The notes under the pieces: model-generated
Databases searched by the model: none
What the model saw: the letters and a program-made list of their open reading frames with translations, nothing else
Told to the model about the DNA's origin: nothing
Part shown: positions 1 through 64,000 of the stretch, one piece after another
Numbering within the stretch: the stretch's first letter is position 1
Layout of the letters: the number at the start of each line of letters is the position of its first letter
Program-made: the position numbers and the translations under genes
Assembly (NCBI GenBank): GCA_964016885.1
Contig: OZ024740.1
Span: 303,924,001 to 303,988,000 of the forward strand
Direction: 5' to 3'
DNA length: 64,000 bases
Source: Eledone cirrhosa
Taxonomy: Eukaryota

Positions 1-181
1 AAAATGAAAGAAAAGCAGCATAGAATTGTAACAGGAAGCACCTACCTGTAAATCCTTTTAAGTGACATCTAACTGAACTGGATTTGAACTATTTATTACT
101 CTATTACATGTTCCAGCTGATTAGGTTTAGCTTCTGTATACTATCATAATACTAATTTACAGGGACAAAAGTTATAATTAA

Positions 182-388
182 CCCTTTAGCATTTACATTA
201 CTCTATATTTATTATTGTAGTTTCACAGTAAAAGCTTTATATTTAATAATATCGAATCTATGAGATTTTGATATATTTATTTTGAGAACAATACCTTAAC
301 ATCAGTATGAGGGAACGATTATGGCCAGTTTGATCAGAAAGAGGTGAGAAAATTCTGGCTGGATATGGCCAGTTTAAATGCTAAAGGG
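182..388. mobile_element. piggyBac-like MITE
   Basis: TTAA TSD; TIR CCCTTTAGCATTTA...TAAATGCTAAAGGG; similar CCCT/AGGG-ended remnants near 10460, 12870, 15105-15505 and 51755-51952. Confidence 0.75.
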
Positions 389-437
389 TTAAACAAAAAA
401 CTGTGAGGAAAAAAATATAATTCAAAACTATACTCAC

Positions 438-503
438 ATGAAATTTTCCAATAGAAGTGTCCACAAAACATACACCGTAAGTAAGACATCCATCATTTTC
501 CTC
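438..503 (-). CDS. MSH6: MSH6 exon 14 (connector domain)
   Basis: [22 protein letters not shown]; NAGNAG-type acceptor (503 or 500), GTGAG donor. Confidence 0.9.
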
Positions 504-3500
504 CTTCAAATATAATGTACAATAGTTTACAAGTATAAATCACTAAATTGTATGCATAAGGTAAATTAGAAACTATCAACTGTAGGTATCACGACAAAAA
601 GCGTTCTGTCCACACTCTAAAATGGTTGTGTAGGTGTCATGACAAAAACTGCCCAGCCCACACTCTAAAGTGATTGTGTAGGTGTCATGACAAAAAGTGC
701 CCAGTCCATGCTGGTGTGTCACACGAAAAAAAAAAAAACACCCAGTATACACTGTAAATATGTTTGGCATTAGGAAGAGCATCCAGCTGTAGAAACCAAG
801 TCAAAATCAGTTCTGTAATGAGCAAGACATGGGCACCTGATCTGACTTGTCTCACAACGGAAGAGCTCATCTAACCCATGCTAGCATGGAAAAATGGACA
901 TTAAATGGCGATGATGCTTAATCTAGTCACAGCACATCACACACACATATCATCATCAACATCATCACTATTTTATATCCGTTCTTCCATGCTAGCATGG
1001 GTTAGACGGGTTGTCCTGTTGTGGGCAGTGTCTGGTGTCAGCTGACCATGTCTTGCTCATACGGGAACTAATTCTGGCTTGATTTCTACAGCTGGATGCC
1101 CTTCCTAACACCAACCTCATTTACAGTGAGTGCTGGGTGCTTTTTTGCCGTGGCGCCTACACGTCCACTTTAAGTGTGGGCTGGGTGCTTTTTTGCCGTG
1201 GCACCTCCACGACCAGTTTATAATCAATTACTAATTAATCAAGAAAATCAGATAAAATACCCCTAGAGAGGGAAAAAAGTAGACAGGGACAGAAGTGACT
1301 GTCCACTATTTTTCCATGTCCAAGATACTTTACACAATTTTCTCAACTATTATTTATAGTGATTAACTATCATTAATGTGATTTTGCATTAAGACACTAT
1401 AACATTTAAAATTTTCAAAATGCTCCATTTGTCAACAGCTTTAACAAAAATAAACATGGTTTAGAATTTCTGCAGAAAATTTACAGTATTAGAGTAAAAA
1501 CTACAATTTTCAATGTGATGCAATCATAGTGTTGTTTTGTACTTTTCTAGAATGTCTTGCTAATGCACTACAGGGCGTTAAGAATTAAACTAAGACCTCA
1601 TTAAAGAATATTATACTAGATAAAAATATGCAAGGTAACCTTTTCAGTAACAGCCAACAGGTAGGAATCAGCAGATTCACAACAGTCACCTTCCATGTAG
1701 TTGTATGTTTTGGTACCTTTTGTTGTGATCCTGCAGATCTCACGCTTCATCACTTTGTCGAATTTAGTAACAGTATGTTCTGGAATGGAGAAGGATAAAA
1801 TATCAAATTTATATTTACATTATTTGAAACATTTATGCTATGAAACAATCATCTATAAAAAACCTGTCCAACAAAAGATCAGGATAATTCAGCTGTCAAA
1901 AAATCATGACAGCTTTGTTAGTGCTGGTGCTTCGATAAAATGCCCTTGGTAGAGCATGGGACGTCTGAGCACTTGGTAGAGTTCAGAAATATATATAAAC
2001 AAAATGTAGGCCCGCTCAGTCCGTCTGAGTGGTCAGCAGCCCTGTTTGAGTACTGGATTGGTCTGTGGGAACTTGTCCAATACTTGCTAGCAAGGAGAAC
2101 TGATGTTAAATGATTATAGACTGAAGCTTTTAGTATTTTTTAAATAATCTCACGTTTTTTAACTCTTTCATTCATCATTTCTGGTGTCTCAGTTTGCTCC
2201 ACACGTGCCACCTTGTAACCTTTCTGGACAAGAAGATCTGCGTATCTTCCATAAGCAATTTCAGGGAAACCGGAATGTGCATAATCTCCCTAAGTAAATA
2301 AATAAGAATATAAATATATAGGTAAACCAAGCCAAAATCGGTCCAATGTGAGCCAGACATGATCATCTGATCTGGCTTGGTTCATATCTGGACAACTTGT
2401 CTAATCCATGCTAGCATGGAAAAATGGTCATTAAACAGTGGTGATGATGATGATAGCTATGGGTGCGTGTTTAAGGTGTTTACTTTGCAAGTACGTAGTT
2501 TCAGATTTAGTCCCACTGTTGGACACCAGAGGTATGTGTCGAGTTGCCCAATATCCTTGTTAGTGAAATGTATGAGACAGATACTAAGTGAAAGCCCATT
2601 GTATATGTGTATGTCCCTGGATTTAGTGGTTCAATAAAGAGATCACTTATATGATAAACTAAAATCTCTTCACGGTAGTACCGGAGGAAAGGGGGAATAA
2701 TTTTTTCTAAGTTGCCTCCCTTGATTTTTTTTAAAATTCAAAATAATTTAATGTACAAACTTGTATAAGGAATTAAAAAATGATTTAAAAGCTAATTTTG
2801 CCATCTTTATATTTGCTGTGTTTATGTCCGCCTTTCCAACTTTTTCTCCCTAAAAAATCTACCTTTTCTTCAGACCAATAATATATAAACACATTGAGAT
2901 AATTGTGAAACTACTATCTTAACTATAATAAGGGAGGAGTGCGGGACAGCATCCAGAATATAGTTTTTAATCACATTAGTAAAATAAGTTGGATTACTTT
3001 GAATAGATAATTGTTTCTACTTTTTGGCACAAGGCCAGCAATTATCCCAGTGCATTACTAGTACTTTATTTTATCGACCCTGTAAGGATGAAAGGCAAAG
3101 TTAACCTCGGCGGGATTTGAACTCAGATAATAAAGGGAGATAATGAATGAATATTACATAATTTATCTACTCAATTTCGTAACAAATGATTAATCATAAA
3201 TAATTTTATTGCATATTTCAAGATTCACTTCTTTTAAAAGATTCAAATTTCAATACATCCACTATATCACCACAACCACCATATATATATAGAGAAAATA
3301 CATGAATCAAAGTTCTGTTTAAATCATTTATTTGCTTACAATTGTTTCTTCCAAACCGAGGTTTGGAGTCTTCGGAGCAATTTTTCAATGATTTTTTACA
3401 TCCTTGACCTCCTTTCCAACACAAGAGACATATAGAAACATATGTATATATCGATGCACAGTGGGTTGACATCCATTATAATAATATAGCATGGCAATAT

Positions 3501-4203
3501 ACATACAAAGATTAAAGACATATTAAAGGACAAAATTAAAGTTAAAATACAACATTGGCAGTTTACGAAGATAAAGCAAGAGGATAGTTTGAAGTAGTTA
3601 GTGTATGCAATAGTTACACGTGGGGCATGCACGTGTGTCTTATTTATATAAGATTATAGTGTAACACCCTGCCGCACTATAATCTTATATAAATAAGACA
3701 CACGTGCATGCCCCACGTGTAACTATTGCATACACTAACTACTTCAAACTATCCTCTTGCTTTACCTTCGTAAACTGCCAATGTTGTATTTTAACTTTAA
3801 TTTTGTCCTTTAATATGTCTTTAATCTTTGTATGTATATTGCCATGCTATATTATTATAATGGATGTCAACCCACTGTGCATCAATATATACATATGTTT
3901 CTATATGTCTCTTGTGTTGGAAAGGAGGTTAAGGATGTAAAAAATCATTGAAAAATTGCTCCGAAGACTCCAAACCTCGGTTTGGAAGAAACAATTGTAA
4001 GCAAATAAATGATTTAAATAGAACTTTGATTCATGTATTTTCTATATAACTGCTCTGTAAAACAACTGATGTTGTTACATTGAGCTATTTATCTTACTGG
4101 TAATAAGGTAGTAATAAATTACTGTCTTTCACTATTTAGGGTTTAAAATATATATAACTATAAAGGGTTTTAGTATATACACAACCATAAATAGTATCCT
4201 TAA

Positions 4204-4262
<59 letters not shown>

Positions 4263-4319
4263 AGTGAGAAAGAAAGAGACAGTGTGTGAAGAGAGATACA
4301 AAGAGACTATGTGACAGAC

Positions 4320-4372
<53 letters not shown>

Positions 4373-7300
4373 TAAATAGTGAAATAGAACTTCCGCTGAT
4401 TGTAAACAAAGCTAATTTTCAAAACAACGCTAAGCTCTGTATCTTTCTCTCTCAAGAGAGAGGGAGAGAAATGAAGAGATTAGGATGTTTTTCAACGCGC
4501 TGACGTGTATGTGTGTGCGTATGTGCATATACATACATTACAAACAGGTAATACACACATCTAGGACCACATACAACACGCAAGTAGGTAATACTCACAT
4601 CTAGGACCAGATACAACACACAAGCAAGTAATACACACATCTAGAACCACATACAACACACAAGCAAGTAATACACACATCTAGAACCACATACAACACA
4701 CAAGCAGGTAATACACACATCTAGAACCACATACAACAGACAAGCAGGTAATACAGGGTGTTTCATAAACATTGATATCATGGTCTGTACCCAAGGTTGT
4801 CATTAAAATATATATCATGAATTAGTGTTATAATGTTGCTCAACATTAAGCTTGTCCCATCTTGTTGTCCTAGACTTTGTTGTTTCTGGACATTTACATC
4901 TCAAATGATATCAATTTTTTTGAAACACCCTGTACATACATCTAGGACCACATAAACAAAAGGCAGGCGAAAGGGGTGGACAAACGAGCTACTACCAGAG
5001 CAAAAGATAACAATATTGCGGGGAGCACTGGGAAACCTCTCTAATATTTTGAGGCAAGCCAGTACACTCGCAGCGTTACCTGAAGTGATGGCCAAGCTGA
5101 GGTACTGGAACAACCAAGCGCCTTCACGAGCATTACCAGTTACCTCTGTTAGGTGAGCTGCCAGTGACGATAAGAATCTCGCAGTCAGTAGCCCAACTTC
5201 CCCAAATGTCTCGAATACCACAGGCTAGAAAATGTAGTTAGCCAACAGATCACGGTATTTTAGGATTCTGTTCTGTTCAGCTGTAGATGCTGTGGCTCTC
5301 GCCCTTACTGTTGCATCCGGGATGTGGGAAGAAGCAAAATAGTCACTAACTGTGATGTCCCAGACAAGGCATCTGCCTCTTGACCAGGATCACAGGGTAA
5401 GACCGCCAGGTCTTTTCCCATCAATTCTGAACAACCCAGACGGTTTCATAATTGAGGTGATGTTTGTCCGGACCAAAGCTCTTCAGTGGTAATAGGACAG
5501 CGTATGTGCGCGCACACGAGTTTGTCGGCATTCTTAAATTAGAGACGTATGCATTATATATGTGTGTGTGTGTGTGTGTCATATATGTGTGTGTATGTGT
5601 CACGTTTTTAAAATAGAGACATGTGTGTATCCCCTTCCTTTTACACACACACATACATTCACACAAACACACATTTTGTGACGGACAGAAGTCGCTCAAA
5701 TTTATATACATGTGAATGGAGTTCCACTGAAGCAGCTGGAGAAGTTCAAGTATCATGAGTGATGGGATGCAGGAGGCTGAATTAAGTGCAAGAATTGCAA
5801 AAGTTGATGCAGTAATGCGCCAGTTTCAGCATCAGTAATCAGAAGAAGGGAGGTAGGTGTAAAAGCCAAACTCGCTGTCATCTTAGTATTTCTGCCAACC
5901 CTTACCGAGGGTCATGAATCTTGGGTAATGACCGAAAGAATACAATTGCAAATACAAACGGCAGAAATGGGGATCTTCAGAAAGGTCTTTGGAGTAACAT
6001 TACTCGATAAAGGGCATAGCTCAGAGATCAGAGACTCACTCCTGGTTGAGCCGCTACTTCTCCGGATTGAGAGATCACAGCTCTGATACTATGGGCATGT
6101 GATTAGAGTCTCTCAGGAAAGAATCGCTGGACAGATTTTACCGGCAAAACCAACCTGCAAGAGACCCATAGGTAGACCCCGAGGAAGATAGTAGGATAAC
6201 ATCCATGAGCTTGGCTGGTCACGCTTTGGGATCCAGCTGGATCAGTTAGAGATGTTTGCTTCCTACAGACTAACTGGAAAGAGTGTTTGAGAAGGACTCT
6301 GCCCCCACGACTCTCTCAGAAATAGGTGGGTGAAGAAGAAGATATTGTCAATTTACTTTTCAATTTACATATCATATCTATAAGCATATATATTTGCGTA
6401 TAAAACCAATACGTACACAACAAATGGTAGCTAGTCATATATAATTCTCTACATACATTTGAGCTTTATATATATATATATATATATGTGTGTGTCCTAA
6501 GGTTCCTTTTAGTCTGATTTCATTTTGTTCGTAAGTAATTTTTATTATTTATTATTTCCAATGATTGAAAATAACGAATGAAAATTCTAAATAGAACTGT
6601 GTCAATTATATCCACTTATGCACCCCAATTTGGTCTACCAGATGTTATAAAAGACAGGTTCTATGAGTCGCTAATGCTCACACCTTCCCAAATAACCAAT
6701 AGTGACTACATAATTATTGCTGGCGACCTTAATGGGCATGTTGGACAACATTGTGATGGCTATGACGGGATCCATGGAGGTTATGGGTTTGGTACTTGAA
6801 ACGAGGAAGGCTTCAGGATTCTGGAATTCTGTGATGCCAGTAACCTAGCTATCTGTAATACAAACTTTAAAAAATGAGACAATCACTTGATCAGGGGAGC
6901 ACACCAACCACATAGACTTTATCCTTACTAGAAGACGAGACAGAGTGTCTGTTGTAAACACTAAGTCTCTCCCTGGTGAAGAATGCACCTCCCAACAAAG
7001 CCTAATAGTTAGTGACCTCATAGTCAGAGCTAGACGAACTCGACGACAGAGGACAACCTTAAGAAGAATGTGGAAGTTGAAGGGCCCCACAGCCAGTAAC
7101 AAATTTAAAGGCATATTACTTAATGCTTTTGACAGTAAGAGCAATTAGAGACATACAATATCAGTGGGAATTCCTAAAAGTTAACCTGCTAAAGGCGACA
7201 GATGAAATCTGTGGATGGAGCAGACCTTTAGGGAGGAGGAGAGTAACTTGGTGTTGGAACAGTAGGGTGAAGGAGACAATTGAGGTCAAAAGGAATGCTT

Positions 7301-9767
7301 GAAAATAATGGCAGGATGGGGGAAGTAGAGAACACTATCTGGTGGCTAGGAGAGAAGCTAAGCATCAAGTGTACTTTGTAAGGGAAGCAGAGGATAGAAA
7401 GTTCAAGAATGTTCTACAACACGAGGACCAAAAACGTGAGGTGTTCAGGATTGCGAGGCAATGTGTCAAATTGTGATATTGTCTGGGAGATGTGTGTCCG
7501 TAATGATGATGGTGTGCTTGCCCTCACTGATACTGATAAGAAGGTAGCTTGGAAGTGCCACTACAAGAGACTACTAAATGAGGCGAATGAATGGGATAAA
7601 GATATTTTGCCCCAACTTGATCCAACATAGGGACCAGCTGTGCAAGTTAGTGGTAGTATAATAAGTAAGGCAATCAAAGATATGAAGACAGGCAAGGCAG
7701 CTGGGCCTTCAGAGATAGTTGAAAGCATCTGGAATGGTGGGGCATGCCATGGTCACGCGGATAGTAAACCAAGTAATACAGAATGGGGTCATACCAAATG
7801 ACTGGCGTAGCAGCATCATTGTTAACTGCTACAAGGGCAAAGGAGATGCTCTAGGGCTACCTCCTTACTCACCACCATAGGCGCTGAGCTGGCCAGCCGC
7901 AGGTATGAGCCCCGCGAGTTGGAGTGGCTTTTCCAGCGCGTCCCCCTTGCCGTCCTCCGGGGAAACGCCTTCTCCATTCTATCTGCCGGGGCTGTGGGTG
8001 GGCCCCATCGTGTATCATTTTTGTAAATATGACAACAATTTATCCAACTAATGATGTATTATCTTCGCTTTTTTTCCGTTCTTTCTGTATTAGGATATTC
8101 TAAATAAATTAGTCTATTTAAAAAAAAAATATATATACCAAAGAAAAAGTTAGTTGACCAGGTCATGAAGGTTACAGAATAAGTTATCGCACTGCTGATT
8201 AGGGACTGAATTGATCTAGATGAGATACAGTTTAGGTTTGTGGCAGGTAAAAGTACCGCGGATGCTCTCTTCCTTATATGGCAACTACAGGAGAAGTACC
8301 TAGCTAAAAGTAAACCCCTCTACTTAGCTTTGGTTGACTTGGAGAAAGCATTTGACAGAGTCCCCCGCTCCATTATCTGGTGGGCTCTAGGAGTTGATGA
8401 GTGGCTTGTGAAACCTATACAAGCCATGTATAGAGAAAGACAGCAAGGTTAGAATTATTAATGAATATGGTGAAGAATTTAGCATAAAAGTAGGTGTTCA
8501 CCAAGGCTCTGTCCTTAGCCCATTCCTGTTTATTATTGCTCTACAGGCTATAACAGACGAGTTTAAGACTGGCTGTCCATGGGAACTTCTATATGCAGAT
8601 GATCTAACTCTCATAGCTGAATCTATGGCAGAACTAGAGCAGAAATTCTAAATCTGGAAGCATGGCCGAGAATCAAAAAGCATTACAGTTAACTTGTCTA
8701 AGACTAAAGTTCTAGTATGTTGTAGAAAGGAAAATAGGACACAGGTTCCCTCTAGGAAATGGCCTTGCCCAGTGTGTAGGAAAGGAGAAGGTAGAAATTC
8801 CATTCTATGTTCCAAATGCAAGCTATGGGTACAAAGAATGTAGGTTTTATATGTGGCTGATGCTCAGGTGCAGTAAGTAGCAAGTGCCCACTGGATACTA
8901 GCTCCTTCAACTGCCCAGATGGTTCTATAGAAATAGTAGACACTTTCCGTTTCCTGGGTGACAAAATCAGCAGTGGAGGAGGGTGTTCTGAAAGTACTGG
9001 AGCCAAAGAACGGGATGGAAAAAATTTAGAGAGCTAATACCGTTGTTGGCCACAAAAGGTTTCTCTCTAAAAATGAAAGGCAGATTGTATGATGCTTGTA
9101 TACAAACAGCAATGTTACATGGTAGTGAGACCTGGGCATTGTGTGCAGAGGATCTACACAGATTGGAAACGAAGCATGCCTGCTTCAATGGATATGTAAT
9201 AGTAATATACACAAACAGCAAAGCGTAAACGAACTAAGTGAGAAATTAGGAAGTGGGATCAGATGTAATTTACTAGAGAGGAGATTGCATTGGTACGGTC
9301 ATGTGATGGATATGAAGGACAGCTATATAAACAAGTGCAGGGTGATCAAAATTGATAGAAGCTACAGAGTAGGTAGATCCAGAAAGACCTGGGATGAGGT
9401 GATATAAGCTAACCTTGCACACTTGAACCTCTCTAAGACAATGACACAGAATCGAGATCTTTGGTGCTATGCAGTAATACAGAAGACCCACCCTCCCTTG
9501 CGCATGGACTTAAATTTACATACAGTAGGCACCACTTAATCCAATATACACCCTACACCCCTTACACTGTATAGTGGTCATGTAGGAGACATGATAAAAA
9601 ACACCCAGCACCACACTATAAATATGGTTGGCGTTAGGAAGGGCATCCAGCCAGAAAGTCCTATACGAGTGAGACACGATCACCCCCAACCCAAATTGCC
9701 TTAAATGGGACAAGCCCATCTAACCCATGCTAGCGTGGAAGATAGACGTTAAACAATGATGATGATG

Positions 9768-9798
<31 letters not shown>

Positions 9799-12700
9799 CA
9801 CACACACATACTTTCTTATAGTAATATATATTGAAATTTATCATGCATTTACTTTAAATAAGAGAAAAGAAGATACCTTCATGTAGATTAAACCTAATTT
9901 AGCCACCCCTATCGCAGCGTCCATGTGGAAGAGTTCATAAAATTTGCCAACCTGTATTTAAAAGGAAAATAATGAACTATTACAAAACATCTCATGATTT
10001 TATAGTGAAATGACATTTCAATGGGAACATAATGGGTTAACAATATCACGTTGCTTTTTACTGAAGTTATTTTATCATGAAGTCATTTCTGTTTAACATA
10101 CCATGGTTTTATAGTGAAGTGACATTATAGAGGCATTTCTGCTTAACTACATCCAATAAGTTTAGTGTGAAATTACATCCCCTGATTTGGGAGCTGTATT
10201 TGTTTAGTAAATGATATGATCTAAGACCACATATTGAAATTGAAGTGATTACATGAAGGGAGAGTCATTTTAGCCATTTAAGACAACACCAAAAAAAATT
10301 ACAATAATGAGGTTGGATAGTCTCAAAATGGTTCCAGTTATATTGTTAGGCTCAAGTCTTCTTTTTTACTTTATTAAATTCCTCCAAATTTGCTATTCTT
10401 TTCAAAATTAATTGAAACACATAGGCAGTGTATTTTATTGCAAATACAGTAATGAAAGGGTTAAAGCAGAATTACCTTAAAAAACAGGATAGTATCGTAA
10501 TGGTTGGATTTCATCTCCCACCACTGACGCATAGCCTGAAATGGAATAGGTTGTAGTTAAGATCACAGCTTTTCAGAGTCATTACATAAAATATAGAATT
10601 ATTCTCTATCAGATCATTATCTACACAGCTCATCGACACCTATACAGACCATCTGACACCTATATATTCCTATTACACATTCAAAACTTATCCAACGCAT
10701 GCGAGCATGGAGAACAGACATAACATCTAGCACACACTACTATCCCTTACCTCCCCTTTCCATACAACTCCAATGCCCTAACCCCCCACCTGATAGGTGC
10801 CCCACCCTAGATCTCCGACTCCAATCCCCATACACGTGCCCCCCCCCCCTCCAGTCCACACTCTAAAGTGGTTGTGTAGGTGTCATGACAAAAAGCACCC
10901 AGTCCACACTGCAAATGTGGTTGGTGTTAGGAAAGACATCCAGCTGTAGAAACCAAATCAGAATCGGTTAAGTGTTAGTTGAAGACAGTCATCTGCTCTG
11001 GCTTGTCTCACGTCTGAACAATTCGTCTCACCGATGCTAGTGTGGAAAAATGGATCTTAAACAGTGATGATGATAAGCCCCACTTCATAAGCATCAACAC
11101 AAGAACACTATCCAGTTGCATAAACCCAAACACAACTAGATACATATTCCTTATAACTAGCCAGTTTCTCAACATGTACAAAACCTTAAGGGGAGACCAA
11201 CAACTTTTAAGGGTTGGTGCTTAGCTTTGACTTCATAAATTACCTCTTAATAGGATGGATGTCAGTCTATTTCATGTCACATTTCCTGATGCTACCTATA
11301 TCCAATCTCTAGGTGAACTCAACCAAGGACTTGAGGCACCAGTACTAGATTTGAATTTAAAGCTTTTTAACTGGTTGTCCAATATGTTATCCACTCAGCC
11401 CCTTCTCTTTTATTTTATCAAAACTTAATATAGGTTCTTAAATTACATCATTTTACATCCACTTTCCACACTGGCACTTATGGGACAGGCTGTCACAGTC
11501 CAAGACTTGATGGGTTGGAGCAATTTAATCTTGCTCATATGCTCCATATTTGATATGGTTTCTATGGTTGGATGTCCTTCCTAGTGTCAATTCCTTTAGA
11601 GGGAGTATTGAGTGTGTTGGTATATATTGAATGTATTAGTACATCCACCTCTACTGCTAATGAGGTCACATAGATAGCAAAAGCATTCTACTACTTCTAC
11701 TGAGCCTTCTGAACATTTAAAGTTTATTTTATCAGTAACCTTACTACTGACTATTCCTGTGCACCTGTCACATGTGAAGTCTACTTTGCTTGAAAGCCTA
11801 CCTGTGATCCTACTACATCTCATATTTATCTACTGTCCACACTCTTTGGAGTTTCTACCTATTTGTTTTGCCATTTACCTGGTGCCATACAAAGTCCTAT
11901 CCTCTTTCATACAAAACTAAAATCTATTACAATGTTGGAATTAATAAAACTGAAAAACAAAGCATTAATAATAAATTTTAAAAAGTGGTCTAATTTTTAT
12001 AACTTACAGGAGTAACTTTAGCCATGAATGATTCTGGAACATACAGGGTGCGACTATCATAATCTGGATGACTTGTTGGTCGTTTATTTTTATCCCTGCA
12101 CATTTTATTAAAAAAAAAGTAAGTACGTTTAGTATCAGAGGAAATTAGGCAGCCATTTTTTCTGTTCTAACTTGCTGTTTGTAAATAACTGAGGGAAATG
12201 TCTCAAGTTTTGTTAATACTTCCATAGTAGAAAACCAGATCTCAAATTTCAACAATAAAAATATTATACTATGAAAGGAGATAAAAGTCTAAAACAAACC
12301 AAAAGCACTAGCTCAAAGAGTAGCTCAATAGAAAAAATGATGATTTAAGCTACATAATGGTTTAGGGAAGAGGGTGACGGGCTCTATGCCTGCTGCTCTC
12401 ATTTTAGTATTTTAGAGTTCAGCAGCAAATATTTGATTGGTTATCTCATTTTATAAGTTGGATTAATCTGAGCAGACTAAAGCTATCCAATATTAGAATA
12501 TCACTTGAACTTCTAGCTTTCTGTCTGGGCTACAAAGCCATCCTCACTAGAACTGAAGTAATACTACTATATAAATAAAAAATAAAATAATAAAAAAAAA
12601 CAAAAAAACATATCAGTTCAGGAAATCCAGGAGTGGTTTTTTGTTTTAAATGTTACCAGCCTAGCCAAAACTGGCTCTGGTTCTATGAAATAAAATCACC

Positions 12701-15700
12701 ACTTTTAAATATTTCAAATTTAAATTAAAATCTTCCACCATAATTTTATATAAGAACCTTACATTAAGCTACTATCTTAGTAATGGAATAATCATAGTAA
12801 ATCCCTAAAAATTCTTCATTAACTAATTAAAATAGAGTGTATTCCAATAGAAATACAATTATGAAAGGGTTAAGCAGGCTTACTTCAACTTATCAGGTTT
12901 TAAGAAGTCCAAGGTCATGTGCATATATGTTGACGGTTCAACTTTATCCCCAGTTGACGGAGAAGACTAAAACAAAAAAATTGACAAAAATTATTAAACT
13001 ACTAGCATGTTGTCCCAGACTGGATACAGTCTAATGACTGGAACTAATAAAAGGATAAAAGAATATTAAAATAGCTATATAGTGTGGTGGGTCAGTGCTA
13101 TTAGTAAGGCATGAAATTAAAATTGCCTTGCAGGCAATTTTAATTTTAATTACATTATGAGTTCAAATACAATTGTCATTCAGAAAAAGTGGGAGAAAAT
13201 AAAGTACCAATTAAGTACTCTCAGGTCTCAAATGCCCCCCCCCCCACCCCCCACCCATTAATTTTTTAGATTTTTTTCCCACCTTTCTCATTACTCTTAT
13301 TCCAACCCCAGCCCCTCCAGCGACATTTTATTTTAAGTGGTAGCATTCCTGCAACAATTAATTTTCTTTAGACATAAAAAAAAAACATTATACGTGACAA
13401 AAAAAGTACATTACAAGAAATCCCATACGTTATAAAATAAATGGGATGGGTTGGGGTCTCAATATGTAAACTAAACGGCTAATTCTGTTTTTTTAGAAAA
13501 TCAACAGAGAACTAAGAAAAATTACAGATTTTCCACACACCCCCACTGCTTATTCGACCCCCTTCCCTGTTATTTGGGACCCGAGAGTACTGGTTCAATT
13601 TACATTCCTGAAGTGCTTCATAGATATGAATGGGATTATAATAGAAGACAACTTTATATTCAGTCTTACATGTTGATGAACTGAACAACTACAGAACTAG
13701 AGGTATGTGTAGTACACCACATTTACTTACTAGCACAAATGGATTGAGTCTGAAAATTAAGACATCCATTTGAAGTAATGAAACAATGTTTTAATGTCAA
13801 AAACTCTTCCTAATATTAAGCAGTTGTGATATGTGTAATTAGTTAAATTAACTGAGGTCATACAAGTAAGTGGCTTAGTGGTTAAAGTGTTGAGCTCACA
13901 ATCGTAAGGTTGTGAGTTTGAATCCTAGACCGGGCAATGTGTTGTGTTCTTGAGCAAAACACTCTATTTCACATTACTCCAGTTCACTCAGGTGTAGAAA
14001 TTAGCTGCAACGTCACTGCCAAGTTGTATCGGCCATTGCCTTTCTCCTGGACAACATTGGTGGCATGGAGAGGAGAGACTGGCATGCATGGGCGACTGCT
14101 GGTATTCCACAAACACTCTTTGCCCTGGCTTGTCCTCAGAGGCAAACATTCTAAGTGCAAAACATTTGTCATTTGTGACTGGAAGGGGCCTACGATATTG
14201 AATTATTGGTTTCTCTTGAACTAATGACATTATTCTTCTATCAACACAATGTGAAGTTCAATGACATTAGACGAAGCCAGTTACAATAAAACAAATTAGC
14301 TACTATCCCAGTGGTTAGGATATTTGAGCCACAATCATAAAGCTGTGTGTTCGATTCTCGCTTTTTATAATAGAACAGAGGTACCTATAATTAAAACACT
14401 CAAAAAACCTCCTATGAGACACAACCTTGTAGGACAGCTAAACCTGCATAGGTGTGAACTGTAAATTTCATTTTATTTTCTTAAGAGTAACAACAACAAA
14501 TCTTATTTTATGGATAAAAAGTCAAATACTTACAGAGTCAGGAGCCGAAAAAAGAGACAGTTTAGATTTTGTAGCAGAGCTGATAACTCCAACAAATGGT
14601 GAACGTTCTGGAGTAACTGAAGATACAGACTTCTTAGTACTCACAGGAGTAGAACCAGGTAATTTTCTTTTTCGAGATGTTTTCTATTTAAACATACACA
14701 AAACAATTATCAGAGTTATTCAAACACAATACTTTAACTTCGATTTTAATTTTTATTTCAATAACCCTTCACCACCATTTTTGTTTTACTATGTTGGCAT
14801 GTATGGAAGATTTATGCAAATTAGAAGTTTTCTCCATTGCATATTTCTAGAGCAATAGTTTTTACATCTTCCAACAACTAGCAGTACTGCCTGCAGATCA
14901 TAAGTAGATGTGATTGTCACCAGTCTATTTCCTACAGTTAATCTAAGCTTGGTGATTCTGTCACTTCCTCTAACTACCTCTATCACCTTATCTATTCATT
15001 TCTCAGCACATAAGATGCCTACACCTACCCAATTGTCATTTCCTACCCAGTAGAGTTTATATCTACGTTGCTTGCTCGTGATTAAGGGGAAGTGTGCTAC
15101 TTTAACCCTTTTGATGCCAACCTGCCCCTGATTCTATGAAACAAATCCATCCATTTTAAAGGGTCCTTACTTAAATTAAGACCTTCCGACAACTTTGTAT
15201 AAGAATATTTATTCATGAGGGGGTACTGAAAAGTTCCTGGCTTTGGGCAAAAGAAAATACAGGAGGATCAGTTAATTATGATTTTATTCAACATAATCCC
15301 CTCTCAGATTCACACACTTATTGCAGCAGTCCTACCTACCCCCTAAAGGTAACAGCTCTACCCTTTAAGCCAGGAACTTTTCAGCATCCCCTGGCATGTT
15401 ACAAATATCCTTTTAACAAAATTATCGTTTTTGTAAATACTTCCCAAATTCTTCATTAATTACTTAGAATACAAAGTAGTTCATAAGAAATATAACAAAA
15501 GGGTATAAAAATGTATAGCTTAGTCAAGAGTTTCAAATACATTGCTGGAAAAACAAATCACTGACTGGAAAGAGGACAATACTGACCTTAACAGGTGATG
15601 CTTCTGGTTCTGACCCTGATTCTGATAATTCTTGCTCATTAACACCACTGTTTACACTATCAGACTCACTATCGGAGCCAGAGGAGGCTTTGTACTCATC

Positions 15701-16144
15701 ACCTAAATAATATAAACGGAACCATTTTCTTATTAAAATAAAACTCTTCATCATCACAATCAGTTTACATCTATTTTCCAATTTTCAATGCTGGCATGGG
15801 TTAGATTGGTTGCCACTTTCTGAGGCTAGACATGTCATATGACGGCGCCTAGTTCATATGTTGTATTTGTGCTCTTCTTATGCCAACCATTTCACAGCAC
15901 TGACAAGATGCAGTTTTGTTTTGTTTTGTTTTTTGCAGTGAAGTAGGTAGCATTAGGATAAATATTCATCTGTAGAAATCAAGCCTAAAATGGAGTGTAT
16001 GAGTGAGATGCAGTAATCTGAAAACCCATCTAACCCATGCTAGTACAGAAAGTAGATGTAAAACAGTAATGATGATCTGATAATATACAAAATCATTACT
16101 TTATGTAAAAAAAAACAGAAAATGAAACCACCACATGAAAAAGA

Positions 16145-16177
<33 letters not shown>

Positions 16178-19100
16178 GATCCAGAGTTGAATCGAGGGTA
16201 ACTACAATAAAGTAAATAAGGTACTCAACACATTAGTAGAGTGTTAACGTCAATATTTAAGGGAAATGACTTCTATTTAATAGAAATGACTTCTACAGGA
16301 TTAGAACTGTTTCATTCATATGAAATCATCATTCCCGATGATTTCATATGAATGAAACGATTCTAGATTTTAAGTGGTAGCATTCCTGTGACAATTAATT
16401 TTCTTTAGACATTAAAAATACATTATACATTACAAGAAATCTCATATGTTATAAAGTAAATAGGACGGGTTGAGGTCTCACTCAATATGTAAACTAAATG
16501 ACTAGTTCTGGTTTTTAACAAAAATTCATGGAGGCAACCTAGAAAAATTACCGATTTTCCAACACCCCAATTACTATATTATTTTAAGCAACTAACCTTT
16601 TTGTGGAGGCACATGGCCTAGTGGTGTGTTGGACTAATAATCATAATTGATTTCTAAGCTGGGTGGTGTGTTGTGTTCTTGAGCAAAACACTTCATTTCA
16701 TGATGCTCTAGTATAAAGGTTCTCAACGGGGGGCATATGCGAAAAGGAAATTATGAACTAGATATGGTTACCTGTCAAGCCTAGTCTTAGAACATGACAG
16801 CTTACTTCACCCTGATCAGGATGGAAAATAGATGTTTAACAATGATAATGATGATAATGTGCTCCCACCAATCCTCTGCCACATACCTAAATCACCTTTC
16901 CTGTCCGACCCATGCATGTATGGAAAACCAGATATGCTCTACAGTAAAGGTTCTCAACGGGTGGGGGGGCGTTTCGTAGCCCCAGGGGGGCGTTATGCAG
17001 TAAGGTGGCGTTTGAAACTTTGAGGGCGCTAGAAGCCCCTTTAGTTTGGTAAGTTTTATAAGCCATATTTGTACGTCTCTTAGACAGTCAGTGATTTGAA
17101 TGAAGAAAACAAAGAAAATAAATTACAGAAGCTTGTCAACGAATTCCCTAGGGAGATAAAGGAAAATCAAAAGAAATCAAAGTGAATGAAAGTAAGGACT
17201 ACTTCAACAGAAATGACAAGAAGAAGCAATGGTCGTGAACATACATACACACACATACATACACACACATATATACACATACATACACACACACACATAT
17301 ATATATATACACACACAGGCCTGCGTTAGTGTTTGATGAAGTTGAGAACCTGGTCAGCTTTCAGCCAGAGGTGTGGTATTTAATCTCCTTAGGTAATAAA
17401 ATCTGGCGACAAAAAGGTTCTCCTTACCAAAAAAAGAAGACATAGATCATATCAACATCCTTACACACTTAAATATAAATGCATGTATATATACAAATGT
17501 ATAAATGCATAGCTATATACATACGTAAATGTATGTATATATGGAGGCACATGGCTTAGTGGTTAGAGCATTGGTCTTGCAATCGAAAGGTTGTGAGTTC
17601 AATTCTCAGACCGGGTGATGTGTTGTTTCCTTGAGCAAGACACTTTATTTCACATTGCTCCAGTTTACTTAGCTGTAGAAATGAGATGATAGGGACTGGG
17701 GTCCCTATCATTCCACTGCAAAGTGGTCATGGAGGTGCCACGGCAAAAAAGCACCCAGCACTCACTGTAAATGAGGTTGGTGTTAGGAAGGGCATCCAGC
17801 TGTAGAAATCAAGCCAGAATCAGTTCCCGTCCCACCCTTGCAAGCAGGGAAAAGTGGACGTAAAATGAAATGATGATGATGAATGATGATATGTATGTAT
17901 GTATGTATGTGTATATATTTAAATCTACATACATATATATATATATATAAATCTACATACATATATTTATATATATATAAATCTACATACATACATACAT
18001 TTACGTATGTATATAGCTATGCATTTATACATTTGTATATATATACATGCATTTATATTTAAGTGTGTAAGGTTATATATATATATATATGCGCAGTGTG
18101 ACAAGAAGCTTGTTTCCCAACCACATATTTCCGGGTTCAGTCCCACTGCCTGAGCCGACCAAAGCCCTGTGAGTGGATTTGATAGATCGAAACTAAAAGA
18201 AGCTCGTCGTACATATGTATATATGTCTGTGTGTGTCTTTGCGCTTGTGTTTGCCCTCCCACCAATGCTTGTTGGTTTGTTGACGTCCCCATAACTTACC
18301 AAGGTGATGCTCTAGCATGGGCGTAGTCCAGAGACAGAAAAAAAGTCAAATATATATGTGTGTGTATGTGTGTAGAAGAGGGGTCTCAAACTCAAGGACA
18401 CAAAAGGGCTATTACGTCCTGGAGGAGAGGCACAGTGGGCCAAACGTGGTGGGGGTGAAAATTTTCACCAGTTATAATAATTTCTACTATAGGAACAAGG
18501 CATGAAATTTGGGGTTTAGGGTTCAGTCGATTGCATCAATCCTAGTACACAACTGGTACTTAATTCATCGACCCCAAAAGGATGTAAGGCAAAGTTGAGA
18601 TCGGCGAAATTTGAACTCAGAACGTAAAAACGGAAGAAGTACCGTTAAGCATTTCGCCAGATGTGCTAACGATTCCACCAGCTTGCCGCCTTATTTTCAC
18701 CAGTTATAATGCGATATGAAATATTGGTTCTACCATGGGCCACAGATAAGTAGTTCGCAGGCCGCATGTGTGAGCCCGTTATTTGGCGTTGTTGAAAAGA
18801 GCAGTGGCCTTTGACCTGGCAATAAAAAACTGTAGACAAAATTCTTTCTGTACCCAAACCAAGGCACACACACACAAGTTTGTGTGTGTGTATGTACATA
18901 TATGTGTGTGTGTGCATCTGTGTGTTTCTGTGTATCAATCTATGTATATATATATATATATATAAGGGATACAAACACTACTTTTTCAATGTCTCCAAGC
19001 TTCTCAATTCATTCGTTGCTAAGTATTTTATCTTGCTACGAGATATTTTATTTTGCAAGGTACTATTTTTCCCCTGAGTTTGTGAATTCAGAAAAAGGTA

Positions 19101-22100
19101 AGAAATTCTTCATATTTTACATCTTTTGTATTTTGACTTTACAGTTTGAATTGTAGAATTGTTTATCCAATCAAAATACGACAGCTAACAGTGAAATATA
19201 GAATTAAATAAAAAGCTTTTTCAACTGAAATCAAGTCTTTGAGAACATTCACATCTATTTTTCAAAAAATATATAATTTGAAATAGTTTGCTTTTGTTTT
19301 GGACTGAAACGTTTTTTGTATTTAATTCGTACGGGTATTTTTTAAAGATCTTTTTAAAGATTCAAACATAACTAGATTTGGCCCATTATGTGCACTGCGG
19401 CATTCATATTTCTCAACTTATTATAACTAAGTCCGTACAACAAGCTTCACTTATCAAAACTGTTCTAGATTACATGAATGAATTGGGGAAACTATATAGT
19501 ACATCAGGGAAATTTAAGCAAGCGTATTTATCACAACATTATGAAGAAAATGAAGTATCGTCACCACGCTCCTTAACACCTGTGTGCCCTACTCGATGGC
19601 TAACACGACTTTCTGCAGCCAAAGCCCTTCTTGACAATTATTCAGATGTCCCTATTTCTTTACAAGAGGCAACAAATGAGTTTGGCACCAACATTGCATC
19701 CAGAGCTAATGTTATTCTTACGTGTCACTCTCCGGGCCAATGTGTTCTTGGATTGCACGTTGTAGTTCCATTACTTCAATTCCTTGAAGGATTGAAGAAA
19801 TCTTTTCAAAGTACCACCTTCAATCTAGGTAGCATGTTGCTTCTTTGAACTGTTCGACTCTATCATTGAGTTTCTTTGAGGACGCAACACAGAACTGTAT
19901 AAAAAAAACCTCGATGTGAGGCAAGACTGCGCCTACCTCGCCGATATCTTCGACAAATGCAATAGCCTCATTATGGCTTTGCAGGAAGAGAAGATCACCT
20001 TGTTTAAAGCAAGGAATGCTGTGAAAATATTCCTGGCCAAATTGAAAGTCATCGGAAGGAATCTTTGTCGACGGGAATTTTATAATTTTCCTAGTGTCGC
20101 CAATGTTCAAAACATTGTGAGCGATGACCAACTCCAAATTTATAGCGCGCACTACAAGACAACATGAGAGAACGGTTTGTCGACCTTTTGCAGATGGACA
20201 TCCCAATGTGGATAGCAGATCCCTTCATAGCTATCGTCAACGATTTCGACATTAAATTTCAGGAAGAATTAATTGAACTTCAGACAGATGACTTTATCAA
20301 AATTAAATTTTCCAAAATAGGTGAACCCCTTTTTTGGATGCAAGAGGAAATTCAGCGTCAATTTCCACTCCTACATGCAGAGGCTAAGAGATTTGCTTTG
20401 CCTTTTCCTAGCTCATACTTAGTCGAGAGGGGGTTTGGCGTTGTTTCCAGACTGCATAGTAAGGCTCGCAACCACTACAATGTGATTGCACGTGGAGATC
20501 TCCGTCTACAGCTCACGAAAATCCAGCCTGACATCAAAGAGTTAGCTAGACTCCATGAAGCTCAAGGGTCCCATTGATACGAGGTCAAAGTAAGTCGATT
20601 TTTTATTTGTAGTTTTCGTCTGACTGGACTGGAAACCATCTACCACAATTCACTTACTCATTTGTTGTATATATTTTACTGTTTACTAATGAATATACCC
20701 TCTTACGTGGTCATGAAAACCCTCTTGCGTGGTCTCTAAGCTTAAAGCGGAGGGGACATCAAGTTAGATATCAACATTTATTCTGTCCATTTCATTAAAG
20801 GGAAAATTGGAAAGCTTTGAAATAATACAACTGCCACTTTCTTCCAGATAAGAGCACTCTTTGGATAGACAGAGTTGCTCTTGTATAAATGTTCAAAATA
20901 GCTGGTATCATCTGGTGGGAATATAACAAATTCAACTGGTCCTTATTCATAAAAAAGAACATTTATGTCCCTTTTTTTGAAATTTATATACTTCCTTTCA
21001 AGGAATGTATTTATACTTTCAACTACCTGCAATGGTATCTTTGGAATATTGTTAATCAATTTTTTAGTAATCTACTGATATCAAAATCAGTAGTATATTG
21101 TAAAATGGAGAAAAAGGGTGGGGGTTCGTGATTTCGAGGGGCAAAAGGGGGCGTCTGGCCGAAATGGGTTGAGAACCTTTGCTCTAGTACACTCAGCTGA
21201 AAATGAGTAGCAACAATAGCTGAGGGTTTAACCCTGCGATGGACTGGCGTCCTGTCCAGGGGGAGTCTTGTACTCTCAATCGCTTCACACCATGAAGCCG
21301 GGATAAGCACCAACCTGACGAGCTTCCTGGCTTGATACAGACTTTAGACTTTTTAGAACCTTTTTGTGTACACTCGTTTCAAACTTTGCATGCACACATG
21401 TTCACAACATAGAAGGAACAATGCATATCAAATATATTATGTAGAAAGTAATAAAAATGAATTATACTACAAACATACTGGAATCACCACTGTCTGATTC
21501 TAAAATGATTCTTCGTCTTTTGCTCACATTACGTTTGAGTGGCTTTGAACTTTCTCTTGGTTTTTCCTTGACATACAAATTTTAAAAAAAATTTAAATCA
21601 TGTAAGATTTCTTAGACATAAAAATTCAAGGAGAGAGGAAATAAAAATGGGAACATTTATTTCTTTAAGAATATATAAAAAAAAGAGAAAAGAAATACTT
21701 CTAATCAAGAACTGAAATTGTGACCACATGCTTTATGATGTTGCTGTTATGAATCTTGGTTAATAACAGAAAGAATACGATCGCAAATACAAGCAGCCAA
21801 AATGGGTTCCTCCGAAGGGTCTTTGGAGTAACGTTACTCAATAGAGTGCCTAGCTTGGAGTCAGAGAGGTGTTCAAGGTATAGTCACTATTTCTCTGAAT
21901 TGAGAAATCACAGCTCCGATACTATGGGCATATGATTAAAATGTCTCAGGAAAGACAGGACCCACAGGAAGGAGTGTTTGAGGACTCTGCCCCCATGACC
22001 TTCTCAGGAAAAAGTGGGTGAAGGAGGAGGAGGAGGAGGAAAGACTAAACTCCTCCAAATTCTAGATAATTTTTTAAAATCAAATAAAACATGTATCCTT

Positions 22101-25100
22101 GCATTTTATTAGAAATATAGCTGCAAAGGGATTATTAAGACTTAATGACTGTAAGTATTATTAGGAATTGGTGACTAGTTGACAATGGACATAGTCACTG
22201 TGTGGTTAATTTAGATATTCAAATACCAGTACTTGATAAACTACTTTATTTTCCTGCCAGTCATCTGCCAAGACCTTTGGCATTCTCAGTCTCCAAACTA
22301 CTGTTTTTCCTTTGCAAAATTAGAAAAAATGATCCCACCCAAGGAAAGAGCCCCGTCAGTTAAAGTGTCTGATGTAGTGGCTGTTGCTGACTGTTCTCCG
22401 TGGCAATGCCTTTGCCATCTAGTTGAGAGCGCACAGCTGAGATATACCATCTAGATTGGTGGGGTATAAAGTCTCTCACTAACCCCTCTTTCCCTTATTT
22501 TCATTAATTAATTATTTTTTTATTGCAAACATTATAGCTGTGTAGTTAAAATATCAAAAGCAATAATTTTATTTTGAAATCCTACCGTAGAACTCTTTTC
22601 TTTTTTTGTGTTAGATGCATTCAAATTTTCCTTGCTCTTGTCTGAATCATCTTCTTCCATTTCTTCATCAAACATATCTAATAAAACAATCCAAGACATA
22701 AGAATAAAGAAACATGTCAAAGAAATGCCAACACCCACCCTACCCAATACCAACACCCATATACCATAATTATCTCCTAAAACATAATTCAAAACACTAT
22801 AAATGCTTCTAAATACAGTGATTACCTTATAATACCAACTAAAACCCAACCCAACAAAATCTCTATTTAAAACAGTCTTCTTCTATACATCAGTTACAAC
22901 CTCCAGCTCACCCTGTCTAGCATTGATGTCTGAATTTCCCCAGCCTCTAGCCTGGTGTCATCTTCAAGAACACCCTTCAGTGTTCTGGTTGGTCTCCCAA
23001 CTTGTCTGCACGCATCAGGTTTCCAGAAAAGAACTTTGTCGGCAAGTTCATTGTGACATTTAGCATATCCGGTTAATGCAAGCCTCCTACCCCTTGATGT
23101 CAGAAAGGCAAAGGTTTGAGCCATAGAGCGATTTCTTTGCTATGCATGTTCTCACGGATATCTTCTGGACCTTTTTCATCATGTGCCATTAATCCTCTTT
23201 GAGAGTGTTTCAAAACATTAACAAACAATTTTGACAACCAATTCAGTAGAGCTACTACCTCTCCAAATTGAGCGATCAAAACTCTAATACTATGGGCATG
23301 TGGTTAGAATGTCTCAGGAAAGAATTGCTAGACAGATTTTACAGGCAAAACCAACTAGCAGGAGACTCAGGGGTAAACCCCGAGCAAGATGGTGGATAAC
23401 AACCATGAGCTTAGCTGGTCTCGCTTAGGGATCCAGCTGGAGCAGTTGGGGAGGGTTCCTTCTGTCAGGACCCACTGGAAGGAGTGTTTAAGGACTCAGC
23501 CCCACAACTCTATCAGGAATTAGTGGGTGAAGAAGAAAAGAACTCACCTTCTAAATCCTCCATTTCACATTCATCTTCAGAGGGTTGATGTTCAGTAATA
23601 AGCCCAAGTCTATCTTCCTTTGTCATTTTCAATGCTTTATCAGCATCACGCGTAGCTTTCCTTTGAGCCATATCCATTGAGAAATACAGGCCACCAGTTT
23701 TGGCCTCTTTGCTGTCAGCTCCGGCAAATGGCTTCACAAATCTGGAATAAAAAAAATTGAACAATAAAAATTTCTTAAAATGGGATGGAATATGGATCAC
23801 AGTACAACTGTTTCAATAGTATATGGGGGGTGGTCACTGTACAACTACTTCAACAACATACGGGGAGAGGCCACAGTACTACTTTAACAACACATGCAGA
23901 GGGAGGGGTCACAATACAACTGCTTCAACATCTGGGGTGTGGCCATAGTACAACTACTTAAATAGTTTAGGGGGAGTTCAAAAGGCAAACTGCTTCAGTT
24001 GAGGGAAGAAGGTCACAGTATAACTGCTTCAAAGGATGAAAGGTCAGTGCAGTTCTTTTATTATATTAGTGGTGGTCACAGTACAATTGATTCATCATCA
24101 TTTTACATCCTCTTTCCATGTTAGCATGGGTTGGGTGGGTTGTTGTGTCGGAGAAAATGTCTAGCTCATACATTTCACATTTGTCATGGTTTTAGGTTTG
24201 ATGCTCTTCTAACACCAACCACTTTACAAAGTTTACTAAATACATTTTACTGTAACACAGGCACTGCCACTTTACAGAGTGGAGTCACATATGCTCCTCC
24301 AGATTGAAGAGTCCACTCAAAGCCTATATTGTATCCATTCAATTGCCTAACACTGTTCCCTTTGTCTCTTAAAAGTCACATGGTGTAAGTTGAGTCTCTA
24401 CTTTAAGAAAAACAAGGGCTACATAACTGCCATATTACATCATGATTTTCTGTTCAAATGGGACAACCCCTCTAGCCCATGCTAGCATGGAAAATAGACT
24501 TTAAACGCAGTGGTGGCGATGAAGATGATGACAGAAGTATGAGTTATCTATAATAAATTATAAAATGAATAAATTTATATGGATTTAATCCATGCTCTAG
24601 AGATTGGGTCATCAAATAAATAAATTTACCTGGATTTAATCCATGCCCTAGAGATTGGGTCATCAAAGAACTGAACATGAATCTCTGTCACTTTGCCTTT
24701 CTTGATGTGAACTGTAGAAGTTGGATGGTTACATACGATGCTAGGCCACCAAGGGTATCCTTCAAGCTTTGACCATACAATATCACCAACTTCAAATTCT
24801 GAAACAATGAATATACAACATAAATATTACATTAACTGATTTAGTTTAAAACAATGAGAACAAATATTCTGTTACAATAGAACTGTTCAATTTACCATCA
24901 CATCCATGAGAAGGTTTAAGAGGCCTGGTTGGAGTACCAATATTCTGAGTTCTTTTTACAGGGCTTAGAAAACCTGAAGGGACGCTGCAATGAGTGTGTG
25001 AATTTGAGAGGGAGGGGAATACATTGAATAAAATCATAATTAACTGATCCTCCTGTATTTTCTTTTACCCAAATCCAGAAGCTTTGGCTTTGGCAATACT

Positions 25101-26567
25101 AACACTGAACTGCCTCTAAATTCTAAGGCTTAACCTCTTGCAGATATTAAACAACAGTAAATGTTGATGATTTTTGCCGAATGAAATGGTACCGAATAGG
25201 CTTTGGAAAAAGATTGGTGGGTGGCAATATAAGTATAATATTAATGCGGTCTCTAGGTTTTTTTTTAACCTAATTAGGTTGTTCTCTACAAAATATGCGT
25301 TATGTTGTTTCCTATGATATTGACAGTGTGCAAAGCTCTGAGGTCTTGGGCTTTTAGCTCGTCCTCTCATAGAACCCCATGATCGTTATATATCAATCTC
25401 TTTTGATATATGTGTGTGTGTGTATATATATATCCGTATGTGGTTGACGCCTGAGAGAAAGGAGTACTCAATACCGAAGTAGAGTTTTAATATTCGATTA
25501 ACAAGACTCATCCATAATAAAATGAATATATATATATATGTGTGAATGAACGAATGAGGCGCCTCCAAATATTTTTCGTTTTGATTTATAACGCCATATT
25601 AAGTGCTTTATTATTATTTCAGGGAGATTTGGTTGCTGTTTCTAGCAGGATGCGCAACCACCTATGGCCTTCATCGTGGGTTCGGAACTGTATTTAATTA
25701 AAAACAGTGAACCAACAGAGAATAAAATTAGTGAACCAAATTTTACTTTAGTTGAGTTAACCTTACTAAAACATAAATTTTAGGTCTTTCTCAACTAGCA
25801 AACATTCTAAATGTAGCGTGACATCTATTTATATTGTTTTAACGCAACAGTTTGTGAGAAGTATTCTGAAAAAAAAATAGAAGCACTTTAATTGAGTAGA
25901 CAATAACTATTGACCTATATGTAGACAGTGAAAAATTAGAGATGCTGCGTACGACTAATTAATGAAATCTTAAGATTTTGGAGTTCCTTTAACTATTTTT
26001 TTTATTCATTTTTACAGTTTTGCAACAGTAATTTTGAGCAATTTTTATTATTCAGTTGTATAAATAACATTACAAATTGTTTATAATTCTTTGGGGCTGA
26101 AGCTGAGACAACGTCCGTGATATTAATAAAGCATATTTATAACTATTTAAAGCTTTCTAAGGATATGTCTAACTTTATAGCATAAAAAAACCCTTTCAAT
26201 AGAATATATAGTTATTTTATAAACATGTGCTTATGTTTTCATTAGTTCCAAATGTAATTATCAACGGTGTTGATGGAGACACCGAATACAAATGTGAAGC
26301 TACAACATTATCACGTAAATTTTACTGAAATTAGATACTTATAACATAATAACTTTTATATAACATTTCATCTGTCTTACCAGGATTATTTTCGCCATTG
26401 CTCTGATTCGTCTTTTTATTACTAGTTGGTGTGGTATTGTTGGATTTTGATGGTAAACTGCTGCTGTTAGCTGAATTATTAGGAGTTTTCGGAGAAAGTA
26501 CTTGATTCTCGCTATCTTTCTTGGGCGTCTTTGAAAAGTAAGAAAATAACGTGTTGACTTTCCCCAT
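438..26567 (-). CDS. MSH6: DNA mismatch repair protein MSH6, 5' 14 coding exons (548 codons); gene continues beyond window start
   Basis: Manually spliced GT-AG exons, all in compatible phase: 26381-26567, 24630-24798, 23548-23741, 22586-22677, 21479-21566, 15587-15702, 14534-14683, 12884-12966, 12008-12095, 10476-10535, 9877-9951, 2154-2289, 1640-1779, 438-503. Protein has a PIP-box-like NTLFSYF, PWWP domain ([12 protein letters not shown]) and MutS-I motifs [60 protein letters not shown]. Confidence 0.95.
576..1220. repeat. Two tail-to-tail copies of a short repeat sharing the RTE 3' UTR, with internal ~46-bp tandem units
   Basis: GTTAGGAAGGGCATCCAGC...CCATGCTAGCATGGAAAA..(GAT)n motif, also present in the RTE 3' UTRs and at many other sites. 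Confidence 0.75.
1640..1779 (-). CDS. MSH6: MSH6 exon 13
   Basis: [43 protein letters not shown]. Confidence 0.93.
2154..2289 (-). CDS. MSH6: MSH6 exon 12
   Basis: [45 protein letters not shown]. Confidence 0.94.
3293..4043. repeat. Near-perfect 751-bp palindrome (369-bp arms, 13-nt loop); Penelope-like inverted terminal repeat
   Basis: Mirror ORFs 3396-3632(-) and 3704-3940(+); arm coordinates sum to 7336; flanked by TA repeats. Confidence 0.93.
3956..4004 (+). ncRNA. Minimal type I hammerhead ribozyme motif (mirror copy at 3332-3380, minus strand)
   Basis: TTGCT-CCGAAGA-cTCCAAAC ctcg GTTTGGAa-GAAAC-AATT-GTA^-AGCAA: helix I, core with U4C, helix II, palindromic helix III loop, GUA site. 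Confidence 0.7.
4545..4753. repeat. 40-bp minisatellite, about 5 units
   Basis: CTAG(G/A)ACCA recurs at 4561, 4601, 4641, 4681, 4721. Confidence 0.9.
4754..4932. mobile_element. Tc1/mariner-like MITE inserted in a minisatellite unit
   Basis: TA TSD; TIR CAGGGTGTTTCA..ATTGATATCAT / ATGATATCAAT..TGAAACACCCTG. Confidence 0.8.
4990..5445 (-). mobile_element. 3' fragment of a CRE-like non-LTR element (restriction-like endonuclease)
   Basis: [21 protein letters not shown]...FETFG...[18 protein letters not shown]. Confidence 0.75.
5720..6345 (+). mobile_element. 3' fragment of a second RTE family with (GAA)n tail; further copies near 21750, 23250, 55390, 56270, 58030, 60350
   Basis: LEKFKY...[10 protein letters not shown]...ERSQL.YYGHV...GRPRGR translation; recurring nucleotide similarity. 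Confidence 0.75.
6578..9770 (+). mobile_element. Degenerate RTE LINE in MSH6 intron 11
   Basis: APE ([15 protein letters not shown]), RT ([14 protein letters not shown]), 3' UTR with (GAT)n; many stops. Confidence 0.9.
7855..8130 (+). mobile_element. 3' end of a second CRE-like element nested in the RTE
   Basis: GC-rich insert encoding [25 protein letters not shown] followed by an A-rich tail; interrupts the RTE RT region. Confidence 0.65.
9877..9951 (-). CDS. MSH6: MSH6 exon 11 (Phe-X-Glu mismatch-recognition motif)
   Basis: [25 protein letters not shown]. Confidence 0.94.
10476..10535 (-). CDS. MSH6: MSH6 exon 10 (MutS domain I)
   Basis: [20 protein letters not shown]. Confidence 0.93.
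12008..12095 (-). CDS. MSH6: MSH6 exon 9
   Basis: [29 protein letters not shown]. Confidence 0.92.
12884..12966 (-). CDS. MSH6: MSH6 exon 8
   Basis: [27 protein letters not shown]; TTTAG acceptor, GTAAG donor; phase 2 matches next exon. Confidence 0.88.
13218..13587. mobile_element. TA-TSD MITE (internal part repeated at 16368-16570)
   Basis: TIR CTCTCAGGTCTCAAAT / ATTTGGGACCCGAGAG flanked by TA. Confidence 0.65.
13866..14190 (+). mobile_element. tRNA-derived SINE (other copies at 16606 split by the hAT, 17543, 54610)
   Basis: A box TGGCTTAGTGG, B-box-like GTTTGAATCC, shared body TTGAGCAA.ACACT.TATTTCAC. Confidence 0.75.
14534..14683 (-). CDS. MSH6: MSH6 exon 7
   Basis: [13 protein letters not shown]...[14 protein letters not shown]; ATAG acceptor, GTAAG donor. 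Confidence 0.83.
15214..15398. mobile_element. Mariner-like MITE nested in a piggyBac-like MITE
   Basis: TIR GAGGGGGTACTGAAAAGTTCCTGGCTT / AAGCCAGGAACTTTTCAGCATCCCCT. Confidence 0.65.
15587..15702 (-). CDS. MSH6: MSH6 exon 6
   Basis: [15 protein letters not shown]...PEASPVK; TTTAG acceptor, GTCAG donor. Confidence 0.82.
16714..21181 (+). mobile_element. hAT (Charlie/Buster-like) DNA transposon in MSH6 intron 5, inserted into a SINE
   Basis: TIR TAAAGGTTCTCAAC...GTTGAGAACCTTTG; 8-bp TSD CTCTAGTA (16706-16713 and 21182-21189); internal transposase remnants. Confidence 0.9.
19378..20577 (+). pseudogene. Fragmented hAT transposase sequences
   Basis: 19378-19848 has hAT motif CPTRWLTR; 19916-20577 has the Buster/Charlie C-terminus [12 protein letters not shown]...[17 protein letters not shown]...QGSH; frameshifts and missing N-terminus. 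Confidence 0.85.
21479..21566 (-). CDS. MSH6: MSH6 exon 5 (basic, NLS-like linker)
   Basis: [29 protein letters not shown]; AAG acceptor, GTATG donor; phases fit. Confidence 0.8.
22586..22677 (-). CDS. MSH6: MSH6 exon 4 (acidic linker)
   Basis: [17 protein letters not shown]...SST; phase 1 in, phase 0 out. Confidence 0.8.
23548..23741 (-). CDS. MSH6: MSH6 exon 3 (end of PWWP)
   Basis: [22 protein letters not shown]...[14 protein letters not shown]; CCAG acceptor, GTGAG donor. Confidence 0.9.
24630..24798 (-). CDS. MSH6: MSH6 exon 2 (PWWP domain)
   Basis: TTCAG acceptor; [26 protein letters not shown]...[16 protein letters not shown]; AG|GTAAA donor. Confidence 0.93.
26381..26567 (-). CDS. 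MSH6: MSH6 exon 1 ([17 protein letters not shown]..., PIP box)
   Basis: ATG at 26567, donor G|GTAAG, phase 1. Confidence 0.88.
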
Positions 26568-26664
26568 GTTTACTTCTTGCAATTAGCGTGTTGCAAATTT
26601 GCACCGGTTAAGTGTATTCCTAAACTAAACAACCTGTAAAAATATTTACCGCGTTGTCAAAAAC

Positions 26665-26691
26665 CACGTGACTTGGCAGGTTTTTCCCGCG
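26665..26691. promoter_or_regulatory. MSH6 proximal promoter motifs: E-box CACGTG and E2F-type TTTCCCGCG
   Basis: CACGTG at 26665-26670 and TTTCCCGC at 26683-26690, 100-125 bp upstream of the ATG in CpG-poor DNA; E2F control is typical of replication and MMR genes. Confidence 0.5.
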
Positions 26692-29147
26692 ATTTTTTTT
26701 GTCAACATTTCTATATGAATCATTTTTTCAATCTTTTTTCTTTATTTATTTCAATTATTGTCAGATCAGACCCTTCGCTGGTCTTTGGTGCTCCAGAGGG
26801 CGGGGAGGTTCAGAACACTCTAATTTACAATAATTTTAAGGTGGAGTTTCGGAATAAGCGTATTACCGTAAATTTTTCTAAATCTGAGGTTACACCATTG
26901 AAAATTAGGGGATAGTGCCCTCCCTTGGCGATGGGCTGATGTCAAGTTATAAATATATAATTAATATAATTCGTGATTTTGTAGATGCTTTTTCTTAAAA
27001 TAAAAATTTCTTTATTCAGATTTAAAAAAAAAACATGTCTTATCAATAACAATAGTTGTAAGTTATTAATGCAAACATCATTATTTGTCGGGGTCGATAA
27101 AATAAAGTACCAGTAATGCACTGGATATTTGCTGGCCTTGTGCCTAAAGTAGAAACAATTATTTGTGTAGAATTTCATTATCATCATTATCGTTTAACGT
27201 CCGCTTTCCCTGCTAGCAAGGGTTGGACGGGTCACCATGGATCAAGTCATTACTGAAGTGGGACTACTGACCTCCCAGAAAGGCCGGGCGGAGGTGGGGT
27301 ATGCATCTCGCTAATGTACGGGGGGGGGGGTATGCATCTCGCTAACGTACGGTCATACGTTCTGTCGAATGCACAGGAGAGGTTATGTTTTTAATACAAC
27401 TGAAGCATTCTCCCAACCCATTGTTTGGCAACTTTGCTATGGCTGGATGCCCTTCCTATCACCAACCACTTTACAGTGTGTAATAGGGAGGTTGTCATGT
27501 CGATGACACGACTGAAGGGTCCTCTTGGTCCTGTGTTTGACAAGCTTTCTACCATTTGATGCTCTTCCTATCACCAGCTACTTTACAGTGTGTACTGGGT
27601 GCGTTTCTCGTGTAGAACATCAACACTAGAGAGGTTACTGACACAACTGAAGAGTCCTCTCAATCCTTTTAGACATGGTTTCTACAACAGGATGCCCTTC
27701 CTGTCGCCAACTACTCTTACTGAGTATACAGGGTGCATTTTCGTGACACCGTCACAAGAGAAATTGTTCGTCATAGTGCCAACTGAAGAGCCATCTCTGC
27801 TCTGGGGAGGGGGCGTCAGCGGGTTGAGATAGGTATGAAGTTATAGGTGTATGTGGTGGTTTGGCAGCGCAAGTGAGGGGAGGGAGGATGATTAGTGTAA
27901 TGGTAGTGGGGAGGTCGATAGACTGAGGAGGGTTATTGATGGATAGATAGGTAAGGGGTGGGAGTGTAGGGGGATACGGTTTGAGAGAGTAGCTACTAGG
28001 GTGCAATAGTGAGGATATCTAAAGGCTTTAGACAGTGGGAGTAGTTAATGAATGGTTTTGGAGAGGGTATGGGTGCAGTAGCAGTACACCTTCCCCTATC
28101 TTATCGCTCTCCACTAACTTCCTCCCTCCCACCTTGCTTGTCTAATTCTTTTCAGCATGGAAAGACAGTGCCATCCCACCCCAACCCAGTCGGGCTCAAC
28201 CCATACCAACACACAAAGACATTCAATTTATGCCAACAGGAAAAGTTGGGCATGTCCCACCTTATATCATGATCAGATGGGATTGAAAAGGGCATCCAGC
28301 CATGGAAGCCCAGCGAAAAGGAAATTATGAACTAGATATGGTTACCTGTCAAGCCTAGTCTTAGAACATGACAGCTTACTTCACCCTGATCAGGATGGAA
28401 AATAGATGTTTAACAATGATAATGATGATAATGTGCTCCCCACCAATCCTCTGCCACATACCTAAATCACCTTTCCTGTCCGACCCATGCATGCATGGAA
28501 AACCAGATATGCTCTACAGTAAAGGTTCTCAACGGGGGGAGGGGCATTTCGTAGCCCCAGGGGGGCGTTATGCAGTAAGGGGGCGTTTGAAACTTTGAGG
28601 GCGCTAGAAGCCCCTTTAGTTTGGTAAGTTTTATAAGCCATATTTGTATGTCTCTTAGACAGTCAGTGATTTGAATGAAGAAAACAAAGAAAATAAATTA
28701 CAGAAGCTTGTCAACGAATTCCCTAGGGAGATAAAGGAAAATCAAAAGAAATCAAAGTGAATGAAAGTAAGGACTACTTCAACAGAAATGACAAGAAGAA
28801 GCAATGGTCGTGAACATACATACACACACATACATACACACACATATATACACATACATACACACACACATATATATATATATACACACAGGCCTGCGTT
28901 AGTGTTTGATGAAGTTGAGAACCTGGTCAGCTTTCAGCCAGAGGTGTGGTATTTAATCTCCTTAGGTAATAAAATCTGGCGACAAAAATTTTCTCCTTAC
29001 CAAAAAAAGAAGACATAGATCATATCAACATCCTTACACACTTAAATATAAATGCATGTATATATACAAATGTATAAATGCATAGCTATATACATACGTA
29101 AATGTATGTATATATGTATGTATGTATGTAGATTTATATATATATAT

Positions 29148-30357
29148 CATCATCATCATCATCATCATCATCGTTTAACGTCCATATTCCACGCTTGCAT
29201 GGGTTTGGACGGGTGTTTTACCACTTGAGGCAAGAGTGGGTGTCTTGCTCGCATAGGACTGTCTGGCGGGTTTTCTACGGCTGGATGACCTTCCTAACAC
29301 CAACCACATTTACAGTGTGGAACTGGGAGGTTTTTACCGTGTTACCTACACGGCCACATTACAGCGTAGACTGTGTGTTTTTTGTCGTGACACCTACATA
29401 ACCTCATTTATTTAGGACTGGGTGTTGTGGTACCAACATAACTTTACATTGAAAGGGGGGGTAGTGGGGGGGGGGGGTATTTTGTTAGAGGTGCCTAGTG
29501 ACTGTAGTAGGTTTCACTTTGCACTTAGGTAAGGCGGGTCTTCTCTATTACTGTGTAGCGCCAAAGCTCTCGGTCCAGTGACATTGTCTTGGAGAGGTGT
29601 AAGTGTGTGAGGTCGGAATTTATCAAGTCGTCCCAGGTTTTACTCCGTGGCTACCGTCTATTTTTATTGCCCTGCATTTTTTTATACAGCTGTCGTCTTT
29701 CATGCGCGTCACGTGACCATACCAACGTAGCCTTCTCTCGAGTAAACAACATCGGATCCCTCTTATTTCTAATTTTTCCCTTAGCTCGCTTATGCTTTGC
29801 CGTTCACGTATATTACTATTACACATCCAGCGGAGCATGCAAGCTTCGTTCCTCTCCAGTCTGCGTATATCCTCTGCACATAATGCCCAGGTCTCACTGC
29901 CATGCAACATTGCTGTTCGTATGCAGGCATCATACAGCCTGCCTTTCATTTTTAGAGAGAACCCTTTAGCGGCTAATAGTAGTATAAGCTCTCTGAACTT
30001 TTTCCATCCAGTTCTGACTCTAGCTACTGTACTTTCAGAGCACCCTCCACCACTGCTGATTTTGTCACCCAGGTAACGGAAGGTGTCCACTATTTCTATA
30101 GAACCATCTGTGCAATGGAATGAGCTAGTATTCTGTGGGCACTTGCTGCTACTTATTGCACCAGAGCACCGGCCACATATAAAATCTATGTTCTTAGTTA
30201 GTTTACCTGTGATCCCACTACATCTTTTATGCACCCATACTTTGCATTTTGGACATAAAATGGAGTTTCTACCTACTCCTTTCCTACACACTGAGCATGG
30301 CCATTTCCCGGATGGGACCGGCGCCCTATTTTCCTTCCTACAAACTAGAACTTTAGT

Positions 30358-30360
<3 letters not shown>
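29148..30360 (-). mobile_element. 5'-truncated copy of the same RTE LINE
   Basis: ORF 29623-30402 nearly identical to the C-terminus at 31200-31990; same 3' UTR and (GAT)n tail. Confidence 0.9.
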
Positions 30361-30392
<32 letters not shown>

Positions 30393-30418
30393 CTACATAC
30401 ATATATATATAAATATAT

Positions 30419-30498
<80 letters not shown>

Positions 30499-30514
30499 TA
30501 AAATAACAGATTAA

Positions 30515-30565
30515 AGTTTAAGCAAAGAATCGCTGCTTTCACCCTTAACGGGATCTTCTGAAACT
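30515..30565 (-). ncRNA. Hammerhead-like motif in a short insertion within (TA)n
   Basis: Minus strand AGTTT-CAGAAGA-tCCCgttaaGGGt-GAAA-GCAGcgattctTTGC-TT^-AAACT. Confidence 0.5.
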
Positions 30566-30761
30566 AACAAAGTCAATCTGTAAACGCAGAACTGGATATT
30601 TCAAAAAACGTTGCAACCGGAGGAAGACAGGAAGACGATACTTTGCTCTACGGTTCTTATATATTTGATATATATTTTCCTTATCGAGCCCTCTTTGGAT
30701 TTTAGTCTTCAATTTTATTATTATTACTATATATATATATATATATAAATCTACATACATA

Positions 30762-30764
<3 letters not shown>

Positions 30765-30797
<33 letters not shown>

Positions 30798-33700
30798 TTA
30801 ACGTCCATCTTCCACGCTTGCATGAGTTTGGACGGGAATTTTCCCACTTGAGGTAAGATTGGTTGTCTTGCTCGTATAGGACTGTCTAGCGGGTTTTCTA
30901 CGGCTGGATGCCCTTCCTAACACCAACCACGATTACAGTGTGGACTGGGAGGTTTTTACCGTGTTACCTACACGGCCACATTACAGCGTGGACTGTGTGT
31001 TTTTTTGTCGTGACACCTACACGACCTCATTTGTTTCGGACTGGATGTTGTGGTACCAACATAACTTTACATTGAAGGGGGTGGGGGGAGGGGTAGTGGG
31101 ACAGGGGTGTATTTTTGTTAGAGGTGCCTACTGACTGTAGGTTTCGCTTTGTACTTAGGCAAGGCGGGTCTTCTGTATTACTGCGTAGCGCCAAAGATCT
31201 CAGTCCAGTGACATTGTCTTGGAGAGGTGTAAGTGTGTGAGGTCGGAATTTATCAAGTCGTCCCAGGTTTTTCTGGGTCTACCTACTCCGTGGCTACCGT
31301 CTATTTTTATCGCCCTGCACTTTTTTATACAGCTGTCGTCTTTCATGCGCATCACGTGACCGTACCAACGTAGTCTTCTCTCGAGTAAACAACATCTGAT
31401 CCCTCTTATTCCTAATTTCTCCCTTAGTTCGTTTATGCTTTGCCGTTCACGTATATTACTATTACACATCCAGCGGAGCATGCAAGCTTCGTTCCTCTCC
31501 AGTCTGCGTAAATCCTCTGCACACAATGCCCAGATCTCACTGCCATGTAACATTGCTGTTCGTATGCAGGCATCATACAGCCTGCCTTTCATTTTTAGAG
31601 AGAACCCTTTAGCGGCCAATAGTGGTATAAGCTCTCTGAACTTTTTCCATCCCGACTCTCCCTCACTACTGATTTTGTCACCTAGGTAACGGAAGGTGTC
31701 CACTATTTCTATAGAACCATCTGTACAATGGAATGAGCTAGTATTCTGTGGGCACTTGCTGCTACTTATTGCACCAGAGCACCGGCCACATATAAAATCT
31801 ATATTCTTAGTTAGCTTACCTGTGATCCCACTACATCTTTTATGCACCCATACTTTGCATTAGGGACATAAAATGGAGTTTCTGCCTACTCCTTTCCTAC
31901 ACACTGAGCATGGCCATTTCCCTGAGGGCACCTGTGCCCTATTTTCCTTCCTACAAACTAGAACTTTAGCGTTAGACAAGTTAACTTTAAGGCCTTTTGA
32001 TTCTAGGCCATGCTTCCATGTTTGGAATTTCTTCTCTAGTTCAGCCATTGATTCAGCTATGAGCGTTAGATCATCTGCATATAGGAGTTCCCATGGGCAG
32101 CCGGTCTTGAACTCCTCTGTTATAGCCTGAAGGGCAATAATAAATAGTAGGGGGCTAAGAACGGAGTCCTGATGAACACCAACTTTTAGGCTAAACTCTT
32201 CACTATATTCGTTGTTAATTCTAACCTTGCTGACTGTTTCTTTATACATGGCTTGGATAGCTCTCACAAGCCATTCATCAACACCTAGTTTTCTAAGAGC
32301 CCACCAGATAATGGAGCGGGGGACTCTGTCAAGTAAACAAAAGCTAAGTATAGGGGTTTACTTTTAGCTAGGTACTTCTCCTGTAGTTGTCGTACAATGA
32401 AAAGAGCGTATGTGGTACTTTTACCTGACACAAACCCAAACTGCATTTCATCTAGATCAATTCGCTCTCTGATTAGTTGTGCTATTACTTTTTCTATGAC
32501 CTTCATGACCTGGTCGATTAATTTAATGCCTCTATAGTTACCCCTATCTAGGGCATCTCCTTTACCCTTGTAGCAGTTAATGATGATGCTGCTACGCCAG
32601 TCCTTCGGAACGATCCCATTCTGTATGACTTGGTTTACTATCCGGGTGACCATAGTGTGTCCCACCGTTCCAGATGCTTTCAGCATTTCAGCAACTATTT
32701 CCGAAGGCCCAGCCGCCTTACCCGTGTTCATATCTCTGATTGCCTTACTTATTATACTACCTTCAACTAGCACTGCTGGTCCCTCTATTGGATCGATGTG
32801 GGGGAGACTGTCTTTCTCCCATTTATTCTCCTCATTTAGTAGCCTTTCGTAGTGACACTTCCAAGCTACCTTCTTATCAGCGTCAGTGATGGCAAGTACA
32901 CCATCATCATTAAGGACACACTTCTCCCCGACAATATCACGGTTTTCCTTGACACATTGCCTAGCAATCCTGAACACCTCACGTTTTTGGTTCTCGCGTT
33001 GTAGAACATGCTTGAATTTTCTTTCCTCTGCTTCCCTTCTTGCGAAGTACACTTGTCTCCTAGCTTCCCTCCTGGCCACTTGATAGTCTTCTCTACTTCC
33101 CTCATCCCGCCATACTTTCCAAGCCTGCTTTTTGGCCTTAATTGACTCCTCCACTTTACTGTTCCACCACCACGTTACTCTCCTCCTGCCTATAGGTCTG
33201 CTCCAGCCACAGACTTCATCTGTCGCCTTCAGTAGGTTAGCTTTCAGGAATTCCTACTGTTCCTCTATATTGTACGACTCTAATTGCTCTTCCTTACTGT
33301 CAAAAGCATCAAGTAATATGCTTTTAAATTTATTACTGGCTGTGGGGTCCTTTAGCTTCCATATTTTTCTCCTGAGGATAGTCCTCCTCTGTTGTCGAGT
33401 ACGTCTTGTCCTGACTATGAGGTCGCTGACTATTAGGCTATGTTGGGAGGTGCATTCATCATGGGGGAGGGATTTAGTGTTTACAACAGACACTTTATCA
33501 CATCTTCTGGTAAGGATATAATCTATCTGACTGGCGTGTTCCCCTGATCTATAGGTGATCAAGTGATTGTTCGTTTTTTGAAGTTAGTGTTACAGATAGT
33601 TAGGTTATTTGCGTCACAGAATTCCAGGATTCTGGAGCCTTCCTCATTTCTAGTACCAAACCCATAGCCTCCATGGATTCCGTCATAGCCATCAGAATGT

Positions 33701-34460
33701 TGTCCAACGTGACCATTTAGATCGCCAGCAATAATTATGTAGTCACTGTCGGTTATTTGGGAGTCTCATAGAATCTGTCTTTTATAGCGCCAGGCAGTCC
33801 GGATTGGGGTGCGTACGCAGATATTACTGTCACAGTAGTTCTATTTGGGACAAGTCTTATTTTAATTATTCTGTCGTTCACTCTATTTACGTCTATTATC
33901 TTATCTACCCATTTTTCTGTTAATATGATTCCTACCTCACCCAGCCCATTGTCATTTCCCACCCAGAAAAGCTTATAGTATCGTTTTTTACCCACAATGA
34001 ATCTAGCAGACCCACCCCTCCACCCGGTCTCTTGGATACAGCAAACATTAACCTCCTTACGCTCAAGCATTTCTACAACCTCGTTAGCGCAACCTTTTAA
34101 GGTGCCTACATTCATGGTACCAACTCTGAAGTTTTGGGTTGCGTTTTGTGGGTGGGAACGGTGGGGCGCGGGGAGGGGGGAGGGGGATAGTGTTGTTGGG
34201 GTTATGTTGGCCATCCGAGGCCGAAATAAAGAGGAGGAGTCCTTGCCTTTTCGTCCGGTAGCATCAGGTGAATTTGTCTTTATCTTTGGCTTTGTCACTG
34301 AGTGTCCAGATTTTTCAGTCTCTCCAGAATTCCTTAGTCCATCCATCATATCGAAGGGCAACCAGAAGAAGTGATAGCATAGGCCGCTGACTTTTGATTG
34401 GTCCAAATAATAATGGTGGCGAGTGGGGGCGGGTGGGAGGAGTAGTTAGCGAGAAGGTTT
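30765..34460 (-). mobile_element. Near full-length RTE-clade LINE, disrupted
   Basis: APE endonuclease (VGTMNVGTL, CCIQET, SAYAPQ) at 33753-34406; RT (YKGKGD..NYRGI, QFGF, LLYADD) at 31860-33154; (GAT)n tail; multiple frameshifts. Confidence 0.92.
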
Positions 34461-34674
34461 AAATAGAATCCTCTAATTTGGGGCATAATTGAACAAGCAT
34501 ATAACAGTAATAAGCGAATAATGGGATTTTAAGTACAAGAATATTATTTAGAACAACCAGACATAATTTTAGAATAGCATTGAGAAAGAGCAAAGATTGG
34601 ATTCTGGGCGATGATACGGATAGATGAATAGACCAGGGGAAGATGGAGAGAAGAGAAAAAAATGGCATTTTACA

Positions 34675-34710
<36 letters not shown>

Positions 34711-34720
34711 CATATAAATC

Positions 34721-34752
<32 letters not shown>

Positions 34753-34978
34753 TATATAAAAATCTACATACATACATATATACATACATACATATATACA
34801 TATTATACACACACATATATACATATATATATATATAAAACCTTACACACTTAAATATAAATGCATATATATATACAAATGTATAAATGCATAGCTATAT
34901 ACATACATTTACGTATGTATATAGCTATGCATTTATACATTTGTATATATATAAGCATTTATATTTAAGTGTGTAAGG

Positions 34979-35047
<69 letters not shown>

Positions 35048-35984
35048 TTGTGACAAGAAGCTTGTTTCCCAACCACATATTTCCGGGTTCAGTCCCACTG
35101 CCCAAGCTGACCAAAGCCCTGTGAGTGGATTTGATAGATCGAAACTAAAAGAAGCCGTCGTATCATCATCATCATCATCATCATCGTTTAACGCCCATCT
35201 TCCACACTTGCATGGGTTTGGACGGGAATTTTCCCACTTGAGGCAAGATTGGTTGACTTGCTCGTATAGGATTGGCTGGCGGGTTTTCTGTGGCTGGATG
35301 CCCTTCCTAACACCAACCACGTTTACAGTGTGGACTGGGAGGTTTTTACCGTGTTACCTACATGGCCACATTACAGCGTGGACTGTGTGTTTTTTTGTGT
35401 ATATATATATATGTATATATGTCTGTGTGTGTCTTTGCGTTTGTGTTTGCCCTCCCACCAATGCTTGTTGGTTTGTTGACGTCCCCATAACTTACCAAGG
35501 TGATGCTCTAGCATGGGCGTAGTCCAGAGACAGAAAAAAAGTAAAATATATATGTCTGTGTGTGTGTAGAAGACGGGTCTCAAACTCAAGGACACAAAAG
35601 GGCTATTACGTCCTGGAGGAGAGGCACAGTGGGCCAAACGTGGTGGTGGGTGAAAATTTTCACCAGTTATAATCATTTCTACTATAGGAACAAGGCATGA
35701 AATTTGGGGTTTAGGGTTCAGTCGATTGCATCGATCCTAGTACACAACTGGTGCTTAATTCATCGACCCCAAAAGGATGTAAGGCAAAGTTGAGATCGGC
35801 GGAATTTGAACTCAGAACGTAAAAACGGAAGAAGTACCGTTAAGCATTTCGCCAGATGTGCTAACGATTCCACCAGTTCGCCGTCTTATTTTCAACAGTT
35901 ATAATGCGATATGAAATATTGGTTCTACCACGGGCCACAGATAAGTAGTTCGCGGGCCTCATGTGTGAGCCCCCTGTTGGAGAT

Positions 35985-38900
35985 ATTTCTTTATTAGCCA
36001 CAGGGGCACAAAAGAAGGGGACAAATTCAAAGGGGGAAGTTTACATACAATAAAAACGTGTAAAATGTTATCACAAATGCAATTTAAAAAGTTAGTCGAT
36101 TTTCCCCAATAGGGGGAGAGAGTTTATATGGGTAACACATACCCCCGAAGAAATGTGAAACCCTAATCTCCAGGAGTACGAAGAGTTTGTACTCCCTTCC
36201 TCTCCTCCTCCTTTTCCTCAACCTACGGGCTGATATAGAGAGAAGGCCCATTCTCGCCACTTTCACCCACCTTTCATAAAACTTGCTGGGGTACAGCACC
36301 TCTCTCTCCACCCTGATTCTCCTTCCAAAGTGGTATTTGAAAAAAAGAATCAGTTGTTGGCCGGAGAGAAAGGTGTCTGACCTCAGCCCTTTCAACCTTG
36401 TCCACCATACAACCTCTTTCGCCATAGCTATCACACAAAGGAAAACCGCCTCTCCTTCGTTTTTGAAGGAGGGTGGCAGTTTGATCATGACAATGGACTC
36501 GGTGGTCAACCGGGTTGGTCCCACCCGCGACAATAGTCGTTCTACATAGCCCCACAGGTCAGTGACGCCCGGGCAGTGTATGAATGCGTGCGCGACGGTT
36601 TCTTCGTCTCGCACGCACCTCGGACAGATCTTTTTTGCAGGGTCCCTGCCCGGGCGCCCATGTCTGTATAGCTTGTCTCGAACTGGTAGAGCTCCTCGGT
36701 AGCACTGCCAGGCCAGGAACTTTTGGAAGTTGTCCATCGGTCCCGGGCGGAAGGTCCTACCGAACAGACTGGCCAGTTCATCTTCCTCTACGCCTAGAGT
36801 TTCACCGAGCGCGTCGTCGTACTTGCTGCGGATCAACCCTCTATAGAATGACGAAGTGGAGTCTCCACTGATCGCCGGGTCCGCCTGCCAGAGGGCTGTT
36901 AGCGCCTGAGCACATTCAATGTGCTAGTCGCCCATTTTCCTCGGTCTTTGCTTGACCCAGGACTGCAGCTCGGTCAGCGAGCCTTCCCAACGGGGCCCAC
37001 ACCGGTTGTCCGGTGAGGAATACGTAGAGATGCCGCAACCTGAGCGCGTGTTTGCGCATCGTCAACCACGGCATCCCCAGCCCTCCGTTAGAAGGGTGTT
37101 GGCAGCAGATGGATCTTCTCACCAAAGGAGCCCGCCTCTTCCAAAGGAATCGGAAGAGCGCGCGCTCCATTTTGGCGAGCGTTTTGGCTGGACAAGGCAC
37201 GACGGTCAAGCGGTAGTAGATGGCGGACGCTATAAAAGTGTTCGCCACCTCCAGGATAGTTTGCACTCGGCCCACTTCTGGGTGAGTGTAAACACCTTGG
37301 CCGTTACTTCGTTCCAGTTCTTCTCCACCTGGAGGTCCGGACCAAACCAGACCCCGAGCAGCTTTACCGGTCCTTCCGTCCAGCGTCCGACGACGCCATC
37401 GGAAGGCATCGGTTTGCCTCTCCACGATCCGAGTTGCAAACCGATGGACTTGTCCCGGTTCAGCTTCGCTCCTGTGAAACTTTCGTATTCCTTCAGTAAG
37501 GTGCCGACTTCCTCGATTTGCGAGGCGCTCGACACCATTACTGTCACGTCGTCGGCGTAGGCCGACGCCGCTTTCCGCAGTCCCGGTTCCAGAGGGATGC
37601 CCTGCAATAGCTCCAACTTCCGCAGTAGTGGCTCGAGAGTCAGTACGTACAGAAGGGAGGAGAGAGGGCATCCCTGTCGAATGGATCGCGTAATATGGAA
37701 CGGCTCCGAGAGGTAGCCGTTCACCTTGACCCTTGAGCAGATGTTGCTGTTGTGCATTGCAGCAATCCAGCCTCTGAACACGGGTCCGAAGCCTGCCGCC
37801 TCGAGCACCGCATCCAGGTAACGATGGTCAACCCTATCGAAAGCCTTAGATTGATCCAAGTTGATCAGGGCCCCACCGAAGCCGGGTTTACACCCTACCC
37901 TCTCTATGATGTATCGCATGAGGTGGAGGTTGTCGTGTATGGACCTGGTCGGGATTGCGCATGTCTGCGCTTCTCCCACCAGGTTCTCGACGACAAGCGC
38001 CAGCCTCTTTGCCAACACCTTGGCCAAAATCTGTAACTCTGTGTTTAGCAGAGTTATGGGCCGGAAGTTGCCTATGTCATCCCCCTTATTCTCGTCCTTC
38101 CTGATTAGTGTGACCAGGCCCCCGGTTACAGAACTGGGAATTCTCCCGTTCTGTTGCCAGTTGCAGTAGACCGCTTCCAGGAGACCGGAGAATAAGTCCG
38201 GCATTGCTACGTAAAATTCGTAGGGTAGACCGTCGAGACCTGGAGATTTGCGTTTGCCGCATTGGCTCAGCGCGTCCCCTATCTCAGCGGCTGAAATCGG
38301 CTTTTCGCAGAACTTTGCCTCGCCGTCCGAGAGTCGCAGTAGGCCGTCGAGGTATGGACCGAAATCCATAGCCTCTCCCGGCGCGCCGCCCCTCCCGGCG
38401 CGCCGCCCCTCCCGAACAGCTGAGCAAATGGCCGCTGAAAAGTCGCACACATCTGCTTCGGCTCACGTATCACGCGTCCGTTTTGGTCCTTCAAAGACCG
38501 AATAGTGGACTTGTTGCCACTTTTTCCCTCCGTCACTCGGGCCCAGCTAACAGCTTTGGCTCCCTCGTTTCCCATAGCACGTGGTTTGCTTCTGACAACG
38601 CAGCCCTCGTGCTTTGTGTCGAAGAACTGGTCCAAGGCCGTTCTCGTTGCTAGCACGCTGGCTACGTTGCCACTTCTAATTGCCTCTTCTACTTTATCTA
38701 CCAGTTCCTTCTCGGTTCTATTTCTATCTAACGCTAATTCTTTACTAAAAACTATCGAGTCTAATCTAACTGCCCTCTTGAGAGAGTACCACCATCTGTT
38801 GTTGACAATGGCCCCTGTCAAGTGCTGTTTAACTAAAGTGCTAATCCGTCTACTGTAGGCTTTGCTTGTCGGTAACGACAAGTTCAGCTTCCAGTAGCCG

Positions 38901-41770
38901 GGTCCTTGTCTATGGGTTCTATCAAGGTTGGCCATGCAGGTCACTAGTTTGTGATCTGAATAGGCAACCATGAACATTTGTGGACAGCTTAACATGTCCC
39001 TATCCTTATTTCTAACTAGAACCCTATCTAGGTACGATCTAGATGTTCCGCTACGATTACTCCACGTCCACAGTGGCGCAGTCGGAAAATCTAGTCGATA
39101 TCTATCGGCCAGGTCAAATCGGTCGATTAACTGTTTGAGGCTGTTACACCCCCCTTTTTCGGGACATGCTCCCACATAGTCCCAACGTGCATCTAGGATT
39201 CCATTCCAGTCCCCCACTAAAAGCAAGGAGCGGGACGTTCCCAGAAAAGTCTCTAGACGTTTGAAGAAGTCTGGCCGCGGTGTCCCGGATGGGGCATATG
39301 CGGCCACCAGCCTGAAGGCCCCACCTTCACTACCGTCAACGTCTAGGATCACCAGTCGACCCTCCGGGTCCAGATGTACCGTCTGTGTTACGAGGCCCAG
39401 GTGTTTCCGCAGCAAAACGGCAACTCCGCCCCCACCCCCCGGTTGACAGAGAGATGCGTAGATCTCAAAGTCATCGAAGATGGGGGCTAGCTGTCGCTCG
39501 CTGTGGATCCTGGACTCGCAAATGGCTACCACATCCATACTGTGCGACCTGAGGTCGTTTAAGAGTTTGCCCTGTTTCCAGGGCATCCCCAGGCCGCGTA
39601 CGTTCACACATCCAACTCTTATATTGGCCATGTTGGTGCTGAAAAGTTAAAAGAGGAAAAGAGATCACTCACCCTTCGTCTCCTGGGGACCAGGCCGCAC
39701 GATTTCCATGGGGGTGTTGGAGGGGTTGTTTGGATGGGTGGTGGTTTCCGGCGGGGTGGGGACGCAGATGTTTGGTGGGATGGGGTCTGGTGGGATGGGA
39801 GTGTCTGGGGTGGGGAGACATTTGAGAAGAACGCGGTTGAGTGGTTTCACGCAGGAATTCCCCACATCCTTCTCAAATGTTTCTTTTAGGGACCTATAAG
39901 TTTGTATAGGGACCCTAATCAGTTTTAGGTTCAGTTTTTTGCTATTTTTAATAGAGTGGGCGAAAGTTTTCCCTTCGGTTTTCACCGAAGGGTCGTTCGT
40001 GATGGTCTCCATTAGTGTTTTGTTTTCAGTGTTTATGTAAGTGTAAGTGTAATTTTCTTGTGTTGTGTTTGGTTTTTGTCTGTAGTTCTTGTGTGTGCTT
40101 TCGTTTTGTTGTAGGTATTTTGTTTTCAGGAGGTGGGGGTTTTGTTTGTGATGTTTTTGTTGTTTGTGTTGGTGGTTGTATGTTTGTGCTAGTGTTTGCT
40201 GTTTTTTTGCTTTTGTGATGTCTTTTCTTTCTTTTCGAGCGATGGGGGTTCTCCCTCGTCTTCACTGGGTGATGGCGAGCTAGCCTCATCTGTTGTATCG
40301 TCTGTGTGATTGGGGAGGAGTATGTCTTGGGGAGCTGTTGTGTCTGTATGTGATTTTGTAGTGGTTTTAGGTGGAGTGAGGTTGGGTGGGACTGTGTTTG
40401 TTGTGGTTATTTTTGTGTGTTGGTGTTGTTGTTGTGGTGGTGGTGTTGGTGGTTGTGTTGTTTTGATGGGTGTCGGCAGAAGAGCCTTTTTTTATTCATT
40501 AATTTAGGACAGGAAGCCCTCAGGTGACCCCTGCTAAAGCAATGGTAACATGAAGGCCGCCTACTCTCAACCGAAAAGTTTATGTAGGTGAGTCCGTCCA
40601 GGAGTACACGTTGTGGGATCATAGCTATTCGCTCTGGGCTCATTTGCACCAGAACTTCAATGCTAGTCCCATTGAATACATCTCTGGGGGACTTTCCTAC
40701 TGACAGTATTCTGTCTTCATCAAAATTGATGAAGCCGCACAGTATCCACCATATGTTCACCTTTGGTGTGACACTCGTGATTCTGATCTTTTGTGTCCTT
40801 TTTCCCATGTATGTAGGGAAAAAGTTGTACAGGTTGGATACAATTGGCGACACAGAGTAATTTTGGGCCGTCAATTGATCCTTCATGAGTACCGAAATAC
40901 TCCCAAAAAGTTTGCTTCTTTGAATGAATGAAATATCATTCATTGAATTTTTGAAAACCAGTTCAATTTCTTTCTGTGACAATTGGACTGGTTTTCGGGT
41001 AGAATTGGAAACTGTCCTAAAAACTATCGTTTTGAGAGCAGTTTCCTTGCGAATTTCTACCAGAGAATTGATGCTGAAAGCACCATTTTTTTCGAAAGTG
41101 ACATATCTCCTAGCGTCCTTTAAAAGCTGTTCAGCATTTGTTATGTCGAGATATATTAATTCCTCCTTTTTTTTAACTTTCTCTGCAAAGGAGATTTTTG
41201 GTTTCTTTGTGGAATCCGTGTTGTTGGTGTTGTCATTATTGTTGTTATTGTTGTTGTTATTCTTGTTGTCACCGATGTTGGTATTATTCGTATTTTCCTT
41301 GGTGTTGTTGTCTTTATTTTTTTCTTTGTTGTTGTTATCATTGTTGCTTTTATCATCATTATTGGTGTTGCTGTTATTTTTGTTGTCATTGAATTGTTTG
41401 ATGTCATTTGTGTTGTTTGGATATGAATTCGTTTTTACATTTTCATTTCGTCTTTCCATCTCTATAGTATCTAGTGAAGAAGACATTGTTGACTGCGAGC
41501 TTTGTAGTCTTACCGCCTCTCCACCACCATTATCGTTGGACGCAGCGTTCATAACGTAATCAAAATTTTACAATATTTTTTCCAAGATTCCATGGAGAAA
41601 AAATTTTTAAAATGGATATTCCGCCCCTGTAGGGGCGAAAATGAGTTGACCCACCACCTGAAAGTCCAGATGGGGGGTCAAGTTACACAATGATATAAAA
41701 TTTAACTAAAAACTCACGTTTTTTTCTTACATAAATTAACGGAAACTTCTCCGCGAAGTTACACACGTCT
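35985..41770 (-). mobile_element. Near full-length Tx1/L1-clade LINE (ORF1 and ORF2, frameshifted)
   Basis: ORF1 40407-41552 with Asn-rich N-terminus and CCHC knuckle CYHCFSRGHLRASC; ORF2 APE 38279-39631 (NVRGL, GDWN, YLDR, SDHK), RT 37230-38450 (KSPGLDG, DQSKAFDRV, RQGCPLS, YADD), C-terminal CPRC..ETVAHAFIHC; AATAAA at 3' end. Confidence 0.93.
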
Positions 41771-41789
41771 GATAAATAGATAGATAGAT

Positions 41790-43735
41790 TTCTTTATTTA
41801 CCATAAAGGCATAAAAAGAAGGGACAAATACAAAGGGGGAGTTTACATATAATTGAGTAAAAAGGGTGTAACATGAAAATAATCGAAAATAACCTCAAAA
41901 GGGAGGGGACGTGATGGGGATTGCACACACCCCCGAAAAAGTGTGCAATCCTTTGCCCGGGGAGCACATGGAGAAGGTGCTCCCCTCTCCTTTACTTCTT
42001 TACCTACAGGATGGTATACAGAGAAGGCCCATTTACACGAGCCATTCTCGCCACTATCACCCACCTTTCATAAAACTGCCTGTGGCCAAGCACCTCTCTC
42101 TCCATTCTTATCCTTCTTCCGAAGTGATATCGGAAGAAGTAGACCAGACTATGGCCAGAGAGGAAGTTGCCTGACCTCAGACCTTTCAATCGTGTCCACC
42201 AAACAACCTCTTTCAACATGGCTATTACGCACAGAAAAACCGCCTTTGCTTCCTTTGTGAAGAGGGGAGGCGGTTTGATTGTCATCACGGACTCGGCGGT
42301 CAATTTAATCGGCGCCACCCGCGACAGCAGTTGTTCGGCGTAGCCCCACAGATCAGCCACGCCCGGACATTGCACCAATGCGTGCGCTACGGTTTCTTCG
42401 TGACGCACGCATCTAGGGCAAATCTTTTTTGAGGGATCCCTGCCCGGGCGCCCGTGTCTGTAGAGCCTCTCTCGAACGGGTAGAGCCCCTCGGTAGCACT
42501 GCCAGGCCAGTGACTTCTGGAAGTTGTCCATTGGTCCTGGGCCGAAAGTCCTACCGAACAGGCTGGCCAGTTCGTCTTCCTCCATGTCCAGCGACTCTCC
42601 AAGGGTGTCATCGCCCCTGCTAGCCACCAGCCCTCTATAGAATGATGAGGTGGATTCTCCACCGATGGCCCGGCCCGCTTGCCAGAGAGCCCTGAGCGCC
42701 TGAGCACACTCAGTGTGCCAGTCTCCCAGTTTTCCGGATCTTTGCTTGACCCAGGACTGTAGCTCGGTGAGTGAGACGAGTCTCGGAAAGGCTCGTTTCA
42801 CGAACGGAGCCCACACCGGTTGACCAGTGAGGAATACCTGTAGGTGCCGTAGCCTTAATGCGTGCCTACGCATCATCAACCACGGCATCCCCAGCCCTCC
42901 TTTCGAAGGTTGTTGGCAGCAGATGGATCTTCTCACCATAGGAGGACGCTTCTTCCAAAGAAATTGGAAGAGCATGCGTTCCATGGTGGTGAGTGTTTCC
43001 TTAGGGCAAGGCACGACAGTCAGGCGGTAGTAAGTGACGGACGCTATGTAAATGTTCGCCACCTCCGCCCGGCCTTTTAGGGACAGCTTACACTTGGCAC
43101 ATTTCTGGGTTAGTGCAAACACCTTGTTCGTAACCTCGTTCCAGTTCTTTTCCACCTGGAGGTCCGGTCCAAACCAGACCCCAAGCAACTTTACCGGGCC
43201 CTCCGTCCAGTGTCCGACGACACCGTCAGGAGGCATCGGTTTGCCTCTCCACGTTCCGAGTTGCAGCCCGATGGATTTTTCCCGGTTCAGTTTCGCTCCT
43301 GACAACCTTTCGTACTCCTCCAGTAAGGTACCGATCGCCTCGATCTCCGAGTCGGTTGATACCATTACTGTTACGTCATCGGCGTAGGCCGACACCGCTT
43401 TGCTCAATCCTGGTTCCAGAGGGATACCCTGCAACAACTCCAACTTCCTCAGTAAAGGCTCGAGAGTCAATACGTACAGAAGGGAGGAGAGAGGGCACCC
43501 CTGTCGAATGGATCGTGTGATTTCGAACGGCTTCGAAAGGTAGCCGTTCACCTTGATCCTAGAACAGATGTGGTTGCTATGTAGGGCAGTGATCCAGCCT
43601 CTGAAAACAGGACCGAACCCAGCCGCCGCTAGCACCGCATCCAGGTAACCATGGTCGACCCTATCGAAGGCCTTAGACTGATCCAAGTTGATCAGGGCCC
43701 CACCGAAGCCGGGTTTGTTGCCAACCCTCTCTAAC
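41790..43735 (-). mobile_element. 5'-truncated Tx1-clade LINE of a related subfamily with intact reading frame
   Basis: ORF 42004-43782 with RT and C-terminal zinc motif; 18-bp TSD ATAAATAGATAGATAGAT at 41772-41789 and 43736-43753. Confidence 0.93.
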
Positions 43736-43819
43736 ATAAATAGATAGATAGATAGATAGACGTGTACCAAACACACACACATTTCTTACTCTCTCTGTCC
43801 CTCCCTCTTTCTCTCTTCA

Positions 43820-44372
<553 letters not shown>

Positions 44373-44430
44373 TACCCACTCTACTACCCTAAGTATTGAG
44401 TACTTTGGTGCGTTATGGTCCACCTGGTTC

Positions 44431-44588
<158 letters not shown>

Positions 44589-45359
44589 AGCGTTGTTGAA
44601 AAGAGCTGTGGCCTTTGACCTGGCAATAAAAAACTGTAGACAAAATTCTTTCTGTACCAAGGCACACACACACACAAGTTTGTGTGTGTGTATGTATATA
44701 TATATATATATATGCGTGTGTGTATGTATATATATATGTGTGTGTGTGTATGTGTGTGTCTATCTATGTTTATATATAAGGGATAAAAATATTGCTTTCT
44801 CAGTCACCAAGCTTCTCAATTCATTCCTTACTACTTATTTTGCTACGAGGTATATTATTTTGCAAGGTCCTATTTTTCCCCTGAGTTTGTAATTTCAGAG
44901 AAAGGTAAGAAATTCTTCATATTTTGCATCTTTTGTATTTTGACTTTGCAGTTTCAATTGTCTATCCACTCAAAATATTACAACAGCTAACAGTGAAATA
45001 TAGAATTTAAAAAAAAAGAAGCTTTTTCGACTGAGATCAAATGTTTTTTTTTTATTTCAAAAATAAATAATTTGAAATAGCTTGCTTTTGTTTTGAACTG
45101 AAACTTTTTTGTATTTAAATCATACGAGTATTATTTAAAGAATAGAATTTGATTTGGCCCAGTAATCTACTGATATCAAAATCAGTAGTATATTGAAAAA
45201 TGGAAAAATAGGGTAGGGGGGCGTTTCGTGATTTCGAGGGGCAAAAGGGGGCGTTTGGCCCAAATGGGTTGAGAACCTTTGCTCTACAGTATATTGCTAA
45301 GCACAGTTCATTCTCTTCAAATCCACTTCCATGTCACATTGCTTGTTTCCCCAACTTTC

Positions 45360-45799
45360 AGAAAAAGTTTTAGGGAATTTTTTTGAATTTTCAAAAAATT
45401 ACAGAAAATTTTGCAAGAAATTTTGGTGAAATATTTTCGAAAACATTTTGATAAAACTTTAAGGAAAATGTTTGAGGAAACTTTTGATGAAATATTTGGG
45501 AAAAGTTTCGAAAAATCTTTAAAAAAAGTTTTTAAAATTTGCAGAAAATTTTTAGAGAAATTTTAGTGAAATTTTATGAAGACATTTTGATAAAACTTTA
45601 ATGAAAATTTCGAGGAAGAATTTTGAGAAAAATTTTGATGAATGTTTTGGGAAAAGTTTCGAAAAATCTTTCGAGAAATCTTAAAGATTTTAAAATTTGC
45701 AGAAAATTTTTCGAGAAATTTTGGTGAAATATTTTCAAAAACACCTAATTTCTAATTTGTCAGGTCTCATGAAAAATAACACAGATTATGATGATGATG

Positions 45800-45873
<74 letters not shown>

Positions 45874-46590
45874 GAGGGGAACGATGATGAGACGAAAAGT
45901 TTTGAAAATGTTTTTTAAGTTTTCATAAAATTGTAGAAAATTTTGCGAGAAATTTTGGTGAAAATTTTTTGAATTTTTTCGAAAACATTTTGATAAAACT
46001 TTAAAGATTTTTTTGAGAAAACTTTTCAAAAAAATTTTGATGACATCTTTTGGAAAAGTTTCGAATTATTTTGAGAGAAATTTTTTTTTTTATTTTTTAA
46101 AAAGTTACAGAAACTTTTGCAAGAAATATTGGTGAAATCTTTTCAAAAATATTTTCATAAAACTTGAAAGCAAATTTCGAGTAAATTTTTGAGAAAACTT
46201 TTCAATAAAATTTTGATGAAATACATGGAAAACTTTTCAAAAACTTTTGAGCGAAATCTTTAAAAAAGTTTTGAAAACATTGCAGAAAATTTTGCGACAA
46301 ATTTTGGTGAAATTTTTTGAAAACAGATTGATAAAATTTTTGGGAAAAGTTTTCAAAATATTTTGAGAGAAATGATTCAAAAAGTTTTCAAAACATTGCA
46401 TGAAATTTTTTTGAAAACTTCGGTGAAATTTTTTTCGAAAACTTTCTGATAAAACTTTTCAGAAAATTTTGATGAAATTTTTGGGGAAAGTTTTGAAAAC
46501 TTTTGAGAGAAATGTTTTAAAAAGTTTTCAAAATCTTGCAGAAAATATTCCGAGAAATTTTGGTGAAATTCTTTGGAAAATATTTTGCGC
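45360..46590. repeat. Degenerate A/T-tract satellite with ~12-bp subunits, interrupted by (GAT)n/(ATT)n at 45790-45872
   Basis: Recurrent GAAAATTTT..GAAATTTTGGTGAAA..TTTTCGAAAACATTTTGATAAAACTTT blocks. Confidence 0.8.
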
Positions 46591-46869
46591 TCTGCACTCT
46601 GTATAATGATAGTGCTGGTGCCACAACAAAAAGCATTCGGTCCACCCTGTAAGCTAGTCATACTGGTGCCATACAAAAAAAAACCAGTCAAGCCTGCACG
46701 GTGGTAGCACTGGTGCCAGGAAAAAGCTCTTGGTACATGCTGTAATGTGATGGGCATTAGGAAGGACCTCCAATCATAGAAAGTGAATCCCAAATCAAAT
46801 TGTATGAGCAAGATGTGGTCACCTAATTTGTCAGGTCTCATGAAAAATAGACATTAAACACTGTCGAGG

Positions 46870-48620
46870 ATGATGATGATGATGCATATTAACATCATCT
46901 TTATGTCGGTTTTTCCATGCTCATATGAGTTAGATAAGTCTTCTCCATTACAGCATCTCTACACTAGTTTCTCTCGTTTGTTAGGTATAGTTTCTTGATA
47001 TCAGCTTTAACCACCTCTTCCTTCATCTTTCTTGATCTTCCTCTTCCATGATTTTCCTCCACTTGGAATTCCTGGCATTTCTTCACTCTACAATCATCTC
47101 CATACACATTACATGTCTGTACCAGCGCAGCCTTCTTTCCTGCACACTACATCTGATTCCTCTTATGCCCAGTTTTTCTCTCAGTTCATCTGTGCATTGT
47201 TGTTTACACATACTAACATTACACAACCAAAGGACCATATTTGATTCTTTTCCCTCAAGCTTTTTCATATCCTCTGCATTCAATGCTCACGTCTCACTAA
47301 CATGCAACATATACTTTACACACAGGCATCATCCAATTTATTCAGAGAGAAAATCCCTTTGTTGCCAATAAAGTTAGTAGATCCCTAAACATTTCCTATC
47401 CTGTTCCAATTCTAGCTACTCCGCTTTTGGAGAAACCCCTTCCACTGCTAATTAGATCATTCACTTTCATGGGACTTTCTCAGCATTAAAAAAAGTTTAT
47501 TTCACTGGTGCTCTCACTACTAACTAAGCCTGGACATCTGCCATATGTAATGCTTACTCTCTCTGTTAACCTGCCTGTGATTTCACTATGTCTCTTGTGT
47601 ATCCATATTTTATATTGACTACACTGCATAATATTCTTGCCTATTCCTTTTCTGAATATCAAACATGGCTATTTCCCTGATGGCAATAGGCTCTTGTATT
47701 CTTTCCTACTTACTTTGAGTTTACTCTGAGCCTTTTTGATTCTAGGATTTGTTTCTCCTTTTCAATGGAATTTCTTCTCTCTATCTTTCACAGATTCAGC
47801 TACAAGATCTAGGTCATCATTCTCCAGAAGTTCCGAAGGACAATTGGTCTTAAACTTCTCTGTAATGTCCAGGAGCACTATAATAAACTGATGGGATGAA
47901 AGACCAAGCCTTGATGCACACCTACTTGCACACTAAATTCTTCACTGAACACATTGCCAACTCTAACTTTACCTACATCTATGTACATGGCTTGTATTGC
48001 TCTCACAAGCTAGTCATCTATGTAAACAGCTTGTACTACTCTCACAAGCTAGTCATCTATGCCTAGTTTTCTTAAATTCTACCAAAGAAAACAACATTGC
48101 ATTCTATCAAAGTCTTTTTTCAAATCAATAAATAATTTCTACAGGGGCTTCCTTTTGGCTAGGAACTTTTCTTGCAGTTCACTCACTGAGAAAAGGTCAT
48201 TGGTTGTACTGCCATAGCACAAAAATACAAACATCTAATCTAATCTAATTCTCTTCTAAATTAGTTGTCCTAGAACTCTATCCATTACTTTCATAATGTA
48301 GTCCATCAGATTGATGCTTCTGTAATTGCTCCTTTCTAGAGCTATCTTTTATCTTCGTAGCAGTTAATTAGGATGCTGCTACTCTAATCACCAGGTATGA
48401 TACCATCACTTATTCCTGGTTGATTATGTAAAATACTATCTTAAGCCCTACTTCACCAGATTTTCAGCATCTCTGTGACTATCCCAGATGGCCCAGCTGC
48501 TTTGACCTTAATAGCTGGTCCCTTTGTTGTTTCTACTGGGGTCATTCCCCCCTCCTTCCTTGCATTCTCCATATTTATTAACCTCTTGATAATATTTCTA
48601 TACCCTTTTCCTTTGCCACC
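46870..48620 (-). mobile_element. Old decayed RTE LINE
   Basis: ELREKLGIRGIRCSVQERRLRWY at 47083-47283 plus RT-like remnants colinear with the 31-33 kb copy. Confidence 0.75.
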
Positions 48621-49027
48621 AACCATGTTATAGCATGGACTAGGTGCATTTTATTATACCATCAATGTTAAAGAGATTGTCAGTATTTAAGTGTACCCCT
48701 TTACACTGTATCGGTTTTTATTCAGAATTACTATTCTCCTAGATAATTTGCCTTCACTACAACTTAGATGTCTCCTCCATGCAAGTATTTATTTGGAATT
48801 ACTATTCTCGTAGATAAGTTGCCTTCACTCAGCTTAGAGAGCAATGTCTCCCCCATCCAATCAGATTTCATTTGTCAATTTATTCAGACACTGAGTCAGC
48901 TGTCATACTGTTACTGGATTCTTTCTTACGCAGGTACAATGTTTTCTTCACTTATTTAAAATTATTTTTGCTATAACAATATTGTCTTCATTCATTTAAA
49001 ATGTTTGGGTATTATTATCATATATAT

Positions 49028-49220
49028 TGAGCGGTGGATTGGCAGTATCGGTAGAAGGTCGGACGCCATGCTTTGCAGTACAGTTACGTCCCTTTACGGA
49101 CTGAGTTCAAATCCAGCCGAGGTTAACTTTGCCTTTCATCCTGACGGGGTCGATAAAATAAAGTACCAGTAATACACTGAGATAATTGCTAACCTTGTGC
49201 CAAAAAGTAGAAACAATTAT
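49028..49220 (+). mobile_element. Second tRNA-derived SINE family (other copies near 3011, 18480, 27085, 35670)
   Basis: GTTCAAATCC B box then AACTTTGCCTTTCATCC..GGGGTCGATAAAATAAAGTACCAG core recurring in the window. Confidence 0.75.
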
Positions 49221-49511
49221 ATATATTGATATCAGTCATTTGTAAAACTGGAAAGTTAAAGCTGGCGAAACTAAAAGGAAAAGCTAAAATTTCCAAAATT
49301 TAAAACGTTACGTTATATTCCAAGAAAAGAAATTATCATCAGCGACTTATTTAATTGCTGTTCTAATCAATTTGAAAACAAGTCGTGACTTTGTTCGTTC
49401 GTTGTGAAGTTTATCATCCAACTAACAACGTATGTCCATCCATATTTAAATTACAACTTATATTTTCTTCCATAATTTTTATGACGCAGGCGTACTCAAA
49501 CGTTGCAATTA

Positions 49512-49524
49512 TCTCCTCCTTTTC
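49512..49524 (+). promoter_or_regulatory. Candidate TCT/5'TOP-like pyrimidine tract upstream of the host gene
   Basis: TCTCCTCCTTTTC about 115 nt before the ATG in a locally CpG-richer stretch; TSS not determinable from sequence. Confidence 0.3.
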
Positions 49525-49637
49525 AACCGTGGCTCTCCGATACGTTTAACTTATCCTCTTAGAGTCCCACAAACTTCGCAATTTATTTGCTGTACCTCTT
49601 AAAAGAATACCAACTGTTGTGATACTGATAAATAATT

Positions 49638-51494
49638 ATGGCACGCAGAAAGATTAAACATGTTTATAAACCGTAAGTTGGTTGTAAATCGTATAATTTT
49701 AATACTTTATTTTACAACATGGTGGCCATGTCTGAAGTAGCACATGTCTTCATCATTTTCTCATTCACTCCCTTTTAGCTCACATTATCTTCACTTTTAC
49801 TTTTTTTATTTACTCAAAATCCTATTTCAATCTTCCTTAACGAAGAAAGATTTTCTTTATTATTGAATTTCATCATACTAATAACATTCGACAAAGTTAT
49901 GGTTATTTCGTAAGATTTTTAAAATAATCATAATTGTTTTTCATGGTAATTATAATTGCTATATTATAAAGAAATATTCTCTACTATAATTTTCTCAATG
50001 CTTTACCACTATAAAGTGTTTCTTTCATGTGTCGAATTAATGTTATTAAAAAATAGCATTGTAGTTTTAAGAAATCTGTTCTTAAGAAATTGTGTCACGT
50101 GTCAATATTGCGAGACAAAATTTAGAAAATTTCAAACTATTAATAGTAATTTCTTTTATTTCACTGGAAGTTTCATATATTTAACTCACAATCTGTGTCG
50201 ATGCTTTTAAACAAACAATCAGATCCATACTACTTGTCTGCGACAAGCATTTCGCGAATCCTTACTATAATAAATAGTTTATCCATAGAAAATGATAAAA
50301 CTAGACGAAGATAAAATGCAGATTACTAAGTCAGGCCGTAATGAATTTTGTACTTAACTGACTTGTGTGTTTTATCTATGTCCACCCTGAAGAAATTTAA
50401 CTCCCTGTATATATATTTATTTTTTATGAGAATAAGTTTGTTTTTTACATATCAATTTTTTTATTTCAATTTATTCGCTCCTTGATTTGATCTTTCGCTA
50501 ATCTACAATGAAAATGCTATCCGATTTTTTTTTTTTTTGCGACAGATCGTAAGATTGTCAACTGCGCAAACCTTTTGGAGCTATTTCTAATAAGTTCAAT
50601 TTAATCTGATGAAAGAGGGAATTAGTACTAACTGTTGTTGATCTAGGCATCTTTATGTATCTTTGGGGTTAAGGTGACGGATCATAAGGTAGTGCATTTG
50701 ATTTTTGGGCGGTGCGTTGTCTTGAAAAGGCAATGTATTTTACGTTACTTTTTACGATCGAACTGGGGTACCCTTTCATTAAAACAAATACCTAAGAAAA
50801 CTGCAACTTCTTTGGAGGCCAGCTGAACTTACATAGGTGTGAGCTGAACATTTTTATTTTTTTTCGTCTCTTAAATGGTAAATATTTTATCCTTTAAAAC
50901 TGAATATCTAAATTCTCAGAAATATTTCGGCAAAGTATTGCAATCTTATCCCAAGTTAGTTTGATTAGTTGAATACAGCCAGTACTTTCTCGTTAGCTTT
51001 TAAATTTCATCTTAATGTTTTACTAACTTTTGAAGCATAAGAATTTTTGGGAGATTTATACAACACCCCTCTCGATTTCGGTGGGAAATATTTTTCCTGT
51101 TTATTTTCGTGTGCTATCAACTAATCTGACTCGGAACGTGCCCCAAGTGACTTTTTTCCCGGGAAGCGGGGATGGGGGGAGCCCCCGAACTTGCTCTGCC
51201 CGGAGTTTTCTTTACCATTTTTTTTTTCGTATGTTATCAACAAATCTGACCTCCAAATCCACTCGGAAGTGAAGAAAATTAAGAGGGAAGACCCTCGGAG
51301 TTTCCCAGACATACACCCCTCTCGGGTTGGATAAGAAATATGTATTTCTTTCATAGTTTTTTTCGCGTATTATCGACGAATCTGACCTCCAAACACGCAC
51401 TCTAACCCATAGAAATAGCCTTAACGCTAACACCCACCCTAACTCTCTTCTGACATTTGATATGAGGTACAGTTAACTAAAAAACGAATATAAT

Positions 51495-51527
<33 letters not shown>

Positions 51528-54500
51528 CCGGTAAAAAAATTCAGGGATAGGAGAAAATTCTAGCCCCCCCCCCCTCTCCTTCCTTTGTGTCATGTTAGGA
51601 GGTCAGATTAATCGGTGGCACTCGAAAAAACCGAGCGAAAATAATTTCCCATTGTATGCTTTTTGTCTCCTCTTTAGAAAAATGACTGGAAATTAATTTT
51701 AAGTAATTTTTATTTTTATTTTTTTATATTCAATCTTTGTTAAATTAGATTTAACCCTCTAGTTACCCAATCCTGCCAAAACTAGCTCTGGTTCTAAAAC
51801 AAAACCACTCATTTTAAATTAAAATCTAACAATTTTATATAAGAACCATACATTAAGTTACTAGTGAAATAATAATTTTAGTAAATCCTTCAAAATTTTT
51901 CATTAATTAATTGAAATAGTGTATTTCATTAGAAATGCAGTCATGAAAGGGTTAGAGTTCTATCTACCTACTAATAAGGAAAATTCATAAAGAAATATAA
52001 CTCTTGTTAGAAAAGTTATACCATGTTAAGTGGTAAAAGTAATACATGGTTAATGTGAACTTGTTTTCACAGATGTTTATTTAAATCTTCCTTTATAATT
52101 TATATATTAAACAACGTTCCCCTAATTAATTTGATATATTTATTTAACACTAAGTTTTTTGTTTTTCTTTTCAAAATCTTATATAATATAAAAACTTATT
52201 GTATTTCTAGGCCAGCTGGTGGGGCCACAGTCACACCTAAAGAAAACAAATCAAAAGTACCATTAGATTGTGTAAGTATTCTAAATGAACTGACAAAGTG
52301 TTTTGTGTAAGAGTATATAAACTCGGGGTGTCTCACTCTCTTCCTCTGTAATGTTTATCACATTTTCATTAACTACCTATTTGCTATTAATTTTTATCCA
52401 TACTTGACACACTGTAAATGTGGTTGGCGTTAGGAAGGGCATCCAGCCATAGAAACCAAGCCCAAATCAGTTCTGTATGAGCAGGACATGGTCATCTGAT
52501 CTGGCTTGTCTCACAATGGGTGAGCTCGTTTAGCATCGAAAAATGGACATTAAATGTTGAGGATGGTGATGAATATGATACCATCTTCCTCTCCTAAACC
52601 TCTGCTTACAGGTGTTATACACAACCTAAACATTAATTTCAGACTTGCACTGATTCTTGTGAACAGAATCATTGAAAGCTTCTTTCAACGATCACATTGT
52701 GTTACTTAGCAACACAAAAACTTCAGTTGCTACAAATACCAGGCCTCAATTTGATTACACCTCATCATGGCACCTTGACAATCCACTGTAGTCCTCCAAA
52801 GGTACAACTTTTCTTTTCGGCTTGCTGAATCCCAATTCATTGTATAATCATTTATAATACTTCTGAAGATGTACAGTATTTAATAATGCTTTGTTATACT
52901 CAATATTTTCCCTCTTTATCTAAATTTAAATAACAAGCATTAATTGAATAAGATTTATTGAAACAATAAACAATTATAAAGCTATTAAATTGTTTAAAGA
53001 AATTTACTCTTGTCATCTCAGTTATATATGTTGTGTTATTATGTGTCCCTAAATTCTTCTATTCTTTAAATAACATCTCTTCTAAATTTGTTTCTGTCAT
53101 GTTAGTGACATAACAAAAACCTCCCAGTCCATCCTGTAAGGTGGTCATGCTGGTGACGCAACAAAAACCACCTAACATGGTTGGTGTTTTAGAAGGGCAT
53201 CTAGCCGTAGAACCAAGCCAAAATACTGATCTATATGAGCAGTACTTGGTTTCTTGACCTGACTTGTCTCATAATGCAACAACCTGTCTAACCATCCTTC
53301 ATAATTGTCCTGTAATTCTAGATTTTCTCTTTGCCCATGTTTTCCCTGCAGACATTGATTGACAGATGTTGAAACTGAATGTTAACCACATCAGTTTGCA
53401 AAGATCAGAAATCCTCCTTCAAGCTTAAAAATAGACATAGCAACATTTCAGATTTTCATCATTGTATAACTTTTTTTTGTAAAATATAGTTGACATATGT
53501 TTATGTGTAACAAAATGTCTTCTATGACTGATTATTGGCTTAATTAGTTAATGTTCATGTCTAATAACTCTGACTGCCATTGTGTAATCTTTACCAAACG
53601 TTACTATGATGGTCTATCCCGTTGAGATGCTACAGCCTTTTGACACCATATAAAATCTATATGAACGTCTTTATTTTAAATGTAATTTTTTTAAATGTTA
53701 TCTGCTTATTACAGAAAACAGAAGCATATGTTGACAGTTTGTATAATGCAGCATTTCAGAAGCACACTTCACGGCCTAATAATAATTTGGAAGGTTATTT
53801 TATAGTACTTCGCTGGTATAAATTTAGCACAACATGGATAACATATTATGTTGGCGAAGGAGAAATTCGCTCAGAACTTAATCGCTTATTTGGCTCTCCG
53901 AAGACACCTAAAGCAATCAATCAATACTTGACCTCAGTTTCGAGAAAGGATCGTAGCAGATTGTTAGCTCTCAAGTGGTTTCCGTATCCTGACGACTTCA
54001 AGGTAATTAGTGTAATGTCATTATTGGGAAAGTTTGTTTGCTTTAATGTCCTCTTCAGAAACATTGTTCATGAAAAATATTTTAAATCATAAACATAAAA
54101 AAAAATTTTTGCACAAATATTTGTATGTGAACAGCTGATATGTGTAGAAAATATAGCTGTAATGATGTGTAGAAAACGTAGTTATATTGGTATGTGTAGA
54201 AACTATAGCTGTGTTGATATCTATTGAAAACAGTTGTGTGATGTATTTGGCCTCATGGATGTTGCAGGATTGACAGCTAGTGATTTGAATAATGTATTTC
54301 TATATTTGTAATGGCTATTCTGTAGATTGTAGATTAATTAATCATGCAGATGTTGTGGATGGAAAAACTTTTGACACAATAAGAAGTTAATTCAGTGTGA
54401 AAGTATTTTCAGCAGAAGTCATTTAAGTCTGTACAAAACTGCTCTACTGATATAGTGTTGAGCTTGTAACTTCACGCAAAAAGATATCATTAAGTGAGTG

Positions 54501-55147
54501 GATTGTGGGCACAAAAACGTGTTGACTAGTTCCTACTGGAATTCTTTGAACAGTGACTTACCTTAAATTTTCAAATTAAAACTTATTTTCTTTTAACTTA
54601 ATAGAACCCACTGAAGTGGTTAGAGTGTTGAGGTTGTGAGTTCAATTCCTAGACCAGGCTATGTATTTTGTTCTTGAGCAAGATTTTATTTCACGTTTTA
54701 GTTCAATCAGCTGAGCTGTAGAAATTTGTTGCAACATCACTGATATCAGCCTTTGCTTTTCCCTTGGTCAACATCAGTGGTGTGAAGAGAGGAGACTGGT
54801 ATGCATGGACGACTGCTGGTCTACTGCAAACAACCTTGCTCGAACTTGTGCCTTGGAGGGGAACTTTCTAGATGCAAATCCAATGGTCATTCGTGACTGA
54901 TGGGGTTATAAAAAAAAAAAAAACATTTAATGTCTTTTTGAATTGAAATCAGGAATGGTAAAGATTTTAATAATTAGGATTATGTTTATGATTTTATCAA
55001 TATACTAAATTGAATGATGGAACTACATTTTTCATGATTAATAGATAAAGTAATATTTTGTAATTTCAGGCTTCAATGAAAGATATTAAAGCTGTCATTG
55101 CTGCAAAATACAATGAAAATTATGAACCACCATTTAATAATGTTTAA
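49638..55147 (+). CDS. Uncharacterised 153-aa protein with GIY-YIG-like motifs; 4 coding exons; probable snoRNA host gene
   Basis: Exons 49638-49672 (MARRKIKHVYK), 52211-52271, 53715-54002, 55070-55147 (TAA) all have strong GT-AG sites and compatible phases (2,0,0). Motifs EGYFIV...YYVGEGEIRSELNRL...LKW...YEPPFN. Another donor (G|GTAAGT) follows at 55173/55174. Confidence 0.72.
53715..54002 (+). CDS. Largest exon (96 codons) of the GIY-YIG-like gene
   Basis: Open frame inside ORF 53622-54092, bounded by TTACAG and AAG|GTAATT; non-repetitive, coding-like composition. Confidence 0.8.
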
Positions 55148-56122
55148 CAAAAGACACTACATAGGCTTGCTTGGTAAGTTAGGTGATATGTAACACTTTG
55201 TTTCTAATGTATTTCAAGTAAATTCCTAAATGAATCTATACTAGCTTTGTAAAACAACTGTAATTTTATATATCTATTATGAAAATTCAGTGTCAAATAC
55301 ACTCCAACAGGTAAAATGAGTGAAATATTTTAAATATTGTCAACAAGGAAATACTGAACATTATAGTGGCTATAATAAGGTTCCTCTAAGAGGTCTTTGG
55401 AGTAACGTTACTGGATAGTGGATAGCTTGGAGATCACAGCTCCGATACTATAAACATCGTCAGAATGTCTAAGGAAAGAATCGCTGGACAGATTTTACAG
55501 GCAAAAACCAACCCGAAGGAGACACAGGGGTAGACCCCGAGTAAGATGGTTGGATAACATCCATGAGCTTGGCTGGTCTTGCCTGGGGATCCAGCTAGAT
55601 CATTGGAGCTGCTTGAGGACCTGCCCCCACGGCACTCCCAGGAATAAGTGGGCAAAGAAGAAGCCTAAAGGCTTATTTTATGGCCAAACTAATTTTATCT
55701 AGTTTATCTTATCTTTTTTTGTTTATATTTTTTGCAAGTTGCTTTTGAGGAAGAGAATAATTGGCTCTGGTTTCTGCAGAGACTCAAACCTTCTTTCTGG
55801 AAATCCTGGCCATAGCTAGTTGATTTGTTTAAACTAATGGAAATTAAAACATTGAGTTAAAATCTGTCATGTACTGAGCTTAAGATGTTTCTACTTTTTG
55901 CATATGAAAATCCTGAAATTCAAAGTCACTATCTAAATAAATCTAAAGTTTACATATTTTTTAAGAAGAAATAAAATAAATCCAACTAGTTCAATAATAA
56001 ACAGGATTAGAATATATTAATAGTTAAGTAAATTAACCATCTTTTAGTAAGAAAATAGAAATCTTAATTTTCTATAATTACTTTGTAATACATTGTCTGT
56101 GTATCTTGTTTGAATATAATCT

Positions 56123-56233
56123 AACTTGCAGTGATGCTGTAATTTGCGTCTGATGGTGCAATGTGCAGACAGTTGCCTGCTGTCATTAAATGCCATTAGT
56201 TCTCACTGAAGAAAAGTTATAACTGAGCAAGTT
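56123..56233 (+). ncRNA. SNORD16: Box C/D snoRNA U16-like, copy 1
   Basis: Terminal stem AACTTGC/GCAAGTT, C box GTGATG, guide GTAATTTGCG plus D' CTGA, GACAGTTGCCTGCTGTC hairpin, D box CTGA; matches the recalled vertebrate U16 (TGCAATGATGTCGTAATTTGCGTC...GACAGTTGCCTGCTGTCA...ACTGAGCA). Confidence 0.92.
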
Positions 56234-56871
56234 TATTTACATGATATATTTAATCATCTTCATTGCCCATTTATTCCTGTGATGGTTGTGTGGACAGTCT
56301 TCAGACACTTATCAGAGGTTCCTATCAGAAGCATCCATCTCCAAATGATCTTGCTGGGTCTTCTGGTTAAACACTCCTTAAACATGTCTTTGTAGTACGG
56401 GAGATGTGATCTCGCTGCGGAAAAGTGGCGACTCCCTGACCTCCAAGCTGTGTACCCTATTGAATAACATTACTCCGAAGATCCTTCGGAGGTGCCTCCT
56501 TTTGTTCACTTGTGTTTGTGACTATTTTTTTAGTCATTACTTAAGATTCATTACCATAGGTAAGTGAGTTTACTGTTTACATCTACCTCTCTTCTGATGA
56601 CCAAGAGTTAAAGCTGATGCATTACTGCACCAGCTCCAACAGTTCCTATATTTAATTCATCCAGCCCCTGGGATACTTCATTCAAAGTCAGCACTAGATT
56701 ATAAGTTGTTGATACATTTTATTTAAGCTATCAGTGTTTCCAGGTGTAATTCTGACAGAAATGTTCATTTATAAAGAAGAATGTAATCTACAAGAATCAC
56801 AGCTGAGAAAGTTATGCTACTGCTATTGTTACAGTAATACATTGTCTCTGTGTCTTGTTTGAATATAATCT

Positions 56872-56982
56872 AACTTGCAGTGATGCTGTAATTTGCGTCT
56901 GATGGTGCAGTGTGCAGACAGTTACCTGCTGTCATTAAATGCCATTGGTTCTCACTGAAGAAAATTTGTAACTGAGCAAGTT
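56872..56982 (+). ncRNA. SNORD16: U16-like snoRNA copy 2
   Basis: Same 111-nt unit, boxes and guide intact. Confidence 0.92.
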
Positions 56983-57885
56983 TATTAACATGATATATTT
57001 AGCTAAATCTCTTAATGTAGTCTTCCAGTTAAGTCTTTCATTATCAATTTGTCGAAGAACCCACACATTTTGTTCCAATTTAACCACCTCTCTGTATTAA
57101 CTGATTTAATTTTGAAATTCATTGTTTTAATGTCTGTTCGACAACATGTAGTCACTATTGATATATATATATATATATATATACATAAATTCAGTTGTAT
57201 GATGCCTGTGTGAGATGCGTGATGCTGTGTGGCAGCAACTGCAGAGGATATGCGAAGGCTGGGGAGAAATAAAGCTAGCATGCTCCGATGGATGTGAAAT
57301 GTCGCTGTGCGTGAACGACTAGGCATGGACGAGTTGAGAGTGAAACTGTATAAGAGGGATAAACTGTAGTGTGCGGGAGAGAAGGCTGCGTTGGTATGGC
57401 CATGTGATGCACATGGAAGATGACCGCTGGGTGAAGAAGTGCCAAGAAGTCCTGGTGGAAGGAAGACCACGAAAAACATAGTCTGAGGTGGTGAGAGCTG
57501 ACCTCTGGTCATTGAAGCTCACAGGAGATGACGAAGGACCATGATGAATGGAGAGATGCTGTACTGAAAAGGACCTGCCCCACCCTTACAAGCAGGGAAA
57601 AGCGGACATAAAATGATGATGATATATATACTGGTGTTTCATGCATTTATATCCAATAACTGATATTTTTGTCAGAATTTATTTCAGAAGTCTTAAGATT
57701 TATGACTGAATATTCCTAGCTAAATTGTTGACTATTCCACAGTGAATGTTTTGTAAACTTAGTTAAAATATATTACAATCCACATATCCCATATGTATAT
57801 AGTTATCATGATAGCTTACTCACTGAAATAATACTCTACTGTTATTTTGTATAATTACATTGTGTGTCTTGTTTGAATATAATCT

Positions 57886-57996
57886 AACTTGCAGTGATGC
57901 TGTAATTTGCGTCTGATGGTGCAATGTGCAGACAGTTGCCTGCTGTCATTAAATGCCATTAGTTCTCACTGAAGAAAAGTTATTACTGAGCAAGTT
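57886..57996 (+). ncRNA. SNORD16: U16-like snoRNA copy 3
   Basis: Same 111-nt unit, boxes and guide intact. Confidence 0.92.
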
Positions 57997-58751
57997 TATT
58001 TACATGATATTTTTATCATTTTTATTGCCCATTTATTCCTGTGATGGTTGTGGGGCCAGTCCTCAGACACCCTTTTCTAGAGCTTCCTATCAGAAGCAAT
58101 CATTCTCAAATGATCTGGCTGGGCCTCCAAGTGAGAGCAACCAAGATTATGGATGTTATTCAACCATCTTGCTTGTGTTGTGATCCACATCTGAGTCTTC
58201 GGTCAGTTGGTTTTGCTTGTAAAATCTGTGCAGTAATTGTCTTTTTAAACTTTCTAACATGTTAGTAGTACTGCAGCTATGATTTCTTGATGTAGAGAAG
58301 CATTGACTCTATCTGGATTTCTCAGCTATGCAATCTATTAACATTACTTGAAAGACTCTTCAGGGAGCCCCATTTAGCTCGCTCATATAGGTAAGCAAGT
58401 TTGGCTTTTACACCTTCCTCCCTTCTGATGATGGAGTGTTGAAGTTGGTGCATTACAGCACCAGCTCCAGCAATTCTTGAATTTAATTCCGCCATTTGCC
58501 TTCCATCAGTCATGAAAATGACTCTTAGATACTTGAACTTCTCCACCTTTGTGAGTGTAACTCCATTCTCATTCAAAATCAGCTGTAAGTCCTTAGTCAA
58601 TGTTGATATATTGTCTCAATTTAAGCTATCATTATTTCCAGGTGTAATTTTGACAAATATTGATTTAAAGAATGGTGTAATCTATAGAATCCCAATATAC
58701 TGCTATTGTTATAGTAATACATTGTCTCTGTGTCATGTTTGAAGATAATCT

Positions 58752-58862
58752 AACTTGCAGTGATGCTGTAATTTGCGTCTGATGGTGCAGTGTGCAGACA
58801 GTTGCCTGCTGTCATTAAATGCCATTGGTTCTAACTGAAGAAAAGTTCTAACTGAGCAAGTT
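58752..58862 (+). ncRNA. SNORD16: U16-like snoRNA copy 4
   Basis: Same 111-nt unit, boxes and guide intact. Confidence 0.92.
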
Positions 58863-59420
58863 TATTTACATGATATATCTAACTTAGATTTTAAACATAA
58901 ACCTCTTAAATGTTATAGTCTTTCATTATCAAACCGGTGAAGATTTGTGCCAATTTAACGATCGCTCTGTATTATCTAAATTAACCATTTCAAATGAAAT
59001 AATTAATAATTTTAGCAAATCCCTTGAAATGCTTCATTTATTGAAATAGTGTATTTCGTTAGAAATGTGGTCATGAAAGGGTTCAGTGTAACTTCTTGTC
59101 ACTTATCCTGTTGGGAACACTCATGATTGGTTTTCTTCTACTTATCAAATGGCTAATGATATTTTTACTTACTAGCAATATTTTAGGGAGAAAAATATTC
59201 AAAATGTGTTTCCATCCTTCTCTTTGTTCTTATATCTTCCTCTTCAATATCCAACTATTTTCTAGCAACTTATGGTATTCATATGGCTTTTTGGCCCTTG
59301 TCTTACTATACTGTAATGGGTGTACTTTTTTTTTACCATCACACTGAAAGCATGTCTTTAGTGTAGTCATGATAACTGATGAATTGGTAATACCCTTCTA
59401 TTGTATTTTAACATATAGTT

Positions 59421-59531
59421 AACTTGCAGTGATGCTGTAATTTGCGTCTGATGGTGCAGTGTGCAGACAGTTGCCTGCTGTCAATATATGCCACTGGCTC
59501 TCACTGAAGAAAATTTATAACTGAGCAAGTT
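59421..59531 (+). ncRNA. SNORD16: U16-like snoRNA copy 5
   Basis: Same unit, variant class (TCAATATATGCCACTGGCTC). Confidence 0.92.
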
Positions 59532-60204
59532 TATTTAACCTTCAAATTTAGTAATAGATCTTCAGTTAATATTGATGTAATATTTTATTTAAGCTATGAA
59601 TATTTCCAGGTGAAATACTGACATGCATTTTAAATTATAAAGAAAGGTATGATATATAGGAATAAGAAAGATGGCTGCTAATGAAAAAGCTGAGAAAATC
59701 ATGCTGCTATTGTTTCTGAGATTTGTCATAACTATTATAATAGGACTTTATTGTGTCAACATCTCTTCACTGTCTTCTACTCGCTATTGATATATATATA
59801 TATTAGAAAGTGTCGAGGCCTGATGGCTGAGCTCTTGCCATTTTGATAGCTAGTTCCACTCTATCCCAAGTATCGGGTACTCTGTTGAATAATGAATGGT
59901 CTTATTAGTTTAATCCTGATATATATATATACCCTCACACAATTCATTAATCTGGTGCTTCATGTAGCTATATCCAATAAGTGATATTTTGCTATAATTT
60001 ACTTCAGAAGTCTTATGACTGAATATTCCTAGATAAATGGTTTTGACTTTTGGACAGTGAATGTTTGGTAAACTTAGTTAAAATATATTACAATCCACAT
60101 ATCCCATATGTATATAGTTATCATGATAGCTTACTCACTGAAATGATATTCTACTGTTATTTTGTATAATTACATTGTCTGTATGTCATGTTTGAATATA
60201 ATCT

Positions 60205-60315
60205 AACTTGCAGTGATGCTGTAATTTGCGTCTGATGGTGCAATGTGCAGACAGTTGCCTGCTGTCATTAAATGCCATTAGTTCTCACTGAAGAAAAGTT
60301 ATTACTGAGCAAGTT
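60205..60315 (+). ncRNA. SNORD16: U16-like snoRNA copy 6
   Basis: Duplicate of copy 3. Confidence 0.92.
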
Positions 60316-61071
60316 TATTTACATGATATTTTTATCATTTTTATTGCCCATTTATTCCTGTGATGGTTGTGGGGCCAGTCCTCAGACACCCTTTTCTAGA
60401 GCTTCCTATCAGAAGCAATCATTCTCAAATGATCTGGCTGGGCCTCCAAGTGAGAGCAACCAAGATTATGGATGTTATTCAACCATCTTGCTTGTGTTGT
60501 GATCCACATCTGAGTCTTCGGTCAGTTGGTTTTGCTTGTAAAATCTGTGCAGTAATTGTCTTTTTAAACTTTCTAACATGTTAGTAGTACTGCAGCTATG
60601 ATTTCTTGATGTAGAGAAGCATTGACTCTATCTGGATTTCTCAGCTATGCAATCTATTAACATTACTTGAAAGACTCTTCAGGGAGCCCCCATTTAGCTC
60701 GCTCATATAGGATAGCAAGTTTGGCTTTTACACCTTCCTCCCTTCTGATGATGGAGTGTTGAAGTTGGTGCATTACAGCACCAGCTCCAGCAATTCTTGA
60801 ATTTAATTCCGCCATTTGCCTTCCATCAGTTATGAAAATGACTCTTAGATACTTGAACTTCTCCACCTTTGTGAGTGTAACTCCATTCTCATTCAAAATC
60901 AGCTGTAAGTCCTTAGTCAATGTTGATATATTGTCTCAATTTAAGCTATCATTATTTCCAGGTGTAATTTTGACAAATATTGATTTAAAGAATGGTGTAA
61001 TCTATAGAATCCCAATATACTGCTATTGTTATAGTAATACATTGTCTCTGTGTCATGTTTGAAGATAATCT

Positions 61072-61182
61072 AACTTGCAGTGATGCTGTAATTTGCGTCT
61101 GATGGTGCAGTGTGCAGACAGTTGCCTACTGTCATTAAATGCCATTGGGTCTAACTGAAGAAAAGTTCTAACTGAGCAAGTT
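61072..61182 (+). ncRNA. SNORD16: U16-like snoRNA copy 7
   Basis: Duplicate of copy 4 (GCCTACTG variant). Confidence 0.9.
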
Positions 61183-61740
61183 TATTTACATGATATATCT
61201 AACTTAGATTTTAAACATAAACCTCTTAAATGTTATAGTCTTTCATTATCAAACCGGTGAAGATTTGTGCCAATTTAACGATCGCTCTGTATTATCTAAA
61301 TTAACCATTTCAAATGAAATAATTAATAATTTTAGCAAATCCCTTGAAATGCTTCATTTATTGAAATAGTGTATTTCGTTAGAAATGTGGTCATGAAAGG
61401 GTTCAGTGTAACTTCTTGTCACTTATCCTGTTGGGAACACTCATGATTGGTTTTCTTCTACTTATCAAATGGCTAATGATATTTTTACTTACTAGCAATA
61501 TTTTAGGGAGAAAAATATTCAAAATGTGTTTCCATCCTTCTCTTTGTTCTTATATCTTCCTCTTCAATATCCAACTATTTTCTAGCAACTTATGGTATTC
61601 ACATGGCTTTTTGGCCCTTGTCTTACTATACTGTAATGGGTGTACTTTTTTTTTACCATCACACTGAAAGCATGTCTTTAGTGTAGTCATGATAACTGAT
61701 GAATTGGTAATACCCTTCTATTGTATTTTAACATATAGTT

Positions 61741-61851
61741 AACTTGCAGTGATGCTGTAATTTGCGTCTGATGGTGCAGTGTTCAGACAGTTGCCTGCTG
61801 TCAATATATGCCACTGGCTCTCACTGAAGAAAATTTATAACTGAGCAAGTT
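61741..61851 (+). ncRNA. SNORD16: U16-like snoRNA copy 8
   Basis: Duplicate of copy 5. Confidence 0.92.
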
Positions 61852-62525
61852 TATTTAACCTTCAAATTTAGTAATAGATCTTCAGTTAATATTGATGTAA
61901 TATTTTATTTAAGCTATGAATATTTCCAGGTGAAATACTGACATGCATTTTAAATTATAAAGAAAGGTATGATATATAGGAATAAGAAAGATGGCTGCTA
62001 ATGAAAAAAGCTGAGAAAATCGTGCTGCTATTGTTTCTGAGATTTGTCATAACTATTATAATAGGACTTTATTGTGTCAACATCTCTTCACTGTCTTCTA
62101 CTCGCTATTGATATATATATATATTAGAAAGTGTCGAGGCCTGATGGCTGAGCTCTTGCCATTTTGATAGCTAGTTCCACTCTATCCCAAGTATCGGGTA
62201 CTCTGTTGAATAATGAATGGTCTTATTAGTTTAATCCTGATATATATATATACCCTCACACAATTTATTAATCTGGTGCTTCATGTAACTATATCCAATA
62301 AGTGATATTTTGCTATAATTTACTTCAGAAGTCTTATGACTGAATATTCCTAGATAAATGGTTTTGACTTTTGGACAGTGAATGTTTGGTAAACTTAGTT
62401 AAAATATATTACAATCCACATATCCCATATGTATATAGTTATCATGATAGCTTACTCACTGAAATGATATTCTACTGTTATTTTGTATAATTACATTGTC
62501 TGTGTGTCGTGTTTGAATATAATCT

Positions 62526-62636
62526 AACTTGCAGTGATGCTGTAATTTGCGTCTGATGGTGCAATGTGCAGACAGTTGCCTGCTGTCATTAAATGCCATT
62601 AGTTCTCACTGAAGAAAAGTTATTACTGAGCAAGTT
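62526..62636 (+). ncRNA. SNORD16: U16-like snoRNA copy 9
   Basis: Same class as copies 1, 3 and 6. Confidence 0.92.
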
Positions 62637-63120
62637 TATTTACATGATATTTTAATCAACTTTATTGCCCATTTATTCCTGTGATGGTTGTGGGGCCAGC
62701 CCTCAGACACCCTTTTCTAGAGCTTCCTATCAGAAGCATCCTTCTCCAAATGATCTGGCTGGATTTCCTGGTTAAACACACCTTAAACATCTTTGTAGTA
62801 CGGGAGATGTGATCTCTTAATGTGGAAATGTGGCGACATCTACCTCTCTTCTGATGACCAAGACTTGAAGATGATGCATTACTGCAGCAGTTCCTGCATT
62901 TATTTCAGCCAGGTCTCGAGATAATTCTATCTCATTCAAAGTCAGCACTAGATCATCAGTTGTTGATACATTTTATTTAAGCTATCAGTGTTACCAGGTG
63001 TAATTCTGACAAATGTTCATTTATAAAGAATGTAATCTACAAGAATCACAGCTGAGAAAGTTATGCTACTGCTATTGTTACAGTAATACATTGTCTGTGT
63101 GTCTTGTTTGAAGATAATCT

Positions 63121-63231
63121 AACTTGCAATGATGCTGTAATTTGCGTCTGATGGTGCAGTATGCAGACAGTTGCCTGCTGTCATTAAATGCCATTGGTTC
63201 TCACTGAAGAAAATTTGTAACTGAGCAAATT
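63121..63231 (+). ncRNA. SNORD16: U16-like snoRNA copy 10
   Basis: C box ATGATG, guide and D'/D boxes intact; same class as copy 2. Confidence 0.9.
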
Positions 63232-64000
63232 TATTAACATGATATATTTAGCTAAACCTCTTAATGTAGTTTTCTGATTAAGTCTTTCATTCTCGATTTT
63301 TTTAAAATAAAATAAAACCACAGCCTGCTTTTATAATAACCTTGTATTTCAGATTCCAAAAGCCCCCTAATTTCTTAGTTATTCTTAATTGAAACCCTGG
63401 CAATTTAACTTAAATACTTTAGAAAAACCTAAATCTTTTTTTTTTTTTTCATTGCAGAAAGCTGGCCAATTTTCTGAATATAAGTCCATATTATACCATT
63501 TTTAACATCAAAGAGGTTTAAATTCAGAAAAACCTATTTTTTGCTGAGAATTACTAAATTTTCACAACTTCAAATTTGGTAAATAAATGATGAATCTAGA
63601 TGAATTTTGATTTTTTTTTTCTTCAATAAATGATTCAATTGTTCTTTTTCTTTAAAGATCTTGTAATTTTGAATTATTTCATAACTGACATTTCAGTTTT
63701 ACCATACCATGATGGGAGTGGGTGTGGTCCAATTGCTTCTAAGAATTATTGTTGAAATGTATGCACATAAATAGAAAATAATTGGAAGTAGTTTTTAAAA
63801 ATGTTCATAAAGTAAATTTTTTGTAAGTTAAATATACCATCATTAGTTGTTTTATGACTGCCTTTCCATGCTGGCATGGGTTGGACAAGGCCTTTTGAGG
63901 CAGTCTTTCCTTACAAAAAGGATAAAACAGTTTCTGATGGATCTCTACTGATTATAACACTGACTATTTTGTATACGTGTAATGTCTGAATGAGTATCCT

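Follow-up and report, generated by a model that had tools for sequence, protein, structure and literature searches.

Does a small spliced gene in the genome of the cephalopod Eledone cirrhosa encode a nuclease fold that has been put to another use, and what does its transcript have to do with snoRNAs? The core of a GIY-YIG domain, as described in PMC3045582 and PMC3664794, consists of a beta-hairpin, an 'arginine helix', a linker strand that completes a three-stranded sheet and a 'glutamate helix'. Outside transposons, animals have few GIY-YIG proteins. In humans, according to PMC13179284, only SLX1A and ANKLE1 are annotated as GIY-YIG, and the GIY-YIG-like domain of ANKLE2 is non-enzymatic. 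The locus analyzed here lies in a 64,000-nucleotide stretch of contig OZ024740.1 (the window, whose own numbering we use throughout), in which an unannotated gene had been predicted to encode a divergent, stand-alone and possibly catalytically dead GIY-YIG protein on a snoRNA host transcript.

A spliced five-exon gene

The original prediction that four exons splice in phase to give 153 amino acids is borne out by transcript evidence: all three junctions occur in a single 619-nt contig of public run X4 (depth 1712), which joins 49672>52211, 52271>53715 and 54002>55070, the last of these given as 54000>55068 with 'cut +2'. The four sequencing runs consulted come from one study and none is recorded as RNA. 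Runs X1-X3 are DNA-like; no contig in X1 carries any of the three coding junctions, and X2 and X3 have no splice joints in 55000-64000. X4 appears to be RNA-derived, judging from its spliced contig.

The four coding exons on the + strand (49638-49672, 52211-52271, 53715-54002 and 55070-55147) sum to 462 nt, or 153 codons plus TAA, with GT..AG at every intron, and exon 3 alone falls within a long frame between stops (53610-54092, 160 aa). Exon 1 (49536-49672, +) takes its 5' end from the X4 contig, computed with record position 199 set to 53715; since a contig end does not define a transcription start, 49536 is a minimal 5' extent, giving a 5' UTR of 102 nt or more, without an upstream ATG. The start codon (49638-49640) sits in the context aattATGG, and the exon carries the first 35 coding nt (MARRKIKHVYK-P) before a GTAAGT donor. 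Exon 2 (52211-52271, +, 61 nt), for which both X4 junctions and the phase were checked, encodes the remainder of the basic N-terminal tail, which is likely disordered; the region is conserved in the orthologues of Octopus bimaculoides (P0001) and Argonauta hians (P0002). Exon 3 (53715-54002, +, 288 nt, bounded by X4 junctions) encodes residues 33-128. With secondary structure transferred from the orthologue's model, these comprise an N-terminal helix and a GIY-YIG-like hairpin (G59-Y-F ... Y77-V-G), then the helix with R84, R89 and F91, a pair of linker helices and a linker strand (K119-W120). Exon 4 (55070-55173, +), also taken from the X4 contig, contains the last 25 codons, the TAA stop (55145-55147) and 26 nt of 3' UTR, and codes for the last helix with D133, N143 and E147-P-P-F-N151. 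The resulting protein has a mass of 17.7 kDa and a pI of 9.75, and its N-terminal tail holds 8 Lys and Arg against 2 Asp and Glu.

The transcript continues beyond the coding region. Position 55173 is the true end of exon 4: a GTAAGT donor begins at 55174, and the X4 contig leaves the exon at 55173 with a 29-nt loose end that matches 63458-63486 uniquely (chance expectation 0). The joint between exons 4 and 5 falls below the threshold for listed junctions and is taken from this loose end. Exon 5 (63458-63650, +), the terminal 3' UTR exon, is placed by the loose end and by depth, with an approximate 3' end; AATAAA signals lie at 63582 and 63625. X4 depth is 603 in the exon 4 bin versus 0-18 in most bins of intron 4, and 164 in bin 63428-63728 versus 17.5 in the intron bin before it. 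No alternative exons between the snoRNA copies were seen in X4 contigs, which can miss rare isoforms. We conclude that the five-exon gene is real and spliced.

Ten SNORD16 copies in the 3' UTR intron

Intron 4 (55174-63457, +), an 8,284-nt intron within the 3' UTR that is defined by the X4 loose end and runs from GT at 55174 to AG at 63456-63457, contains ten SNORD16 copies together with transposon fragments. The copies are matches to Rfam RF00138, all above the gathering score of 45 bits and all on the + strand between 56127 and 63227. In order, they lie at 56127-56229 (52.3 bits), 56876-56978 (54.6 bits), 57890-57992 (54.7 bits), 58756-58858 (56.8 bits), 59425-59527 (55.3 bits), 60209-60311 (54.7 bits), 61076-61178 (56.2 bits), 61745-61847 (54.8 bits), 62530-62632 (54.7 bits) and 63125-63227 (61.1 bits). 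The suggestion of a snoRNA host transcript thus stands: sense-strand box C/D snoRNAs lie in an intron that the X4 contig shows to be removed.

Vertebrate SNORD16 (U16) likewise comes from an intron of a spliced, protein-coding host gene, in the sense orientation. The vertebrate host is the ribosomal protein L4 gene, with one U16 copy to an intron, whereas the ten copies described here share one 8.3-kb 3' UTR intron of an unrelated small gene. The usual rule for nonsense-mediated decay sets a distance of 50-55 nt; in this gene the last exon junction follows the stop codon by 26 nt. Because of this short distance the mRNA would escape decay, so that protein and snoRNAs could both come from one transcript. 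Ten tandem copies in a single 3' UTR intron also raise the question of how several snoRNAs leave the same intron.

An uncharacterized family of molluscan proteins

The protein has end-to-end orthologues across all four coding exons in Octopus bimaculoides (P0001, 154 aa; 107 of 151 residues identical, 70.9%) and Argonauta hians (P0002, 153 aa; 96 of 150, 64.0%), with distant relatives in a gastropod and a bivalve. The end-to-end agreement goes well past what chance would give. Other identities to the window protein are 52.3% for P0021, 32.7% for Solemya and 29.7% for Babylonia. At least four other cephalopod records, among them those of Octopus and Argonauta, list orthologues as "uncharacterized protein".

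A library-wide HMMER search gave 19 matches at E<=1e-3, 10 of them at E<=1e-10, and a word-index homologue search with a 12-sequence alignment returned four proteins, all already found. Although no length filter was applied, 18 of the 19 HMMER matches measure only 93-202 aa, in line with the predicted stand-alone protein. The nineteenth, P0020 (466 aa, repetitive, seven short stretches, E 1.3e-5), looks unrelated and was left out of all alignments. Across 12 sequences, eight residues are invariant (R55, P56, G61, G83, F93, Y105, K121 and W122 in octopus numbering), N144 (N143 in the window protein) is conserved in 13 of 13, and a Lys/Arg-rich N-terminal tail is kept in outline across the family. 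Among named records the family has so far been seen only in molluscs, and it appears from this sequence sampling to be lineage-restricted.

The genome-wide search yielded two matches and no near-identical intron-less copy. The second locus, L002, is 32% identical and has three stops; it is an old processed pseudogene, as it joins exon 3 to exon 4 without an intron.

A predicted GIY-YIG fold invisible to sequence profiles

Profile searches did not place the family. None of 12 family members, nor the one window exon tested, matched any GIY-YIG family in Pfam (PF01541, PF19239 and relatives), even at E<=10. NCBIfam and PHROGs returned nothing relevant, the latter two families of unknown function below threshold. 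Sub-threshold matches to VTT_dom (E 0.094) and VisN were at chance level, and PAZ_2 (E 0.04, 14 bits against a cut-off of 23) fell below its cut-off, with no PAZ structure among the results of the fold comparisons. Searches of the PDB by sequence and profile first gave no matches and then two irrelevant ones, both to RNase R (E 0.67), which we attribute to chance. With hhalign, the family profile scored a probability below 0.3% against eight phage T4 GIY-YIG proteins and below 0.1% against 26 transposon GIY-YIG domains of the same genome (30 element copies were fetched and four dropped as truncated or mis-framed), weak negative evidence given that the target alignments were home-made and small (Neff about 3).

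Structure prediction was more informative. The fold was tested on the octopus orthologue P0001, 71% identical to the window protein, for which AlphaFold2 gave a model with pLDDT 85.5 and pTM 0.82; a first model built from two sequences (pLDDT 41.7) was not used in the fold search. The model has strands at 60-69 and 74-84, helices at 85-93, 101-108 and 111-117, a strand at 118-124 and a helix at 132-142. This order of hairpin, helix, two linker helices, strand and helix is the one given for GIY-YIG in PMC3045582.

An exhaustive VIA-align comparison with 48,161 PDB representatives placed seven GIY-YIG nucleases at the top, with Z scores from 7.1 to 3.9 and the next match at 2.4: T4 EndoII (Z 7.1, rmsd 3.0, 101 residues aligned), R.Eco29kI (6.7), the N-terminal GIY-YIG domain of GRXS16 (6.2), the N-terminal domain of UvrC (6.0), I-TevI (5.4), PD-T4-3 (4.6) and Hpy188I (3.9). 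In the 998 chains that Foldseek ranked highest, the leading 14 entries were all GIY-YIG and 20 chains reached Z>=5; in both comparisons the scores then dropped to 2.4-2.5. Scores in these searches, up to 7.4, are 'middling' on the tool's own scale. In the ESM Atlas, P0001 scored 0.95 on features, sharing 179 of them; its ten best named matches belong to one family or clan, and its structural TM-score to a PF01541 cluster is 0.58/0.62 over residues 34-154. A member only 27% identical (P0010) led to the same top cluster (0.93). The model comparisons and the ESM Atlas agree with the fold originally proposed, and the family protein is predicted to be of GIY-YIG type.

A degenerate catalytic set

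All motifs quoted in the original prediction are present in the spliced protein (G59-Y-F-I-V, Y77-V-G-E-G-E-I-R-S-E-L, L-K119-W and Y-E-P-P-F-N151), including the YVG (Y77-V-G79) and terminal PPFN (E147-P-P-F-N151) said to be kept. Its reading of the active site needs revision. The second arginine had been thought replaced, yet the window protein keeps two, R84 and R89, in the helix after the hairpin. For the metal-binding glutamate the candidate is an acidic residue, D133, at the start of the last helix (first turn), where 11 of 13 sequences are acidic (D 8, E 3, A 1, N 1). D133, N151, R84 and R89 are assigned to catalytic positions only by motif order and by the ends of alignment ranges. Those ends (I-TevI 92 to model 154, UvrC 89/90 to 153/154, Eco29kI 156 to 154) would, if ungapped, make N152 of the model the counterpart of the canonical Asn.

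We then counted columns over 20 sequences (unless stated otherwise), setting the GIY register from the I-TevI alignment range. The third position of GIY is Tyr in 7, Phe in 10 and Leu in 3; the window protein has F61 (G59-Y60-F61). In YIG, the Tyr is kept in 17 of 20 and the Gly, whose absent side chain PMC3045582 describes as sterically required, in 10 of 20, while a glycine two residues past it (G83 of P0001) is invariant. The helix after the hairpin, where GIY-YIG nucleases carry an invariant Arg and a Tyr or His one turn on, has no invariant Arg: one column is Arg in 9 of 20 and the other Arg in 4 and Lys in 7. The one conserved residue of this helix is a Phe (F 18, Y 2). Eleven of 12 sequences keep the terminal F-N151, and this C-terminal Asn (motif E) is, according to PMC1564403, not universal in the GIY-YIG superfamily. 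Missing from the catalytic set are the GIY tyrosine of the window protein and any family-wide invariant Arg. For R.Eco29kI, the PDB title of 3nic calls the Y49F protein an 'inactive variant'. Octopus and Argonauta retain G-V-Y, Y-V-G, two helix Arg, the acidic residue and the terminal Asn.

Comparison with known GIY-YIG proteins

The class that matches the octopus model best contains T4 endonuclease II (2wsh; Z 7.1-7.4, rmsd 3.0, 100-101 residues) and R.Eco29kI (3mx4, 3nic and 3mx1; Z 6.7-7.1, 110-112 residues). Both have an N-terminal extension. The matches span about 18-154 of the model and include its extra N-terminal helix, and both enzymes run through hairpin, helix, linker strand and final helix in the same order as the model. 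Identity in these structural alignments is 11-13%, without similarity at the profile level. Unlike these enzymes, the window protein has Phe for the general-base Tyr and its family lacks an invariant Arg; it is also eukaryotic, intron-containing and, at 17.7 kDa, monomer-sized.

The minimal domains of UvrC (1ycz, 1yd2) and I-TevI (1ln0) align over 79-80 residues with Z 6.0 and 5.4. Residues 2-92 of I-TevI fall on 59-154 of the model, which would place G-I-Y on G61-V-Y63 and Asn90 on N152 if the ends are ungapped. In both cases the domain is attached to a DNA-binding or repair module and has the full set of Tyr, Tyr, Arg, His/Tyr, Glu and Asn, whereas the molluscan protein stands alone and retains only part of it. 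Small stand-alone bacterial GIY-YIG proteins in the ESM Atlas (PF01541/PF19239, 112-142 aa) are similar in size and nearest in features (0.94-0.95), but they are mostly recognizable by Pfam, and HMMER finds no similarity between them and the molluscan family.

An animal parallel is 'uncharacterized domain 1' of ANKLE2, which, according to PMC13179284, was put in GIY-YIG by structure search, misses the motifs and has no nuclease activity. By analogy, and with likeness rather than homology in mind, it is the closest functional counterpart for a non-catalytic GIY-YIG fold. ANKLE2 is large, multidomain and found in all animals, whereas the molluscan family is small, single-domain and confined to molluscs among named records.

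What the protein may do

Our preferred reading, to which we give an even chance, is that this five-exon gene, with its ten-copy SNORD16 intron in the 3' UTR, encodes a stand-alone domain of predicted GIY-YIG type that has likely lost its cutting chemistry and serves as a binding module. That the domain is likely a pseudo-nuclease is suggested by its residues: the general-base Tyr is Phe here and variable elsewhere, no Arg is invariant, and the YIG Gly varies. It would act as a small module for binding nucleic acid or a partner, given the Lys/Arg-rich tail, the pI of 9.75 and the invariant R52, Y103, K119, W120 and N143 (window numbering), polar and aromatic residues that would mark a conserved ligand site.

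The same invariant residues could instead belong to an active DNA or RNA nuclease with a re-wired GIY-YIG site, in which R52, Y103 and K119 replace the variable Tyr and Arg. R55, Y105, K121 and N144 (13 of 13) of the octopus protein suggest a conserved functional site, and the YIG Tyr (17/20), the acidic residue of the last helix (11/13) and the terminal F-N (11/12) are largely retained; the G-V-Y and Y-V-G of Octopus and Argonauta would make cutting possible in some lineages. Active enzymes can tolerate substitutions, as Hpy188I has Lys for the YIG Tyr, with LVY and KIG for GIY and YIG (PMC3045582). We nevertheless regard an active nuclease as unlikely: 13 of 20 sequences, the window protein among them, have Phe or Leu for the general-base Tyr, half of the sequences substitute the YIG Gly that PMC3045582 holds to be sterically required, and no column of the helix behind the hairpin has an invariant Arg. 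A broader version, which we think quite improbable, would have an ancient molluscan stand-alone GIY-YIG family still cutting or processing nucleic acid, possibly nucleolar RNA, through a re-wired site of invariant residues and, in cephalopods, co-produced with the ten-copy SNORD16 array. The residues concerned are an Arg before strand 1, the Lys-Trp of the linker strand and a Tyr of a linker helix. If true, this would link a guide RNA of ribosome biogenesis with a small, dedicated nuclease in cephalopods. The fold may also be real and its function lie elsewhere, as a protein-protein scaffold or in a role without nucleic acid. The ANKLE2 domain, without motifs or endonuclease activity and, by the title of a supplementary figure, without dsDNA binding (PMC13179284), offers a precedent; the minimal GIY-YIG domain alone is said to bind DNA weakly (PMC3664794), and neither Pfam nor hhalign detects a GIY-YIG signal in the sequence. 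The basic pI and conserved Lys/Arg tail speak more for association with nucleic acid, or with the nucleus or nucleolus, than for a neutral scaffold, and there is no known partner; this alternative, too, seems to us a minority prospect.

Two further explanations concern the origin of the reading frame. Many snoRNA host genes are non-coding, and the locus could be essentially such a host, its ORF incidental and without selection at the protein level; non-coding hosts are common, and the evidence of expression is one assembled contig. We consider this very unlikely, as the frame persists over its whole length in Octopus and Argonauta (64-71% identity), is recognizable in a gastropod and a bivalve with eight invariant residues, and gives a confident fold from the family alignment (pLDDT 85.5). 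The retro-copy L002 has by contrast gained three stops, and the gene's own stop, with the last junction 26 nt beyond it, would allow a stable mRNA. Hardly credible at all is recent domestication from a Penelope-like retroelement. Such elements bear GIY-YIG endonucleases and occur in cephalopods (PMC8557442), and a first look at this genome with PF01541 turns up more than 10,000 candidates, of which the 150 scored all exceed the Pfam cut-off. As described in PMC8557442, however, their endonuclease has a Cys-containing, Zn-finger-like insert and is linked to a reverse transcriptase ORF. The copies in this genome have C-x-x-C between GIY and YIG plus R..R...H, E and N, whereas the gene lacks these and has W-Y-K-F-S-T-T-W and no Cys pair between GIY and YIG; the open reading frames of the window include no adjoining reverse-transcriptase frame beside the gene. 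The hhalign probability against the 26 copies (<0.1%) and the best structural matches, EndoII and Eco29kI, also speak against this origin, and the gene has introns and is common to cephalopods, a gastropod and a bivalve, so any capture would be ancient.

Significance

We found no publication on a molluscan family with a GIY-YIG fold in open-access full text and bioRxiv. The predicted fold gives testable hypotheses for a conserved molluscan family that is annotated as "uncharacterized" and left unplaced by Pfam, NCBIfam and PDB sequence searches. A small, stand-alone and probably non-catalytic version would be a second animal example of a reused nuclease fold.

A spliced gene with full-length orthologues

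The original prediction described a four-exon gene for a 153-aa protein, and exon sums, intron boundaries, sequencing junctions and orthologues all agree with it. Reading the window and splicing by coordinates gave coding exons at 49638-49672, 52211-52271, 53715-54002 and 55070-55147, which sum to 462 nt (153 codons plus TAA), with all introns between them bounded by GT and AG. Every motif quoted in the prediction appears in the spliced protein, and exon 3 is, as stated there, the sole exon whose stop-to-stop frame is long (53610-54092, 160 aa).

Evidence for expression comes from one assembled contig in the small run X4, one of four public sequencing runs from a single study, none of them recorded as RNA. 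This contig (619 nt, depth 1712) carries all three predicted junctions, joining 49672 to 52211, 52271 to 53715 and 54000 to 55068 (equivalent to 54002 to 55070), each with GT..AG, and no contig of the large run X1 contains these joints. Exon 3 has two matches across the assembly, the second 32% identical with three TAA stops, and there is no intron-less copy among them able to explain the contig, from which we infer that it derives from RNA. The second match, on another contig (L002), lacks the 1,067-nt intron: its alignment with the spliced mRNA runs uninterrupted from exon 3 into exon 4, over 322 nt at 67% nucleotide identity, and it holds three in-frame TAA stops. With its exons 3 and 4 joined directly, this locus (1504-1797 of L002; G000:C15:17259144-17259356 and flank) is an old processed pseudogene of the window gene, and it records the spliced form independently of the X4 contig.

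No ATG occurs in the 102-nt 5' UTR covered by the X4 contig, and the start codon sits in aattATGG. A pyrimidine run, CTCCTCCTTTTC at 49512-49523, precedes the first base of the contig and represents a possible 5'-TOP-type start. On the other side of this run, directly upstream of the gene's 5' end, lies a very high-copy repeat (48602-49230) with many internal joints and a summed contig depth of 70,000-105,000 in X4 and 425,000-620,000 in X1.

A word-index search with exon 3 returned two proteins from four candidates, the 154-aa Octopus bimaculoides "uncharacterized protein LOC106880171" (71% identity), whose protein cluster also holds an O. vulgaris/O. sinensis record, and a protein of 153 aa from Argonauta hians (67%). 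Aligned along all four exons, the spliced window protein is identical to these at 107/151 and 96/150 positions, respectively. Searching the whole library by HMMER with both octopod proteins as queries yielded 19 matches at E<=1e-3, 10 of them at E<=1e-10, extending the family beyond cephalopods to the bivalve Solemya velum and the gastropod Babylonia areolata. One repetitive 466-aa match looks spurious and was left out. All other members are 93-202 aa long, so the protein stands alone, as had been proposed. The window protein (17.7 kDa, pI 9.75, with an N-terminal tail rich in Lys/Arg) is 52% identical to the family member P0021 and 28-33% identical to full-length non-cephalopod members. In octopus numbering, R55, P56, G61, G83, F93, Y105, K121 and W122 are invariant in 12 sequences and N144 in 13/13. 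Non-cephalopod members conserve a P-E/D-N/D-F-S-I/L-L motif after F-N (family alignment A2), whereas the octopod and window proteins end straight after F-N-x-V; this short linear motif appears to have been lost in the cephalopod lineage.

A fifth exon and a SNORD16 host intron

The X4 contig match ends at 55173, where GTAAGT follows in the genome, and the remaining 29 nt of the contig match uniquely at 63458-63486, directly past a TTGCAG acceptor. This adds a non-coding fifth exon to the gene, in which AATAAA occurs at 63582 and 63625. The contig end and tail match bound intron 4 (55174-63457, plus strand, 8,284 nt), which contains ten plus-strand Rfam SNORD16 matches (52-61 bits, gathering score 45), arranged in a higher-order unit of about 2,320 nt that comprises three copies and is repeated at 99% identity. 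X4 depth is 603 in the exon 4 bin, 164 in the exon 5 bin and 0-18 in most intron bins, and the X4 contigs hold no joints suggestive of extra exons between SNORD16 copies. With ten matches inside an intron that the X4 contig splices out, the proposal of a snoRNA host transcript is borne out: a conserved, spliced protein-coding gene doubles as the SNORD16 host. The distance from stop codon to last exon junction bears on nonsense-mediated decay through the 50-55-nt rule, and since the stop lies only 26 nt upstream of that junction, the mRNA should escape this pathway.

Between SNORD16 copies 2 and 3 lies a retroelement-tail fragment (57200-57620; frame 57012-57518, minus strand) that is high-copy in the DNA-like runs, with a depth of about 12,000. 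It is of the same type as the long non-LTR retrotransposon-type frames at 29600-43800 on the minus strand, where two or more copies, nested or side by side, carry ORFs (279-593 aa) of endonuclease and reverse-transcriptase-like type, with microsatellite-rich flanks at 30.4, 35.0 and 44.4 kb. Elsewhere in the window, a possible SINE or tRNA-derived repeat lies at 17552-17609 on the plus strand, where Rfam gives a weak, partial tRNA-like match (model positions 8-63) that scores 30.5 bits with the gathering score at 29.

A predicted GIY-YIG fold

Assignment to GIY-YIG stood in structure comparison and failed in sequence profiles. Pfam GIY-YIG had no match at E<=10 in exon 3, the two octopod proteins or 12 family members, and NCBIfam, PHROGs and profile searches of PDB sequences returned nothing relevant. 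The Pfam model (PF01541) does find abundant targets in the same genome, with over 10,000 candidates at first look and 150 of 150 scored loci exceeding the cut-off. The fetched copies (L003-L032) have a C-x-x-C insert between GIY and YIG together with a plainly recognisable R..R...H, E, N set, and look like the endonuclease domains of Penelope-like retroelements. Using hhalign, the family aligned to 26 of the 30 fetched copies with a probability below 0.1% and to eight phage T4 GIY-YIG proteins with a probability of 0.2%. On primary sequence, then, no GIY-YIG assignment is obtained.

AlphaFold2 modelling of the octopus orthologue, which stands in for the window protein throughout the fold comparison, reached a pLDDT of 85.5 and a pTM of 0.82 with a 20-sequence alignment, compared to a pLDDT of 41.7 with two sequences. 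Against all 48,161 PDB representatives, ranks 1-7 were all GIY-YIG structures: T4 EndoII (Z 7.1, rmsd 3.0, 101 residues aligned), R.Eco29kI (Z 6.7, rmsd 4.3, 111 residues), the N-terminal domains of GRXS16 (Z 6.2) and UvrC (Z 6.0), I-TevI (Z 5.4), PD-T4-3 (Z 4.6) and Hpy188I (Z 3.9), scores that the alignment tool's own warning calls "middling", with the next representative at Z 2.4. The GRXS16 domain is described as a GIY-YIG endonuclease domain in an excerpt of PMC5890173. Among Foldseek's 998 best chains, 14 GIY-YIG entries likewise lead, followed by Z 2.5. Because the gap in Z is clean and all top matches come from one superfamily, chance resemblance of the modelled fold is unlikely. Along the model, an N-terminal helix is followed by a long hairpin (60-69/74-84) and a helix (85-93), after which two linker helices lead to a strand (118-124) and the last helix (132-142). 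This is the order that PMC3045582 gives for GIY-YIG nucleases (hairpin, arginine helix, a variable number of connecting helices, linker strand and glutamate helix). In the ESM Atlas, the nearest neighbours of the octopus protein are GIY-YIG clusters (features 0.95, 179 shared; own-model TM 0.58/0.62), with a weaker result for the 27% identical member P0010 (0.93, 153 shared). Together these comparisons agree with the GIY-YIG-like fold originally proposed, and the window gene product is predicted to adopt it.

Divergent catalytic positions and possible function

Placing I-TevI chain residues 2-92 on model residues 59-154, a register set by alignment range and I-TevI sequence and not by residue-level superposition, maps G-I-Y to G61-V-Y63 and Asn90 to N152 of the octopus protein. 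In the 20 sequences compared, the third GIY position is Y in 7, F in 10 (including the window protein) and L in 3, the YIG tyrosine is kept in 17 and the YIG glycine in 10. The helix after the hairpin has Arg in 9/20 at one column and Arg (4) or Lys (7) at the other; its invariant residue is a Phe. In 11/13 sequences the first turn of the last helix retains an acidic residue, and 11/12 retain the terminal F-N. PMC3045582 assigns the arginine to positioning of the attacking water and the glutamate to anchoring of the metal, and describes the YIG glycine as sterically necessary. Because the catalytic columns vary, and Eco29kI Y49F and E142Q (called inactive in PDB titles) and I-BmoI R27A (inactive according to an excerpt of PMC3664794) mark such positions as essential, we infer that canonical GIY-YIG chemistry is not conserved across the family; it is probably absent from the window protein.

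Alternative readings differ in how they fare against these data. That the protein is still an active nuclease, with its site re-wired, is unlikely: the octopod proteins retain most of the motif set and a substitute site could conceivably be built from the invariant R55, Y105 and K121, but the GIY tyrosine, YIG glycine and helix arginine columns are all variable. We consider a scaffold unrelated to nucleic acids improbable to a similar degree. That the frame is an incidental ORF inside a non-coding snoRNA host is highly improbable given full-length octopod orthologues with 107/151 and 96/150 identities, and recent domestication of a Penelope endonuclease, for which hhalign gave below 0.1% against 26 genomic transposon copies, is slightly less probable still.

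The window protein would most likely be a basic, non-catalytic binding module, perhaps nuclear or nucleolar. The nearest parallel in function is a GIY-YIG-like domain in ANKLE2, reported in PMC13179284 to lack the motifs and to show no nuclease activity. As the orthologues carry only an uncharacterized label, no family library covers them, and full-text searches of open-access papers and bioRxiv found no literature on such a mollusc GIY-YIG protein, we regard these proteins as a new divergent family whose snoRNA-host arrangement is unusual, a variant within a known fold superfamily rather than a system of a new kind.

Follow-up and report, generated by a model that had tools for sequence, protein, structure and literature searches.

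Ten U16 small nucleolar RNA copies, very likely in one 3'-UTR intron of a protein-coding gene of Eledone cirrhosa

The U16 array and its host gene

We analysed a 64-kb stretch of the Eledone cirrhosa genome (contig OZ024740.1, positions 303,924,001 to 303,988,000; hereafter the window), in which a first-pass annotation had described a ten-copy array of a U16/SNORD16-like box C/D snoRNA. A 22-nt motif has ten exact matches between positions 56132 and 63130, where none is expected by chance (0 in 100 shuffles). All ten copies are full-length matches to the Rfam SNORD16 model (RF00138, model positions 1-100), each 103 nt long with scores of 52.3 to 61.1 bits for a cut-off of 45 bits, which confirms their identity. 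Each match, with a 4-nt extension of the stem on either side, makes up a unit of 111 nt, and the array spans positions 56123-63231. The copies, all on the + strand, belong to the sequence classes A, B1, B2 and C described below.

56127..56229, +, U16 copy 1, class A, 52.3 bits
56876..56978, +, U16 copy 2, class B1, single base altered in the hairpin of the extra pairing, 54.6 bits
57890..57992, +, U16 copy 3, class A, 54.7 bits
58756..58858, +, U16 copy 4, class B2, 56.8 bits
59425..59527, +, U16 copy 5, class C, 55.3 bits
60209..60311, +, U16 copy 6, class A, 54.7 bits
61076..61178, +, U16 copy 7, class B2, single base altered in the hairpin of the extra pairing, 56.2 bits
61745..61847, +, U16 copy 8, class C, 54.8 bits
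62530..62632, +, U16 copy 9, class A, 54.7 bits
63125..63227, +, U16 copy 10, class B1, 231 nt before the putative host acceptor, 61.1 bits

Boxes C, D' and D are invariant across the copies except for the purine of box C, and the terminal stem consists of seven perfect pairs in nine of them, with one mismatch in copy 10. The hairpin, annotated as conserved, is indeed identical in eight copies, but copies 2 and 7 each carry a single G-to-A change. Genome-wide, the SNORD16 model yielded 11 matches, a count that covers the 52 candidates scored among 264,424 first-look candidates and in which the ten array copies exceed the cut-off. A scan allowing one mismatch returned 14 places, two of them by chance.

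The host of the array is a spliced gene that codes for a 153-aa protein. Its features are as follows, where X4 is a sequencing run from one sample that was read as RNA solely for its spliced joints.

49536..49672, +, host exon 1, start deduced from the length of the spliced contig, ATG at 49638 (X4 spliced contig, joint 49672-52211 with GT..AG, ORF)
52211..52271, +, host exon 2, coding (joints in the X4 spliced contig)
53715..54002, +, host exon 3, coding for 96 aa, the central part of the predicted GIY-YIG-like fold (X4 contig, structure model)
55070..55173, +, host exon 4, with the TAA stop at 55145-55147 and followed by a GT donor at 55174 (X4 contig, ORF)
55174..63457, +, probable single 3'-UTR intron of 8,284 nt with all ten copies inside (depth arithmetic, contig end at 63486, acceptor rank)
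63458..63486, +, start of the putative host exon 5, AATAAA motifs at ~63582 and ~63625 (depth, contig end, acceptor rank)

Homologues of the 153-aa ORF were found in octopods, a bivalve and a gastropod; the orthologues in Octopus bimaculoides and O. sinensis are LOC106880171 and LOC115211037. Searches for other snoRNAs in host introns 1-3 gave only three chance-level matches.

A probable single intron for all ten copies

Very likely, the abundant spliced contig joins exon 4 directly to the exon at 63458, which places the ten copies in one 3'-UTR intron. The evidence comes from depth and contig ends, as one joint was dropped at a repeat in the contig record. Of the 619 nt of the X4 contig, which has a depth of 1712, 590 lie on exons 1-4, leaving 29 to be placed. 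At that depth, the bins containing positions 63458-63486 account for 28.4 and 29.9 letters in two independent depth sums, and this calculation, applied to the 106-nt exon-4 piece, gives 106.0. Position 63486, at which the spliced and unspliced paths must merge, is also the exact end of an unspliced contig, and the acceptor at 63458 ranks first of 447 AG sites. Both the host and this one-intron setting had been overlooked in the first-pass annotation.

Alternatively, exon 4 might continue elsewhere or the gene might end earlier, in which case the array would belong to another transcript or be self-transcribed. The exon 4-exon 5 joint is indirect, no high-depth X4 contig covers the remainder of exon 5, and high-depth repeats near 55430-55610 could hide the 29 letters. 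Nevertheless, the two depth sums fit the end of the contig at 63486 to the base, and the acceptor is the best of 447. Furthermore, no upstream motif common to all classes was found beyond the stem, and independent promoters were rejected on this ground. We thus regard a setting other than the single intron as quite improbable.

The host protein

Searches of Pfam and PDB sequences with the host protein gave no match, and neither did Foldseek with a first structural model (pLDDT 66). A later model reached a pLDDT of 86, with a best Foldseek E-value of 0.08. When it was compared with 48,161 chains (VIA), the top seven matches were all GIY-YIG-type nucleases or domains (Z 6.8-3.8, the next at 2.4, all Z below 8), and an Atlas search agreed. 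The protein thus resembles the GIY-YIG nuclease superfamily in its top structural matches and differs from it by the lack of any Pfam or sequence match and by Z scores under 8; based on the model, a GIY-YIG-like fold is predicted. The catalytic set of GIY-YIG nucleases is composed of Tyr, Arg, Glu and Asn. By sequence alignment alone, these residues are only partly recognizable: in the 23 rows of the family alignment, only P, G, G, Y and W are invariant, and the Tyr of the first motif and the helix Arg vary.

Predicted target of the U16 copies

The guide had been proposed to pair with 18S rRNA. The target site is present in the 18S rRNA of the same genome, and the pairing is identical in all ten copies, forming a duplex of 10-11 bp in which the fifth base before box D' faces the first A of the target. 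The extra pairing to 18S amounts to -22.0 kcal/mol in eight copies and is weakened in copies 2 and 7. Human U16 guides the methylation Am484 (PMC7693311) and is reported to have extra base pairing to rRNA (PMC3116282). Based on these features, the predicted site of 2'-O-methylation by the copies is the adenosine in 18S that corresponds to human A484.

Duplication history and selection

The array bears the mark of a recent tandem duplication, as had been proposed.

57631..62762, +, recent tandem duplication, copies 3-4-5-6 versus 6-7-8-9, period 2.32 kb (identity and about double depth)

The two segments, 57631-60441 and 59952-62762, are 98.1% identical over 2,820 nt with a period of 2,320-2,321. 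The contig inside the duplication has about double depth in both runs X1 and X2, which come from a single sample, possibly the one used for the assembly: 35.6 versus 12.4-20.5 for the seven other listed pieces in X2, and 18 versus 2.6-7.7 for other pieces in X1. In addition, most of copy 7 is covered by an X4 contig with a single difference, which lies outside the snoRNA. An assembly artefact was rejected on these grounds. Parts of the spacers are similar, at 68-83%, to dispersed repeats in other places of the window, in agreement with the annotated remnants of transposable elements. Extended stems in the flanks of the copies are no better than in shuffles (6-64%).

The copies fall into four classes, A (copies 1, 3, 6 and 9), B1 (2 and 10), B2 (4 and 7) and C (5 and 8), not three as first described. 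The group of copies 2, 4, 7 and 10 has to be split, since B1 and B2 differ at 4-7 positions, as many as separate them from class A, and copies 4 and 7 group together in the tree with support of 97/93. The classes carry private bases (positions 35, 60, 63, 70, 72, 74, 78, 90, 93 and 95), and there are private changes also in copies 2, 7, 8 and 10.

In the older duplications, the suggested purifying selection is supported by a 4-7 times slower divergence of the snoRNAs than of the spacers (4/206 versus 35/413, 5/206 versus 57/344, 5/206 versus 38/307 and 6/103 versus 34/150 differences; all p<=0.0013). In addition, of the 55 columns that are conserved among 29 outgroup copies, shared variants affect one, compared with 9 of the 48 other columns (p=0.005). 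Since the last duplication, the snoRNA has been no more conserved than the spacer (3/412 versus 7/1808, p=0.41), and the newest duplicates appear to be redundant. Part of the conservation could be imitated by gene conversion. Approximately 42 nt upstream and 23 nt downstream of the snoRNA are near-identical in classes A and B, whereas class C combines flanks of its own with a snoRNA that is intact.

U16 in other animals

In vertebrates, the host of U16 is RPL4. No SNORD16 match was detected at E<=1 in 40 kb over the RPL4 gene of E. cirrhosa, which carries two U18 matches (41.9 and 37.4 bits) in one intron. The move of U16 to a new host, as previously proposed, is thus borne out as regards its location outside RPL4, but not as a novelty: of 28 other animal U16 loci, 17 are in RPS23, eight in an RRM gene and just one in RPL4. 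As a host other than RPL4 is the rule among these loci, a move from RPL4 is only one possible history. No relatives of the host protein were found beside U16 in the 28 loci. Three of their 11 two-copy loci have both U16 in one RPS23 intron, and cryptic exons between these pairs are not above shuffles (27-97%). Together with the U18 pair in RPL4, the RPS23 pairs suggest that copies in the same intron are tolerated elsewhere.

Proposed release of the copies

Animal intronic C/D snoRNAs mostly occur one per intron, because they are trimmed from the spliced intron at both ends, and in vertebrates they are released one per intron. Ten copies sharing one intron would therefore have to be cut apart or need another way out. 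Our preferred reading, to which we give an even chance, is that ten selected copies that arose by local tandem duplication, very likely in one 3'-UTR intron of a coding host, are likely cut by an endonuclease and then trimmed to single snoRNAs. The host is transcribed and spliced, with joints seen for exons 1-4. Exon 4 would then be joined to the exon at 63458, and the array would leave as one intron; as just 26 nt would separate this joint from the stop codon, nonsense-mediated decay should spare the mRNA. The core proteins would assemble with no splice site close by to assist, since even the last copy is 231 nt away from the acceptor. Next, an EndoU-type or another endonuclease would cut the spacers, either before splicing or once the intron has been excised, and exonucleases would trim the products to the boxes. 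One transcription event would thus give rise to several guides, and the extra copies might raise or buffer the yield. The presence of an EndoU gene alone proves nothing about its use on the array, and the human homologue is not known to cut intronic snoRNAs (PMC10557570).

Splicing might nevertheless separate copies if the single intron is a feature of the stable mRNA alone. Rare forms would use cryptic mini-exons in the spacers, debranching and trimming would free the copies, and nonsense-mediated decay would follow, as at human C17orf76-AS1, which provides a precedent (PMC4233243). In six of the nine spacers, acceptor-like sites that are homologous to one another are each followed after 34-39 nt by a donor-like site. 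Such mini-exons would begin at 56744, 58642, 59610, 60962, 61930 and 62998, and any of them would sit far behind the stop codon. For the pairs in spacers 3-4 and 6-7, no more than 2-3% of shuffles do as well. Downstream of copies 5 and 8, a distance of 83 nt separates the snoRNA from the acceptor, as in textbook cases, and a splice-site model trained on only 29 acceptors and 16 donors puts the donor at rank 1-2 among 507, above the real donor. These two candidates are the following.

59610..59646, +, candidate cryptic mini-exon of 37 nt, with its acceptor 83 nt downstream of copy 5 (acceptor rank 15/447, donor rank 2/507, pair in 13% of shuffles, crossed unspliced by an X4 contig)
61930..61966, +, candidate duplicate of this mini-exon behind copy 8 (splice-site ranking, shuffles)

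However, 7-13% of shuffles contain a pair as good as that of class C, and neither exon 5 nor the last acceptor has homology to the candidate mini-exon above shuffles. Spacers 2-3, 4-5 and 7-8 have no such site, and spacers 1-2, 2-3, 4-5 and 7-8 no acceptor-donor pair above shuffles (63-80% of which reach it); thus, splicing cannot plainly separate all copies. No joint of this kind is present in X4, whose contigs cross the candidates unspliced, but this absence is weak evidence because contigs drop rare forms. Taken together, we consider hidden splicing possible but doubtful. The extra copies might also be mostly passengers, with exonucleases halting at the first assembled copy from each end to yield long snoRNA-ended RNAs, or a single U16 if only one copy assembles, and gene conversion keeping the copies alike. 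Two snoRNAs in one mammalian intron are described to generate sno-lncRNAs (PMC11028025), and the absence of visible constraint since the last duplication, the private changes and the flanks shared by classes A and B, which are like conversion tracts, all fit with passengers. Against this, the class-defining changes avoid conserved columns (p=0.005), four classes persist, and class C has kept its snoRNA intact within its own flanks. Moreover, there are retrocopy-like copies from B1 and probably C, and on balance we find such a fate of the copies unlikely.

One of these dispersed copies is limited to positions 5-115 of class B1 and is joined directly to a SINE of full length, and the second is decayed and nearest to class C. 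They match the pattern of snoRNA retrocopies (PMC1687206) and hint that array copies other than the first may be released as discrete RNAs. They could alternatively be DNA-level captures or derive from an earlier order of the array.

Discussion

The snoRNA, its target, the switch of host and the duplication are ordinary in themselves, and the unusual part is ten copies in one intron. Our literature search, which covered mainly open-access papers, retrieved no description of a cephalopod U16 array. The copies correspond to SNORD16/U16 (yeast snR87) in the full-length model match, the guide, the extra pairing to 18S and the intronic location, and they differ in their number and in having a non-ribosomal host instead of RPL4. 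Fly intronic snoRNA clusters are mostly of the H/ACA type. They likewise have more than one snoRNA in a host intron (PMC6619189; PMC11028025), unlike the ten copies of one C/D family here; judging from depth and contig ends, the abundant splice form of the E. cirrhosa host also has several snoRNAs between consecutive exons. At human C17orf76-AS1 (SNORD49A/B), the main splice form skips more than one C/D snoRNA, and minor, decay-prone forms could release them (PMC4233243), but there are two snoRNAs there versus ten here, where the cryptic exons are candidates and the host ORF is conserved. The SNORD113-116 arrays and rat Bsr are also local tandem C/D repeats with subfamilies, unequal crossing-over and conversion (PMC11028025). 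However, those are eutherian orphan snoRNAs in non-coding hosts, whereas the E. cirrhosa array has a canonical 18S guide in a mollusc gene with a 153-aa ORF. As for the layout of SNORD115/116, with an intron for each snoRNA between repeated exons, candidate mini-exons are present in six of nine spacers, none of them seen spliced.

One may further speculate that cephalopods process intronic snoRNA arrays as polycistrons, and that the conserved GIY-YIG-fold protein of the host is the nuclease or the binding factor involved in cutting its own U16 intron. We regard this as a very long shot; if true, it would represent a self-contained loop linking an unknown mollusc-wide protein to ribosome modification. 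More generally, an uncharacterized family of mollusc proteins with a likely GIY-YIG fold is now placed as a snoRNA host, and ten selected copies of an essential-type rRNA guide, very likely in one intron, would need a non-standard route of release.

The array and its duplications

The ten U16-like units proposed by the first-pass annotation (copies 1 to 10, 56123-63231) are all matched full-length by the Rfam SNORD16 model, at 52.3-61.1 bits for a cut-off of 45 bits. A 22-nt motif recurs ten times from 56132 to 63151, versus none in 100 shuffles, and on all features that could be checked in sequence the array is true SNORD16. No published report of such a U16 array was found in the literature searched, which covered few subscription papers.

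Fifteen of 103 columns vary among the copies. A tree built with shared flanks retained two of the three classes first described, A (copies 1, 3, 6 and 9) and C (5 and 8), whereas the third split into B1 (2 and 10), unresolved at the base of the tree, and B2 (4 and 7). The proposed older amplification followed by a recent duplication was borne out: 57631-60441 and 59952-62762 are 98.1% identical, and copies 1-2 and 9-10 with their spacers form an older pair, the spacers being 87% alike. The recent repeat is very likely genuine rather than an assembly product, because the contig depth within it is about twice that of single-copy pieces. Two small insertions are present at 63010 and 63025 in X4, a run taken as RNA from its spliced joints; with them the sequence before copy 10 matches that before copy 2, reflecting either an allele or a conversion event.

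Host gene

As first proposed, the array lies outside a ribosomal-protein host. A 619-nt X4 contig of depth 1712 defines three joints of a spliced gene:

49672-52211: host splice joint 1, GT..AG (X4 contig)
52271-53715: host splice joint 2, GT..AG (X4 contig)
54002-55070: host splice joint 3, GT..AG (X4 contig)

Across its exons runs an ORF of 153 codons with a stop at 55145-55147. Its exon 3 product shares 71% identity with an uncharacterized protein from Octopus bimaculoides and 67% with one from Argonauta hians, which points to an octopod-like cephalopod as the source. A profile search gave 19 relatives; the ten looked up include two named ones, from Solemya velum (bivalve) and Babylonia areolata (gastropod). 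A Pfam search of the protein returned no match. In a structure model from 23 alignment rows (pLDDT 86), the best seven structural matches are all of GIY-YIG type, with Z from 6.8 (rmsd 3.8, 110 residues) down to 3.8, the next having Z 2.4; Atlas also points to GIY-YIG. The protein is thus likely, as modelled, to adopt a GIY-YIG-type fold. Elsewhere in the genome, L025 (G000:C15:17259144-17259356) is a weak match to this protein (32% identity, three stops) and probably a decayed paralogue.

Twenty-nine letters of the contig remain beyond exon 4. The region 63423-63458 is counted among repeats and one contig joint was dropped at a repeat, so the joint from exon 4 to 63458 is inferred. We place the letters at 63458-63486 because three observations agree. 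First, at depth 1712 the bins there account for 28.4 and 29.9 letters in two separate placements; applied to the 106-nt piece of exon 4, this calculation returns 106.0. Second, 63486, where the spliced and unspliced paths have to converge, is also the end of an unspliced contig. Third, among 447 AG sites in the interval, that at 63456-63457 ranks best by a splice model built from 29 acceptors. Given this placement and a depth of 0-17 in the non-repeat X4 bins across the array, 55174-63457 is very likely excised from the abundant mRNA as a single intron carrying all ten copies; an erroneous gene model appears improbable. Against this reading, the data come from a single sample (X4), and the remainder of exon 5 yielded no high-depth contig. 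Nonsense-mediated decay requires a junction at least 50-55 nt behind the stop; this one, at 26 nt, would fall below that limit. Inverted repeat remnants in the intron (55430-55669 versus 56249-56297, 58025-58286, 60344-60605 and 62651-62699; 72-80% complementary) might form duplexes spanning copies before the precursor is processed.

Target and selection

The complement of the guide with the adjoining extra-pairing site occurs at 23 places in this genome (control pattern, 0), and both loci scanned among them are 18S rRNA. As anticipated, the guide is predicted to pair identically with this 18S in all ten copies, the base five upstream of box D' facing the first A of the target. We take this to be the nucleotide equivalent to human A484, because the sequence context matches. 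In copies 2 and 7 the extra pairing is weaker than in the other eight. Human U16 is reported to guide Am484 (PMC7693311), and extra pairing is described as a feature of U16/snR87 (PMC3116282).

The purifying selection proposed earlier holds for the older copies: in four comparisons, 1.9-5.8% of snoRNA sites differ, against 8.5-22.7% of sites in the aligned spacers (p 0.0013 to 5e-8, not independent since copies are shared). In the recent duplicate no difference was found (3/412 versus 7/1808). Columns with variants common to at least two copies number 1 among the 55 that are conserved across 29 outgroup copies and 9 among the other 48 (p=0.005). On these comparisons all classes, including those now interior, have been under selection; the newest copies look redundant, and part of the similarity may come from gene conversion.

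U16 and U18 hosts elsewhere

In this genome, no SNORD16 match at E<=1 was found in 40 kb over RPL4. The RPL4 introns (L022:1841-9073, G000:C4:327.46 Mb) hold four SNORD18 matches (41.9, 41.4, 38.8 and 37.4 bits, for a cut-off of 41) as well as three decayed sequences resembling them; one 4.3-kb intron contains two matches and two decayed copies.

When metagenome contigs were scanned with a pattern, 28 distinct U16 loci emerged, some overlapping or near-identical, and Rfam confirmed SNORD16 in all 18 scanned. Their hosts are RPS23 (17), an RRM gene (8) and RPL4 (1), with two unassigned. Eleven loci carry two copies, in separate introns (8) or one shared intron (3). The loci hosted by the RRM gene and those with a shared intron are:

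L030, L031, L034, L038, L044, L049, L052, L056: intronic U16, host an RRM-protein gene (second host other than RPL4)
L032, L040, L043: animal contigs from metagenome assemblies, two U16 sharing one RPS23 intron

The next coding acceptor lies 121 to 1,925 nt from U16, and none of the 28 loci, all short contigs, has more than two copies. From these host counts and two-copy loci, host change and duplication are ordinary for U16.

Dispersed copies and release from the intron

Two dispersed U16 copies lack the upstream flank and adjoin SINE sequence:

L014:4940-5400 (G000:C4:47702439): U16 copy, 48.9 bits, 98% identical to copy 2, exactly positions 5-115 of class B1
L015:4850-4990 (G000:C1:259389325, minus): U16-like and decayed, closest to class C (10-11 differences versus 12-14), a SINE tail closely behind

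The former, fused straight onto a full-length tRNA-type SINE between TA runs, is likely a snoRNA-SINE retrocopy. Both resemble the snoRNA retrocopies described in PMC1687206, and these B1 and class C-like sequences suggest that discrete RNAs arise from array copies besides the first. The window has a SINE at 17541-17900 (tRNA match 17552-17609 at its head), 95% like that fused to the L014 copy; several broken LINE-like ORFs with reverse transcriptase and endonuclease motifs were seen by eye at 29600-43800 (minus).

By the mechanism outlined in PMC11028025, trimming a ten-copy intron from both ends would give a long snoRNA-ended RNA. That the intron yields such long RNAs, or that the extra copies are passengers, seems rather unlikely, next to the signs of selection and of discrete RNAs. 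Somewhat less doubtful, though still unlikely, is hidden splicing, as reported for human C17orf76-AS1 (PMC4233243): in six of the nine spacers a common stretch carries an acceptor-like and a donor-like site separated by 34-39 nt, with the most favourable placement following copies 5 and 8. However, this stretch is missing in three spacers, in four spacers no pair of sites does better than shuffles, and joints into spacers are absent from X4. We favour endonucleolytic cutting between copies, to which we give an even chance, because it needs no splice sites in spacers, has a precedent in XendoU and U16 (as presented in PMC11961692) and fits the two U18 matches in a single RPL4 intron. An EndoU gene is present in this genome, weak as evidence here; the human homologue is not known to cleave intronic snoRNAs (PMC10557570). 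The U16 array does not belong with the imprinted orphan snoRNA arrays, and by analogy would work in the manner of intronic snoRNA clusters.
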